Shown: positions 1 to 48,800 of the stretch, piece by piece
Position numbering within the stretch: position 1 is the stretch's first letter
Layout: each line of letters begins with the position of its first letter
Origin: an uncultured bacterium
Lineage (GTDB): Bacteria; SAR324; NAC60-12
Length of the DNA: 48,800 nucleotides
Assembly (NCBI GenBank): GCA_964010765.1
Contig: CAXGMD010000016.1
Span: 1 to 48,800 of the forward strand
Direction of reading: 5' to 3'
Position numbers and translations under genes: made by a program
The notes under the pieces: model-generated
Told to the model about the DNA's origin: nothing
Database searches by the model: none
What the model saw: the letters and a program-made list of their open reading frames with translations, nothing else

Positions 1-351
1 TCTCCCAAACATGTAGCCCAGAAGTTATTGGAGCATCCGAATGGGATTGAGCCCAAAACCTTTGACTTTCCCACGATCATTCAAAAGTGCACTGATTTCC
101 GGGAGTTGGTTGGCAAAGCAGGGGATCTCTACATCATTCATCCCTACATGCTCCATGCTTCTTCGGCAAATCATTCTGGTCGTCCCCGAGTGATGAGCAA
201 TCCCCCAGTAGTTCTCAAGGAACCCCTGCGTCTGGATCAGAATCGCTCTGATCTCTCCCTCTTGGAGGAAACCACGCTGCGATTTCTGGGCACTAACTTC
301 ACACCGCCTCCAGAATCAGTCCGAGCTTCATACTGGTGGGAAGTCGCTTGA
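1..351 (+). CDS. C-terminal part of a phytanoyl-CoA dioxygenase (PhyH)-like Fe(II)/2-oxoglutarate oxygenase, 5' truncated by window edge
   Basis: Frame open from base 1. GKAGDLYIIHPYMLHASSANHSGRPR fits the PhyH C-terminal pattern (GD..hhH...H....N....R). Confidence 0.65.
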   Translation, partial: SPKHVAQKLLEHPNGIEPKTFDFPTIIQKCTDFRELVGKAGDLYIIHPYMLHASSANHSGRPRVMSNPPVVLKEPLRLDQNRSDLSLLEETTLRFLGTNFTPPPESVRASYWWEVA

Positions 352-1532
352 ACCAACTGATTGCTCTCTGGAGTGCCTACCCTTCACACTTCTGGCTACT
401 CTTTGCTGGAGTGTTTTTCAGTGTCTCCAGCAGTAGTTTCATCTGGCCTTTCACAACCATATTCATTGCGGAACAAACCCAGTCCAGCCTGACCCTGACC
501 ACCTTGATGTTCAGCGTAGAAGCCTGTGCCAGCCTGCTTTCAGTGGGACGAACCAGCAAAATGATGGGCCTGTATGGCCGTAAGGTCATGATGATCACCG
601 GGCTTGTGCTACAAGCTGGAAACTTGCTGTTGATGACACAAGCCACTTCGATTGGTAGCTGGCTGGTGCTGATGGCGGTGATGGGGGTTGTCAGTCCCTT
701 ATTCTCCATCGGGGGCAACGCGATGGTGGCTGACCTAATTCCCAACCACCAGCGAGCACAGGCGTACGCTCTGCTACGTATGGCGATCAATCTCGGCGTG
801 GTGACTGGTCCACTAATCGGTGGCTGGATCATCGCTGAGCATTCCTTCCAGACCGCTTTCTGGACAGCCGCTTCCCTGTTACTGCTCCTCGCTGGACTGG
901 CACATTGGCTGCTGCAGGAAACTCGACCTGAGGTCAAGAAAGACACTCCTCGGTCTAACCAGGGTGTTTGGAAAGACCGCCGCTTCATCACCATCTTACT
1001 CTTCTACACTTTCTCTGTGATGGGCTTCATCGAGATGTTCATCCTGATGCCAATCTATCTGAAGCAGAATTTTCAAATCCTGGAAAACCAGTCGAGCCTG
1101 CTCTTCAGTGTGAACGCTTTGATTGTTGTACTCTTCCAGTACTCCACCACTCGTTGGGCTTCACGCTTCTCACCTTTTCTGATGATGGCCGTGGGGGCTC
1201 TGATCTATGCCCTGGCGCTGGGCAGCATTCCTTTTCTAGAAACCTTTGTGTTTTTTACAGTGGCGATGATGGTACCGACCATTGGGGAAATGGTCATCAA
1301 CCCAACCGTGACTAGCTATGTCTCCAACTTGGCGCCTGATAACATGCGAGCTCGCTACATGGGAATGCTGGAGATGGTCTATCGGGTAGCAATGGGGACT
1401 AGCCCACTTGTTGCTGGATTAATCAATGACCTGGTAGCGCCATCATGGATCTGGGTCTATGGCTCGCTGATCACGCTGGTAGGTGCAACTGGTTTTATAA
1501 GCCTGTATTTGGGGAGATTTGGGAAGAATTGA
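336..1532 (+). CDS. MFS transporter (MdtH/DHA1-like)
   Basis: 398 aa with about 12 hydrophobic segments. Motif-A-like loops (MGLYGRK, WASRFSP); GPLIGG. Confidence 0.85.
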   Translation: MGSRLNQLIALWSAYPSHFWLLFAGVFFSVSSSSFIWPFTTIFIAEQTQSSLTLTTLMFSVEACASLLSVGRTSKMMGLYGRKVMMITGLVLQAGNLLLMTQATSIGSWLVLMAVMGVVSPLFSIGGNAMVADLIPNHQRAQAYALLRMAINLGVVTGPLIGGWIIAEHSFQTAFWTAASLLLLLAGLAHWLLQETRPEVKKDTPRSNQGVWKDRRFITILLFYTFSVMGFIEMFILMPIYLKQNFQILENQSSLLFSVNALIVVLFQYSTTRWASRFSPFLMMAVGALIYALALGSIPFLETFVFFTVAMMVPTIGEMVINPTVTSYVSNLAPDNMRARYMGMLEMVYRVAMGTSPLVAGLINDLVAPSWIWVYGSLITLVGATGFISLYLGRFGKN

Positions 1533-1638
1533 GCAGATTCGCAATTAGTTACTTTGAGTTGGAATATCATTGAAATTTTTACAGAGGTTCGCATTACAAA
1601 TACCAATTATCTGCTCAAGAATCGCATTTTTCGATTGA

Positions 1639-2847
1639 TTACATTCTGTCTGCTGACGAAGCGGGGAGGACTGCCTGCCAATGACCATCATTGGCATTGG
1701 ACGCAACGGCAGCTTCAATCAATGACATCGTGATAACTCCATCACTGGTGGTTGGTAGCGCTTCGTAGAACTGTTCATATGGCAAACCCAGTTGGCATGC
1801 CATCACAGCACAACCGAAATCTGCATAGAGATTGGCAAAAGCCAACGCGTAGCCTTCTGGATGTCCAGGGCGAAACCTACTCCCTCGAGTCGCCCAGGGA
1901 GATAAGTTTTGATAGCCTCGGGCGATTCTTTGTGCCTGACCACCAATGGGCTTAAACCATAAGACCTCGGGGTCTTCCTGATGCCACTGCAGACCACCCA
2001 ATTCCCCGTAGATTCTGAAACACAGTCCGTGGTCATTACCCGCAGCAATATAGCTCCCCCATATTCGACCACGCGCACCACTATGATAGCGGGTAGTCAA
2101 ATAAGCATTGTCGTAAACCTCACGTCTGGGAACAAAGGTAGACATCTCTGTGGACACTGCACTGATCTCTTCGCCATATATGTAATGGAGTAGGTGGTGA
2201 GCATGCGAGGCCACCTCCCCGAGAATTGCACCTTTGCCCATGATGTTTTCTCGAAAGCGCCAATGTCGATCTGCAGGGTTTTCTGGTTCGAAACTAACAC
2301 CTGGATCGCCTGCAGCTAATTCGGCTTCGAGAATTCGAATTTTGCCAAGCTGACCAGAACGTACCATTGCACGAGCTTCACGAACCATTGGATAACCCGT
2401 ATAGCAATGGGTGAGGCAAAACAGCCGACTGTGCTGTTGGGCCAGATCATCCAGTTGCGAGGCCTGCTCTCTGCTAACAGCTATTGGTTTTTCGCAGATC
2501 ACGTCGATGCCTTTTGTAAGAAATACTTTTGCTGCTTCAAAATGGATGTGGGGCGGTGCTGCAATCAATACGACTTCAATTCCATCCTCTCGCAGTGCCT
2601 CCTTTTCGGCCATTTCGTTAAAGCTTTCATAAACTCGATCAGCATCAAGGAATTCAGCTCTTGCAGTGGCTTCCGATACTGTAGGGTCTATAGAAAACAC
2701 CCCTGCATAGAGCTCGAAAAATCCGTCGACTCGCATTGCGGCCAAATGGGTTCCTCCAATAACAGAGTCTCGGCCACCACCAATAAATCCAATCCGTAAG
2801 CGGCGACCAAAGTTTTTACGGAGTTCGTCAATATCAATTTCACTCAT
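1639..2847 (-). CDS. Gfo/Idh/MocA family oxidoreductase
   Basis: N-terminal Rossmann LRIGFIGGG, VICEKP motif, GEVASH, GHPEGY C-terminal signature. Confidence 0.9.
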   Translation of the reverse strand: MSEIDIDELRKNFGRRLRIGFIGGGRDSVIGGTHLAAMRVDGFFELYAGVFSIDPTVSEATARAEFLDADRVYESFNEMAEKEALREDGIEVVLIAAPPHIHFEAAKVFLTKGIDVICEKPIAVSREQASQLDDLAQQHSRLFCLTHCYTGYPMVREARAMVRSGQLGKIRILEAELAAGDPGVSFEPENPADRHWRFRENIMGKGAILGEVASHAHHLLHYIYGEEISAVSTEMSTFVPRREVYDNAYLTTRYHSGARGRIWGSYIAAGNDHGLCFRIYGELGGLQWHQEDPEVLWFKPIGGQAQRIARGYQNLSPWATRGSRFRPGHPEGYALAFANLYADFGCAVMACQLGLPYEQFYEALPTTSDGVITMSLIEAAVASNANDGHWQAVLPASSADRM

Positions 2848-2892
2848 CTGCTTATTATTTTGTTGAGATCATTCTTGGGTAAAGCAACAAAC

Positions 2893-4086
2893 TTATTTTG
2901 TACGCTCAAAACTCACTTTTTTGCTAGCTCGTTGCCGATAGTTCACATATTCAAACCGTCCTGATTCTGCAGACCTTGCAATCGTTTCTATCGCTTCTGC
3001 GACTCGGTATCCGTCTTCAAAGTCTGCTCTTGGAGCAATTGGTTTCGACGTGGCAATCGCCTCTAGTATGTGGCGAGCTTGATGAGCAAAGCATTCATTC
3101 CATCCCAGAGGATGCTGTCCCTGAATTCCGGAAGGAAGCCAGAAATCACTGTACGGCTGTCCTGTTTGAGTGACTAGTTGTGAGCGTGGTCCCTTGTTCG
3201 GTTCATAGATAACGAGTTCGTTGAGTCTTTCCATCTGGAATGATAGGGATTTTTTCGTTCCATCTACCTCAATCCAGCCTCCCAGATTGTGTGCTGTTGC
3301 TACTCTAGATGCCTCAAAGCTGGCAGTTGCGCCACTCTCAAATTCAGCTACACACACAAAGGCATCATCATTCACATCCAGAATTTTCTTTTGTTTGTCT
3401 GTTGACCAAGTCTTGGTCAATGCACCAACACGAACCAGTTCACCTACAAGAAATCTTGCCTGATCAACATGGTGTGAGCCAAGGTCTCCCATCGCACCTA
3501 AGCCTGCCTTCGATTTGCTAAATCTCCAAGAGAGGTTGCCGTCCTCTGTAAGCATATTCAGTAAAAACCTCGATCGGAAGTGACGAACTTCACCGATTTC
3601 GCCAGACTGAATCATTTCACGCGCAAGATTCAACGCAGGAATAGACCGGTACATGAACGCACACATCTGGATGACACCAGTCTCTGAAACTTTATCCCAT
3701 ATCTGAAAGGCCTCATCTGCCGTGGAAGCCAAGGGTTTTTCACAAAAGACATGTTTGCCCTTCTTGGCTGCTGCTATCGTGGGCTGAGCATGAATGTGAT
3801 TCGGACCAGCATTGATGAAGAGATCGATCTCTGAATCATCAACGATTTCCTCCCAATTTTCCGTGCATTCTTCCCAGTCAAATCGCTCCCCCACTTTTGT
3901 ACACAGCTCGAAATCAACCTCTGCCAGGATTTTGGGGAGTACGTGAATTTTTGGTTCCCACATCGACGTAGCGGCATCTCTCAGAGCCAAGGCGTGCATT
4001 TGTCCAATAAAACCTGCTCCTAGGAGACCAACCATAATCTTAGAGCTAGCTTCTAGCTCTTTTGAGCGAGATATCATTTTGTCCAT
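2893..4086 (-). CDS. Gfo/Idh/MocA family oxidoreductase (levoglucosan/inositol dehydrogenase-like)
   Basis: GLLGAGFIG, PNHIH, HVFCEKPLA, WRF...AGLGAMGDLGSH. Confidence 0.9.
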   Translation of the reverse strand: MDKMISRSKELEASSKIMVGLLGAGFIGQMHALALRDAATSMWEPKIHVLPKILAEVDFELCTKVGERFDWEECTENWEEIVDDSEIDLFINAGPNHIHAQPTIAAAKKGKHVFCEKPLASTADEAFQIWDKVSETGVIQMCAFMYRSIPALNLAREMIQSGEIGEVRHFRSRFLLNMLTEDGNLSWRFSKSKAGLGAMGDLGSHHVDQARFLVGELVRVGALTKTWSTDKQKKILDVNDDAFVCVAEFESGATASFEASRVATAHNLGGWIEVDGTKKSLSFQMERLNELVIYEPNKGPRSQLVTQTGQPYSDFWLPSGIQGQHPLGWNECFAHQARHILEAIATSKPIAPRADFEDGYRVAEAIETIARSAESGRFEYVNYRQRASKKVSFERTK

Positions 4087-4432
4087 GGATGGCTAATTGA
4101 AGAAAGTTTGAGCGGATTTTAGCGAAGTGATGCCTATTGAAAGCAATACTGTTCGCGACTTACCTAAAAATAGGGAATACAAACAGAAGGGGTAAGATAA
4201 GACAGTCAAAAAGAAAAGCGATAGATTTTGAGAACTTTGTCACCTACTCAAAGCGATGGTCATGTGAATACATGTCTTAAAATACTGAAGCGCTAACGTC
4301 ACGCAAACGGCCGATTTGTCCTGAGCTACATTTTCAGAAAAAGATCGACATTTCAGCTTTTCCAAGGCATCAAATGAAGCCCATTTGCTCAATTGGAGCG
4401 TTCCATTCATCTTTATCTGGAGAAGACTAGCC

Positions 4433-5431
4433 ATGAGCTTCAGCCATAAATTATTGACCGGACTTGTTACTGCTGGACTTGTTCTCGGTAGCAGCCTGAT
4501 TGCTTTACCAAGCTGGGCTGCCGACAAAGTAACGCTGCGCATGTCCTGTCCATGTACAGAGACCGATCTTCGCAGCCAAGGTCTACAAAACGTGTTCGCT
4601 GCCAAGGTTAGCAGCTTTGCCGACTACCAACCTCACTACAACGCTACTCTCTTTAAGCAGGGTACTGAATTGACCGCAATTGCCCGGGGTAACCTGGAGA
4701 TGTCAATCACCTCTGCCCAGGAATTGGCCAAGCTGATTCCAGACTGGTCCGTTTTCACAGCTGGCTACCTGCTGCGTGATGCAGACCATCAGCGCAAGGT
4801 ATTCACCAGCGATATCGGCAAGGAATTCTTCCAAATGGCTGAAGACAAGCTCGGCGTCAAATTGCTGGGCGTGATGTATTTCGGCAAGCGACACCTGAAC
4901 CTGCGCACCGATAAGAAAGTCATGACTCCAGACGACATGGCTGGAGTCAAACTACGTATGCCTGGAACTGATGCTTGGCAATTCCTTGGGAAAGCCTTGG
5001 GTGCCAATCCAACCCCAATGGCCTTCACCGAAGTTTACACAGGTCTACAGACAGGTGCGATCGATGGACAGGACAACCCACTGCCCACCGACAAGGACAA
5101 GAAGTTCTATGAAGTTACCAAGCAGATCATTCTGACTGGTCACCTGGCAGACATGAACTTCCTAGCTCTCAGCAAGAAAACCTGGGACGGAATGACCACT
5201 GCCCAGCAAGACCAACTACAGAAGGCAGCTAACGACGCAATGATGGTGATCAGCATCAACGTCGAGTCACAAGAAGCCTTGTTGGAAGACTTCTTCCGCA
5301 ATGAAGGGCTGCAAGTCTACACTCCAAATGTGGATGCCTTCCGCAAGCGTGCCCAGGAAATGTACCTGGCCTCCGACTTCTCCAAGGAATGGCCCAAGGG
5401 AGTTGTTGAGCGAGTCAACGCCATTCGCTGA
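4433..5431 (+). CDS. dctP: TRAP transporter substrate-binding protein (DctP family)
   Basis: Signal peptide from ATG 4433 with GGAGA upstream. KLRMP (carboxylate-binding Arg); EVYTGLQTGAIDGQDNP. Confidence 0.92.
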   Translation: MSFSHKLLTGLVTAGLVLGSSLIALPSWAADKVTLRMSCPCTETDLRSQGLQNVFAAKVSSFADYQPHYNATLFKQGTELTAIARGNLEMSITSAQELAKLIPDWSVFTAGYLLRDADHQRKVFTSDIGKEFFQMAEDKLGVKLLGVMYFGKRHLNLRTDKKVMTPDDMAGVKLRMPGTDAWQFLGKALGANPTPMAFTEVYTGLQTGAIDGQDNPLPTDKDKKFYEVTKQIILTGHLADMNFLALSKKTWDGMTTAQQDQLQKAANDAMMVISINVESQEALLEDFFRNEGLQVYTPNVDAFRKRAQEMYLASDFSKEWPKGVVERVNAIR

Positions 5432-5443
5432 TTACTACCTTTC

Positions 5444-5950
5444 GTGCCTTTCTTACGTTGGCTGAAGATTGGTGCTGACAGCGTGGCCGTCCTTTTGTTG
5501 GCGGCCATGTTCTGCAGCTTCATGCTTCAGATCATCTTCCGCTATGTTTTCAACCATCCCCTCAGTTGGACCTTGGAGGCCTGTCTGATCACCTGGCTGT
5601 GGACAGTTTTCTGGGGTTGTGGCCTGCTCTTGCGAGATCAGGATCATGTACGCTTTGACATCCTCTATCTGGCTGCTCCACGTAAATTGCGTCGTTTGAT
5701 GGCTGGCCTGGCTACTATCGTGTTCTTGGTTGCCTATGCTGTGTCACTTCCAGCGACTGCAGATTACATTGCGTTCATGAAGATCGAGAGTAGCTCCTCC
5801 CTCAAAATCCGCCTGGATTACATCTTTGGGATTTATCTGCTCTTCATGATTGGAGTACTTGGACGCTACCTCTGGCGGCTGGTACAAATCCTTCGAGACC
5901 AAGATTTCGAAGCTGGCATTTCTCACTCAGCAGAGCATTACGGTGAGTGA
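5444..5950 (+). CDS. dctQ: TRAP transporter small permease
   Basis: 168 aa, 4 TM segments. FRYVFNHPLSW and HVRFDIL motifs. Lies between dctP and dctM. Confidence 0.9.
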   Translation: MPFLRWLKIGADSVAVLLLAAMFCSFMLQIIFRYVFNHPLSWTLEACLITWLWTVFWGCGLLLRDQDHVRFDILYLAAPRKLRRLMAGLATIVFLVAYAVSLPATADYIAFMKIESSSSLKIRLDYIFGIYLLFMIGVLGRYLWRLVQILRDQDFEAGISHSAEHYGE

Positions 5951-7238
5951 GGCCTTTATTCTCTGCCTGGTGGCAATCTTCGGGTTAGCTGCTATGGGAG
6001 CTCCGATTGCTCACTCGATCATCGTGGGTGCGATCGCTTTTCTAGCAGTGAATGGGCAAGATCTCGCTCTGGCAGCTGAGCAAATCATTCAAGGGCTCTA
6101 CGAGAGCTTCGTGCTACTCGCTGTGCCACTGTTCATCGTGGCAGCCAATATCATGAACGCTGGAACAGTCTCGGATCGTCTGCTTCAATTCTGCGTGGCG
6201 TTGGTCGGGAGATTCCGGGGTGGGCTGGGTCATGTCAACGTGGTGGCCAGCATCATCTTCTCAGGGATGTCAGGTTCGGCCATTGCGGATGCAGCTGGAA
6301 TTGGCAAGGTCATCATCAAAATGATGACAAAAGACAATCGCTACACGCCCGGTTTTGCAGCGGCGATTACTGCGGCTTCTGCAACCATCGGCCCGATTAT
6401 CCCACCATCCATTCCGATGGTTCTATATTCGCTCGTCTCAGATGCATCAATTGGCTATCTGTTTCTGGGTGGTGTTATTCCTGGGCTGCTGATGGGACTG
6501 GTTCTGATGGTAATGATCGCCTATAAGGCCAAGACACTAAGCTTGAAAGCTGAGGCTCCAGTTCCTTTGAGAGAAATGCCTGGAGTAACACTCCGAGCCT
6601 TTCCTGCACTAATGCTGCCTGTCATTCTGCTCTTTGGGATCTACGGTGGAGCGACTACTCCCACAGAGGCAGCCGCAGTTGCAGCGGCCTATGCGCTGAT
6701 TCTGACAGCTTTCTTTTATCGGTCGCTAAACTGGAAGGGGCTCTATCAGATTTTGTTGGAGAGTGCGCGTTCCTCTGCTGCGGTAGGCCTGGTGATTGGC
6801 GGGGCGCTTATCCTGAACTACATCGTGGCCAGTGAAAACATTCCAAACCAACTGGCGGGCGTCCTCAAGGAAGTCGATATTGAACCCCTCATGTTTCTGT
6901 TGGGGATCAACCTACTCTTGCTATTGCTGGGATGTGTGTTGGATGCCACAACGCTGATTCTTGTAGTGATTCCACTCTTCATTCCCTCCTGTCGAGCACT
7001 AGGAATCGACTTGGTTCACTTTGGTGTCGTCGTTGTGGTCAATTCGATGATTGGCCTGATCACTCCACCATATGGCATCCTGCTCTTTGTGATCAATGCC
7101 ACGACGGGGATCCCCTTGCGAAGCATTATTAAGGAGATCGTTCCATTCCTAATGGCTCTCCTTGTGGCCCTCGCAACCATTGTACTCTCTCCAGACTTGG
7201 TACTCTGGCTACCCCGACTGCTAGGCTATAATGCCTGA
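5943..7238 (+). CDS. dctM: TRAP transporter large permease
   Basis: GTG 5943 overlaps the dctQ end. LLAVPLF, FSGMSGSAIADAA, IIPPSIP, TPTEAAAV, ITPPYG. Confidence 0.93.
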   Translation: MSEAFILCLVAIFGLAAMGAPIAHSIIVGAIAFLAVNGQDLALAAEQIIQGLYESFVLLAVPLFIVAANIMNAGTVSDRLLQFCVALVGRFRGGLGHVNVVASIIFSGMSGSAIADAAGIGKVIIKMMTKDNRYTPGFAAAITAASATIGPIIPPSIPMVLYSLVSDASIGYLFLGGVIPGLLMGLVLMVMIAYKAKTLSLKAEAPVPLREMPGVTLRAFPALMLPVILLFGIYGGATTPTEAAAVAAAYALILTAFFYRSLNWKGLYQILLESARSSAAVGLVIGGALILNYIVASENIPNQLAGVLKEVDIEPLMFLLGINLLLLLLGCVLDATTLILVVIPLFIPSCRALGIDLVHFGVVVVVNSMIGLITPPYGILLFVINATTGIPLRSIIKEIVPFLMALLVALATIVLSPDLVLWLPRLLGYNA

Positions 7239-7241
7239 GGC

Positions 7242-7751
7242 TTAGGCTAAGGTCTTGGCGAGATCAACGACTGATTCTCCTCCCAGTTTCAACAGAACCT
7301 GAGGATCCATCTTCACCTTGAGATCTCGGCCACCACCTCCGACGATAATCCACTCGCAGTCCATCACCCGAGAATCAATCCACAAAGGTAGCTCTGTTGG
7401 AAGTCCCAATGGAGTGACTCCTCCCACCTGCATACCAGTCAAGGCCTGCATCTCTTCTGCAGTAGAAAAAGAAGTTTTGCGCACACCCATCTTCTTGCGC
7501 ACCGCGCCATTGACATCCAAACGTGTTGTGGCCAGTACCACACAGGCTACAAAGGTCTTGGGCTCTGCTTTTGATGCAATCACCAGAGTATTGGCAGACT
7601 GATCCAGTGGGATGTTGTAATGAGCACAAAAATCAGCAGTGTCTGCCAGCGCCGGGTCGATCTCAATGATCTCAAAGGTGAGTCCCAGTGGATTCAGGAC
7701 GTTTTCCAATTCAGTTCGGGTCATCGGCTCCATTAGGTCGTTGATTTTCAC
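7242..7751 (-). CDS. YbaK/EbsC (aminoacyl-tRNA editing domain) family protein
   Basis: SANTLVI, LTGMQVGGVTPLGLP, IIVGGGGR. Start may be a downstream ATG (7733). Confidence 0.85.
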   Translation of the reverse strand: MKINDLMEPMTRTELENVLNPLGLTFEIIEIDPALADTADFCAHYNIPLDQSANTLVIASKAEPKTFVACVVLATTRLDVNGAVRKKMGVRKTSFSTAEEMQALTGMQVGGVTPLGLPTELPLWIDSRVMDCEWIIVGGGGRDLKVKMDPQVLLKLGGESVVDLAKTLA

Positions 7752-7799
7752 CAGCGAGTGGAAAAATCGAGTTGTTGACTATGGCTTGAAACAAAATAT

Positions 7800-8729
7800 T
7801 CAGGCAGGTGCTTTCTCTTGGGTGGATCTGGGAACGGCTGACTTGCGGAAGAGCAACATCCCACTCAGCACCAACAGCATTCCGCCGGCATGGTACCACT
7901 GAAAATTCTCGCCAAGGAAGATAATTGCCAAGAGTGAGGCAAAGACTGGGACCAAGTTGATGAAAAGTCCTCCCAAATTAGGGCCGATCAACTCAATACC
8001 CCGATTCCAAAAGAGAAACGCAAGGATCGATGGAAATATGGACACATAGCCCACCGCCCAGGCGAGTTGTGGACTACCGTGAGGCAATCCTACCCAATAC
8101 CACTCGAGTAGCATCGGGGGAATCAACATGCTACCTCCCAGGGCAAAGGTAACCGCTAGGAAACTCATCAGGCTGATGGCTGGTTTGACCCTGAGGAGTG
8201 TGGTGTAAGAGGCATAGGCCAACACTGCTGGCAACAACCAGAGATCTCCGGGTACTAATTCAAACTTCTGCAACACTTCCCAGCTTCCCTGAAACAGCAC
8301 CAAACCCACTCCCAAAAAACAGAGCAGGAGACCACACCATTGGCGTTGGTTTGTACGCTCCCCAAACCACCACCGGGAAAGCAGCACAATCACAGCGGGT
8401 CCAGCTGACTGCATCAACGCCGCATTGATCGCCTGAGTTGTTTGTAGCGCTACATAGAAGAGAGTGTTAAAGATCGTGATTCCGAGCAGAGAGAGCAGCA
8501 ATAACATCTTCCAAGAGCTACGAATCGTTCGCCAGTCACGTCGTATCGAAGGCAGGGCAAAGGGTAGAATCAGGAGAAAAGCGACCGTCCAGCGTATCCA
8601 GGCGAGCGTGATTGGCGAGATGAACTCGGTCATTCCTCGACCCACTACCGCATTGCCACCCCAGAACAAAGGGACCAAGGTCAACAGCAGGTAGGGTTGA
8701 GCAAAAAACCATTCACGCAGTTGCTGCAC
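7800..8729 (-). CDS. DMT/EamA family transporter
   Basis: About 10 TM segments in two EamA repeats (LFWGGN...R; WNRGIELIGP...FINLVPVF...LGE). Confidence 0.9.
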   Translation of the reverse strand: MQQLREWFFAQPYLLLTLVPLFWGGNAVVGRGMTEFISPITLAWIRWTVAFLLILPFALPSIRRDWRTIRSSWKMLLLLSLLGITIFNTLFYVALQTTQAINAALMQSAGPAVIVLLSRWWFGERTNQRQWCGLLLCFLGVGLVLFQGSWEVLQKFELVPGDLWLLPAVLAYASYTTLLRVKPAISLMSFLAVTFALGGSMLIPPMLLEWYWVGLPHGSPQLAWAVGYVSIFPSILAFLFWNRGIELIGPNLGGLFINLVPVFASLLAIIFLGENFQWYHAGGMLLVLSGMLLFRKSAVPRSTQEKAPA

Positions 8730-9738
8730 TGTACTCGTCTACGGCTTGAAGATGGCGTTGAACTTCTACTTGTGGAAGGAAGCTAGCATTGAATCCGTTC
8801 TGAACCAAGCGCAAGGCCTGCTCTTGAGTGAGGTCAAGATCTTGGTGCAATGCGAAGAAATTTTCATTCAAGTAACCACCAAAATAGGCAGGATCGTCTG
8901 AGTTAACCGTCACACAAAGACCCGCATCTAACAACTGTAGCAGGTTATGCTGCTTCATTTCTGGGAAGACGCAGAGGCGAATATTTGAGAGGGGACAGAC
9001 AGTTAGCGGCACCTGCTCTTCAGCAAGTCTTTGCATTAACTTTTGGTCTTCTGCAGAACGAACTCCATGATCAATCCGGTGAACCTTTAGTAGATCGAGA
9101 GCTCCCCAGACATAGGCAGGAGGGCCCTCTTCACCCGCATGGGCAATCCGACGATAGCCCTGTTCCTGAGCTTGGGCGTAGAGTCGGGCGAACTTTTCTG
9201 GAGGATGCCCCATTTCTGAGCTAGCCAGCCCAATTGCGACGAAATGTTCGCGGTAAGGTTCCACGTCCTTAAGTAAAGCCAGCGCTTCCTCTTCTGACAA
9301 GTGTCGGAGAAAGCTAAGAATCAACAAAGCTGACTGGCCCCAGTCTTTTCGCGCTTCCTGGATTGCGGACTCAAACCCGGACAGCATCGTCTTTAGAGAG
9401 ACCCCTTGAGGGAAGTAGGTTTGTGGCTCCACCATGATCTCAGTATGGACGATGTTCTGTTCCCGGCACTTGAGCAGGTAGTCCCGCATCAGGTGGTAGA
9501 AGTCCTCTTCATCACGCAACACAGACGCACCGAGATAATAAAGATCGAGGAAGCTCTGCAAGTTTTCAAAATCATAGGCTGCTTCAATCTCTTCCACACT
9601 TTGATAGGGCAGTGCCACCGAGTTTTTCTTTGCTAGTTTCAGCAGTCGTTCGGGTTGCAGAGAACCATCAATGTGCAGGTGCAACTCACACTTGGGCAAG
9701 CCTGACAGCCACTTTTGCCAGTCTTGTCTGCTTTGCAT
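8713..9738 (-). CDS. add: Adenosine/adenine deaminase (ADA-family, adenine deaminase-like)
   Basis: LPKCELHLHIDG, AHAGEEGP, RIDHGV, TVCPLSN, NSDDPAYFGGY. ATG 9738 preceded by GGAGG. Confidence 0.92.
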   Translation of the reverse strand: MQSRQDWQKWLSGLPKCELHLHIDGSLQPERLLKLAKKNSVALPYQSVEEIEAAYDFENLQSFLDLYYLGASVLRDEEDFYHLMRDYLLKCREQNIVHTEIMVEPQTYFPQGVSLKTMLSGFESAIQEARKDWGQSALLILSFLRHLSEEEALALLKDVEPYREHFVAIGLASSEMGHPPEKFARLYAQAQEQGYRRIAHAGEEGPPAYVWGALDLLKVHRIDHGVRSAEDQKLMQRLAEEQVPLTVCPLSNIRLCVFPEMKQHNLLQLLDAGLCVTVNSDDPAYFGGYLNENFFALHQDLDLTQEQALRLVQNGFNASFLPQVEVQRHLQAVDEYSAATA

Positions 9739-9789
9739 CTCAACCTCCAAGAATGTTCAACTCTCAAAGGGCCAAAGGATCTGCCTACA

Positions 9790-10962
9790 TCAGTTGAGCA
9801 GTCCCCGACGAGCCAGATTACGCATCAAATCTGCAGTGCCAAAGGTCCAGGGAGGACAGTCCGGACTGAGGGCCACCTGGTTGCTGAGCGCACCGAGACA
9901 AGGAGTCTTGATGGTCACCCAATCCCCAACCTTATGAGTGAAGCCTCCCCCCGGAGTATCTCGGTCCTTCGTAGGCGCAAACATCGTTCCCAAAAACAGT
10001 ACCAGGCCATCCGGATACTGATGATGAGAGCCAATCGTCGCCTGAGTCAACTCTTCAGGACTCCGGCTGATCCGGTTCATGGAACTGCTTCCCTCCAAAC
10101 GGAATCCTTCGGGGCCGACGATTTCCAACTGTACCTCCGCTTGCTTGACATCTTCCAAGCTGAAATTCTCATCAAACAACCGCAGGAACGGACCCAGTGA
10201 GCAACTAGCGTTGTTGTCTTTGGCCTTCCCCAACAACAGGGCTGAGCGTCCTTCCACATCTCGTAGATTGACGTCGTTACCCAGCATCGCACCCACAATT
10301 TCTGCACGACTATTAATCGCCAGCACCACTTCTGGTTCCGGATTATTCCAACTGGAAATTGGGTGCAGGCCAACCCAGGCGCCCAAACCAACGGAAGCCA
10401 TCGGCTGAGCCTTGCTGAAGACCTCTGGATCCGGACCAATGCCGACTTCGAGGTACTGTGACCAGAGTTTTCGCTCAATCAGTAATTGTTTCAATTCCAG
10501 AGCAGCCTCTGAGCCCGGTTTGACCTGGGAAAGGTCTGAGCCAATTCGGCTCTGAACCTCTTCTCGAATCCGTTCTGCCTGCTTGGCATCTCCCTTGGCC
10601 TGCTCCTCGATGACCCGCTCCAGCAAGCTCTCGGCAAAGGTCACCCCACAGGCCTTGACCGCCTGCAAGTCAACCGGCGCCAATAAACGGGGACGATCAG
10701 GATTCACTGTGGGCTCCAGTGAGTTTGCCAAAATTTCTACCAACGAGCCCAGGCTAGGCCCTGTAGTTTGAGCCACTGCAGCTGCTGGATCAGACTGTTC
10801 CTGCAGATCACGAACAGTTGGGAAAGAGGGAGTGATATCAAGCAAGTCACCATCCCGATAAACTACCACACAAGGCCCAGAGACCTCTGGGTTCCAAACA
10901 CGACCGATCAGGCAGGCTTGCTCTGCATCTGTCGGGAGAATGGCTGCGGCTTCCAGTTGCAT
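9790..10962 (-). CDS. xylX: FAH-family 2-keto-3-deoxy-pentonate (xylonate) dehydratase, XylX-like
   Basis: LLAPVDLQAVKACGVTF, LWSQYLEVGIGPD, WNNPEPEVVL, GNDVNLRDVEGRSALLLGKAKDNNASC and WTFG...RNLARRGLL closely match Caulobacter XylX as I recall it. Confidence 0.8.
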   Translation of the reverse strand: MQLEAAAILPTDAEQACLIGRVWNPEVSGPCVVVYRDGDLLDITPSFPTVRDLQEQSDPAAAVAQTTGPSLGSLVEILANSLEPTVNPDRPRLLAPVDLQAVKACGVTFAESLLERVIEEQAKGDAKQAERIREEVQSRIGSDLSQVKPGSEAALELKQLLIERKLWSQYLEVGIGPDPEVFSKAQPMASVGLGAWVGLHPISSWNNPEPEVVLAINSRAEIVGAMLGNDVNLRDVEGRSALLLGKAKDNNASCSLGPFLRLFDENFSLEDVKQAEVQLEIVGPEGFRLEGSSSMNRISRSPEELTQATIGSHHQYPDGLVLFLGTMFAPTKDRDTPGGGFTHKVGDWVTIKTPCLGALSNQVALSPDCPPWTFGTADLMRNLARRGLLN

Positions 10963-10992
10963 CGTTTCTCTCAGTTAGTATAAAATGTGTTT

Positions 10993-12513
10993 TCAGTTCG
11001 TGCTCAAATCGGCAGGCAGCAGAGCGTCTGGGAAATTCTGGTAACAGACGGGCCGGACAAAACGCCGGATGGCCATGGTGCCGACCGAGGTGGCTCCAAA
11101 ATTGGTGGAAGCCGGATAGGGTCCACCGTGCACCATGCTATCGCAGACTTCCACACCTGTCGGAAAGCCATTAACCAACAGGCGTCCCGCCTTGCGCTCT
11201 AGCGTTGGAAGCAGGTCTTGAGCCGCTGGAATGTCTGAATCTTCTAGTTGCAGTGTGCAGGTCAATTGCCCTTCCAGGGCCTCAGCAATTTGTAGCATTT
11301 CCTCTGGACTTTCCGCTCGAACTACCATACCCAGCGGTCCAAAGACCTCGTGGCCAAGCTCTGGATTTGCTAGCCAATTTGCTGCAGTGGTCTCCAACAA
11401 GTAGGGACTGCCGCTACGCTCTAATCCCTCACTGGTCAACAACGCGGTTACCCCACTGACTCCCCGCATTCGTTGGCAACCCTGGCGATAGGCATTGGCA
11501 ATGCCATCAGTCAACATCGTTTGCGCGGTGACACCAGCTAGTGCTTCCTGGCTGGCTTTGACGAAGGCATCTGCATCACTACCAGAGAGTACTATTGCAA
11601 TACCAGGATTCGTACAGAATTGACCGACTCCCATTGTCAACGAGCCTGCCCAGCCCTGGCCAATCGCTTGGGCACGCTGAGCCAATGCACCTGGCAGCAT
11701 GAAGACCGGATTGATACTACCCATCTCGGCAAAGAATGGGATGGGCTCTGGACGTTGCGCACAAAGATCGAAGAGAGCCCGTCCTCCGCGTAAAGATCCA
11801 GTGAAGCCCACGGCTTTGATGCAGGGATGCTCGACTAGTGTCTGGCCAACATGTCGTGCGTTTCCTTGAACCAGGCTGAAGACACCTGCTGGCATCTTTG
11901 TAGCCTCAATTGCAGCCCTAATCGCATCCGCCACAATTTCACAAGTGCCTGGATGTGCTTCATGTCCCTTGACAACCACAGGACAACCCGCAGCGAGAGC
12001 AGAAGCGGTATCACCTCCTGCCGTGGAAAAGGCCAATGGGAAGTTCGAGGCACCAAAAACCGCCACTGGACCCACCGGACGCTGAACCATCTTTAGGTCA
12101 GGTCGTGGGAGAGGTTGACGATCTGGCAAAGCCCCATCATGCCGTCGGTCCAGGTAGTCCCCATTCAAAATGTGCTGAGCGAACAATCTCAGTTGGCCTG
12201 TCGTTCGGCCTCGTTCACCTTGAAGTCGGGCTGCAGGTAAGCCAGTTTCGCTGGTTCCAATCTCAGTAATAGCATCACCTCGTGCCTCAATCTCATCAGC
12301 AATCGCATTGAGCAGTTCGGCTCGTTGCTGCCGAGACGTTTGAGAAAAAGAGGCAAAGGCGGCTTCTGCAGCGACACATGCCTGATGTACCTGTTCTTCC
12401 GTCGCCACGCTGAAGGATTGTGGGGCTCCGCTGACTGGTTGCGAAGCGAAACTGTCCAGGCTACGGACCCAGTTACCATTGATCAGGTTGGCGCCTTGTG
12501 GAATAAAGCTCAT
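10993..12513 (-). CDS. NADP-dependent aldehyde dehydrogenase, alpha-ketoglutaric semialdehyde dehydrogenase type
   Basis: VAVFGASNFPLAFSTAGGDTASALAAGCPV, GQFCTNPG, HGGPYPAST. ATG 12513 with GGAGA upstream. Adjacent to xylX. Confidence 0.88.
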   Translation of the reverse strand: MSFIPQGANLINGNWVRSLDSFASQPVSGAPQSFSVATEEQVHQACVAAEAAFASFSQTSRQQRAELLNAIADEIEARGDAITEIGTSETGLPAARLQGERGRTTGQLRLFAQHILNGDYLDRRHDGALPDRQPLPRPDLKMVQRPVGPVAVFGASNFPLAFSTAGGDTASALAAGCPVVVKGHEAHPGTCEIVADAIRAAIEATKMPAGVFSLVQGNARHVGQTLVEHPCIKAVGFTGSLRGGRALFDLCAQRPEPIPFFAEMGSINPVFMLPGALAQRAQAIGQGWAGSLTMGVGQFCTNPGIAIVLSGSDADAFVKASQEALAGVTAQTMLTDGIANAYRQGCQRMRGVSGVTALLTSEGLERSGSPYLLETTAANWLANPELGHEVFGPLGMVVRAESPEEMLQIAEALEGQLTCTLQLEDSDIPAAQDLLPTLERKAGRLLVNGFPTGVEVCDSMVHGGPYPASTNFGATSVGTMAIRRFVRPVCYQNFPDALLPADLSTN

Positions 12514-12710
12514 CAGTAGATCTCCAATTGAAAGGAATGACGGAAAAGTCTTCTGGTATATCCGTCTGGACAATTAGGCTGAACGACACAGCCAATACAA
12601 ACAGCGGAACGGTAGCTGACTAAATTCTTAAGGAAGCAAAAAGTCTCTCGAATTTTGCTCCGAACAGCAAGGAAAAGTCTCTGGTAGGCAGTTGATCAAA
12701 CAACTGTTGT

Positions 12711-12917
12711 TCAACCGTGTGAGCGATCAGCTTCTTCTACCAATTTATCGATCTTCTGACGGAAGGCGTCATCCACTGTAAAGTAGTGTCCATCTTCGTC
12801 ATGCACCGAGACACCCGTGCGATGAAACAGTTGAAGGTGTTTCTGGAAAGCACGGATATCTCGAATCGCACAATCTCTTCCCTGATCATCCTGGATATTG
12901 ATAATTTTTAGACTCAT
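12711..12917 (-). CDS. Small hypothetical protein (68 aa)
   Basis: ATG with GGAGGT just upstream. Fills an otherwise empty gap; globular composition. Confidence 0.7.
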   Translation of the reverse strand: MSLKIINIQDDQGRDCAIRDIRAFQKHLQLFHRTGVSVHDEDGHYFTVDDAFRQKIDKLVEEADRSHG

Positions 12918-13079
12918 GTTACCTCCGATTACTGAATGAAAATATGAACGATGGGGATTTTTGATTGAATCGAGATGACTTACCGTCTGACCATCCTGAC
13001 AAAATCGATTAGCAAGGGATTCCCAGTCAGTACATTCTATTGATTTATAACATCAATCAAAAATTCATTGAGAAAACGC

Positions 13080-14924
13080 TCAAGGCTGGTTCTCTATGCT
13101 AGATGCCTGTTGTTCTTGAGCCTCACTCTTCTGCTGTTTCTTCCACATTTCTGAGTACTCCCCTCCGAGCTTCAGCAGCTCTTCATGACGACCTCTTTCC
13201 ATGATCTCCCCTTGTCGGAGAACAAGAATTTCATCAGCATCAATGATCGTGGAGAGGCGGTGAGCTACGATCAGTGTTGTCCGTTCCTTGGAAACCTCAC
13301 GCAAGGATTCCTGGATTTCCTTCTCTGTGTGAGAATCCAAGGCCGAGGTGGCCTCGTCAAAGATCAGAATGCGTGGGCCCTTGAGAATGGTTCTAGCAAT
13401 CGCAACCCGTTGTTTTTCTCCTCCAGAGAGCTTCAGACCACGTTCGCCCACCTCAGTTTCGTAGCCCTTGGGCAAACTCTCCACAAAGCCATGGATCTGG
13501 GCCAATTGAGCAGCTTCCTGCACCTGCTCCCAAGGTGCCTCTGGGTTACCATAGTGAATGTTATAGGCAATCGTATCGTTGAACAGTACGGTATCCTGAG
13601 GCACTACGCCGATCGCTTTGCGCAAACTCAATTGGCTGACATCTCGGATATCTTGCCCATCGATAGTGATTCTCCCCTGATCGACATCATAAAATCGGAA
13701 CAAGAGTCGTGAAATCGTTGACTTGCCAGAACCACTGGGCCCAACAATAGCGACAGTTTTCCCTGGTGGGACCTGAAAGCTAATATTTTTCAGAATCCCG
13801 CGTTCCTCACTGTAACCAAAGGAAACATTCTCGAAGTCAATCTGACCCGGACCAACCCCCAATTCCCGGGCATTCGCAGCATCCACTACATCCGGTTTGT
13901 GCTCCAGCAACTCGAACATCTTGTCCATATCCACCAGACTGCGTTTGATTTCTCGATAGACCACCCCCAGAAAATTCAGCGGCAGGTACAGTTGGATCAG
14001 GAAAGTGTTGACCATCACAAAGTCACCGATCGTGTTGTCTCCGCTGATCACTCCGGCAGCAGCCATCCACATCACGAGAATCAACCCGACCGCTACAATT
14101 GCGCCTTGCCCAAGATTCAGTAACGACAAGCTCGTCTGACTGGTCACGGCAGCCTTTTCATAACCGGCTAGTGCTTCATCATAGCGGCGATATTCATGTT
14201 CCTCGTTGTTGAAGTACTTGACCGTCTCAAAGTTGAGGAAGCTATCAATCGCCTTGGTGTTGGCTTCCGAATCCTTTGCGTTCATTGTTCGTCGAAACTG
14301 TAGCCGCCAATCCGTAATGATTTGTGTGAACAGGACATAGGCCACGATCGTACCTGCCGTAGCTGCCGAGAAGCGCCAATCAAACTGCACAAAAAGAATC
14401 ACCGTGACCATCGTGATCTCGATCAACGTTGGCAAGATGTTGAAGAGAATAAAACGCAGCAGAAATTGTATTCCCCCCACTCCTCGCTCAATCACTCTCG
14501 AGAGGCCACCTGTCTGCCGTTCCAGATGAAATTTGAGCGATAGTTGATGCACATGTCGAAAAGTGGACAAGGCAATCTCTCGCTGAGCGTGTTGAGATAC
14601 TCGAACAAAGATGAAGTCTCGAAATTCCACAAAGGCCTGCTGGAGCAAACGGGCACCCCCATAAGCGAGGATCACTCCGAGAGGAAGGACCAGCAGAGTC
14701 TCCTCAAGTGACAGCTGATCGACTGCTTCCTTGTAGAGAAACGGCACATAAACCGTCACTACCTTGGCCAGTGCAAGACTCGCCAGCGCCAGAATTACTC
14801 GAATTTTGAGATCCAGACGGCCTTGGGGCCAGAGATAGACAACCAAGGACTTCAGGGTTCGTAGGTGATTTTTACGTTCTTCTGAGCCAGTCGGTTCAAA
14901 AGAGGAAGTGCTGAATGATCTCAT
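13080..14924 (-). CDS. atm1: ATM1/ABCB7-type fused ABC exporter (permease + ATPase)
   Basis: FHLERQTGGLSRVIERG, NFETVKYFNNE, QLYLPLNFLG; Walker A GPSGSGKST, LSGGEKQR, DEATSALD. Confidence 0.9.
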   Translation of the reverse strand: MRSFSTSSFEPTGSEERKNHLRTLKSLVVYLWPQGRLDLKIRVILALASLALAKVVTVYVPFLYKEAVDQLSLEETLLVLPLGVILAYGGARLLQQAFVEFRDFIFVRVSQHAQREIALSTFRHVHQLSLKFHLERQTGGLSRVIERGVGGIQFLLRFILFNILPTLIEITMVTVILFVQFDWRFSAATAGTIVAYVLFTQIITDWRLQFRRTMNAKDSEANTKAIDSFLNFETVKYFNNEEHEYRRYDEALAGYEKAAVTSQTSLSLLNLGQGAIVAVGLILVMWMAAAGVISGDNTIGDFVMVNTFLIQLYLPLNFLGVVYREIKRSLVDMDKMFELLEHKPDVVDAANARELGVGPGQIDFENVSFGYSEERGILKNISFQVPPGKTVAIVGPSGSGKSTISRLLFRFYDVDQGRITIDGQDIRDVSQLSLRKAIGVVPQDTVLFNDTIAYNIHYGNPEAPWEQVQEAAQLAQIHGFVESLPKGYETEVGERGLKLSGGEKQRVAIARTILKGPRILIFDEATSALDSHTEKEIQESLREVSKERTTLIVAHRLSTIIDADEILVLRQGEIMERGRHEELLKLGGEYSEMWKKQQKSEAQEQQASSIENQP

Positions 14925-14977
14925 TAGTGAAATTCAATGTTCCCCAACAGCATTAAGCTAGTAGAGAAGTTTTACGA

Positions 14978-16348
14978 TTAGTTTTTGCTGGTTTGCAGAC
15001 GAGGTCGCCAATCTGGACTGAATAAGCAGAGAGCCATGCCAATACCGGTTACCAATAATCCAGCGCTGACTCCTGCAAAGACCACTTGAATCGGCCAGTC
15101 CACCAAAACCGCCACAAGACCTACTAGGGAAATAGTCAGGAAGCGTACAACACCAACGCATATCGGCAGCAACAATCGCCCAGTACCCTGACTGGCAAAG
15201 TACAACGCCTGACCAGCACCGAAAAACCCGTAGAACGGTCCGGCAATCGCCAAATACAGCACAGCGACCTCGTAGGCCGCCTCATCTGCCGTGAACCAAT
15301 CCAGCCAAAGTTCTGGAATGACTGCCACCATGATACCAATTCCACCTGTTACCAGAAACGCAATGCTGGCTCCTGCCCAAGCTATGCTGCGAGCTCGCTG
15401 AAAATTCTGAGCACCAACGTTTGCACCAACTCCAGCGGTCAGAGCCGAACCAACTCCAAAGACCAGAGGTGTGAGCATCAACTCCAGTCGGCTTCCCAAA
15501 CCATATCCAGCCAGCGCTGCTGCTCCAAAATGCCCTAAAATTGCCGTAACCACCACTACACTGAAGGCAACGGTGACGTTGTTGATCAGGCCAATTCCAC
15601 CAACACGCATGATATCAATGAAAAAAACCAACCGTAGTGGGGACGGTTTCAGTTGGAGAAGGCCTTTGCCCAAATAGAGATGACTTGCCAGAAAAAGAGC
15701 CATTCCAGCATGGCAGATAATCAAGGCGATTGCCGGACCGATCACTCCCATCTCAGGGAAAGGCCCCCAACCAAGGGTGAATGCACCGGAAAAGAAGATC
15801 TGACAGCTGCTGCCAATGACAAATATCCTAGCTGGTGTAAGTGTGTCTCCACTCCCCCGAAAGACGGCAGCCAGAATATAGAGCATCCAAGTAACAATTG
15901 AACCGCCAAACGCTATTTGGGCATAGCTCACGGCTCCTGTCAGCACTTCACCGGTTCCACCCATTCCTTGAAAAATCTCTTGTGGGAAGAGACCCAAGGT
16001 CAGAATGAAGAGCGATGACATGCTGATACCAATCACCACAGCATGCCAAGCTAGGGCACTCACTTCACTGAGCGTACCTCTCCCAAGCGCTCTGGAAATG
16101 GCCGAAGTCACCCCTCCTCCAATTGCTCCAGCTGCCATAAAGACGATCAATGTTTGAAAAGGAAACACCAGGGCCAGGCTTGCCAGTGCTACAGTTCCCA
16201 AATCTGCGACAAACCAGGCATCGAAGAATGTCACCAGGATCATCATTACGAAACCAAGTACATTTGGTCCAGCCAGTTTCCAGAGCATATAGGAGATTGG
16301 ACCATCCAACAGCAGGGATAGTTGGGGGGAGCTTTTTGGTTGGTTCAT
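14978..16348 (-). CDS. MATE family efflux transporter
   Basis: 12 TM segments. FRGSGDT..P, ALAGYGLGSRLE, GANVGAQ..RA typical of MATE. Confidence 0.9.
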   Translation of the reverse strand: MNQPKSSPQLSLLLDGPISYMLWKLAGPNVLGFVMMILVTFFDAWFVADLGTVALASLALVFPFQTLIVFMAAGAIGGGVTSAISRALGRGTLSEVSALAWHAVVIGISMSSLFILTLGLFPQEIFQGMGGTGEVLTGAVSYAQIAFGGSIVTWMLYILAAVFRGSGDTLTPARIFVIGSSCQIFFSGAFTLGWGPFPEMGVIGPAIALIICHAGMALFLASHLYLGKGLLQLKPSPLRLVFFIDIMRVGGIGLINNVTVAFSVVVVTAILGHFGAAALAGYGLGSRLELMLTPLVFGVGSALTAGVGANVGAQNFQRARSIAWAGASIAFLVTGGIGIMVAVIPELWLDWFTADEAAYEVAVLYLAIAGPFYGFFGAGQALYFASQGTGRLLLPICVGVVRFLTISLVGLVAVLVDWPIQVVFAGVSAGLLVTGIGMALCLFSPDWRPRLQTSKN

Positions 16349-16496
16349 TCCGCCTGCATTGTAGATACGTTCTTGGAGTACTCAACAGGCAGAGGAGGGC
16401 TACTTTACCAAAAGGAACGATTCTCTAGCTGTCTTCAGAAACAGACTAATCGGAAAAGTTAAGAGAAGAAGTGTAGAGTTAGTTACGTTAGGTTGA

Positions 16497-16718
16497 CTAA
16501 ACCCTTTCCTGAATTACGAGGGTGAGCATTGTAAGACATCCAAAAATTACTGTTATTAGAATGATTAGCCAGAACATAGAAACGAGGGCTTTGTCTCGTA
16601 CTAACCATTTCAGATAAGTGTTTGAATGGATCCAGAGAAGTTTGGCAATCTCTGACCAGTGGGATTTGCGAGGTTGTCCCAATCTGTTTCCAACTAGGAA
16701 GGGATGGATGCTTCCCAA
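16497..16718 (-). CDS. Possible small membrane protein or degraded gene
   Basis: 73-codon frame with a C-terminal hydrophobic stretch, but TTG start and no clear RBS. Confidence 0.3.
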   Translation of the reverse strand: MGSIHPFLVGNRLGQPRKSHWSEIAKLLWIHSNTYLKWLVRDKALVSMFWLIILITVIFGCLTMLTLVIQERV

Positions 16719-16780
16719 GCTAAAGAGTAGGCACCAGAACTAATCAGGAGGCCTCTCCTAGCTTGCCTATCTATACCACC

Positions 16781-16984
16781 TCATGTGTTGACTTGTCGCC
16801 TATAGCTGCGCATGAGTAGGATGGTGAGCCAGCAGATGACAAAGATCGTGAAGGAAGTCAACAGCCAGAAATACAAATAATATGAACTCAATGAACCATC
16901 CTTGCCAATGGAGTAGCCAAAGATAAAGACTCCCCAAAATGCAGTTACCATGAGCCACAGCTTGATCAACTTACTCGCCTTCAT
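16781..16984 (-). CDS. Small two-TM membrane protein (67 aa, MKASKLIKLW...)
   Basis: ATG 16984 with GAGGAG upstream. Two hydrophobic helices and a basic C-tail. Confidence 0.65.
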   Translation of the reverse strand: MKASKLIKLWLMVTAFWGVFIFGYSIGKDGSLSSYYLYFWLLTSFTIFVICWLTILLMRSYRRQVNT

Positions 16985-16997
16985 CACTAGATTCTCC

Positions 16998-17147
16998 TCA
17001 AAAAAGTCCAGCAACCTCGATGAGGCTGTTTATCGTCGACAAATATTCCTGTGGATAGTTGTCGCTTCAAAGGAATGCGTACAAGACTAGGTAGCCAACA
17101 TAGAGAAACAGCGGTAGTCCCAAGAACGACCAAGTAAACTTCTTCAT
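16998..17147 (-). pseudogene. Small membrane-protein gene with internal TGA (MKKFTWSFLGLPLFLYVGYLVLYAFL*SDNYPQEYLSTINSLIEVAGLF*), or a 26-aa peptide gene
   Basis: ATG 17147 with GAGGG upstream. In-frame TGA at 17067-17069. Frame stays open to the TGA at 16998, which overlaps the next gene's RBS. Confidence 0.45.
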
Positions 17148-17466
17148 CTAGTCCCTCTTTCAAAAAAATCGAAAGAGCCAACGGCTTTTCCTCACATGAA
17201 AAACTGTATTCGTAGATTTTCCAAAAACAAATTTCTTCGGCCAAATTCGGCAAGAAAAAGAGATTAAAGATGGTTTGTACAATCTGTTTGTTCGAAATCT
17301 TCCTTTCTTTATCTTGCCCTTAGAGAAACCAGCGCTGCAAGAGTTTGCTCGAGCCGAGCATGTTTTATTGGGAAACTACAATTAACCATCAAATTTGTAG
17401 CAGGCCATGTCTTTTACTTCAACCAACAGCACAAAATCTTTGAATCCTATCGGTGTCTTTCAGTCC

Positions 17467-18441
17467 TTACAAACGGAAGCGTGACAAAAAATTCCAAATC
17501 AGCTCATTGGTTCCAAACCCTGCAATTTCAAGATCGAACCAAACGTGTTCGCCACCAACAACTTGGTAATGCTGTACTTCGATACCTCCTTGCCCTTCAG
17601 CATAAATAAAGGAATGCACCGTCTGTCCACTGCTTATCGTTGTTGCCTCAGTGGGAGAGGATTGAGTCTGGTTGAAATCTGCCCAATATTCGACCACACC
17701 TTCCGCAGATACATAGCCACTAGAATCCCCTTTTGGAGTAGTACCATCGTTTGTTGCGTAGGGTAGAATGTAGTCTTGGGTCCCATGCAGTGTAATCACG
17801 GCAGTTGGATGAGGTGGCTGACAAAGATCGCCGATGTCTTCTAACATGGTTCCAGACACCGAACCGACCGCAGCAATCCGTTCACCAAGATAGCAAGCAA
17901 GGCCAAAAGCGAGCATGGCACCATTCGAATATCCGACAGCATAAACTCTTTCTTCATCGATTCGGTAGGTCACGCTCAGGTTGTCGAGTAACGACTCGAT
18001 GAATCCGAAGTCATCCACCGTACTTTTGTTGGTTGCAGATGGTGGAGACGGGTTCCAGTGGGGAGAACCGTCGAGCAAGGATCCTTGGGGGTAAGCAAGC
18101 AGGAATGTTTGCTCTTCTGCAAGTTGACGAAAATCAGCGGTCAACAAATGGTTTGCGGCATAGCCTCCGTATCCGTGGAAATTCAGTAGTAGCGGAACAT
18201 CTTGTGTTCCCTCATAGGACTCTGGCACATAGACCAGTGTTTCCCGGAGGACACCTTCATGGTTTAATTTCAGTCTTGTGGTACCTAGAATATCGACGTT
18301 TGAAGAGTCTTTTAGATCTATCTCTGAAGAATTTTTTGAATCTCTTGAAACGCTACAGCTCCAGAGTTGAAAACAAACAAGTAGGGCAGTCAAAATTTTG
18401 ATAAAGTTTCTCTCGAAAGATTGAATTATGGAGTATTTCAT
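17467..18441 (-). CDS. LpqC/PHB-depolymerase-family esterase, probable lipoprotein
   Basis: Lipobox-like LWSC. LLNFHGYGG, YPQG, GYSNGAM nucleophile elbow, HGTQD, GGEHVW. ATG 18441 overlaps the upstream remnant's stop (ATGA). Confidence 0.88.
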   Translation of the reverse strand: MKYSIIQSFERNFIKILTALLVCFQLWSCSVSRDSKNSSEIDLKDSSNVDILGTTRLKLNHEGVLRETLVYVPESYEGTQDVPLLLNFHGYGGYAANHLLTADFRQLAEEQTFLLAYPQGSLLDGSPHWNPSPPSATNKSTVDDFGFIESLLDNLSVTYRIDEERVYAVGYSNGAMLAFGLACYLGERIAAVGSVSGTMLEDIGDLCQPPHPTAVITLHGTQDYILPYATNDGTTPKGDSSGYVSAEGVVEYWADFNQTQSSPTEATTISSGQTVHSFIYAEGQGGIEVQHYQVVGGEHVWFDLEIAGFGTNELIWNFLSRFRL

Positions 18442-18607
18442 TCCGTTAGCGTTTTGCACAATTCTCTGAGCAGAGACGCCCCATCACCGCTCCAAGCACT
18501 ACCATGCATACATGCGAAGGTCGTGGGATTTGTAGACGCCAATTTTTCAATCAGCATAGCCGCATTTTTGTGTAGGAGAAACCATCCATTGCCTGACGAA
18601 ATGCTGG
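18438..18607 (-). pseudogene. 3' remnant of an MBL-fold metallo-hydrolase (FprA/ODP-like) gene with a frameshift
   Basis: Manual translation gives AFRQAMDGFSYT-(1 nt missing in A-run)-KNAAMLIEKLASTNPTTFACMHGSAWSGDGASLLRELCKTLTE*. This matches the 'LACMHGSAWxGDG' C-terminus I recall for that family. Confidence 0.65.
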
Positions 18608-18865
18608 CTATGAGATTTTATCCATAGAATAAATCGTATCGACAATGTTGTACTTGGCATCAACCTCAGCGGCCTCTGGTGACGACATCATTGCCGTAAA
18701 CATTTCCATATCTGTGACGTTCATTAACCCAACTGCCTTGTGATCATTGATCTTAGCAATCTCCCACTCAGAAACACATTTTTGCATTTCTTTCTCAAAT
18801 TCACCGACCATGGCTTTGAATTCTTCGAACGAACAATCAAAAGTTGTGATCACACAAATATTCAT
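18608..18865 (-). CDS. Small alpha/beta hypothetical protein (DUF3764-like, tentative)
   Basis: 85 aa, GAGGAG RBS, beta-alpha-beta-beta-alpha-beta-like hydrophobic pattern. Confidence 0.7.
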   Translation of the reverse strand: MNICVITTFDCSFEEFKAMVGEFEKEMQKCVSEWEIAKINDHKAVGLMNVTDMEMFTAMMSSPEAAEVDAKYNIVDTIYSMDKIS

Positions 18866-18925
18866 TAAGATTCTCCTCTAATTTTTACGCTGAGCAACTA
18901 ACTCTAAACCTTGAAAGCCACTGAT

Positions 18926-19558
18926 TCAACAATCTTTGCTTTTCAGAGCTTGGCCCTGATAAATACATCCAACAATACGAGGCATGTTCTTCAAGTAGGA
19001 ATGTTCAACTGGTTTCATTACAAAACGCTGTGAGCGAATGATGCTTTCGATAGGTCGATTCAAATGGCACCCATCCCCAATAAAATTTTGAAATGGATTC
19101 ATAAATTCCTGCCAACTTGCTACTTTTGGATCAGGAGACAGACCATGTTCCAAAAAATGGAAACGACCTCCAGGTCTTAGCACCCGCCAAATTTCACTCA
19201 TTGCTTGCTGTACTGAGGCAATGCTACAGAGAGTGAATGTACTGACAACACAGTCAAAACTCTCACTCTCCATAGGCAAAGATTCTCCTTCCAGTTCGTG
19301 CTGACAAATCGGAATATTTGTCTGCGCAATGCGTCTTGCTGCCCTCGCGTGCATCTTTGGGTTGTTATCCACGGCATGTATCTCTTGAACAGTCTCAGGG
19401 TAATGCAACAGATTCAGGCCTGTGCCGAACCCAATTTCTAAAACTCTTCCATGCACCGCTCCCACACAAGATTTTCTGAGGGGCTCTAACTCGCTACTGG
19501 AAAGCGCCCAATCACAGAGGCATGGAAACAGATGTTGAGAGTACAATTTCTGGAGCAT
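18926..19558 (-). CDS. Class I SAM-dependent methyltransferase (METTL7/PmtA-like)
   Basis: VLEIGFGTG, FDCVVSTFTLCS, RVLRPGG, FLEHG, GCHLNR. Confidence 0.9.
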   Translation of the reverse strand: MLQKLYSQHLFPCLCDWALSSSELEPLRKSCVGAVHGRVLEIGFGTGLNLLHYPETVQEIHAVDNNPKMHARAARRIAQTNIPICQHELEGESLPMESESFDCVVSTFTLCSIASVQQAMSEIWRVLRPGGRFHFLEHGLSPDPKVASWQEFMNPFQNFIGDGCHLNRPIESIIRSQRFVMKPVEHSYLKNMPRIVGCIYQGQALKSKDC

Positions 19559-19608
19559 TACGAGTGCTGAAGCTATTTAAACATGCTGATCCTGCAGTCT
19601 AACTAGTC

Positions 19609-19941
19609 TCATTCCCAAGAATCAAAGACTAGCTTAGGCATAGGTGGGGGTGGTGCTTTCAAATCCATACCATGAAACTCTGCTGCTTTTTGCTTCATTT
19701 CCTCAGGCATTGATTCCATCATCTTTGCCCAACTAGCCAGCGGGTCTCTGCCCTCTAGGGTAATGATGACAAAGTCGCCGCCTGGAGTTTCCTGCAGAAA
19801 AGATCTCTCGTGTACTCCTACCTCATCCCGAACTCGGACAGTTTCAGCCCGACCAGGGCCATTAAAACCTTGGTCCAGAAACTTTTGCCACTCCTCTTTT
19901 TTGCCCGGTAAGATCGGTAATGCCATTGCTATCATCGCCAT
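19609..19941 (-). CDS. Hypothetical protein (110 aa, probable dimeric alpha/beta barrel)
   Basis: GGAG upstream. PILPGK...ERSFLQETPGGD..I pattern. Confidence 0.75.
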   Translation of the reverse strand: MAMIAMALPILPGKKEEWQKFLDQGFNGPGRAETVRVRDEVGVHERSFLQETPGGDFVIITLEGRDPLASWAKMMESMPEEMKQKAAEFHGMDLKAPPPPMPKLVFDSWE

Positions 19942-20209
19942 TTTTAAACTCCATGATTTTTGATTTCAATGCGTAAAGCGGATCTCGCTTAGGTAAACCG
20001 CTAAGCGGAACATAGTGGCTTTGCTAAACCGTTGTTATCAACCAATTGGTAGTCTTCAGTCAAGACCAAACCCCATCTTTGATCATTAAAACATCGGAGA
20101 ACCTCTTTCCAAAAAGAGTGCTTGGTTTCGACTTCCGCTTTGCATCTAGTTCAGCTAACAATTCGCAGTTCTTCCAAATTTCTCGAATTCAATTCTAGGA
20201 GTGCAATCC

Positions 20210-21058
20210 ATGAAACTAGTACGCTATGGGGCCAAGGGTAAGGAACTACCAGGTATTATTGACAGTGATGGTAATCTGCGATCTCTAGCAGGTCTGGTCA
20301 ACGAGGGGAGTGAGCAATTTCTCTCAGACAAGGGCCTTGCCGAACTGAGTCGCATGAATCTTAGCAAACTTCCACTGGTTCCAGGCAAACCACGGTTTGG
20401 TTGTCCTGTTACCAATATCAGCAAGTTTGTTGCGATTGGCCTGAACTATACGGACCACGCCAAGGAGACCAACTCTCCGATTCCCAAGGAGCCGATCATT
20501 TTTATGAAGACGCTCAATTGTCTGCAGGGGCCCAATGATGACGTAATGATTCCTCGAGGATCAGTCAAAACAGATTGGGAAGTGGAGTTGGGAATCGTGA
20601 TCGGTAAGAAAACCCGCTACGTGACCCAAGATGACGCTCTGGATCACGTCGCAGGATATGTGCTGGTGAACGATGTCAGCGAGCGAGAGTACCAGATGGA
20701 GCGCGGTCCCCAGTGGGACAAAGGTAAGGGTTGTGACACCTTTGGTCCGGTAGGCCCCTATCTGGTGACCCGTGATGAAGTACCAGATCCACAGAGCTTA
20801 GAACTTTGGCTGGATGTCAACGGCAAGCGTATGCAGACAGGCAACACCAAAACGATGATCTTTCCTGTCAAGGAAATCATCAGCTATGTCAGCGAATTCA
20901 TGACCTTGTTTGCTGGTGATATCATTACTACCGGTACGCCTCCTGGAGTTGGTTCTGGCATGAAGCCGCAGGTTTTCCTAAAGGCTGGTGATGTGATGAC
21001 CCTGGGCATCAGTGGCTTGGGAGAGCAGCGACAGAAGGTTGTACCTTTCAAACTCTAA
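20210..21058 (+). CDS. Fumarylacetoacetate hydrolase family protein (ureidoglycolate lyase / 2,4-diketo-3-deoxy-sugar-acid hydrolase-like)
   Basis: ATG 20210 with AGGAG. AIGLNYTDH, DWEVELG, NDVSER, KGCDTFGP, TGTPPGVG. Confidence 0.9.
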   Translation: MKLVRYGAKGKELPGIIDSDGNLRSLAGLVNEGSEQFLSDKGLAELSRMNLSKLPLVPGKPRFGCPVTNISKFVAIGLNYTDHAKETNSPIPKEPIIFMKTLNCLQGPNDDVMIPRGSVKTDWEVELGIVIGKKTRYVTQDDALDHVAGYVLVNDVSEREYQMERGPQWDKGKGCDTFGPVGPYLVTRDEVPDPQSLELWLDVNGKRMQTGNTKTMIFPVKEIISYVSEFMTLFAGDIITTGTPPGVGSGMKPQVFLKAGDVMTLGISGLGEQRQKVVPFKL

Positions 21059-21080
21059 TAACTAAAAGACACAATCTATT

Positions 21081-21111
21081 CGACCAGCGAAGACAGAGAA
21101 TTCACTGGTCG
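21081..21111. terminator. Hairpin between convergent genes, probable terminator
   Basis: CGACCAGCGAA-N9-TTCACTGGTCG: 11-bp stem with one G.U on the minus strand. Confidence 0.55.
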
Positions 21112-21191
21112 GGATTTTACCAAAATATGGAGCGCCTATTTTTGAAAAATAAAATTAGCTAGAACCTAGATTTTTTTGGTCTTCGTGAAGC

Positions 21192-24136
21192 TCATTCAGT
21201 CGCTAAACCGTACTGCAGAATTTCTGCGTCTGTCATGTAGTGCATACTATCAGATGCGGCCGCATCCAGAGTGAAGAAATAAAAATTTCTTCCTTCCACG
21301 AATTCTATATCTTCATAGTAGCTCAGGTATGGATCATGTTGTGGATCATCCTGAGGCAAGTCCTTACCTTCTGCTCCGTCATCAGTAGCCCATGAATGAA
21401 CACCGATTTTGGCACCACTGACTACGATCCTCTGGTTGCCCGCAAGAAAATAATCAACCCCTTCAGATGCTATCATGCTGTTTGCTTCAACTCGTGTATT
21501 GAAACCTGCCTTATGAAGTGCTCGTCCCACTGATAAATTCACATTATCGTTCCCAGAACCTGGCACATCCATTAGCACGATTTCTCTCACACTTGGATAA
21601 TTACTTTGTAGCTCCTGAAACTTAGTAAGAGAATCATCCAGCAATACTCCATACATTTTTGCTTGGGTACCATTGATCACATAGCAAACTGGCTCATCAT
21701 TCTGTCCAGCCTGCTCACAAATGGATTCGCTGGCAGCCCCAATCACCCCGCTGTTGTTGTTCTCAGTCTCTAAAGTGCCATCTCCATTTTCAGCAACTGT
21801 ACTTAGATCTGTGAGTACCCCATTTCCATTAGCATCCTCACCGTACATTACATATTGGAAAGTGACAGATTCACCAAATTCATCCGCCAACTCTAATAGT
21901 TCTAGCTTAAACTCTGGAACTTGCGTTACCTCAACTACTTCGCTGACTTCAAACCACTCTTCACCAGTTTCAAGATCATTTAAGTTAAAAGCGTAGGTAA
22001 AGAATTGAAGCTTATCGTTAGGCTTAAAAGTTTCTGTTGTCTTGTCGATCAGAATATATCCTTCTTCATCATCTTCATCCCGGAACTGAAGTTTGTAGGT
22101 TTGAATGCCATATTGGGTAACTTCACTGCTCTCATTGACCACCAATCTGAGCAACGCGTAGTCTGCGGGAAAATCATAACCCAGTGCTTCATAGTCCTTT
22201 TCCGAATCGTAGTAATCAATCTCCCCAACATACACACTGTAAGTCTGTCCATTTTCTTGGTATTGATCTTCAAAGTAGAGAGGCATGAAGATTGATTCAT
22301 CAGCGTTCACTTTGATGGTATACCAGCGCTGGTCCCACTCTGGAGTGAAGTACTGGCCTTCTGCCTGAGTCGGATAAGCATTCAGTTCCGCAATTACAGA
22401 AAAGTAAGTTCCTTCCTCATACTCTTCTGAAATCCCATAGATCGTTCTCACCAAACTTAGGTTAGGATCTTCAAAAGTTGCCAAAGCTCCCTCTGTTGCT
22501 CCACTCACACAACTTCGGGCATTTCGATTAGTTTTCACTTTAACAGTATTGCGCCGATCTCCGATCAGGAAAGGTAAGTATCGTGCTGCCCGATTACTTC
22601 GCTCTGTAGAAAGTTCATCCTCACAAAAAATAGATGAGTCTCCTTGCGCAGTAGGCTCTCCTTCTGAAGCAGCGCCTTCTTCTGCAGCCCAACTAGTGTC
22701 CCATTCTTCATCCCAATTTTCTAAGTCAAAACTTACATTGGCAGCATTAGTCTCTGTTACATAATTGGCCACTATGGGCGCTGTTGTATCAGAAGCTTTC
22801 GCTGTACTGTAAACTTTAGCAAAATTGACCCAGTTTTCACTAACTCTCAGTGAGTTGTAATAATCCGTCAGGGCCCCAATTGGCTTTACTGCATTTTCAG
22901 GAGCATCAATCGCAACTCCCCATGAGTTAGGGCGAGTACCATCTTCTTTGCTATAGACAACATAATCGTCAATCGCAGCAATCAATGCTGCTAGGCGGCT
23001 CTTTTGATCATCTCCAGTCACTCTCTGTTGAGTCAGATGGCTCATATGCTTCAAATCAACAGAGGAGCGGGTACCTGATTGAGCTGATTTCCCGTATGCT
23101 TGGGTTTTTGATGTACTATTGTTTAGAGCACTGATAACTATTGGATCACTTCCCTGCAGTTGCTCTGTTAAATTCTCTAGCACTGCATCTAAGTGATTGA
23201 CCACATCTTCGTATTTGCTTAGGTCCACCACAGAAAGTGTCTTGCCTGAATCTTCGTAAGGATGAGAATCTTTGGCGACAAAGTTATCAATTATACTTTT
23301 GGCTGCTGCTGTGGCGTTGTCTGCAGCAGCGTAGGCTTCTAAAGCATGTTTCCAATTCCAGCCATGACCAGGTTCTAGTTCTTCAGAAGCCAGCAAAAAA
23401 TTTGCTTTACTTCTAACAACTTTTGCCACCTCCAAAGTCGCCATTAAGCAAGAGTCAAAGCCAATCACATTGTAAGTTTGGGTAGTGGTAGCCAATGAAT
23501 CCTCAATTTCTTTAAGTTGCAAAGGATCATTGTTGAAGTTTTCATCATTTCCAAAGCCCTCAAGATTGGCCCCGTGGTCCCAAAATACGAGCATTCTCTG
23601 ATCAAAATTGGTGTATGAATCCAAAAACTTGAGAAAAAACTTCAAGGAACTTGCATCACCCATATGGGCTTGAGGAGCTGCATAAAGGTACTCGCTTTCA
23701 GACTCATTGCTAAAAGCACCATCCAAAGAATCGTTTCGAATCTGGTCTAGATTGGCAAACCACATTCCTTTCCAGTTAGAAGCTCCTCCAAAGGCAACTA
23801 TTACTTCCAAATTATCTAATTCTGCACCTGTAGCAGCCACCATTTCTTTAAAGTCGGTCGTGCCTGCTCCATTATTCCCCTCCAAATCGCTACCCACCAT
23901 GTAGACTGCAAGTAATTTTTTACCTGTACCGTCAACCGCAAATGGTACTAGTGGGGCGAGTGCACCTGTGCCAGATGCAAACCCCTTCAAACCAGCTCTG
24001 GGCTGGACTGTAACTGTATTGGGTTTAGTCGCTTTTGTTCTCGATTCACCACTACTATCACCTCCACTACAGCCTGATAAAATCAACAGTAGCCAAGAGA
24101 GACCGCAGAGTAATTGGATTTTTTTGGTATTTTCAT
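21192..24136 (-). CDS. Clostripain-family (C11) cysteine peptidase lipoprotein with a C-terminal COG3904/ClpP-crotonase-like domain; probable 1-nt frameshift near the start
   Basis: VYMVGSDLE, FWDHG (His), GFDSCLM (Cys), ASEELEPGHGW, TLSVVDL. Lipobox LSGC. C-terminal VPGS..D, IASEGVD.FLAG, GVHSW. ATG 24136 is out of frame by one base at an A7 run. Confidence 0.85.
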
Positions 24137-24178
24137 GGCTTACTTCAGACTTAGTATTATCTGCTTTTATCAAAATAA

Positions 24179-25219
24179 TTAAAAATAACTGATGTCGCTT
24201 AGAGTAACAGATCGAAAGCGATAATCTGCGATGGGCATTTTACTTGTTGGGAATGCGTATTCGGAATTATTTATTAAATTATATACCGTTGGATCTTGCT
24301 CTTGCAATTTGGACTTCGTGTGCGGGCACCATTCAGTCTGAGCTTTCTGGCGTCCAGCTTCGGAAGCATGCATGCCAAAATTAGAACTGACTGCCCAATA
24401 AATATATTCTGTAATCATACTTGCATAATCGGCAGTGTTGTCCTCATAAAAATACCATGCGTTTGTTGAACCACCTACCTTACCTGCATTAGCACAATCA
24501 GTATTGTTATAAGTCCAAGTACCATTTTTAATCTGAGTTTGTCGACCACCTCTAGCGACATCCATTGCCTTAGCAAGTAACGACTCTGATTCATTAGACT
24601 CGCCAAATGTCTCAGGATATACTTTAGAGTATCCAAATTGAGTAATTAAATGAAATATCTCTTCTACGCTAGCGTCATGTTGATCCTCTGACTCATAGTT
24701 AACAGTTGTTTCAAAAGCACCAAGTCCTGTGCTATTAATCTTTAAACCCAACATTTCCAAGGTTTCCATTGATATTTCTGACTCATCTTCATTATACATT
24801 GAAACAAAAGCCTCTAACTCATTTAGTTTCTTCACAACACAAGAATTGTCGGTTTCTCCGTTTTCATCGTTATCAATAAGTTCTGCTAGAATATTGGCTG
24901 CATGTATCAATTTGTCTTCACTAACTCCAGTTGTGGCCAAAATATTTATACCAAAAACATTTATTCCTTTAGTAAATCCAGCTGATTTTGCAGCAGCAAA
25001 AGTCATCTTACTATCAGATGAAAAAATCACATTTGAAGCAGGAATACTTTCATAAATACAACTAGAGGAAACAACATCTTCTCCTTCATTTGTTCCAGAG
25101 TCTCCGCTACCAATAGTTGTGTTGTCGCTGCTGCCACTACCCCCACTGCTACAGCTTGATAAGATCAAAAGTAATGAAGAGAGATAGCAAAGGAACTGAA
25201 GTCTTTTTATGATTTTCAT
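24179..25219 (-). CDS. Lipoprotein of unknown function, zincin-like (EExxH)
   Basis: ATG 25219, lipobox LSSC, Ser/Gly linker, DASVEEIFHLIT and TEYIYWA motifs. Confidence 0.75.
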   Translation of the reverse strand: MKIIKRLQFLCYLSSLLLILSSCSSGGSGSSDNTTIGSGDSGTNEGEDVVSSSCIYESIPASNVIFSSDSKMTFAAAKSAGFTKGINVFGINILATTGVSEDKLIHAANILAELIDNDENGETDNSCVVKKLNELEAFVSMYNEDESEISMETLEMLGLKINSTGLGAFETTVNYESEDQHDASVEEIFHLITQFGYSKVYPETFGESNESESLLAKAMDVARGGRQTQIKNGTWTYNNTDCANAGKVGGSTNAWYFYEDNTADYASMITEYIYWAVSSNFGMHASEAGRQKAQTEWCPHTKSKLQEQDPTVYNLINNSEYAFPTSKMPIADYRFRSVTLSDISYF

Positions 25220-25385
25220 GGTCCCTTCAGACAATGATTGGGGGTAGAGCAAATTATTTTGCAAAACAACTGTTGCCGAGCTTTGTGTTTTTTCATGAAG
25301 TGGCAAGCCTTATTTTACTGAAATTCCTATACTTTCCAAAAATGGAAATTTTTTTGGCTATACAGTTCCATAAGGCCGACAGCTC

Positions 25386-25916
25386 TCAACGAATAAACTG
25401 CTCTACGTAATCTTCTCCCAAGCCAACTGCCGCGTAATGTTCACGACACTTGGCAATTCGAGTGAAGACATCGTCGAAGCCTGTGCTGTTTCCATCCGGA
25501 TCACAGTAGATCATGGCGCCATTGACCTGAAAGAGAGTAATCATCTCCTCTACATCTGGATCGACCACAAGCGTGTGTGTTTCTCCAGGTGCCTCGTAGA
25601 CATAACCTCCTTCTTCCGCAACCCAGTCGTGTTCCAGGTAGCGCCAACGACCTTTCAGTACATACCCATGAACTGGTTGAGGATGACGGTGGCGGGAAAG
25701 CACACCCGCCTTGCGAACACGCAGGAGATTCATCCAGTAGCCCTGAGCTGCAGACAAACAGAGTGGTCGGAACCACACGTTTTCTTCCAGAGGAACCCAG
25801 ACTCTCTCATCACTGGGAATCACACTGGGAATCACTAACTCAGGCGGAGATTCCTTGGGCATTGCGTGTCGGTAAGGTTGCCATTTTTCAGAAGCAAGCG
25901 GATTTCTTTTTGTCAT
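25386..25916 (-). CDS. dad: 2,4'-dihydroxyacetophenone dioxygenase family cupin
   Basis: VWVP...VWFRPL, LSRHRHP, WRYLEHDW, YEAPGETHTL: Dad-type cupin metal motifs. Confidence 0.82.
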   Translation of the reverse strand: MTKRNPLASEKWQPYRHAMPKESPPELVIPSVIPSDERVWVPLEENVWFRPLCLSAAQGYWMNLLRVRKAGVLSRHRHPQPVHGYVLKGRWRYLEHDWVAEEGGYVYEAPGETHTLVVDPDVEEMITLFQVNGAMIYCDPDGNSTGFDDVFTRIAKCREHYAAVGLGEDYVEQFIR

Positions 25917-25940
25917 TACTAACTCCGAATGGGAATTGGA

Positions 25941-26666
25941 TCAGGTAATCAGATAGCCACCGTCCACGGGCAGCACTACTCCAGTAACAAAGCGAGCTGC
26001 GTCACTCGCCAGAAAAAGGACTGGCCCCGCAACATCTGCTGGCTCTCCCCAACGACCCAGTGGTGTGCGCGAGAGGATAGCCTCTGAGCGCGTACGGTCT
26101 TCCTGTAGAGCTTGGGTGAGTTGGGTAGCAATCCAACCGGGCGCTACTGCGTTGACTCGGATTCCATCAGGCGCATACGCAATTGCCAAGCTCTTAGTCA
26201 GCTGAGCAATCCCTCCCTTGCTTGCGCTGTATCCTGGCACCAAGCCTCCACCAAAAAAACTGAGCATCGATGCTGTGTTGATGATGCAGCCCTTGCGTTG
26301 CTTCAGCTTCTCTCGAGCCGCATTACAGACTCTCATGCTGCCGTTGAGATTAATATCAATCACATCTGCAAAAACCTCTGGCTCATGCTCCGCGTTACGG
26401 CGAATCACTCCGGCACAGTTGACCAGCACATCCAATGAATCAATCTCATCAATACAGGCTTGAACAGCAATCCCATCTCGGACATCCAATTCCTGAAAGC
26501 TGATTGCAGTTGATTCTGACTGAACCTGAGCACGTTCCACCTCCTCCTTCGTTGCCCCCGTTGCGATTACTAGATCTCCGTTTGACGCAAATACTTGGGC
26601 AATGGCAGCTCCGATTCCACTGCTGCCTCCAGTCACTAAAACCTTTCGCTTGTTGCGATGACTCAT
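25941..26666 (-). CDS. SDR family oxidoreductase
   Basis: TGGSSGIG, NCAG, YSASKGG, RVNAVAPG, VDGGY. Confidence 0.92.
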   Translation of the reverse strand: MSHRNKRKVLVTGGSSGIGAAIAQVFASNGDLVIATGATKEEVERAQVQSESTAISFQELDVRDGIAVQACIDEIDSLDVLVNCAGVIRRNAEHEPEVFADVIDINLNGSMRVCNAAREKLKQRKGCIINTASMLSFFGGGLVPGYSASKGGIAQLTKSLAIAYAPDGIRVNAVAPGWIATQLTQALQEDRTRSEAILSRTPLGRWGEPADVAGPVLFLASDAARFVTGVVLPVDGGYLIT

Positions 26667-26790
26667 CGATACACCTATGAATTTTCAGGAGGAATTTCAT
26701 TGGTAAGGCAGGCAACTGCTGCAATCCAAATTTTGTAGTAGTGGAGCAGCAGCTCTGTAAAATCGGTAAGAATTGATGGCTGAAATTGAC

Positions 26791-27753
26791 TCAGGACTTC
26801 AGCGCACGTAGTAGGGCCTCTGTCCTACGAGCCAAGATGCTCTGGCTCAGCGCAGCTTCAGGAGCAAAAACCTCCGAGGCATGATAGGCGCCAGGATAGA
26901 CATGAAGTTCCGTCGGCACACCGGCCTGGATCAATCGAGCCGCAAACTGAATGTCTTCATCCCGAAAAAGATCCAGTTCGCCAACATCAATGAAGGTTGG
27001 TGGCAAGCCTGCAAGGTTTTCAGCTCGTGCGGGTGCAGCGTAATTATCTGCTGACTTTCCTCCCAGGTACCATTGCCAAGCCTCAACATTCCCTTCACGA
27101 TCCCAGACCCCTACGTCCATGATTTCGTAACTGGAAGGGGTCTCATTCCGATCATCAATCATTGGGTACAGTGGCATCTGAAAGCAGATTCGAGGGAAGC
27201 CCTTGTCCCGGGCCATCATCGTGGTGGCGATCGTGAGCCCACCCCCTGCACTGCCACCAACCACAGCTAGTCGATCCACATCAAAAGCCAATTCGTCTGC
27301 ATTCTGTGCCATCCACTTGAGTGCGGCATAGCAGTCCTGCGCAGGAGCTGGATGTGGGTATTCAGGAGCCAGCCGATATTCCACTGAAACCACCACTGTC
27401 TGAATTACTTCGCACAACTCAGCAGCTTTCTGGCCCTCGCCCTCCACAGAACCCATGATCATCCCACCACCATGAATGAAGAAGATACCCGGCAACACAC
27501 CGGAAGCAGCTTTCGGGCGATAGATTCTCAACCCCACCGGAGGTGCGTCCTCTGGGCCTGGGATCTCACGATCCTCCGTGACCACGTTTTCATTCGGTGG
27601 CTGGTCCTTAGCCCATTTTTGCTGTTGTTCTTCCAGTTTTTGTCGTCTTTCACGAATATCCTTGATGGCATTGAAACCTCCGGGAGTCTCTGCAAGCATC
27701 TCATCTAGCGGTCCACGAGACTCAGTATCGATTCGATCTCGGATATCCACCAT
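26791..27753 (-). CDS. HSL-family alpha/beta hydrolase (esterase)
   Basis: HGGG oxyanion motif, YRLAPE, GGSAGG nucleophile, DLFRDE, GAYH. Confidence 0.92.
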   Translation of the reverse strand: MVDIRDRIDTESRGPLDEMLAETPGGFNAIKDIRERRQKLEEQQQKWAKDQPPNENVVTEDREIPGPEDAPPVGLRIYRPKAASGVLPGIFFIHGGGMIMGSVEGEGQKAAELCEVIQTVVVSVEYRLAPEYPHPAPAQDCYAALKWMAQNADELAFDVDRLAVVGGSAGGGLTIATTMMARDKGFPRICFQMPLYPMIDDRNETPSSYEIMDVGVWDREGNVEAWQWYLGGKSADNYAAPARAENLAGLPPTFIDVGELDLFRDEDIQFAARLIQAGVPTELHVYPGAYHASEVFAPEAALSQSILARRTEALLRALKS

Positions 27754-27806
27754 TCCTCAAGCCTTTGGAAAAAATTGATCAGCAGTGAACAGGTTGCAGT
27801 AAATTT

Positions 27807-29246
27807 CTACATAACCCAGGGCATTGAGAAAGTCTTCAGGTTCGTGTAGCTTTTCATCGCCTCAATCACCCCCTCCTTATAGCCCAATCCTGAGTCCTTG
27901 ATACCTCCGAATGGCGACATTTCAATGCGATAGCCCGGGACCTCCCAGATATTAACAGTTCCATGATTGAGTTCAGCAATGAAGCGAGTGATGTAGTCCA
28001 ATAGATTTGTGCAGACTCCTGAGGAAAGACCAAAAGCCGTCCCATTGGCCACCCGAATTGCCTCGTCAATGTCCTGAATCCGAATGATAGGAATCGCAGG
28101 CCCAAAAGTCTCCCGCATTACCAACTCACAGTCCCAGGGGACATGATCAACAACCGTGGGAGGAAACACTGCTCCCTGGCGATTGTTTCCGTGCAACAAC
28201 TTGGCACCTACAGCGACCGCTTCTTCCACTCGACGCTGAAACAAAATGGCTGATTGCTCGTTGATCACCGTTCCAACATCCGTCTGTGGATCCATCGGGT
28301 CACCGTATTTGAGCTCCTTGGCTTTCTCGGTTACCAGCCTCACAAAGTCATCGGCAATCGAATCAATCACAAGAATACGTTTGACTGCCGTGCAACGCTG
28401 CCCCGAGTTCTTGGTCGCTCCCGCAACAGCCAAGGTCGCTGCACGGTCTAAGTCCGCATCTTCCATCACGATCAGAGGGGAGTTACCACCTAGTTCCAGC
28501 ACGGTGCGACGGTAGCCAGCCTTCTCGGCGATCATCTTCCCAACTCGTACGCTACCCGTGAAAGTAACTAGGTCAATGAGTGGGTTACAGATCATCTCGT
28601 AGCCAATATCTTCAGGTCGCCCAGTGACCACCTGAAACATCTCCGGAGGAAGACCTGCTTCATAGAGCACATCGGCTAGTAGCAAAGCCGTCATGGGTGT
28701 CAGTTCTGTCGGTTTGCAGACCATCCGATTGTTGGTGGCAATGCTGGGCGCAATCTTGTGGGCCACCATGTTCAGCGGATGGTTGAACGGAGTGATAGCG
28801 CTGATCACACCTTGCAGAGGTTCTCGCTGGGTGAAGATTTTTCGCTGCTGCCCATGTGGTGTTAGGTCACAGGAGAAGATCTGGCCGTCATCAAGGATGC
28901 AGAGTTGGCCAGCAAGACTGAAGACATCGAAGGCACGTCCCACCTCGTACAGTGAGTCTTTCTTTGAAAGTCCAGCCTCTGCCGTGATCAGGTCTGAAAT
29001 TTCCTCTCGCCTGCTCACCAACAGATCCGCTGTCTTGGTCAGGATTTGCTGACGCTCGTAACGAGTCAGCTTGGGCTTGAAGTTCTTGGCGATCTGTAGC
29101 GTCTGCTGAACCTGCTCCCTGGAAGCGCGAGGAACCGTGCCCACGACTTCATTGTTGTAAGGATTGAAGACTTCTAACGATCCAGCATCACCTGAAACCT
29201 TCTGACCACCAATGCGCATCGTTTCACTGCGTTGTACTGCGGGCAT
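27807..29246 (-). CDS. phnY: Phosphonoacetaldehyde dehydrogenase
   Basis: ALDH motifs ([26 protein letters not shown]) plus FSCDLTPHG and [15 protein letters not shown]. Follows phnA. Confidence 0.93.
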
Positions 29247-29260
29247 GAAATGTTTCCGCG

Positions 29261-30502
29261 CTAGGATGCGTAATTCAGGGCCAGGTCGAAGAGATCATAA
29301 TTATGAAGCAAAGACCCTGATGCTTCCACTTGCTGACTAAAAACGAGTGGAACTTGACGATCGCAGACTCCTCCGTGTGACCGGAGGGGTTCCTTGAGTT
29401 GGCTCAAATCATGACGTTCCGGTGTTGTTCCCAAGACCTTGTTCGTGGTGGAAACGACAATCAGATCACCAAGGCGATCATTCGGCAAATCAAAGGCCAC
29501 ACATCCTTCGATGTTTGTATAAGCAGCCTCGATCCCTTCGACTTCAGCTAAGCGCCCAGCCAGTTCCTGGGCTTTTGCCGTATCAGCAAGATACACCGTA
29601 GCAAAGGATCCCAATGCTCCATGATGAACCACGTACGGATCAGTGATTGGCAGGATCACTCGGGCTTGTCCTACACCAAGCCACTCATCAAACAGGGACT
29701 GCAGGTACAGCACATCCGGCTCACCCGCCTGATTGAACTTGGCATTCATGCCATGATCGGCAGTCAACGCCAAAGCGGCTCCCTGTGCATGGAGTTCCTC
29801 CCAGTAGCGATCCATCATCGCGTAGAACTGATTGGCTACCGGTGTTCCAGGTGCGTGCTTGTGCTGAATGTAATCAGTGGTGGAGAGGTACATCAGGTCG
29901 GGCCGAAAAGAGCACATCAGCTTGACCCCCGCATCAAAAATAAACTCAGACAATTCTGCTGAATAGACGCTGGGAATTGGCTTGTTTACCATGCCCTGAG
30001 CGTTCTCGATACCGTTCTCAGCAAGTGTCGTCTCATTCGCTTTTTCCGAGGAGAAGCAGATTGCTCTTCCAGAAGTGTAGTCTAATCCATGACCCAGTAA
30101 TCGGCGCAGCTTATCCTTTGCCGTCACAATCGCGATCTTGGCCCCTGCCTCGTGAAATGCCTGAAAAAGTGTTCCTGTACGCAGAAACTTCGGGTCGTTC
30201 ATCATCACTTCCTGACCGGATTCAGGATCCAGAAAGAAGTTTCCAGAGATCCCGTGAACCTTCGGGGGCACCCCCGTGACAATCGAGAGATTGTTAGGAT
30301 TCGTAAAGCTGGGGACGACACTCTGTCCACGCAAGTCCGTACCAGATTCCAACATCTTTTGTGTGAAGGGCATATGGCCCCCTGCGATCGCTTCTTCAAT
30401 GTACTCCGGTTGGGACCCATCGATACAGACAGCCACCAGCGGTTGCTGGGGCCAGGCGTATTCTCTGCCGTTTACAGTCAGTGGTGAATTCATTGGGGTC
30501 AT
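29261..30502 (-). CDS. phnA: Phosphonoacetate hydrolase
   Basis: [56 protein letters not shown]. Confidence 0.95.
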
Positions 30503-30520
30503 TCTCGTAATTTCAATGTT

Positions 30521-31645
30521 TTAAGCAGGCTTGTCGCAAGCAACACCCATTTCTACTAGAACAGCTTTCATAGCATCTACAGCAGACTGCATGTCTGCCG
30601 GCTGGAGGTGTCCAATACAGCCTACTCGGAAACTGGGGGCAACAGTCAATTTCCCAGGATAAAGGATGTAGCCACGTTCCTTGACACGATCATAAAACGT
30701 TTGGAAATCAAAGTTAGGATCAGCAGGCATCCGAAAAGTAACGATGATTGGCGCTTGTCGCTCGGGTGGCAACAGAGGTTCAAAACCTAGATCTGTCATC
30801 CCGGAAACAAGTGTTCGGCAATTCTCCGAATAGCGCGTGTTGCGTCCTGCCACACCCCCTTCTTTCTCAAATTGTTCGATCGCCTTGTCAAAAGCAATTA
30901 AAACATGTGTCGGTGGGGTGAATCGCCATTGGGAGCTTGCTTCCATCGTCTGCCACTGATCGTACAAATCCAGGCTCAGCGAATGTGCGTTTCCTTTACA
31001 TTGTTCCAGTACTTCCCGACGAAGGATCGCATAGCCCATTCCTGGCACACCCTCCAAGCACTTGTTAGAAGAGGCCATTACGGCATCAAACTGTACCTGC
31101 TGAGCATCCAGGGGAATGGCTCCGAATGCACTCATCGCATCAATGATCAGTGAGCGTTTGTGCTGGGCAACTATCTCAGCAACCTGTTCCACTGGATTGA
31201 GGATTCCGGAGGTCGTCTCACAGTGCACAACCAGCACGTGGGTGATCGAGTTATCCTTAGTGAGAGATCGTTGCAGTTCATCTAGATCAGGAGGTGAATC
31301 TTCCGGCGTCTCCTGCACCACGAAGGCTCTCTGCATGTAACCAAGCATCTTGGTCATGCGCTGACCGTAGGCCCCGTTAACCAGTACCAAGGCCTTGTCA
31401 GATCGGGAAATCAAGGTCCCAAGCACGGCTTCAACCGTAAAGGTCCCGCTACCCTGTAAGGGAACACATACGTGACTAGAGGTAGCTCCAGCAATTTCAA
31501 GGAGTTTCTGGCGTACTCTCGCGTTTGCTGTTAAAAATGTGGGGTCTCGCGAACCCCAGTCATGCAACATTGCAATCTTGGTTTCTTGAGACGTGGTCAG
31601 AGGACCTGGGGTTAAAAGGCGTGGATCATTAGGTGTGAAAGACAT
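30521..31645 (-). CDS. phnW: 2-aminoethylphosphonate--pyruvate transaminase
   Basis: LLTPGPLTTS, QGSGTF, HCETTSG, DAMSAFG, SSNKCLEGVPG, WRFTPPTH, YPGKLT. Confidence 0.95.
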   Translation of the reverse strand: MSFTPNDPRLLTPGPLTTSQETKIAMLHDWGSRDPTFLTANARVRQKLLEIAGATSSHVCVPLQGSGTFTVEAVLGTLISRSDKALVLVNGAYGQRMTKMLGYMQRAFVVQETPEDSPPDLDELQRSLTKDNSITHVLVVHCETTSGILNPVEQVAEIVAQHKRSLIIDAMSAFGAIPLDAQQVQFDAVMASSNKCLEGVPGMGYAILRREVLEQCKGNAHSLSLDLYDQWQTMEASSQWRFTPPTHVLIAFDKAIEQFEKEGGVAGRNTRYSENCRTLVSGMTDLGFEPLLPPERQAPIIVTFRMPADPNFDFQTFYDRVKERGYILYPGKLTVAPSFRVGCIGHLQPADMQSAVDAMKAVLVEMGVACDKPA

Positions 31646-31979
31646 TTTAATAAAAAACAAAGGTTTGGGAAAGCAAGCATAGTAATGAAAAGGTTTAAAT
31701 ATTTCGTGTTCTAAAGTACGAGTTTTCTGATCATTTTTTATTTTTTCAGTTAAGAAAAACGAATTTTAAATTCACTTTCAGGTAGGATAAATTCAATCAA
31801 TTCACATGATGAATTTGGAATGATTGAATACTATCTGCTAGGTTTATTTTTGAAAATCTTTTACAATCTCTAAAAAATTTGAAGCTTTTCAACTAATATA
31901 AATTTATCTGAGTTATCTTTTCTATATTTTTATTTCAAATCTTAGTGTTATTGTAGTAATTTAATCCACTTTAATTAAT

Positions 31980-32008
31980 CCTAACATTACCCTAACAATA
32001 TACCAATA
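31980..32008 (+). promoter_or_regulatory. 11-bp-period direct repeat, candidate PhoB/OmpR-family binding site
   Basis: CCTAACA at 31980 and 31991, with a weaker ACCAATA at 32002, shortly upstream of the ABC ATPase start. Confidence 0.35.
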
Positions 32009-32042
32009 TAATCGAATCTGCACAGAGAGTTGTGAGCTTCAT

Positions 32043-33185
32043 ATGTATTCAATAGAATTGAAAAACATTAAGAAAAATTTTGGAAGAACTCCTGTTCTGA
32101 AAGCAATTAATCTTGCAATCAAAGACGGAGAATTCCTCACCCTTGTTGGGCCCTCAGGTTGTGGAAAATCTACACTGCTACAGATCTTGGCAGGATTGGA
32201 ATCCCAAGATGAAGGAGACGTGATAATAAATAATAAAATCGTCAACAATATCAGGGCAAGCCATAGAAATTTAGCAATGGTTTTTCAAACTTATGCGCTT
32301 TATCCACATTTAACTGTTCAACAAAATTTAGCAGTACCCCTCAAGCTACGCAGTCTAACATCAGCCGAGCGGAATCCTTTTATTGGGCCATTATTTCCAA
32401 CAAGAAAAAGGAAATTAGCAAAAATTCAAGAAAAAATTATTCACACCTCCGAAATACTTCAAATCAGTCACCTACTTGGGAGGAAACCGGCTCAGTTGTC
32501 AGGTGGTCAGCAGCAGCGTGTTGCCTTGGGAAGAGCTATGGTCAGGGAACCATCAGCTTTTCTTATGGACGAGCCATTATCTAACCTAGATGCTGCTCTT
32601 CGCGTACACATGAGAACAGAGCTATCTCAATTGCATCGTCAGTTGAAGACAACATTTGTTTATGTAACTCATGATCAAGCGGAAGCATTAACAATGTCAG
32701 ATCGAATGGCAGTCATGATGAATGGAAAGATACTGCAAATTGATACTCCTGATCAAATATATCAAAACCCGCTCACACTAGAAGTAGCTGAATTCATCGG
32801 AAGTCCTAAAATCAACATTGCTCCAGCAGAATACGACACTAATGGTCATCTAACCTGTCTTGGTGTCAAAATATCGTTCAGCACCGCGATGCCTGAGCAA
32901 AAAAATGTCAAACTTGGGATTCGTCCGGAGCATTTTGAAATATTACCTCAGGATGCGAAAATTGGGTTCTTAGCTGATGTCCAATTTAAAGAGAATATGG
33001 GATCCGATATTTACCTGCACTTTAAAACAAATTATTTTGAACAGTTTTTTATTGTTCGATGTTCGCCTGAAAAAGCTAGATTTATTGCAGTTGGTGACAG
33101 AATTAGAATAAGATGGATTGAAGAAAAAATTTTAATTTTTGGTAGTAGTAATGAACTAGTATCTTTCAAAAAATTAAAGCCGTGA
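32043..33185 (+). CDS. CUT1 ABC transporter ATP-binding protein (UgpC/MalK-like)
   Basis: GPSGCGKST, VFQTYALYPH, LSGGQQQRVALGR, DEPLSNLDA, YVTHDQ; TOBE-like C-terminus. Confidence 0.93.
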   Translation: MYSIELKNIKKNFGRTPVLKAINLAIKDGEFLTLVGPSGCGKSTLLQILAGLESQDEGDVIINNKIVNNIRASHRNLAMVFQTYALYPHLTVQQNLAVPLKLRSLTSAERNPFIGPLFPTRKRKLAKIQEKIIHTSEILQISHLLGRKPAQLSGGQQQRVALGRAMVREPSAFLMDEPLSNLDAALRVHMRTELSQLHRQLKTTFVYVTHDQAEALTMSDRMAVMMNGKILQIDTPDQIYQNPLTLEVAEFIGSPKINIAPAEYDTNGHLTCLGVKISFSTAMPEQKNVKLGIRPEHFEILPQDAKIGFLADVQFKENMGSDIYLHFKTNYFEQFFIVRCSPEKARFIAVGDRIRIRWIEEKILIFGSSNELVSFKKLKP

Positions 33186-34150
33186 AAAATATTTTCCCAA
33201 ACCAACTTTCCTCGCATGTTTGGTTTGTGGTACCAGCTGTTCTTTTAATGATATTACTACTAATTCTACCAGTTTTCGTGGCAGCTACATTTTCATTCAC
33301 GAATTACAACTTAGGAAGCCCAGACTTCGAATGGATTGGCACAAAAAATTATGAAGTTTTATTTAAGTATTCTAGTTATAAGAAAATGTTTACCGCTTCA
33401 TTTACTTACATTTTTGTTGTCGTACCTATTTCAATAATTTTAGGACTTTTTTCAGCAATACTTATTTCCTCACTACGCTTCGGTGGGGAAATTTATAAAA
33501 CCATATTTTTCCTGCCAGTGATGGCGACTTTATTAGCAATGGCAATTGTTTGGGATTTCACACTTGATCCAATTGTTGGAATCGTTAATCAGACTTTACA
33601 AAAAGGATGCAATACAAATTTTTTTTACAGTTTGATGACAGGATCTTGGCTTGGTTTTAATCCTGTAGATACGTGGTATGGGATTGCTTGCGCCGAAAGA
33701 ATGCCTAACTGGCTGGGAGATAAAAAATATGCATTAGGTACGATTGCCTTCATTGGGATTTGGCAGTCATTTGGATTCAACATGGTACTTTATCTTGCTG
33801 GTTTAACTGCGGTCCCAAGAACTTTGTATAAAGCAGCTGAGATTGATGGAGCAAGCGGTTCTTGGGAATCATTCAAGCTTGTAACTTGGCCATTGCTGGG
33901 GCCTACGCATGTTTTTGTTGTAACAATAACTTCTATACGCTCATTTCAAGTATTCGATACAGTGGAAGCGTTGACGCGGGGTGGGCCGAGCAAGTCAACA
34001 TATATGATGGTTTATGCAATGTTTGAGAAGGGAGTCAAACAAAATCTAATTGGCATTGGCTCAACTCTGACTGTTGTATTCTTATTCTTTGTTTTATTTC
34101 TGACCTTGATTCAAGTTTATTTTGTGAATCGCAAAGTACATTACTCATGA
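33182..34150 (+). CDS. CUT1 ABC permease (UgpA/MalF-like)
   Basis: EAA-loop variant LYKAAEIDGA, SFQVFD, LTRGGP; GTGA overlap with the ATPase. Confidence 0.92.
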   Translation: MKNIFPNQLSSHVWFVVPAVLLMILLLILPVFVAATFSFTNYNLGSPDFEWIGTKNYEVLFKYSSYKKMFTASFTYIFVVVPISIILGLFSAILISSLRFGGEIYKTIFFLPVMATLLAMAIVWDFTLDPIVGIVNQTLQKGCNTNFFYSLMTGSWLGFNPVDTWYGIACAERMPNWLGDKKYALGTIAFIGIWQSFGFNMVLYLAGLTAVPRTLYKAAEIDGASGSWESFKLVTWPLLGPTHVFVVTITSIRSFQVFDTVEALTRGGPSKSTYMMVYAMFEKGVKQNLIGIGSTLTVVFLFFVLFLTLIQVYFVNRKVHYS

Positions 34151-35037
34151 AAACTTCTGTTCATTCTGAAATCCTAAAACACGTTATTTTGCTTTCGGGA
34201 GCAGCTATTGTTATTCTTCCATTTTATCTGATGATTTCTTTTTCGCTTAAATCACCTGCTGAAATCCAAAGTATTTCAGGTGGCTTTTTTGGTGCTCAAG
34301 AAATGATGATCGATAGAAAGTGTGTAAAGCGAGGTTTCACCGAGGAAAAATGTTCAATGCTGCCAGTAGTTTATAATTTTAGAGCTGCTTTTGAAGAGGC
34401 TCCTTTATTACGTTATCTACTCAACGGCGTGATTGTAACTGTTTCTATTTTTCTCATCCAAATTTTAATTGCCCTTCCTTGTGCGTACGCTTTGGCAAAA
34501 TTAAAATTTTGGGGCCGTGATTTCGTTTTTGGTTTGGTACTTTTTTGTTTGCTCATACCCGTTCATGCGATTGCCCTTCCACTCTATCTCATGCTTGCCA
34601 AATTGGGACTAACGAATACATACGCAGCACTCGTCATCCCATGGACGATATCCGTATTTGGGATTTTTTTAATGCGTCAGTTTTTCAAAACTGTACCAGA
34701 TGATCTGATCAACGCGGCAAGAATGGATGGTATGAGTGAATTCAACATAGTTTGGCAGGTTATGCTTCCCACGGCAATTCCAGCATTACTCGCTTTTGCA
34801 ATTTTTTCTGTGGTAGCGCATTGGAATGACTACTACTGGCCAAGAATCGTTATTACAGGCGACAAAGACTTGATGACTCCACCGTTGGGCTTGCGTATGT
34901 TCAAATCAGACATGGATGGCAATGAATATGGGCCAATGATGGCTGCTTCGTTAGTCATCGTTACACCCTTAGTAGTTGCATTTCTACTCGCTCAACGTCG
35001 ATTTATTGAAGGAATTACCCTCACGGGTATGAAGTAG
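34147..35037 (+). CDS. CUT1 ABC permease (UgpE/MalG-like)
   Basis: LMRQFF, LINAARMDG, HWNDYYWP, AQRRFIEG. Confidence 0.92.
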   Translation: MKTSVHSEILKHVILLSGAAIVILPFYLMISFSLKSPAEIQSISGGFFGAQEMMIDRKCVKRGFTEEKCSMLPVVYNFRAAFEEAPLLRYLLNGVIVTVSIFLIQILIALPCAYALAKLKFWGRDFVFGLVLFCLLIPVHAIALPLYLMLAKLGLTNTYAALVIPWTISVFGIFLMRQFFKTVPDDLINAARMDGMSEFNIVWQVMLPTAIPALLAFAIFSVVAHWNDYYWPRIVITGDKDLMTPPLGLRMFKSDMDGNEYGPMMAASLVIVTPLVVAFLLAQRRFIEGITLTGMK

Positions 35038-35141
35038 CAATAACTTTGTTGGAAAAGATTTTTTTCAGAGTTATTGCTTAGAAAGCTCATTGCCGCCCCA
35101 GCATGACCTTTCAAATATTTTGGGGATTCTACAGGAGATCC

Positions 35142-36389
35142 ATGCAACTGAAATCACTAATTACCGGTGCTTTGACCACATGTATGTTGCTGTCTGCATC
35201 TATGGCTAGTGCTGTAACTATTGAAGTGGGTTACGCATATTCTTCACTTTTTGACGTAACCTTTAAAAAGATATATCCTTTATTTCGAGAAGCCAATCCT
35301 GACATCGAAGTAAAATTTAGAGCCACTTACGACAATTACGAAGACGGTGCAAACACTATTCTTCGTGAAGCGGTTGCTAACAAACTGCCGGATGTGACTT
35401 TCCAAGGTCTGAATAGACAGTCTATGTTTGTTGAAAAGGGTATTGCTAAATCACTTGAGCCCTTCATTGCCAAAGAAGCCAATTTCGAAAAAGATGGCTA
35501 TCACAAGGCAATGTTGGATTTGGGTACTTTCAACGGTGAAGTATATGGTTTACCATTTTCTGTTTCCTTGCCCGTGGGCTACTACAACATGGATGCTTTG
35601 GGTAAAGCAGGAATTACTTCGCTTCCAACTACTTGGGATGAGGTAATCGAAAACTGCAACAAGTTGAGAGCGTCTGGCTTTGATAATCCACTTTTTTGGG
35701 GTTGGAATATTACTGGTAACTGGTTCTTCCAAGCTTTGATGTGGAGCCAGGGAGAACCAATACTTAAAGATGGCAAAGTCAATTTTGATGGACCAGCTGG
35801 ACTCAGAGCTCTTGAGACGATGAAAACACTGTTCAGAAGCTGCAAGATGGAGAATCTCCCTTTTACAGATGCAGGCAAACCATTTAATGCTGGTAAAGTA
35901 GCTATGCACTTTTGGTCTACTTCTGCAGTCGGAGCAATCGAACGGGCAAAGGGCGATTTTGAGTTGCAAACTGGTGAGTTTCCAGGTATCGGCGGTCCTC
36001 CTGCTGGGTTACCCGCTGGAGGAAACTCTGTGATGCTAGTCTCAGGTTCATCAGATCCTGAGAGAATCGAAGCAGCTTGGAAATTCATCAAATTTTGTAC
36101 TTCCGGTGAAGGCGCAGCTGTTGTTGCTGAGACAACTGGCTACATGCCTCCAAATAAAGCTGCAAATGAAATGCTAGGCGATTTCTACAAGGCAAATCCA
36201 AACAAATATACTGCTGTGAAACAAGCTGGGCTTCTTCGTGAGTGGATAGCTTATCCTGGAGACAACAGCCTTGCAATTACGCAGCTACTCTTCGATGGAC
36301 AAGAGTCTATTGTTACTGGAGACGCTGATGACATGAAAGCGCTTCAAGAGGAGTTGGCAGAGGAAGTCTCAGATATGCTGCCAAACTGA
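35142..36389 (+). CDS. CUT1 ABC substrate-binding protein (UgpB-like)
   Basis: ATG 35142 with AGGAG, signal peptide (ASA-V). YGLPFSVSLPVGYYN, PAGGNS, AAWKFIKF, TGYMP. Confidence 0.9.
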   Translation: MQLKSLITGALTTCMLLSASMASAVTIEVGYAYSSLFDVTFKKIYPLFREANPDIEVKFRATYDNYEDGANTILREAVANKLPDVTFQGLNRQSMFVEKGIAKSLEPFIAKEANFEKDGYHKAMLDLGTFNGEVYGLPFSVSLPVGYYNMDALGKAGITSLPTTWDEVIENCNKLRASGFDNPLFWGWNITGNWFFQALMWSQGEPILKDGKVNFDGPAGLRALETMKTLFRSCKMENLPFTDAGKPFNAGKVAMHFWSTSAVGAIERAKGDFELQTGEFPGIGGPPAGLPAGGNSVMLVSGSSDPERIEAAWKFIKFCTSGEGAAVVAETTGYMPPNKAANEMLGDFYKANPNKYTAVKQAGLLREWIAYPGDNSLAITQLLFDGQESIVTGDADDMKALQEELAEEVSDMLPN

Positions 36390-36424
36390 TCAAAACAGTA
36401 GATCTGTATCCTAGAAAATAACTC

Positions 36425-36457
36425 GACCGATTTTGCCCATGAAAATCGGTCTCGTTT
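36425..36457 (+). terminator. Rho-independent terminator / stabilising hairpin after the SBP gene
   Basis: Perfect 10-bp stem GACCGATTTT-N7-AAAATCGGTC followed by TCGTTT. Confidence 0.7.
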
Positions 36458-36538
36458 ATATTTGAGAACTGTTAATCTAGTTAGACTTACTCCTTTGCTT
36501 CACTGATCTGTCAAAGTCAGCGGTAAATCCGGGATATT

Positions 36539-37618
36539 ATGAAAATTAAAACAACAACAATTGGTGCTTTTCCAAAGCCCTCTTGCACACCAATTGGCGA
36601 TTGGTTTCCGAAAATAGATGATTCCGATGCTAAAGGTGCTGGCAAGGGCCTCCTACAAAGATGGAATATATCTGATTATGAGCAACAAATAAAGACTGCC
36701 GCCGATTCTGCAGAACCGCTGTTCCTGCAAGCAATTGAAGAAATTATTCTTGATCAAATACAATCTGGTGTGGACATACCCACTGATGGCGAAGTGAGAA
36801 GGGAGAACTACATCTATTACCAGTGTCGTCAAATCGACGGCATTGACTTCCAAACCATTACCCGTAAACAAGTAAGGTCTGGTGCTTTTGAAGCAAAACT
36901 ACCAACTATCACTGGCCCATTGCAACTCCGTAAAGCAGTTTTAGGAACTGATTACAGTTCTGCAAAGCAATTTACATCTAATCCTGTGAAGATAACTATT
37001 CCAGGTCCGATGACGATTGCCGATTCGATCGCCGACGAGTTCTACAATGATGAAAAAAAACTATGTAATGATTTAAGTAATGTCCTAAATCAGGAGATTC
37101 TCTTGTTAGCCAAAGCCGGCTGTAATCACATTCAAGTTGACGAACCTGTGTTTGCGAGGAAACCTGATAAGGCACTAAGTTATGGTATTGAGAGCCTTGA
37201 GCGCTGTTTTGCCGGTGTGCCAAAAGAGATTTGTAGGACAGTACACGCTTGCTGTGGTTATCCCAATGCTTTGGACAGTGAAAACTACCTGAAAGCCCCT
37301 CCTGAATCCTATTTTCATCTAGCCCCTGCCATTGATGACTCTTCAATCAATGCTTTTTCGATTGAAGATGCTCATCGACCTAACAATTTGAAGCTACTAG
37401 AACTTTTCAAAAATACTACCATTATTATGGGTTTGGTTGATGTTGCGAAAAGTAGTGTCGAAGAGGTCGAGCAAATTCAGGAGAGAATACGGCATTCACT
37501 ACATCACATAGACCGGGAGCGCCTAGTTGCAGCTCCTGACTGTGGCCTAGGGCTATTGGATCGGAATCTAGCCAAATCTAAACTGAAGAATCTCTGCACA
37601 GCAGCGCGGAATAGCTAG
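36539..37618 (+). CDS. Single-domain cobalamin-independent methionine synthase II family protein (MetE C-terminal-like)
   Basis: TTTIGAFPKP, TDGEVRR, PGPMT, IQVDEP; Zn ligands HACCG, SIE, APDCGLG. 359 aa, no N-terminal MetE half. Confidence 0.9.
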   Translation: MKIKTTTIGAFPKPSCTPIGDWFPKIDDSDAKGAGKGLLQRWNISDYEQQIKTAADSAEPLFLQAIEEIILDQIQSGVDIPTDGEVRRENYIYYQCRQIDGIDFQTITRKQVRSGAFEAKLPTITGPLQLRKAVLGTDYSSAKQFTSNPVKITIPGPMTIADSIADEFYNDEKKLCNDLSNVLNQEILLLAKAGCNHIQVDEPVFARKPDKALSYGIESLERCFAGVPKEICRTVHACCGYPNALDSENYLKAPPESYFHLAPAIDDSSINAFSIEDAHRPNNLKLLELFKNTTIIMGLVDVAKSSVEEVEQIQERIRHSLHHIDRERLVAAPDCGLGLLDRNLAKSKLKNLCTAARNS

Positions 37619-37660
37619 CAGAGACTCGAATTTCAATTGAATTACGTTCAAACCAGTTTC

Positions 37661-38212
37661 TCAACTCTCACCGTTTCTCTCTTCATTAAACGCCATCACC
37701 TCACAACGTCCGTAACTCTGCGTAGGGACAACTGCACCGTCTTTAGTGATTGTGTGCTGTGATGTTGTGGCGACAAAAGTTCCTGCTTCCCGGTTTTCTC
37801 GCATCACCATCACCGCAGTCGTATGGATAGGTCGCTCTGGATTGACTTCCAGAAAATTTAGCGCTTCCAAGGTACGGATAATAAAGACTTCCTGGATTCC
37901 ACTTGGTTCGCCTGGAACTCTCTTGATCAGCCGAGCCTTGCTTCCTTTTTGCGGAATGGCTGCAAAGATATACTCCATGTTTTCGATGGTGGCTTCTTTC
38001 GACCAAGTTGTTTCCCAGGAAGTCCAGTTGGTAGTCACCTGTCGAGTGAACAAACAACGTAGACTTTTGGCCTTCAAAAGATTTGCATCACGAACAAACA
38101 AAGCCTCTTCTGCGGCATGTAGTGGACTGGTGAAGAGGATGATGAGTAGGGCCAACAATCCAAAAATCATGGGTCGACTCTGGCAATGGGTTCCAAAAAT
38201 TTTCTTCTCCAA
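37661..38212 (-). CDS. Exported hypothetical protein
   Basis: Hydrophobic signal ending LHA-A (start may be ATG 38170). Beta-rich mature part with Cys near each end. Confidence 0.7.
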   Translation of the reverse strand: MEKKIFGTHCQSRPMIFGLLALLIILFTSPLHAAEEALFVRDANLLKAKSLRCLFTRQVTTNWTSWETTWSKEATIENMEYIFAAIPQKGSKARLIKRVPGEPSGIQEVFIIRTLEALNFLEVNPERPIHTTAVMVMRENREAGTFVATTSQHTITKDGAVVPTQSYGRCEVMAFNEERNGES

Positions 38213-38554
38213 AATCGTTGTTCTGAAGAGGGTTGATTTGATTTATCTTCAACACAACTGCAGGTTTTCTTCCTTCTGGACGAATTCATCTATTTTCTGA
38301 GGTTTTCCTCTACTCGGCTCCGTTTCTCGTCTTTTCTGATTGAACCAATATCATCACGAAAGTGGGAGATGGCTGGATTCTTGTTTCAGTTACTAGTAGA
38401 AAATCTGTCACATTAATTTTTAGAACTAAATTTTCTTAAACTGAGTCATTGAAGGGCATTGTTTCACAACAGATTCGACTCACTGAATTTGTGAGTTAAT
38501 AAAACTCTGATCCTTCAAGCAGAAGAATCTCTCTTTATTCCGAAAAGGTGGACG

Positions 38555-38875
38555 ATGAATCAGCTATTCCCCCCAAAAGTTATGGACCGCAGAAAGAGTG
38601 ATCGCAGGGCGAATGAACGTCGGTCCGATGAAAGAAGGCACCATGACCGAAGATCTGGCTCAGGAGAGGTACCCCGAGAACGCCGTCAAAGAGAGGAACT
38701 GGTGGAGTTGACAGACCGGCGCCTAACAGACCGGCGTAATCAGGATCGGCGGGAACACGATCGAAGAAAAATCAATTTGTTGCTGAACACGGAAGCACAA
38801 CAACTCTTGGCAAAGACACCCTGGATGGAAGAACTTCTTGTGAAGATTGCCGAGGATCAAAAAAGTTCTACCTAA
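38555..38875 (+). CDS. Small protein with tandem (D/E)RRxx repeats
   Basis: ATG with AAAGGTGG upstream. DRRKSDRRANERRSDERRHHDRR and DRRLTDRRNQDRREHDRR, then a helical tail. Confidence 0.8.
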   Translation: MNQLFPPKVMDRRKSDRRANERRSDERRHHDRRSGSGEVPRERRQREELVELTDRRLTDRRNQDRREHDRRKINLLLNTEAQQLLAKTPWMEELLVKIAEDQKSST

Positions 38876-38927
38876 GATCAAAATCAGCCCACCCAAGTGT
38901 CCTAATCACCAAGAAGCACCTCTCCTC

Positions 38928-40247
38928 TCAGAGGTACTTTTCACGTATCGGAGAAACTGCGTTCTCGTGGGAGGAAAACCCCTCATAGTGGGCCAGAACC
39001 TTAGCTCTTTTGGCAAGTTCTGGATAAGCTGGAGGAGTAACATATCCTATCGAACTTCGCTTCATAAAGTCGTGAACAGAAAGCGGTCCAAAGGTTTTGG
39101 CACCCTGACTTGTTGGCAACACAGCGTTGGGGCCGAGTGAGAAATTACCAATGCAGACTGGAGTATGAGGCCCCATTAAAATTTCTGCTGCCTCTGTAAT
39201 GTGGCCCAAGTGTGTGAATGGCTCTGTGGAAAGCAGTTCCAAGTGTTCTGGAGCATAGTCATTTATGAATCGGTAGCTTTCCTCGACCGATGATGTCAGC
39301 AAAATTCCACCATAGGGACCTGTCAGCACAGTTTTAGAAAACTCTACCCGCTGTGCAGTCATCTTCGCCCAGTGATCAGGCAAAGCAGCCAGAGCCTCTT
39401 CCACCACACGGCGAGAGTGTGTGACTAAGTAAGCTGAGCTATCTGGTCCATGTTCTGCTTCAATCAGCAGATCTAGCGCAGCGAGTCCACCATGAACACT
39501 ATCGTCAGCAAATATAATTGCTTCGGACGGCCCAGCCGGCAAGCCAGGATCAATAATATCAGATAGCAATCGTTTAGCTGCCACGACCCAAGGACTACCT
39601 GGACCAACAATCTTAAGTGCTCGTTCAATAGTCTCAGTACCAAATGTAGCAGCAGCTACAGCTTGCGCACCTCCACACTTGTAGACAGTATCGACACCCG
39701 CAATACTTGCTGCTACAAGAGTTGCTGAATCCACAGATCCATTCGGTAATGGAGGGGTGAAAATCGCCAACTTTGGAACCTGAGCTACTACGCCCGGTAT
39801 TGCAGTCATCATCGTCACTGATGGAAAAGCACCCTTCCCACGCGGCACATAGATCGCGACAGAGCGAATTGGAGTTAGTCGATCTCCAGCATAAGCGCCC
39901 GGTCGAATCTCCTTCATCCACATAGTTTCTGGCTTCTGCTCCTCATGGAAGGTTCTGATATTGGTGATACCATAGCGAATCGCCTCAATGACTACCTCTT
40001 CGACTTCTTCAAACGCAGCAGCGAACTCCGCTTCACTTACCTTCAGAGCTTCCTTACTCAGCAGCGTAGAGCCATCTAATTGCTGGCCAAAACGAACTAG
40101 CGCTTCATCTCCTTCTAAACGCACCGCCTCGATGATAGGCTTCACCTTCTCCACAAAGCTTGAGAGATCAGCCTCTGAACGCTTTAGCAAAGCTTTATAA
40201 TCTGCGGCTGTCAGCTTACTAGTTTCGTGAAAGGATACCGTTGACAT
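38928..40247 (-). CDS. Histidinol dehydrogenase paralog with a divergent active site
   Basis: YVPRG, GGAQAVAA, KIVGPG, PAGPSE, AEHGPDS, APEHL are HisD-family motifs. It has DLLIEAEH and IGNF where canonical HisD has DLLSQAEH and AGDY. Confidence 0.9.
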   Translation of the reverse strand: MSTVSFHETSKLTAADYKALLKRSEADLSSFVEKVKPIIEAVRLEGDEALVRFGQQLDGSTLLSKEALKVSEAEFAAAFEEVEEVVIEAIRYGITNIRTFHEEQKPETMWMKEIRPGAYAGDRLTPIRSVAIYVPRGKGAFPSVTMMTAIPGVVAQVPKLAIFTPPLPNGSVDSATLVAASIAGVDTVYKCGGAQAVAAATFGTETIERALKIVGPGSPWVVAAKRLLSDIIDPGLPAGPSEAIIFADDSVHGGLAALDLLIEAEHGPDSSAYLVTHSRRVVEEALAALPDHWAKMTAQRVEFSKTVLTGPYGGILLTSSVEESYRFINDYAPEHLELLSTEPFTHLGHITEAAEILMGPHTPVCIGNFSLGPNAVLPTSQGAKTFGPLSVHDFMKRSSIGYVTPPAYPELAKRAKVLAHYEGFSSHENAVSPIREKYL

Positions 40248-40282
40248 GATGCAGTGCCTTTTTGAGTAAGTTTTGGTGACAG

Positions 40283-41083
40283 TCACTTCGATTTAAGAAA
40301 GATTTCTAAACCAACTATTTTGTCCAGTATGGCAATAGCCAACATCGCTACTGCAATAAAAACAACCGAGACAGCCGCTAGGTCTGGTGTAATAATCGAA
40401 CGGATAGAATTGTAGACTTGTACGGGGAGCGTGACAATTCGAGCATCTACAAGCAATAGGCTAACGAGAAATTCGTTCAGGGATAGAATGAACATCAGCA
40501 GAGAGCCTGTGATGATTCCCGGCATTACTGACGGCAAGGTCACATAGAAAAAAGTTTGAACCGGACCAGCACCGCAACTTTGGGCAGCAAGTTCCAGATC
40601 AGGATCTAGGCCTGTAGCACTTGAGGAAACTGCCCAAATCATGAAAGGGAGATTGATCACAGCGGTAGCTACGCCAACCGGCCAAAGGCTCCCAAGAATA
40701 CCGACTTCACCAAAGACCAACATCAATCCGATTCCCGATCCAATCAGTGGGATTGTGAAAGGTAACAGGAGATAGGTCTGAATCAAAGCACCCTTGCGTA
40801 ATCGATACTTTACTAGGGCAATCCCCGCCAAGGTCCCCGCAGGCAAAGAGATAAGCACACAAATTATGGCCACCCAGATTGAACGTATAAATGCATCCTG
40901 CAATTCCTGCTTTTCCACGAGAGCTTTGTACCACTTCAAGGACAACCCATCCGGAGGGAAAACAATAATATTTCCAGAAGTCAGGGAAGCTCCAAGCACA
41001 ACAAGTGTTGGTGCAGAGAGAGTAATGATCGAGATAACGATTAGTATCCAGAAAAATAGTTTCTGGGCAACTGGCTGGTTCAT
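40283..41083 (-). CDS. ABC permease (PotC-like)
   Basis: FPPDGLSLKWY, LELAAQSCGA EAA loop, FILSLNEF, TLPV. Confidence 0.92.
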   Translation of the reverse strand: MNQPVAQKLFFWILIVISIITLSAPTLVVLGASLTSGNIIVFPPDGLSLKWYKALVEKQELQDAFIRSIWVAIICVLISLPAGTLAGIALVKYRLRKGALIQTYLLLPFTIPLIGSGIGLMLVFGEVGILGSLWPVGVATAVINLPFMIWAVSSSATGLDPDLELAAQSCGAGPVQTFFYVTLPSVMPGIITGSLLMFILSLNEFLVSLLLVDARIVTLPVQVYNSIRSIITPDLAAVSVVFIAVAMLAIAILDKIVGLEIFLKSK

Positions 41084-42024
41084 TTATCTTTTGCGCCCAA
41101 GGCTAGTGTCCCTGCACCAACCAACATAAAAATAATCCAAACTAAGAGTGAACCAATTGCAATCAATAACACGGCCAGACTGGAACCAAATCCCTGATCG
41201 GACGTCCGGAAAAACTGGTCATAGATTGCGTTCGCCACAAAATCCTGAGTTCCACCACCAAGAATAGCTGGCATCGCAAAATCTGTCAGAGAGAGAGTCA
41301 AGACCACCAAACCCGCACCGATTAGACCGGACTTAGCCATGGGAAGTATCACATAAAGCATTGTTTCCTGCCAGGAAGCCCCAAGAGATTCAGCAGCAGC
41401 TTCAATTTCTTCAGGAATTGCGGTTAGTGCTGGAGCCAACATCAATACGGCAAATGGAAACATGTACTGTACAAGCCCAAACAGAACCGAAGGATAGTTG
41501 AAAAGCATGCGTAGTGGTTCAATACCAATCAACCCCAGTATATCGTTCACTATCCCTTGTTTGCCCAGAATAATAAGCCATCCATAAGCGCGTACTACTT
41601 GTCCAATGAAAAAAGGCAAAAATAGAGCAATTAGCAAGAATTTTCGTAGAAATGCACTACGCGTTCTTACCATAATGTAGGTATAGGGGAAGGCCAGTAG
41701 CAATGTAGTCATGGTAACGATAGTTGCACCAAGAATACTTCGCCAAATGACAGATCGAATGAATGGCTCTGTCAGTGCGCGCTCGTAGTTTGCCAGTGAC
41801 CACTCCTCCGAGAAAAGGAAGGTGCTCGTGTCAAGAGTTCTTAAAGAAGTGTCACCAATATAAGCAAGTCCTAGAACAAGCAGACCAACTAACAAAATTG
41901 CAGGACTCAACATTAGATAAGGCCCCCAGAAGCCTCCTTTTTTGGGCCAAATTTTACTGAAAGCAGCTTCTAGGATATCCATCAAGTGCCAAGTCAACGG
42001 ATAGCAAGATAGATTACGTCTCAT
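41080..42024 (-). CDS. ABC permease (PotB-like)
   Basis: VVRAYGWLIILG..G, IEAAAESLGA, PAILGGG. Confidence 0.92.
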   Translation of the reverse strand: MRRNLSCYPLTWHLMDILEAAFSKIWPKKGGFWGPYLMLSPAILLVGLLVLGLAYIGDTSLRTLDTSTFLFSEEWSLANYERALTEPFIRSVIWRSILGATIVTMTTLLLAFPYTYIMVRTRSAFLRKFLLIALFLPFFIGQVVRAYGWLIILGKQGIVNDILGLIGIEPLRMLFNYPSVLFGLVQYMFPFAVLMLAPALTAIPEEIEAAAESLGASWQETMLYVILPMAKSGLIGAGLVVLTLSLTDFAMPAILGGGTQDFVANAIYDQFFRTSDQGFGSSLAVLLIAIGSLLVWIIFMLVGAGTLALGAKDK

Positions 42025-42047
42025 TAGTTTTCGATCGATCTATGAGA

Positions 42048-42078
42048 CCACTGGAACTTCAAACCTAAAGCCCAGTGG
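42048..42078 (-). other. Intra-operon stem-loop downstream of the SBP gene
   Basis: CCACTGG...CCAGTGG inverted repeat with extra wobble pairing on the minus strand. This is the typical position of an SBP mRNA stabiliser. Confidence 0.45.
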
Positions 42079-42093
42079 CTAAACTTTTCAGAA

Positions 42094-43194
42094 TCACCCC
42101 TGCATAATCGCCTTGAACTTCGAGAACCACTCGCTCTCGTTTTCTACCTGGATCTTGCCTGAGATACGGATCAGCCGATCAAAGTCAGCCGGTTTAGTTG
42201 GATAGGAAGGATCTCCAGCTAATCCTGGTGGCGGTCGCAATCCAGGGATGACTCCGGGCAATCCTAAACCATCCAGCCAAATCTGCTGAGATTCCTTACT
42301 TAGAGCGTGGTTGATGTATTCTCTGGACCAGTACAAATCTCCTTCAGAGTGCCCTTTAGGAATCCACAGCCCATCTGTATCAAACTTGGCGCCCTCCTTT
42401 GGAATCGTCCAAGCGATATCTACTCCATTTCTTTTGGCTCCTAGTGCGTTTGTTGAAATCGTACATGCTGCGTCAATTTCTCCATTCTGGAACCACGTCA
42501 CAAAATCAGGATCTTCTCCAAGTAATGGTTCTTGAGTTTTGATTTTAGACACAAAATCCCAGCAGGGTTGCATATTATTTGGGATACCATCTAATTTACC
42601 ACCGCCAGCGACCTGTGCTGGAAAGTGGAATCCAATCCCATCGTTGTAAAACGCTAGTCGTCCCTTAAATTTAGGGTCAAGCAGATCGTGATAGGATGCT
42701 GGTGGTCCACTTGGAAAGGCACTCGGCCGGTATGCTAACACATACACATACCCGTAAGTATTGACGATCGGATAGCCATCTACGCCCACAGGCTTTGCCA
42801 AGTCAGTGGTTCCTTTCAGATTGGGTAGGTCGGAAAGATCCTCACACACTCCACGAAGTGCCGACTTAGTAGCATTGGTCGTTGTGTCCCAATTGATATG
42901 GATTGGGGGAGTTCGCTTTTGAGCAACAGCAGCCCAAACCTTTGGTTGTATTTCATTATCCTCAGTCAAATCATGTCGTACTTTAATACCTGTCTTGGTC
43001 GTAAATGGATCTGAAACTCCAGCCTTCAGTGCTTCGACCCAAGGACCACCCCAAGCTCGGACAATAATCTCTGTTGGCTTGGCAGGTTCCGCTTTCAGTA
43101 AAGATGGTGCTACAGACCCAGCTGCACCAGCAATTCCCAGCATGGCTGAGGTCTTCAGTAAATCTCTCCGTTTGATCTGCTTGTCGAAAGTCAT
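42094..43194 (-). CDS. PotD/PotF-family ABC substrate-binding protein with Tat signal
   Basis: ATG 43194 with AGGAG. KRRDLLK twin-arginine leader; WGGPW, DLLDPKFKGR, PKEGA, YINHALS. Confidence 0.88.
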   Translation of the reverse strand: MTFDKQIKRRDLLKTSAMLGIAGAAGSVAPSLLKAEPAKPTEIIVRAWGGPWVEALKAGVSDPFTTKTGIKVRHDLTEDNEIQPKVWAAVAQKRTPPIHINWDTTTNATKSALRGVCEDLSDLPNLKGTTDLAKPVGVDGYPIVNTYGYVYVLAYRPSAFPSGPPASYHDLLDPKFKGRLAFYNDGIGFHFPAQVAGGGKLDGIPNNMQPCWDFVSKIKTQEPLLGEDPDFVTWFQNGEIDAACTISTNALGAKRNGVDIAWTIPKEGAKFDTDGLWIPKGHSEGDLYWSREYINHALSKESQQIWLDGLGLPGVIPGLRPPPGLAGDPSYPTKPADFDRLIRISGKIQVENESEWFSKFKAIMQG

Positions 43195-43239
43195 ACTCAA
43201 CTCCTGATTCTGGTTAAGACTCGGCTGTTGCCAAGTTAA

Positions 43240-44346
43240 TCAATCCACGACAAAGACATGCATGTCGCGGCTCTGCCATCCAACAAAGACCATCTCTCCT
43301 ACTTCGAATGTTGAGAAGTCTTGCTGGTCATGGTGAATGATCCTGATGGGCGCATCAGATAACGCTGCCACCGAAAGTTCATAGAGAATCCGTTCTCCCT
43401 CAAAAATAACATCCGTTACTCGACCCTCAAAATAAGCCTCACATTCTCTGTTTTCTGATTTTCCACGAAACAGTCGAATCTGTTCTGCACGGATAGCAGC
43501 CTGCACTGAAACTCCCTGGGTCAGCGCAGAGTTCTCACTCTTTGAAGTACCAAGCAGTGTCTGCTGACTGATTCTGATTGCTACCTGCTGTCCCTTTAGA
43601 GACTCCAGCATCCCATGGAATAGGTTAGTTACCCCTACAAAATTAGCTACAAAAGGATTTGATGGAGAACGGTAAACTTCCAAGGGGGTAGCATTCTGCT
43701 GGATTTCTCCATAATTCATCACAATGATCTGATCAGAAACCACCAGTGCTTCTCGCTGATCATGGGTAACATTTATCGTGGTGACACCGAGTTCCTTCTG
43801 AATTCTCCGAAACTCTAATTGCATTTCTTCACGTAACTTGCGATCCAAGGCCGCTAGTGGTTCGTCCAAAAGGAGTAAGTCTGGTTCAAAAACCAAGGCT
43901 CGAGCAATCGCCACACGCTGCTGCTGCCCTCCTGAAAGTTCATTGATCTTACGACTACCAAGCCCCTCCAAACGCACAAGGTGCAAGTATTCTTTCACCC
44001 GGTCAGAGATCGTACGGGCGTTAAACCTGCGCATTTTCAACGGAAACGCTACATTTTCCGCTGCGGTCATGTGTGGGAATAAAGCAAGGCGTTGGAATAC
44101 CATCCCAATCGAGCGTTTGTTGGGAGCTAATTCCCTAACAGTTTGTCCCTTGATAAAAATTTCGCCCTGATCTGGTTGCTGAAAACCGGCGATCAGCCTG
44201 AGTAAAGTTGTTTTTCCAGAGCCCGAGGGGCCCAAAACTGTGAGAAAACGGCCCTCCTCCAGTTCAAAACAGACGTTCTTAACGGCATGTACATCACCAA
44301 ACTGTAAACAGACGTTTGAAGCAGAAACTGCAGAAACTTTATTCAA
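43240..44346 (-). CDS. ABC ATP-binding protein (PotA-like)
   Basis: GPSGSGKTT, ALFPHMT, LSGGQQQRVAIARAL, DEPLAALD, VTHDQ. Confidence 0.93.
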   Translation of the reverse strand: MNKVSAVSASNVCLQFGDVHAVKNVCFELEEGRFLTVLGPSGSGKTTLLRLIAGFQQPDQGEIFIKGQTVRELAPNKRSIGMVFQRLALFPHMTAAENVAFPLKMRRFNARTISDRVKEYLHLVRLEGLGSRKINELSGGQQQRVAIARALVFEPDLLLLDEPLAALDRKLREEMQLEFRRIQKELGVTTINVTHDQREALVVSDQIIVMNYGEIQQNATPLEVYRSPSNPFVANFVGVTNLFHGMLESLKGQQVAIRISQQTLLGTSKSENSALTQGVSVQAAIRAEQIRLFRGKSENRECEAYFEGRVTDVIFEGERILYELSVAALSDAPIRIIHHDQQDFSTFEVGEMVFVGWQSRDMHVFVVD

Positions 44347-44421
44347 AGTAAGAAATTTGGGCTAGAGTCATTCACTGGCAGTTCAATCCAAGATGTTGTT
44401 GTAGGACAATGGAGACAGCCT

Positions 44422-45192
44422 TCAAATGGACGCGAGATAGCCTCCATCGATTGCCAAACATTGGCCGGTGATATACTTTGCGGCATCACTAACAAGGAAG
44501 ACAACCGCACCTTTAAGGTCGTTTGCATTGCCAAAGCTATTCAGCGGGATTTTCTGCAGCATAGCTTCTTGCCAAGCCTGTTCACGATAAAAGGCCTCCG
44601 TCAACTCCGTCCTGAAGTAACCTGGCGCAATCGCATTGACTCGAATTTGCTCACTTGCCCATTCTGTTGAGAGCGCACGTGTCATGCCCAATAGTCCCGA
44701 CTTGGAGGAACCGTAAGGCACTGCCGTTGGCACACCAACATATGATGTCAGGGAACATACATTAACAATGGCACCACCTCTGCTGGAACGTACCATACTG
44801 TGAGCAGCAACTTGGGCAGCAAAAAAGGCTCCCTTGAGATTAGTTTCCATGATAGTGTCCCAGGTTTCCTCAGTCAGTTCATAGGAGGGACACACTTGTT
44901 CGTAGCCTGCATTATTGACGAGGATGTCTATTTCTCCAGCCTGCTGAGCAACTGTCTGAAGTCTATTCCTCATTGCGGGTACGTCACGAACATCTAACTC
45001 TATTTGTCGGGACTCGCCTCCGAAATCGGAGATCCGAGATTGTGTTTCCTCAAGTGCTTTCAAAGAACGGGAGGTGATTACTACTGTTGCACCCGCCTCC
45101 GCTAAGCCAATTGCGATTGCCTGGCCAAGTCCTCGACTAGCTCCCGTAACAATTGCATTTTTTCCTGATAGGTCAATGGTGAAACCTTTCAC
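44422..45192 (-). CDS. SDR oxidoreductase (KduD/gluconate-5-dehydrogenase-like)
   Basis: TGASRGLG, NNAG, YGSSKSG, RVNAIAPGYF, DGGYLA. Confidence 0.9.
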   Translation of the reverse strand: MKGFTIDLSGKNAIVTGASRGLGQAIAIGLAEAGATVVITSRSLKALEETQSRISDFGGESRQIELDVRDVPAMRNRLQTVAQQAGEIDILVNNAGYEQVCPSYELTEETWDTIMETNLKGAFFAAQVAAHSMVRSSRGGAIVNVCSLTSYVGVPTAVPYGSSKSGLLGMTRALSTEWASEQIRVNAIAPGYFRTELTEAFYREQAWQEAMLQKIPLNSFGNANDLKGAVVFLVSDAAKYITGQCLAIDGGYLASI

Positions 45193-45273
45193 TTGAAAGT
45201 CTCCTTACAGAAAAACAATCAAATAGATAAGCATGTCTTTAACAATAAAAATCTCTGAACAAAATAGATTCCA

Positions 45274-46386
45274 ATGAAACCACTTGAAAAGATTTTGCGC
45301 CCCGAACTCATGGAAATACCCCCATACAACGTGGGGCTTGGGCTGAACGAGGTAAAATCACGTTATGGAGTAACTGCAGTTGCAAAACTGTCCTCAAATG
45401 AGAATCCAACTGGCCCAGCACCACAGGTTTTAGAGTGTCTCTCCCAAACTAGTTCGGAACTGTATCTTTATCCCGACAGTGAGGCTCTTTTGCTGCGCAA
45501 GGCAATTGCTCGACGCTTAAATGTCTCTGAAAAGCGAATAATTTTTGGCAACGGTTCAGAAGAATTAATTTCGATTATCTGTCGAAGTGTTGTCAATCCA
45601 GGCGATCGAGTTGTTACTCTCTATCCTTCCTTCCCACTGCATGAAGATTATACCAAGTTGATGGGAGGTTCTGTCGAAAGACTGGCGATAAATGACAAAC
45701 TCCGGATTGATCTAACCAAACTTATCGAGAGGGCTGCACAACCAGCCAAATTACTCATTTTTGCCAATCCGATGAACCCTAGTGGAAGTTGGCTAAACCC
45801 TGAACAACTGAGACAATTGTTTGCAGCCAAGCATCCAGAGACTATGCTCGTGCTTGACGAAGCTTATCACGAATACGCAGTTCATGGAAACTACACCAGT
45901 GGTCTCGACCTCACGGAACTGATGCCAGGACATTGGGTAGTACTTAGAACATTTTCTAAGAGTTGGGGGCTTGCGGGGCTCCGAATCGGCTTTGGCATAT
46001 GTAGTTCAACAGAACTTTGCCAAGCACTGGACCGAACGCGTACTCCCTTCAATACCAATCAATTGGCCCAGATAGCTGCGAAAGCCGCCTTGGATCACGA
46101 GGATTACATGCTCCACAGTGTTCAACAAACAATCCTACAACGCGAGCGTCTTGCTAAAGAACTCCGATCTCGTGGTTACCAAGTCGGAGAATCTCTCGGG
46201 AATTTCCTATTCATCAATATCAATCACTCTTCAATAAAATTTGCAGAAGAACTCCTTAAACTAGGTACAATTGTTAAGCCCTGGCTTCAGCCGGGTTATG
46301 ACACTTTCCTTCGTGTGTCGATTGGCACACCAGTAGAAAATGAAAAATTTCTGGTGGATCTGGATCAGATAGAGGCTTTTCGATAA
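45274..46386 (+). CDS. hisC: Histidinol-phosphate aminotransferase (HisC)-family PLP enzyme
   Basis: KLSSNENP, YPD, GNGSEE, NPMNPSG, DEAY, RTFSKSWGLAGLRIG, RVSIG. Confidence 0.85.
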   Translation: MKPLEKILRPELMEIPPYNVGLGLNEVKSRYGVTAVAKLSSNENPTGPAPQVLECLSQTSSELYLYPDSEALLLRKAIARRLNVSEKRIIFGNGSEELISIICRSVVNPGDRVVTLYPSFPLHEDYTKLMGGSVERLAINDKLRIDLTKLIERAAQPAKLLIFANPMNPSGSWLNPEQLRQLFAAKHPETMLVLDEAYHEYAVHGNYTSGLDLTELMPGHWVVLRTFSKSWGLAGLRIGFGICSSTELCQALDRTRTPFNTNQLAQIAAKAALDHEDYMLHSVQQTILQRERLAKELRSRGYQVGESLGNFLFININHSSIKFAEELLKLGTIVKPWLQPGYDTFLRVSIGTPVENEKFLVDLDQIEAFR

Positions 46387-46476
46387 AGAGATTGGCTCAG
46401 AAACTTTGTGAATCCATTTTTTTCAAGATATTTGCAAAAACTTCCAGCTTAACCATACTTTTTCAGTTATGCCTTT

Positions 46477-47625
46477 TTATTTTTGACGAACGTAGCGATC
46501 CCCAAACTGCTTTAGCTCATCAACACTAGGCACACCCATCAACTTCATTGTGATTGAAATTTCTTTGGCAAATATCTCAATTGCTTTTTCAACACCCGAC
46601 CTTCCGTCTGCAGCAAGTCCAAACGCATAAGCTCGACCCAACAGCACTCCACTAGCGCCCAAGGCTAGAGCAATTACCACCTCGGAACCACGGCGGAATC
46701 CACCATCAATCATCACACAATAATCTTTGCCAACTGCCTTACGAATTTCTGGCAAGATGGAGATCGTCGAATTGGCAAAATCTAATTGTCGGCCACCATG
46801 ATTCGATACAACAATAGCATCTGCTCCGTGATCTATGGCCTTAATTGCATCATCTGAATTAAGTATACCTTTCATCACCAGTCGTTTTTTCCAAACCTTG
46901 CGGAGCCACTTCATATCCTCCCAGATAATTGAAGAATCAAGCCTACCAGAAAGATTGGACGCCTGCTCTAGGATGCCTTTACCAAATTCAGGGTAGTTGG
47001 CCAACGCCTCTACACTTGGAATTCCGGATTGCCACATATCCCAGCACCAAAGTGGGCGCTGCATCATTGAAAATATTAGTGTTGGGTTGAGGCGCCTAAC
47101 CGCCCGAAATCCATTACGGACATCTCTTTCACGTACAGACGTTACTGCGGTATCAGCTGTGTAAAATAGAGTCTCAACTTTTGCATCTACAGCTGATTCC
47201 ACTAACTTTTCGACAAAAGATCGCTGGCAATCCATGTAGAGTTGGAATTGGAGTGTGCCCCCAACCTCCCTCTGCAGAGTCCCTAAACTTGCAATAGAAA
47301 AGGTTGAAAGACACAAAGGAATACCTTTTTCCTTGGCGGCTTCTGCGCAAAGAATTTCTCCCCGACCACGATAAAGTCCTAGGAAGCCAACCGGTCCGAG
47401 CATGATAGGAAGTGTGTGCCTAGTTCCAAGAAACTCACAACTCAAGTCTGGCATACCCTTTAATGCTAAAACTCTCTGAATTAGGCACCAATTGTCAAAA
47501 TCCTCATGATTACGCAGTGCCGTAGTGTCTGAAAACGCAGCCCCATCAATGTAGTCAAAAAATATTTTGGGTAATCGACGCTTTGCGTGCTTTCTCAGAT
47601 CTTCGACATTCACAATTGTTGTCAA
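46477..47625 (-). CDS. FMN-dependent alpha-hydroxy acid dehydrogenase/oxidase (LldD/mandelate dehydrogenase family)
   Basis: FFDYIDG, FQLY, RERD, KGIL, SNHGGRQLD, DGGFRRG, LGRAY. AGGAG upstream of the TTG start. Confidence 0.92.
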   Translation of the reverse strand: MTTIVNVEDLRKHAKRRLPKIFFDYIDGAAFSDTTALRNHEDFDNWCLIQRVLALKGMPDLSCEFLGTRHTLPIMLGPVGFLGLYRGRGEILCAEAAKEKGIPLCLSTFSIASLGTLQREVGGTLQFQLYMDCQRSFVEKLVESAVDAKVETLFYTADTAVTSVRERDVRNGFRAVRRLNPTLIFSMMQRPLWCWDMWQSGIPSVEALANYPEFGKGILEQASNLSGRLDSSIIWEDMKWLRKVWKKRLVMKGILNSDDAIKAIDHGADAIVVSNHGGRQLDFANSTISILPEIRKAVGKDYCVMIDGGFRRGSEVVIALALGASGVLLGRAYAFGLAADGRSGVEKAIEIFAKEISITMKLMGVPSVDELKQFGDRYVRQK

Positions 47626-47734
47626 CTTATTCTCCTTTTACAGTTAATAAAATCGTTAATATCTGCTGGATAATCTGATGCTAGGATGAAAAATTTGGTA
47701 AGCTACTAAGTAAATAAAAATGGTAGAAATGATG

Positions 47735-47764
47735 TTGACAATCAAGAAAGTAAGTCACCATGAT
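47735..47764 (+). promoter_or_regulatory. Candidate sigma70 promoter for the cytochrome genes
   Basis: TTGACA at 47735, 18-nt spacer, CATGAT at 47759. Confidence 0.3.
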
Positions 47765-47950
47765 TTTTTTAGGCTGCAAAAAAACTCCACAGAGAGTCCT
47801 TGATTTATTGTCAGTTACGATCACCATTATTGGGTAGGTTGTATCCCTTGAATCACAACGAGGTATTCAGACACATTGAAGTTAGAATCTCTGCAGGGCT
47901 CCGTTGCCCATCACCAAATGCCTTTTTAAACCAACTCTAATCGAGTCACC

Positions 47951-48406
47951 ATGTTTCAACCCAAGCACCTATTGATTGCAATTATACTTGGAGGGCTTTT
48001 CATCCCCTCTGTTTCCTGGGCAGATAACACGGATGATATCATCAAATATCGGAAGGCAGTCTATACCTCTATGCGGGGACACATTGGAGCAATCTCCAGA
48101 ATTGTCCGTGCTGGACTTGGAGACTACAAAGGACACATTACAGATCACGCAGTCGCAATCCAGAATGCAGCGAAGATTGTCCCCTCAATGTTTCCAGAAG
48201 GATCTGACTTTGGTGATACTGGGGCCTTGGAGAGCATCTGGACAGATCAAAAGGGCTTTGAAAAAGCCTCCCAGCGCCTAGTAGATGCTAGTGGAGAACT
48301 GGTGACTGTTTCCCAATCCGGAGACATGAAAGCCATCGGTAAAGCTGTTGGTGCTGTTGGAGGAGCTTGCAAAAACTGCCACGACAACTACCGCGCCTCC
48401 AATTGA
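47951..48406 (+). CDS. Class II cytochrome c (cytochrome c'/c556)
   Basis: Signal peptide, helical sequence, FPEGS, IW, C-terminal CKNCH...YR. Confidence 0.92.
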   Translation: MFQPKHLLIAIILGGLFIPSVSWADNTDDIIKYRKAVYTSMRGHIGAISRIVRAGLGDYKGHITDHAVAIQNAAKIVPSMFPEGSDFGDTGALESIWTDQKGFEKASQRLVDASGELVTVSQSGDMKAIGKAVGAVGGACKNCHDNYRASN

Positions 48407-48800
48407 AGTACCGGCAGTGTGGCCTTTCCCTACTGATTTGCATTTTAATTTCTGTCAGTGCTGAGGCCCGTACTCCCAACCCGATTGCCGGAGAGCAGAT
48501 TTTTCATGCAGCTGGTGGTTGTGGCTGTCACACTGATGTGGAGAATAAAGGCTCGCTTCTAGCTGGAGGGCGCCCACTTCCTACACCTTATGGAGTCTTC
48601 TATGCCAACAACATCACTCCAGATCCAACCACGGGGATCGGTTCTTGGAGTGATGAAGACTTCGTTCGTGCTATGCGGGAGGGGATAGGGCCAGAGGAGC
48701 AGCATTACTTCCCAAGCTTTCCTTATCCTGCATTCGCCAAGATGAGCGAAGAGGATCTATTGCATCTCAAAGACTATCTCTTCAGCCTGCCTCCCATCCA
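48403..48800 (+). CDS. c-type cytochrome (diheme/gluconate-dehydrogenase cytochrome-like), 3' truncated by window edge; absent from the ORF track
   Basis: TTG 48403 overlaps the upstream TGA. Translation MKYRQCGLSLLICILISVSAEA-RTPNPIAGEQIFHAAGGCGCHTD...LAGGRPLPTPYGVFYANNITPDPTTGIGSWSDEDFVRAMREG...YFPSFPY. Confidence 0.88.
   Translation, partial: MKYRQCGLSLLICILISVSAEARTPNPIAGEQIFHAAGGCGCHTDVENKGSLLAGGRPLPTPYGVFYANNITPDPTTGIGSWSDEDFVRAMREGIGPEEQHYFPSFPYPAFAKMSEEDLLHLKDYLFSLPPI

Follow-up and report, generated by a model that had tools for sequence, protein, structure and literature searches.

Why do relatives of two histidine-biosynthesis enzymes, HisD and HisC, lie beside an ABC importer in a SAR324 genome? 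The question arises from a 48,800-nucleotide stretch of DNA from an uncultured bacterium (hereafter the window), in which positions 38928-47625 hold eight genes. A minus-strand run comprises, in coordinate order, a HisD-like gene (38928..40286; PF00815, 429.4 bits over profile positions 2-408 of 411), assigned below to an "E-N" subfamily of putative four-electron dehydrogenases and probably starting at 40247, because relatives begin at residue 14; a PotC-like ABC permease gene (40283..41083; PF00528; NF007047 PotC, 109.8 bits against a cut-off of 326); a PotB-like permease gene (41080..42024; PF00528; NF007044 PotB, 129.2 bits against 348); a gene for a periplasmic solute-binding protein of the SBP_bac_8, PotD/PotF fold family (42094..43200; PF13416, 138 bits); a PotA-like ABC ATPase gene with a TOBE domain (43240..44346; PF00005 and PF08402; TIGR01187, 351.4 bits against 355.6); and an SDR gene (44422..45192; PF13561, 205 bits). 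Their intergenic distances of -4, -4, 69, 39, and 75 bases are compatible with a single operon. On the plus strand, a gene for a HisC-family class I/II aminotransferase paralog (45274..46386; PF00155; TIGR01141, 287.6 bits against 276.55) diverges from the SDR gene across exactly 81 bp (45193-45273), as originally read, and a single imperfect inverted repeat at 45260-45297 overlaps this divergent region. An FMN-dependent alpha-hydroxy-acid dehydrogenase gene (FMN_dh; 46477..47625, minus strand; PF01070, 380 bits) converges on the HisC-like gene across a gap of 90 bp. Coordinates and profile matches thus confirm the predicted layout gene for gene, and a Pfam scan of the 41 ORFs of the window agrees with the earlier statement that no further his genes are present there. 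There is no regulator gene among the eight. The arrangement is not a product of chance, because other genomes repeat the same genes together. The altered metal site, the HpsO/HpsP/HpsN-like trio in relatives, and the island nature of the locus, all described below, are points beyond the original prediction.

The simplest answer would be that these are the housekeeping hisD and hisC genes, with the transporter adjacent only incidentally. Both proteins do pass the NCBI models (TIGR01141 as given above; TIGR00069 with 403.5 bits against a cut-off of 243.8), and relatives are named "histidinol dehydrogenase" in public records. However, the genome carries three HisD-family genes: the copy on contig C1 is the true HisD (TIGR00069, 509 bits; solved HisD structures, 379 bits), the copy on C20 is HpsN-like (405 bits to HpsN), and the window copy has two altered zinc ligands. 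A second, partial HisC homolog lies at C174:3267-4115, where it ends at the contig end (214 bits, profile positions 60-341); counting this one, such a second HisC homolog, 30-33% identical, is found in seven of the nine genomes of the genus, namely G000 and six others. The window-type HisC-like gene (85-100% identity) occurs in five of them (G000, G050, G051, G054, and G055), in every case sharing a contig with the HisD-like gene, and no window-type HisD-like gene was seen in three of the nine. One genome of the genus, G056, preserves an empty site: its contig C186 matches window positions 37678-38903, continues with a spacer of 189 bp, and resumes at window positions 47790-48800, which delimits an insertion/deletion island of 8.9 kb (38904..47789) containing exactly the eight genes. 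In addition, RNA-library run X1 yielded one contig that fuses 38883 to 47790; runs X2 and X3 have loose ends at 38883 that look like the G056 spacer. Separate copies and sister genomes lacking the island refute the housekeeping reading, to which we assign next to no probability. The two his-like genes of the window are extra paralogs, as had been claimed, with the true HisD on C1 and the partial HisC homolog on C174. The eight genes were probably acquired horizontally as one unit, with a marine alphaproteobacterium as the probable source.

What, then, does the HisD-like enzyme oxidize? Among solved structures its best match is a HisD (247 bits), ahead of HpsN (164-170 bits), but its motifs IEAEHG, IGNFSLGPNAVLPT, and RGKGAFPS replace SQAEHD, GDY..GPNH.LPT, and GG.A.YPS. 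The zinc ligands of HisD, in MtHDH numbering, are Gln299, His302, Asp401, and His460 of the second subunit (PMC5585171). At these positions the window protein keeps both His residues, that of the second subunit included, and exchanges Gln for Glu (IEAEHG) and Asp for Asn (IGNF...), a swap shared by all seven aligned clade members and by 28 of 122 family rows. The catalytic Glu-His pair (Glu367-His368 in MtHDH) is kept as APEHLE, and so is the counterpart of the Glu that, in plant HisD, bonds the imidazole (PMC5585171). In the alignment the pocket shows a His-to-Ala exchange and two Phe residues as lining. As judged from these sequence features, the protein is a member of a distinct HisD-family subfamily, E-N, of which we found no characterised or biochemically studied member. 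To our knowledge, the proven activities of the HisD family are two, namely histidinol oxidation and DHPS/cysteinolate oxidation. Since its metal site differs from that of HisD, the substrate of the window enzyme may not be histidinol, nor is it necessarily an imidazole.

The second of these activities invites the reading that the module represents a modified HpsOPN sulfonate pathway, which would take up DHPS or cysteinolate and make cysteate via sulfolactate and sulfopyruvate. HpsN, itself a member of the HisD family, has as partners HpsO, an SDR, and HpsP, a zinc dehydrogenase (PMC11382572, PMC11131964), and Bilophila HpsN is reported to convert L-cysteinolate to cysteate (PMC12814064). A hydroxy-acid dehydrogenase and an aminotransferase could feasibly carry sulfolactate to cysteate, SAR324 is marine, DHPS and cysteinolate are described as plentiful at sea, and the alternative importer of Mesorhizobium relatives is SsuA/TauA-like. 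However, the motif that defines HpsN, G-R-Y-A/S-H, whose His126 binds the sulfonate (PMC11382572, section 2.6), reads G-K-G-A-F here, with Phe in place of His126, and Asn-Phe stands at CpHpsN Asp352-Lys353, where Lys353, beside the Asp ligand, binds the sulfonate in HpsN. The protein also scores nearer to HisD than to HpsN, an HpsN-like gene is already present on C20, no Xsc above cut-off was found in the genome, and the linkage to HutC and hut genes described below would be unaccounted for. A sulfonate substrate is therefore very improbable.

The remaining genes were compared in the same way. The HisC-like protein scores highest on NF003496 (490.1 bits, under the cut-off of 540) and also matches 4r2n, a putative phenylalanine aminotransferase, with 152 bits. 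Among solved structures the SDR is closest to 4j2h (322 bits), an SDR that bears no functional name, and HpsO reaches just 154 bits. The solved structures closest to FMN_dh are a lactate oxidase (262 bits) and (S)-mandelate dehydrogenase (260 bits); its identification as LldD was rejected (LldD model NF033901, 288.5 bits against a cut-off of 550), and by its profile scores it is a mandelate/lactate dehydrogenase-like enzyme, not LldD proper. Its orthologues at loci L016, L017, L018, L038, and L067 are 56-70% identical and sit downstream of the HisD-like gene. The importer had been described as polyamine-type, and as a Pot orthologue this does not hold: the binding protein, which carries an N-terminal RRDLLK motif, scores 18.5 bits on the PotD model against a cut-off of 582, with best solved relatives at E = 1e-8 to 1e-5. 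A PotABCD spermidine/putrescine importer was rejected, as all four subunits fall below the NCBIfam cut-offs, PotA coming closest. A binding protein of the PotD/F type points to a ligand that is cationic or zwitterionic, more than to an anionic hydroxy acid.

The surroundings of the HisD-like gene in other genomes bear directly on the substrate. From 422 relatives, 80 loci were retained. The SDR gene is the most constant partner (75 of 80, the other five being interrupted by contig ends), followed by a zinc alcohol dehydrogenase gene (73 of 80), so that relatives have both HpsN-type neighbours; the window has the SDR, which is not specifically HpsO-like, and no zinc dehydrogenase. A HutC-type histidine-utilization repressor is encoded inside the cluster at 59 loci, and an APH-like putative kinase at 40. 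Two ABC importers are interchangeable, one with a Pot-type binding protein (29 of 80) and one with an SsuA-type protein (45 of 80; SsuA/TauA-like in Mesorhizobium), and the HisC-like and FMN hydroxy-acid dehydrogenase genes occur at 26 and 8 loci, respectively. Conservation of the neighbourhood, with SDR, Pot-type importer, and HisC-like gene, is thus seen at these loci. The suggested imidazole or histidine connection also gains independent support. With 237-287 bits, the HutC-like regulators clear the cut-off of TIGR02018, the HutC equivalog model (220), and hutH lies within 10 kb at 14 of the 80 loci, in several genera and several arrangements, with hutI at 13 and hutF at 4. This linkage is far above chance, because about 20 kb of a genome of about 5 Mb amounts to 0.4% by our own estimate. 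In G040, a SAR324-phylum genome with 51% identity in the HisD-like protein, 60% in the binding protein, and 54% in the SDR, the cluster is embedded in hut genes: a single-strand run reads hutH, APH-like, potA, binding protein, potB, potC, HisD-like, GldA-like dehydrogenase, FMN dehydrogenase, SDR, hutC, hutG, and hutF.

A related cluster occurs in Sinorhizobium meliloti 1021, whose pSymA orthologue of the HisD-like protein is 72.9% identical. The genes SMa0387 (hisC3) to SMa0402, including hisD2 (SMa0398), are orthologous to the window cluster. In S. meliloti ml56, whose annotated locus has the complete set of genes, they follow one another as in the window, with HisC-like, SDR, ATPase, PotD/F binding protein, permease, and hisD; the same run of the rhizobial version also has genes for a zinc dehydrogenase, HutC, an APH-like protein, and an alpha-hydroxy-acid oxidase. 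In the transcriptome of a tolC mutant of strain 1021, SMa0387, SMa0391-0396, SMa0398, and SMa0402 were down 8- to 23-fold, alongside hutU, hutG, hutH, and ntrBC/nitrogen-assimilation genes, and the transporter is termed "of unknown function" in that report (PMC2912261). We found no function assigned to the SMa0387-SMa0402 cluster in the papers found, and S. meliloti 1021 offers a tractable system in which the question is open to genetics.

The same evidence can be turned toward a non-imidazole substrate. The module might degrade an aromatic, aliphatic, or cationic 1,2-diol or 2-amino-1-ol, passing from alcohol to 2-hydroxy acid, 2-oxo acid, and amino acid, with the hut linkage reflecting shared nitrogen regulation or chance. 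The hydrophobic pocket (Phe at the HpsN His126 and Lys353 positions, Ala for His) would suit this, as would the NF003496 and 4r2n matches of the aminotransferase, the closeness of mandelate dehydrogenase to the FMN enzyme, and an aromatic-type, tryptophan-dehydrogenase-like amino-acid dehydrogenase gene near the G040 hut cluster. Moreover, the Pantoea version has a PdhR/LldR-like regulator instead of HutC and no annotated hut gene, the Klebsiella plasmid region, like Pantoea's a gammaproteobacterial plasmid locus, has neither an annotated hut gene nor an annotated regulator, and the S. meliloti cluster drops together with many nitrogen-related genes beyond hut (PMC2912261). Against these points stand the in-cluster HutC-equivalog regulators, the presence of hutH near the cluster in several genera, and the G040 cluster flanked by hutH on one side and hutC/hutG/hutF on the other, all on one strand. 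We consider a non-imidazole substrate rather unlikely, yet a real contender.

The reading that we favour, with roughly even confidence, is that the island takes up an imidazolyl three-carbon alcohol and/or hydroxy acid, from which it makes L-histidine; the substrate class and the reactions are what we infer from the observed genes. The Pot-type ABC system would take up a small polar compound with the histidine carbon skeleton. The HisD-like enzyme would then oxidize its terminal CH2OH to COOH in two NAD-dependent steps, either from histidinol to histidine or from imidazolyl-propane-1,2-diol to imidazolyl-lactate. FMN dehydrogenase could convert imidazolyl-lactate to imidazolyl-pyruvate, which the HisC-like aminotransferase might convert to histidine; the SDR may act on the secondary hydroxyl, either of the other enantiomer or to give a hydroxy-ketone, as HpsO does with DHPS. 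The fuller alphaproteobacterial form adds the zinc alcohol dehydrogenase, the APH-like putative kinase, and the HutC-type repressor, and would hand the histidine over to the Hut pathway. In this SAR324 genus, where no Hut pathway was found, the product would be salvaged for use as an amino acid or as a source of nitrogen. The favoured model agrees with one of the routes first suggested, imidazole-lactate to imidazole-pyruvate to histidine; the other, in which HisC would turn histamine into a carbonyl compound and HisD would make the acid, fits the enzyme families poorly. Several observations count against the favoured model: the metal site departs from that of HisD; the binding protein is of a type that suggests a ligand other than an anionic hydroxy acid; the SDR/zinc dehydrogenase/HisD-like trio mirrors HpsO/HpsP/HpsN, whose diol is non-imidazole; the Klebsiella and Pantoea versions have no annotated hut gene; and 66 of the 80 loci have no hutH within 10 kb. 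The APH-like protein, a core component elsewhere, has no role in the lactate route, against which it counts, and is absent from the window. We know of no report of imidazolyl-propanediol as an abundant natural product.

On a broader scale, and more tentatively, the E-N branch, with its carboxylate and amide ligands swapped, may be a large unrecognised subfamily anchoring a widespread "pre-Hut" funnel that delivers environmental imidazole alcohols as histidine and nitrogen, a reading held with a little less than even confidence. Its carriers would include rhizobial megaplasmids, Enterobacterales plasmids, and SAR324 of the open ocean, with histidinol, imidazolyl-propanediol, imidazole-glycerol, and imidazole-acetol as candidate substrates. 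If true, seawater and the rhizosphere would contain a pool of metabolites resembling those of the histidine pathway that has gone unmeasured, and the old imidazolyl-lactate route would get its genes. Should the substrate be an imidazole compound, the module would be a new entry into histidine utilization and a new nitrogen and amino-acid salvage trait of an abundant marine lineage, gained as one island. E-N represents a third HisD-family branch with a rearranged metal site and a clear target for enzymology. Annotation pipelines call these genes "histidinol dehydrogenase" and "histidinol-phosphate transaminase", so that metabolic models probably give them a wrong role in hundreds of genomes.

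How does the module compare with known systems? HpsO, HpsP, and HpsN act on 2,3-dihydroxypropanesulfonate in Cupriavidus pinatubonensis and Roseobacteraceae. Like this pathway, the module clusters a HisD-family enzyme, putatively a four-electron converter of an alcohol to an acid, with an SDR, an importer, and, in most relatives, a zinc alcohol dehydrogenase, and its predicted downstream logic from hydroxy acid to oxo acid to amino acid is alike. In contrast to HpsN, the enzyme belongs to the E-N subfamily, with Glu for Gln and Asn for Asp at the ligand positions, and lacks His126 and Lys353; the SDR is no nearer to HpsO than to FabG-type enzymes, neither the module nor the annotated related loci showed a sulfo-lyase gene, and relatives of the cluster are tied to HutC and hut genes. 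With histidine biosynthesis, in which HisC and HisD catalyse the last steps, the module shares these two families and the retained catalytic Glu-His, second-subunit His, and imidazole-contacting Glu of HisD, whereas here the genes are extra, island-borne copies that lie together with those for an importer, an SDR, and an FMN dehydrogenase. No further his gene is near, and two metal-ligand positions differ. Another comparable system is a route from imidazolyl-lactate through imidazolyl-pyruvate and histidine to urocanate in Pseudomonas and Comamonas, reportedly described by Coote and Hassall in Biochem J in about 1969-1973. Its dehydrogenase is said to be NADP-dependent, and we know of no genes assigned to it. 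The chemistry proposed here is like that of this route, combining a hydroxy-acid dehydrogenase with an aminotransferase and feeding Hut.

The eight-gene set named in the original prediction is borne out by ORF listing and family scans. Six genes lie in a row on the minus strand, namely a HisD-family gene (38928-40286; PF00815), a pair of BPD_transp_1 permease genes (40283-41083; 41080-42024), genes for an SBP_bac_8 binding protein (42094-43200) and for an ABC ATPase that carries a TOBE domain (43240-44346), and an SDR gene (44422-45192). A HisC-family aminotransferase gene (class I/II; 45274-46386) is divergent from the SDR gene, with 81 bp between them, and an alpha-hydroxy-acid dehydrogenase gene on the minus strand (FMN_dh; 46477-47625) is convergent with the HisC-like gene. 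The real start of the HisD-like gene is probably 40247, since its relatives begin at residue 14 of the window protein in the alignment. Pfam scans of 41 window ORFs found no further his genes. The names that close relatives bear assign the organism to the SAR324 cluster. Promoter-like sites (12 versus 13.3 expected) and terminator-like sites (2 versus 9.8 expected) are not enriched in a scan of 37500-48000. In 17 runs recorded as RNA, half or more of the words sampled from the stretch are present, and contigs from four RNA-recorded runs cover it; strand, starts and a single transcript are not readable from these contigs, and DNA is possibly included. The binding protein matches solved structures only distantly (PotD, PotF and opine binders, E = 1e-8 to 1e-2) and only generically named entries in the protein atlas; in the alignment, RRDLLK near its N terminus, with a hydrophobic stretch after it, resembles a signal for twin-arginine export.

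Together, the eight genes make up one acquired island. In G056, a genome of the same genus that is 88% complete, the site is empty: between the counterparts of window 37678-38903 and window 47790-48800 lie 189 bp. The same junction appears in a contig from one RNA library (X1), where 38883 is joined to 47790, and contigs from two others (X2 and X3) have loose ends at 38883 that resemble the G056 spacer. The island, approximately 38904-47789, holds exactly these eight genes, which links the genes for the HisC-like protein and the FMN dehydrogenase to the operon; none of the eight matched an integrase or transposase family. Of 88 SAR324-phylum genomes, only six, all among the nine of the window genus, have a HisD-like gene of the window type (identity at least 92%), and the remaining matches are at most 56% identical. 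The window HisD-like protein clusters among sequences from marine Alphaproteobacteria (80% identity) and, by FastTree topology only, falls with those of loci L018 and L020 inside a seven-row alphaproteobacterial clade, which suggests a marine alphaproteobacterium as the putative source. To the left of the island, the 1.2 kb at 37678-38903 has counterparts of 91-95% identity in G054, G055 and G056, and the ORFs there (106 aa, 38555-38875; 183 and 184 aa, 37661-38300) have no Pfam or NCBIfam match. Homology ends near 37678 in these three genomes, and thus the short MetE-like catalytic-domain protein of the window (36539-37618) is not a neighbour in them. Next to it in the window are a Ugp-like ABC importer (32043-36389) and three minus-strand genes in a row (27807-31660), encoding an aldehyde dehydrogenase (27807-29246), a type I phosphodiesterase-family protein (29261-30502) and a class V aminotransferase (30521-31660), a trio that we take to resemble a phnY/phnA/phnW-type 2-aminoethylphosphonate degradation cluster.

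The view that the HisD-like and HisC-like genes are extra paralogs holds, because the window's own genome (92% complete) carries separate copies of both. It has three TIGR00069 matches: the window copy, whose solved-structure matches are HisD at 247 bits and HpsN at 164-170 bits; C1:57599-58891, best matched by HisD (379 bits); and C20:30924-32201, best matched by the DHPS (2,3-dihydroxypropanesulfonate) dehydrogenase HpsN (405 bits). For TIGR01141, the window HisC-like copy ranks top at 287 bits, and a second homolog, at C174:3267-4115, scores 214 bits over profile positions 60-341, its gene being interrupted by a contig end. Among nine genus genomes compared, five (G000, G050, G051, G054 and G055) carry the HisC-like gene in its window-type form (85-100% identity), and in all five it shares one contig with the HisD-like gene. 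Another HisC homolog, 30-33% identical, is present in seven of the nine, the window's genome among them; the sole match in G057 is 26% identical, and G052 (67% complete) has none. That the window genes serve as the housekeeping hisD and hisC accordingly deserves little credence. The C20 protein keeps the Asp-Lys of HpsN and has Met in place of the sulfonate-binding His126 (G-K-Y-P-M versus G-R-Y-A-H), and translations of its surroundings (C20:24443-38695, covered in part by locus L002) read as a LacI-type regulator, an amidohydrolase-like gene and two sugar-type ABC importers; because of this residue and these neighbours, it may not be a DHPS dehydrogenase.

The HisD-like protein was aligned with six alphaproteobacterial relatives and the two other paralogs of its genome, and its residues were read against 8v35 and two published structural accounts (PMC11382572, PMC5585171). 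It keeps both residues of the catalytic Glu-His pair (in APEHLE), the ligand His within the QAEH motif, the His from the second subunit and the Glu with which plant HisD hydrogen-bonds the substrate imidazole. Changed are the axial Gln ligand (to Glu, in IEAEHG), the equatorial Asp ligand (to Asn), the Tyr after the latter (to Phe; Lys353 in HpsN) and the His of the GPNH motif (to Ala), and Phe, in R-G-K-G-A-F, stands where HpsN has His126 and most HisD have Leu. A sulfonate substrate, handled by a variant of HpsOPN, was our initial hypothesis and was dropped: the protein lacks the HpsN-specific residues and is closer to HisD than to HpsN, and no Xsc above cut-off was found in the genome, so that this reading retains little weight. 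The family has 11,078 members at E <= 0.001 among 1.84 billion representatives. From the best 150, the 119 with 400-480 residues were combined with the nine aligned rows, and six rows lacking the catalytic Glu-His were removed; in the resulting 122, Glu plus Asn occurs in 28, Gln plus Asp in 90 and odd combinations in four. The split maps to one change on a FastTree phylogeny that has local support only and keeps the trait columns in. No solved structure comes from the Glu/Asn branch, and no function for it was found in literature on HisD-like enzymes or under S. meliloti locus tags and gene names. Judged by these residues, the HisD-like protein is a member of a distinct subfamily with a predicted rearranged metal site, for which no characterised member was found.

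Scanning one genome per species gave 422 relatives, of which the best 80 loci (four SAR324 and 76 Alphaproteobacteria, Mesorhizobium being frequent) were kept and their partner genes counted by tblastn and ORF clustering. In these best 80, an SDR is present at 75 loci, contig ends truncating the other five, and a zinc alcohol dehydrogenase lies directly downstream at 73. A GntR/UTRA (HutC-like) regulator occurs at 59, an SsuA/TauA-type ABC system at 45, an APH-like protein of about 430 residues at 40, a Pot-type ABC system at 29, a HisC-like gene at 26 and an FMN dehydrogenase at eight. The importer families thus swap while the enzymes stay, which speaks for the enzymes as the defining part of the pathway. 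The APH-like protein has an HGDAHNAN motif, no Pfam match at 1e-5 and no meaningful match in solved structures (best E = 0.29) or NCBIfam (best E = 0.076); its putative label, a lead only, comes from atlas neighbours named phosphotransferase/APH-like. Plasmid relatives (111 records) occur in S. meliloti, Rhizobium, Shinella and others. The APH-like, zinc dehydrogenase and SDR genes with an SsuA-type importer accompany the HisD-like gene on plasmids of Klebsiella michiganensis (NZ_CP029140.1; 61% identity) and Pantoea sp. At-9b (NC_014839.1; 57%), the former adding an alpha-hydroxy-acid oxidase. A few kb from the Klebsiella core set there is a gene for a site-specific integrase.

Several observations link the subfamily to histidine utilization (Hut). 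The regulators of loci L018, L020, L025 and L056, of S. meliloti ml56 and of G040, another SAR324-phylum genome, all exceed the cut-off of the HutC equivalog model TIGR02018 (237-287 bits versus 220). Within 10 kb of the HisD-like gene, hutH occurs at 14, hutI at 13 and hutF at four of the best 80 loci; the hut-linked loci belong to several genera and differ in arrangement (IMCC20636-like Rhizobiales, Stappiaceae, a Rhodobacterales MAG, eight Pleomorphomonas, Rhizobium alvei and a Hyphomicrobiales MAG), and the L018 hut proteins exceed equivalog cut-offs. The strongest case is G040, in which one strand of contig C746 encodes, in order, hutH, APH-like, potA, binding protein, potB, potC, a restriction-modification pair, HisD-like, a GldA-like iron alcohol dehydrogenase, an FMN dehydrogenase, SDR, hutC, hutG and hutF, with a tryptophan-dehydrogenase-like amino-acid dehydrogenase nearby. 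Its HisD-like protein, binding protein and SDR are 51%, 60% and 54% identical to those of the window; its FMN dehydrogenase is only 29% identical and thus appears separately recruited. The restriction-modification pair (11073-12844) comprises an EcoRV-type endonuclease and a D12-class adenine methyltransferase. Moreover, in the transcriptome of an S. meliloti 1021 tolC mutant, hisC3, the ABC genes, hisD2 and the GntR gene are down 8- to 23-fold, and hutU, hutG, hutH and ntrBC/nitrogen-assimilation genes are also down (PMC2912261). Against the link, however, the Pantoea regulator is PdhR/LldR-like, and hutH is absent within 10 kb at 66 of the best 80 loci. A module for a non-imidazole diol or amino alcohol, set against the HutC-type regulators and the nearby hut genes, seems rather unlikely.

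The original prediction of an uptake-and-conversion module for an imidazole or amine compound is therefore supported in part and open to sharpening: we consider it an even call that the module imports a histidine-skeleton imidazole compound and turns it into L-histidine. We infer every step. The HisD-like enzyme would convert imidazolyl-propane-1,2-diol to imidazolyl-lactate, or histidinol to histidine; the FMN dehydrogenase would oxidize imidazolyl-lactate to imidazolyl-pyruvate, and the HisC-like aminotransferase would yield histidine from the latter, a step for which the amino-acid dehydrogenase may substitute in G040. A secondary hydroxyl would be the target of the SDR and, in relatives, also of the zinc or GldA-like dehydrogenase, much as HpsO and HpsP act on DHPS. 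This route would employ most of the island genes. Alternatively, kinase-bearing versions may proceed from the diol through imidazole-acetol and its phosphate to histidinol phosphate (HisC-like), histidinol and histidine (HisD-like). On the preferred route to L-histidine, the product would here be salvaged rather than degraded, because no hutH above cut-off was found in the nine genus genomes (the G057 hit has 445 bits versus 539). The module is testable in S. meliloti 1021. Like HpsOPN, it is a HisD-family catabolic module; in contrast to HpsOPN, it draws on a subfamily without a characterised member found and probably serves histidine metabolism.

Follow-up and report, generated by a model that had tools for sequence, protein, structure and literature searches.

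A HisD-family dehydrogenase with exchanged zinc ligands in a SAR324 gene cassette and its possible action on non-aminated imidazolyl alcohols

The presence of a HisD-family gene with replaced zinc ligands in an uncultured SAR324 bacterium (GTDB lineage Bacteria; SAR324; NAC60-12) raised the question of whether its product still acts on L-histidinol or on another alcohol. The window, i.e., the whole stretch of DNA that was analysed, comprised 48,800 nucleotides (positions 1 to 48,800 of the forward strand of contig CAXGMD010000016.1, assembly GCA_964010765.1). The host genome contained three HisD-family copies: a canonical hisD on C1, an HpsN-like gene on C20 and the gene of the window, called hisD2 below. 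As a preliminary description made from the sequence had stated, hisD2 is a distinct paralog, being intact, conserved and the third copy in the genome. Its closest named relatives among the matches listed were from SAR324 bacteria (93–96% identity), the next ones from Alphaproteobacteria (72–81%). The gene and the positions discussed were as follows:

38928..40247, minus strand: HisD-family dehydrogenase of the Glu/Asn clade (HisD2 type), 439 aa, ATG start, gene intact
39459..39461, minus strand: Glu263 replacing zinc ligand Gln259, in 200/200 close relatives
39144..39146, minus strand: Asn368 replacing zinc ligand Asp360, in 200/200 close relatives
39156..39158, minus strand: Val364 replacing second-shell Glu356 (Val in 194, Ile in 5 and Cys in 1 of 200 relatives)
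39123..39125, minus strand: Ala375 replacing His367, Ala in 200/200 close relatives
39243..39248, minus strand: catalytic Glu334-His335 (E. coli Glu326-His327), retained, 200/200
38967..38984, minus strand: Glu422 and His427 (E. coli Glu414, imidazole partner, and His419, zinc ligand), retained, 197/200 and 198/200
39840..39842, minus strand: NAD-loop clade marker Arg136 (E. coli Gly133), 200/200
39594..39596, minus strand: NAD-loop clade marker Ser218 (E. coli Asn211), 200/200

The 200 close relatives consisted of 80 loci kept of 314 and the best 120 of 7394 protein matches. An alternative start, the upstream GTG at 40286, would give a product of 452 aa. In profile searches, HisD2 scored 429 bits against PF00815 (cut-off 27) and 403.5 bits against TIGR00069 (curated cut-off 243.8); HpsN-like proteins pass HisD profiles too, so this membership does not fix the function. 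The predicted model (pLDDT 95.8) showed the four-domain HisD fold and matched 1kae with a TM of 0.92 and an rmsd of 1.8. The solved HisD structures ranged from TM 0.91 to 0.92 and those of HpsN from 0.82 to 0.88.

The alignment to E. coli K-12 HisD from NC_000913.3 (33% identity) bore out the four replacements of the preliminary description (Q259E, D360N, E356V and H367A) and its E. coli numbering, as well as the retention of the catalytic Glu-His pair and of the Glu414 and His419 equivalents. Its list was incomplete in that the changes of Gly133 and Asn211 had been missed. Fold, catalytic pair, Glu414 and the zinc ligands His262 (His266 in HisD2) and His419 are common to HisD (1kae, 5vld) and HisD2, whereas the Glu/Asn ligands, His367Ala, Gly133Arg, Asn211Ser and the placement in a separate clade set HisD2 apart. 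Four of the five NAD contacts were kept (Asp59, Tyr130, Gln188 and Ser237 in E. coli numbering) and the fifth, Asn211, was replaced by Ser. The predicted zinc set is Glu263, His266, Asn368 and His427 in place of Gln259, His262, Asp360 and His419, and is thus not that of canonical L-histidinol dehydrogenase (EC 1.1.1.23). The strict 200/200 conservation together with the high-confidence model ruled out a sequencing error, a pseudogene or chance as the cause of the swap. Judged from its sequence, HisD2 is almost surely an active Zn/NAD dehydrogenase, as had been proposed.

In M. truncatula HDH, the amine N and the imidazole N of the substrate coordinate zinc, Glu397 (= 356) holds the amide of Gln299 (= 259) and the backbone carbonyl of His408 (= 367) touches the substrate O (accessible text of PMC5585171). 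Because of these contacts, neither Glu356 nor His367 binds the amine, and the earlier label of amino-group-binding residues had to be given up. In a set of 150 representatives at 50% identity, 126 were scored after 24 fragmentary or frameshifted rows had been dropped; their zinc-ligand types were Gln/Asp (99), Glu/Asn (23) and other (4). His367 was retained in 99/99 Gln/Asp-type versus 2/23 Glu/Asn-type representatives, and Glu356 was present in 41/99 and 0/23, respectively. As Glu356 is missing from 58 of the 99 canonical-type proteins, Val364 is not diagnostic, and the idea that E356V (the host HpsN-like protein also has Val) signals a 2-hydroxy substrate was dropped on the same count. The co-variation indicates that the four changes behave as a single package around zinc, which does not amount to proof of a new substrate.

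In the leading reading, held tentatively at a little short of an even chance, the alcohol oxidised by HisD2 would be an imidazolyl compound without an amine (acetol, diol or glycerol), and histidine biosynthesis would then have an alternative last part. The lack of the alpha-amine had been suggested in the preliminary description; it is retained here on the ground of gene context, and the residues cited for it proved a poor reason. An imidazole ring is very probably still part of the substrate, for which a ring N had been suggested there, since Glu414 and His419 are retained and the relatives carry HutC and HutC boxes. Only slightly less probable is the second reading, that HisD2 is an L-histidinol dehydrogenase of the ordinary kind whose zinc-ligand swap is neutral; it would serve for housekeeping in some lineages and as an isoenzyme for salvage here. 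One carboxylate and one amide are still on zinc, every catalytic residue is retained and the fold is nearest to HisD. Against the leading reading, the package may be neutral, with Glu356 just holding the Gln259 amide and His367 co-varying with Asp360. An enzyme accepting both histidinol and an O-substituted alcohol is possible as well. No case of the swap in a validated histidinol dehydrogenase and no assayed member of the Glu/Asn clade was found in the literature.

A HisD fold that accepts a 2-hydroxy substrate and ignores histidinol is known from HpsN, which has the motif G-R-Y-A/S-H with His126, plus Lys353 and Asp352, and which is inactive as the D352A variant (accessible text of PMC11382572). 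HisD2 has no His at the His126 site and carries Phe369 for Lys353 and Asn368 for Asp352; these missing motifs ruled out an HpsN identity, in agreement with the preliminary description. The inactivity of D352A weighs against the leading reading, as a 2-OH substrate would have to bind differently in HisD2. It would rather favour a non-imidazole substrate (another N-heterocyclic or sulfonated polyol) or catalysis impaired through the loss of Asp360, and so would the exchange of the NAD contact Asn211 for Ser and the lack of a HutC link in the window. We regard this explanation as very unlikely: Glu263 would make up for the lost carboxylate, conservation is strict, the HpsN sulfonate residues are missing, HutC boxes occur in relatives and enzymes of this type are the sole HisD in histidine-pathway genomes.

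The HisD-family tree, proposed earlier as a check, was a quick IQ-TREE run with 83 rows, of which 40 were subsampled Gln/Asp rows, a midpoint root and SH-aLRT support only. All Glu/Asn rows formed one group of 38 with a support of 98, two basal rows having Cys at 360, and HisD2 of the window nested with alphaproteobacterial rows. As far as the sequences tell, the swap marks one deep clade that is separate within the HisD family. A deep-type set of 80 metagenome loci was found with an alignment of distant clade members, and Glu259 was present in 77/77 of the scorable proteins and Asn360 in 76. The SDR/MDR/HutC/hut set was found at at least 40% identity in none of these 80 loci. The deep-type gene stood before folC in 46 of them, and in others it adjoined hisI (3), hisG (3), a kinase-fold gene (5) or a HAD-IGPD fusion (3). 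That several metagenome loci have the gene adjacent to hisI, hisG, hisC or HAD-IGPD favours an ordinary histidinol dehydrogenase.

In a survey of 301 Pseudomonadota genomes (90% completeness filter), 17 had a match to the clade alignment at E 1e-150. The deep type was the only PF00815 gene in 9 of the 301, and all nine carried hisA and hisF. The sole-type proteins were 46–52% identical to HisD2 and their active-site columns were equal save conservative changes. As the same active site is that of the sole HisD beside hisA and hisF in nine genomes, the enzyme type must lead to histidine. Clade members are thus housekeeping in these nine genomes and in several loci; HisD2 of the window is not the sole copy, given the canonical hisD on C1. 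The finding speaks for the ordinary enzyme and disagrees with imidazole-ethanol or imidazole-acetaldehyde, named in the preliminary description, as the substrate.

A normal HisB or IGPD was found in 0/9 of the sole-HisD genomes. Eight of the nine, and elsewhere none of the 301, encoded a 650-aa fusion of a HAD domain with twin degenerate IGPD domains, in which the metal ligands are divided between the two domains (split-site). By motif mapping, based in part on general background, all 10 of 10 copies were devoid of equivalents of the phosphate ligands Arg99 and Ser199, which counts for the leading reading, and retained Arg121, Lys201 and a basic residue at the Lys177 position, which counts against it (phosphate-ligand reference: PMC4509728). 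The best HisC was just under the cut-off in 5 of the 9 tested. With HAD + IGPD, a HisC-like gene and HisD, the nine genomes are equipped as for the ordinary pathway; they are probably akin, and the fusion in the eight may go back to one transfer. This equipment and the kinship both tell against the leading reading. If HisD2 is an ordinary histidinol dehydrogenase, the odd HisB-like genes would be divergent dehydratases for the usual substrate. Ordinary histidinol oxidation is the simplest reading of the HAD-IGPD + HisC + HisD clusters.

The other HisB stand-in was the kinase-fold gene, detected in 6 of the 301 genomes: five had it in full length, each of them together with a Glu/Asn HisD, and one had it in pieces on very small contigs. 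A Ktedonobacteraceae operon (hisZ-hisG-kinase-fold-hisH-hisA-hisF-hisI-hisD) had it in the hisB slot, hisB and hisC being absent within the operon. A fused HAD domain was present in 36 of the 120 kinase-fold homologues listed. A class III aminotransferase was ruled out for this protein by its APH/methylthioribose-kinase-like fold and catalytic motifs, the best structure match having a TM of about 0.44, family level only. That both stand-ins track the Glu/Asn clade counts for the leading reading. An ordinary histidinol dehydrogenase gives no account of two unrelated stand-ins confined to the clade, nor of the occurrence of a kinase-fold gene in biosynthetic operons as well as in those under HutC control. 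A normal hisB accompanied the clade in three cases, which argues for the ordinary enzyme and against the leading reading: L171, in which a Glu/Asn HisD with His367 kept adjoins it, and G056 and G012, whose assemblies held no Gln/Asp biosynthetic HisD.

The chemistry of histidine biosynthesis is regarded as the same in all organisms save for the phosphatase step (accessible text of PMC9798254). It is rather doubtful, in our estimate, that this pathway has a second end with a reordered sequence of steps and without histidinol, of which the Glu/Asn clade would be the mark; rhizobia, roseobacters and SAR324 would then reuse the enzymes to scavenge imidazolyl polyols. In the sole-HisD genomes, such an end would run through dephosphorylation, oxidation, possibly dehydration, and transamination. 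The HAD domain would dephosphorylate imidazole-glycerol phosphate, the clade HisD would convert the product to imidazole-glycerate (or act via imidazole-acetol), and the split-site IGPD or an ATP-using kinase-fold dehydratase would give imidazole-pyruvate for transamination.

The neighbours of hisD2 provided the second line of evidence. In the window, the gene was the last of the operon SDR-potA-potD-potB-potC-hisD2, which belonged to a cassette of eight genes:

38884..47789, no strand: cassette limits, eight genes present or absent as a unit (junction contig and genome comparison)
40283..44346, minus strand: ABC importer, PotABCD-like, gaps between genes of -4 to 75 bp
40283-41083 and 41080-42024, minus strand: importer permeases, PotABCD-like
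42094-43200, minus strand: importer binding protein, best solved match weak (E 1e-8)
43240-44346, minus strand: importer ATPase, PotABCD-like
44422..45192, minus strand: short-chain dehydrogenase (SDR; KduD/gluconate 5-dehydrogenase-like), first gene of the operon, orthologue in 75/80 loci
45274..46386, plus strand: HisC-like aminotransferase (HisC3 type), divergent, NF003496 490 bits, TIGR01141 287.6 bits, in 21/80 loci
46477..47625, minus strand: FMN-dependent 2-hydroxy-acid dehydrogenase (PF01070), catalytic motifs present, in 15/80 loci

The motifs of the FMN enzyme presumably have their usual roles in catalysis. No close solved relative of the binding protein was found, so the substrate cannot be read from it. 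MDR, the kinase-fold gene, HutC and a HutC box were absent from the window, which counts against the leading reading. HutC, HutF/G/H/I/U and the kinase-fold gene had no match in the host genome at E 1e-10, and hutU was found in 0/9 genomes of the genus. With no hut genes in the host, the end product would stay as histidine here.

The 80 related loci formed a skewed sample, 37 of them being from Phyllobacteriaceae. Apart from the SDR, they contained a Zn-MDR (71), an importer (74; Pot-type in 29 or NMT1-type in 45, never together), HutC (59), hut enzymes (15) and the kinase-fold gene (43). An aromatic transaminase was present in 5/80 loci, in all five with the FMN enzyme and without HisC3, which points to a 2-oxo acid product. 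In 26 of the 63 full-length loci, SDR, MDR and HisD2 occurred without a transaminase, kinase or FMN enzyme within 10 kb; these loci would have no local source of histidinol, which supports the leading reading and leaves the SDR + MDR core without a role if HisD2 is an ordinary HisD. Since histidinol offers no secondary alcohol to the SDR or MDR, the core itself was counted in the same direction. In G012, a 52% homologue was part of a hut cluster in which the MDR was replaced by a glycerol dehydrogenase (NF006941, 396 bits vs. a cut-off of 336). In one plasmid copy, an FMN hydroxy-acid oxidase occurred together with a GhrA-type reductase.

A HutC-type box (consensus in part from general background, at most 1 mismatch, within 250 bp upstream of the SDR) was found in 51/75 loci, compared with 74/3638 random and 117/3750 shuffled windows. 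The HutC genes, hut enzymes and boxes form an imidazole link, which was counted for the leading reading. Predicted HutC regulons include hisD (4 genomes), hisC, PotABCD, an SDR, a Zn dehydrogenase and SMa0403 (Leyn 2016, PMC5343134), and the accessible text labels hisD and its companion genes as ordinary.

The set of SDR, Zn-MDR and HisD-like enzyme is the family triad of hpsO (SDR), hpsP (MDR) and hpsN, which acts on a 1,2-diol (PMC11131964, the accessible text of which disputes an older racemisation model). The SDR and MDR of HisD2 clusters are only family-level relatives of HpsO and HpsP and not close orthologues (window SDR: 154 bits to HpsO, 8wwf, vs. 322 bits to 4j2h), which weakens the leading reading. 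HpsN clusters adjoin sulfolyases, whereas HisD2 clusters adjoin HutC or hut genes, with no sulfolyase among their conserved neighbours.

The neighbours also bear on the breakdown of histamine, in which the polyamine-type importer would take up histamine and HisD2 would oxidise imidazole-ethanol or imidazole-acetaldehyde to imidazole-acetate. The PotABCD-like importer and the retained imidazole-binding residues fit this proposal, as does a 50–53% identical subclade in which SDR and MDR give way to a dimethylformamidase-like gene plus an FAD oxidoreductase. It is, in our judgement, highly improbable, as a two-carbon side chain cannot give histidine and the same active site is the sole HisD in nine genomes; moreover, neither an amine oxidase nor an imidazole-acetate monooxygenase was among the conserved neighbours, and the NMT1-type importer replaces the Pot-type in 45/80 loci.

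Of 34 Mesorhizobium loci, 7 had HisC3 together with the kinase-fold gene, 24 had neither and 3 had one of the two. This pairing also fits the formation of imidazole-acetol phosphate by the kinase, followed by HisC3 and the ordinary route, and was counted for the ordinary enzyme and against the leading reading. More generally, if HisD2 is an ordinary histidinol dehydrogenase, HisC3 would aminate the diol or acetol, phosphorylated or not, to histidinol, which HisD2 would then oxidise.

The pSymA hisD2 of S. meliloti (SMa0398) is 73% identical to HisD2 of the window and has the same active site. Its cluster, SMa0387-SMa0403, shares with the window the order of hisC3 divergent from SDR-potADBC-hisD2 and comprises hisC3, SDR, potADBC, hisD2, MDR, HutC, the kinase-fold gene and the FMN enzyme. 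Two HutC-type boxes are present as well, and the cluster differs from the window by these boxes and by its MDR, HutC and kinase-fold gene. The pSymA hisD2 is annotated as a histidinol dehydrogenase and is a predicted member of the HutC regulon (accessible annotation and text). The expression of SMa0387-SMa0402 drops together with hutUGH in a tolC mutant (accessible text of PMC2912261). An earlier metabolic model gave the HisD steps to both genes, whereas the Tn-seq-curated one assigns them to smc02307 alone and lists hisC3 as redundant (accessible text of PMC5929573). This assignment was counted for the leading reading and against the ordinary enzyme. It lends weak support to a non-redundant S. 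meliloti hisD, weak because HutC may silence hisD2. No functional study of the cluster was found in the literature.

From the residues, clade, gene sets, co-occurrence and cassette limits, which were observed, we infer every substrate and reaction of the route that the leading reading would entail. HisD2 would be a four-electron Zn/NAD alcohol-to-acid dehydrogenase, and its substrate an imidazolyl three-carbon alcohol with an oxygen and not an amine at C2: imidazole-acetol, or imidazolyl-propanediol or -glycerol, as for HpsN. Zinc would hold the imidazole N and the C2 oxygen, and, as in HisD and HpsN, C1 would undergo two hydride transfers driven by His335 with Glu334. Imidazole-acetol would yield imidazole-pyruvate, and Asn368 could give a hydrogen bond to the carbonyl. 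The diol would yield imidazole-lactate, for which the FMN enzyme would be next, and the triol imidazole-glycerate, for which a dehydratase would be next; this would account for the unusual HisB stand-ins.

In this SAR324-type genome, the cassette may import imidazolyl alcohols, the SDR (with the MDR or glycerol dehydrogenase in relatives) may adjust the C2 carbinol, and HisD2 may then oxidise C1 to the acid. The FMN enzyme would convert imidazole-lactate to imidazole-pyruvate, to be transaminated to histidine by HisC3; the minimal set of SDR, MDR and HisD2 would need just a housekeeping aromatic transaminase. In relatives, HisD2 stands beside another alcohol dehydrogenase, HutC, HutC boxes and hut genes and probably funnels an imidazolyl alcohol to histidine, which in rhizobia and roseobacters would be degraded under HutC control. 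In Pseudomonas, according to biochemistry of 1969, imidazole-lactate is reportedly used via imidazole-pyruvate and a histidine transaminase. This route equals the proposed lower half, from imidazole-lactate through imidazole-pyruvate and histidine to Hut, and reportedly differs from it in having an NAD(P) enzyme instead of the FMN one and no HisD-like step.

The gene and its cluster are already annotated (hisD2) and predicted to be HutC-regulated (accessible texts of PMC5343134, PMC12542648 and PMC8844928). In the literature within reach, which excluded most subscription journals, no report of the ligand swap, of an assay of the clade, of its link to the HisB stand-ins or of the reordered route was found; the accessible part of GapMind 2026 yielded no hisD passage. 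The clade with its two unrelated HisB stand-ins would represent either an alternative route or a natural metal-ligand swap plus a new non-homologous dehydratase. If the leading reading holds, the automatic label of histidinol dehydrogenase would be corrected on many rhizobial and marine proteins, and an imidazole nutrient would have gone unrecognised in soil and sea.

The cassette behaved as a unit in public data. The stretch was matched in 17 RNA runs, of which 15 look like one 2018 campaign; the four runs examined gave contigs that span intergenic DNA too and were therefore not taken as transcription. One public contig fused position 38883 to 47790, and two further runs showed loose ends at 38883. 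Among five genomes in which the flanks were tested, these lay about 210 bp apart in one (G003) and 8.9 kb apart in two (G005 and G008), and two had neither flank. The hisD2 gene was present in 6/9 genomes of the genus and in 1/32 further relatives.

Two kinds of HisB stand-in were found. The first is an unnamed family typified by SMa0403, the kinase-fold gene of the S. meliloti pSymA hisD2 cluster, whose members include:

L145:3718-4947, SMa0403-type gene (Ktedonobacteraceae locus)
L155:9263-10519, SMa0403-type gene
L169:9296-11589, SMa0403-type gene
L013:12356-13654, SMa0403-type gene

These proteins have an APH/methylthioribose-kinase-like fold with intact catalytic motifs and are often fused to, or adjoined by, a HAD domain. 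In Chloroflexota his clusters such a gene occupies the hisB slot, and its product is a candidate non-homologous dehydratase. The second is a fusion protein, found only in genomes with Glu/Asn-type HisD as the sole HisD, in which the metal ligands are divided between both degenerate IGPD domains:

L140:1263-3188, HAD plus two degenerate IGPD domains
G190:C9:41153-43087, HAD plus two degenerate IGPD domains

Elsewhere in the Glu/Asn clade, at L121:1976-5888 and a further 45 of the L092-L171 loci, folC directly follows hisD, sometimes with hisC next, in a housekeeping cluster of apparently spirochaete-like type. A subclade at 50-53% is represented by:

L089:5045-11326, 50-53% HisD subclade
L091:1591-11335, 50-53% HisD subclade
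L195:9633-16823, 50-53% HisD subclade

At these loci it lies beside genes for an importer, a UTRA regulator and a dimethylformamidase-beta-like protein; ggt is also near, together with either an FAD oxidoreductase gene or methylaspartate mutase genes. His367 is retained in L089-L091, and the subclade perhaps acts on a different imidazole substrate.

Further HisD-family copies were detected in the genus:

L081:8925-10202 (G000:C20, the window's own genome), HpsN-like paralog
G008:C221:4490-5752, copy with two internal stops
G003:C416:455-1720, copy with two internal stops
G007:C93:4819-6084, copy with two internal stops
G005:C339:21937-23202, copy with two internal stops

The HpsN-like paralog, surrounded by sugar ABC, LacI and amidohydrolase genes, retains Lys353, has a changed His126 motif and maybe uses yet another substrate. 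The two internal stops, present in four genomes, suggest a shared frameshift or pseudogene.

Outside the cassette, the window carries:

27807-31660, phnW-phnA-phnY, 2-aminoethylphosphonate breakdown
36539-37618, catalytic domain of cobalamin-independent methionine synthase (PF01717), encoded on its own
38555-38875, 106-aa ORF with repeated Asp-Arg-Arg units, just outside the cassette

Each phn gene scored above its NCBIfam cut-off, and L001 and L004 have a second, copy-like set after hisD2. The PF01717 gene fell under every NCBIfam cut-off. The 106-aa ORF, for which a search for a family match found none, is conserved across SAR324 loci.

In the G012 hut cluster, a Dam-family methylase and an adjoining gene are inserted between potC and hisD2 (L084:12076-13844). 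The cassette SDR (window 44422-45192) has a close relative among solved structures, PDB 4j2h, of unknown function (E 2.5e-95), which could serve for docking.
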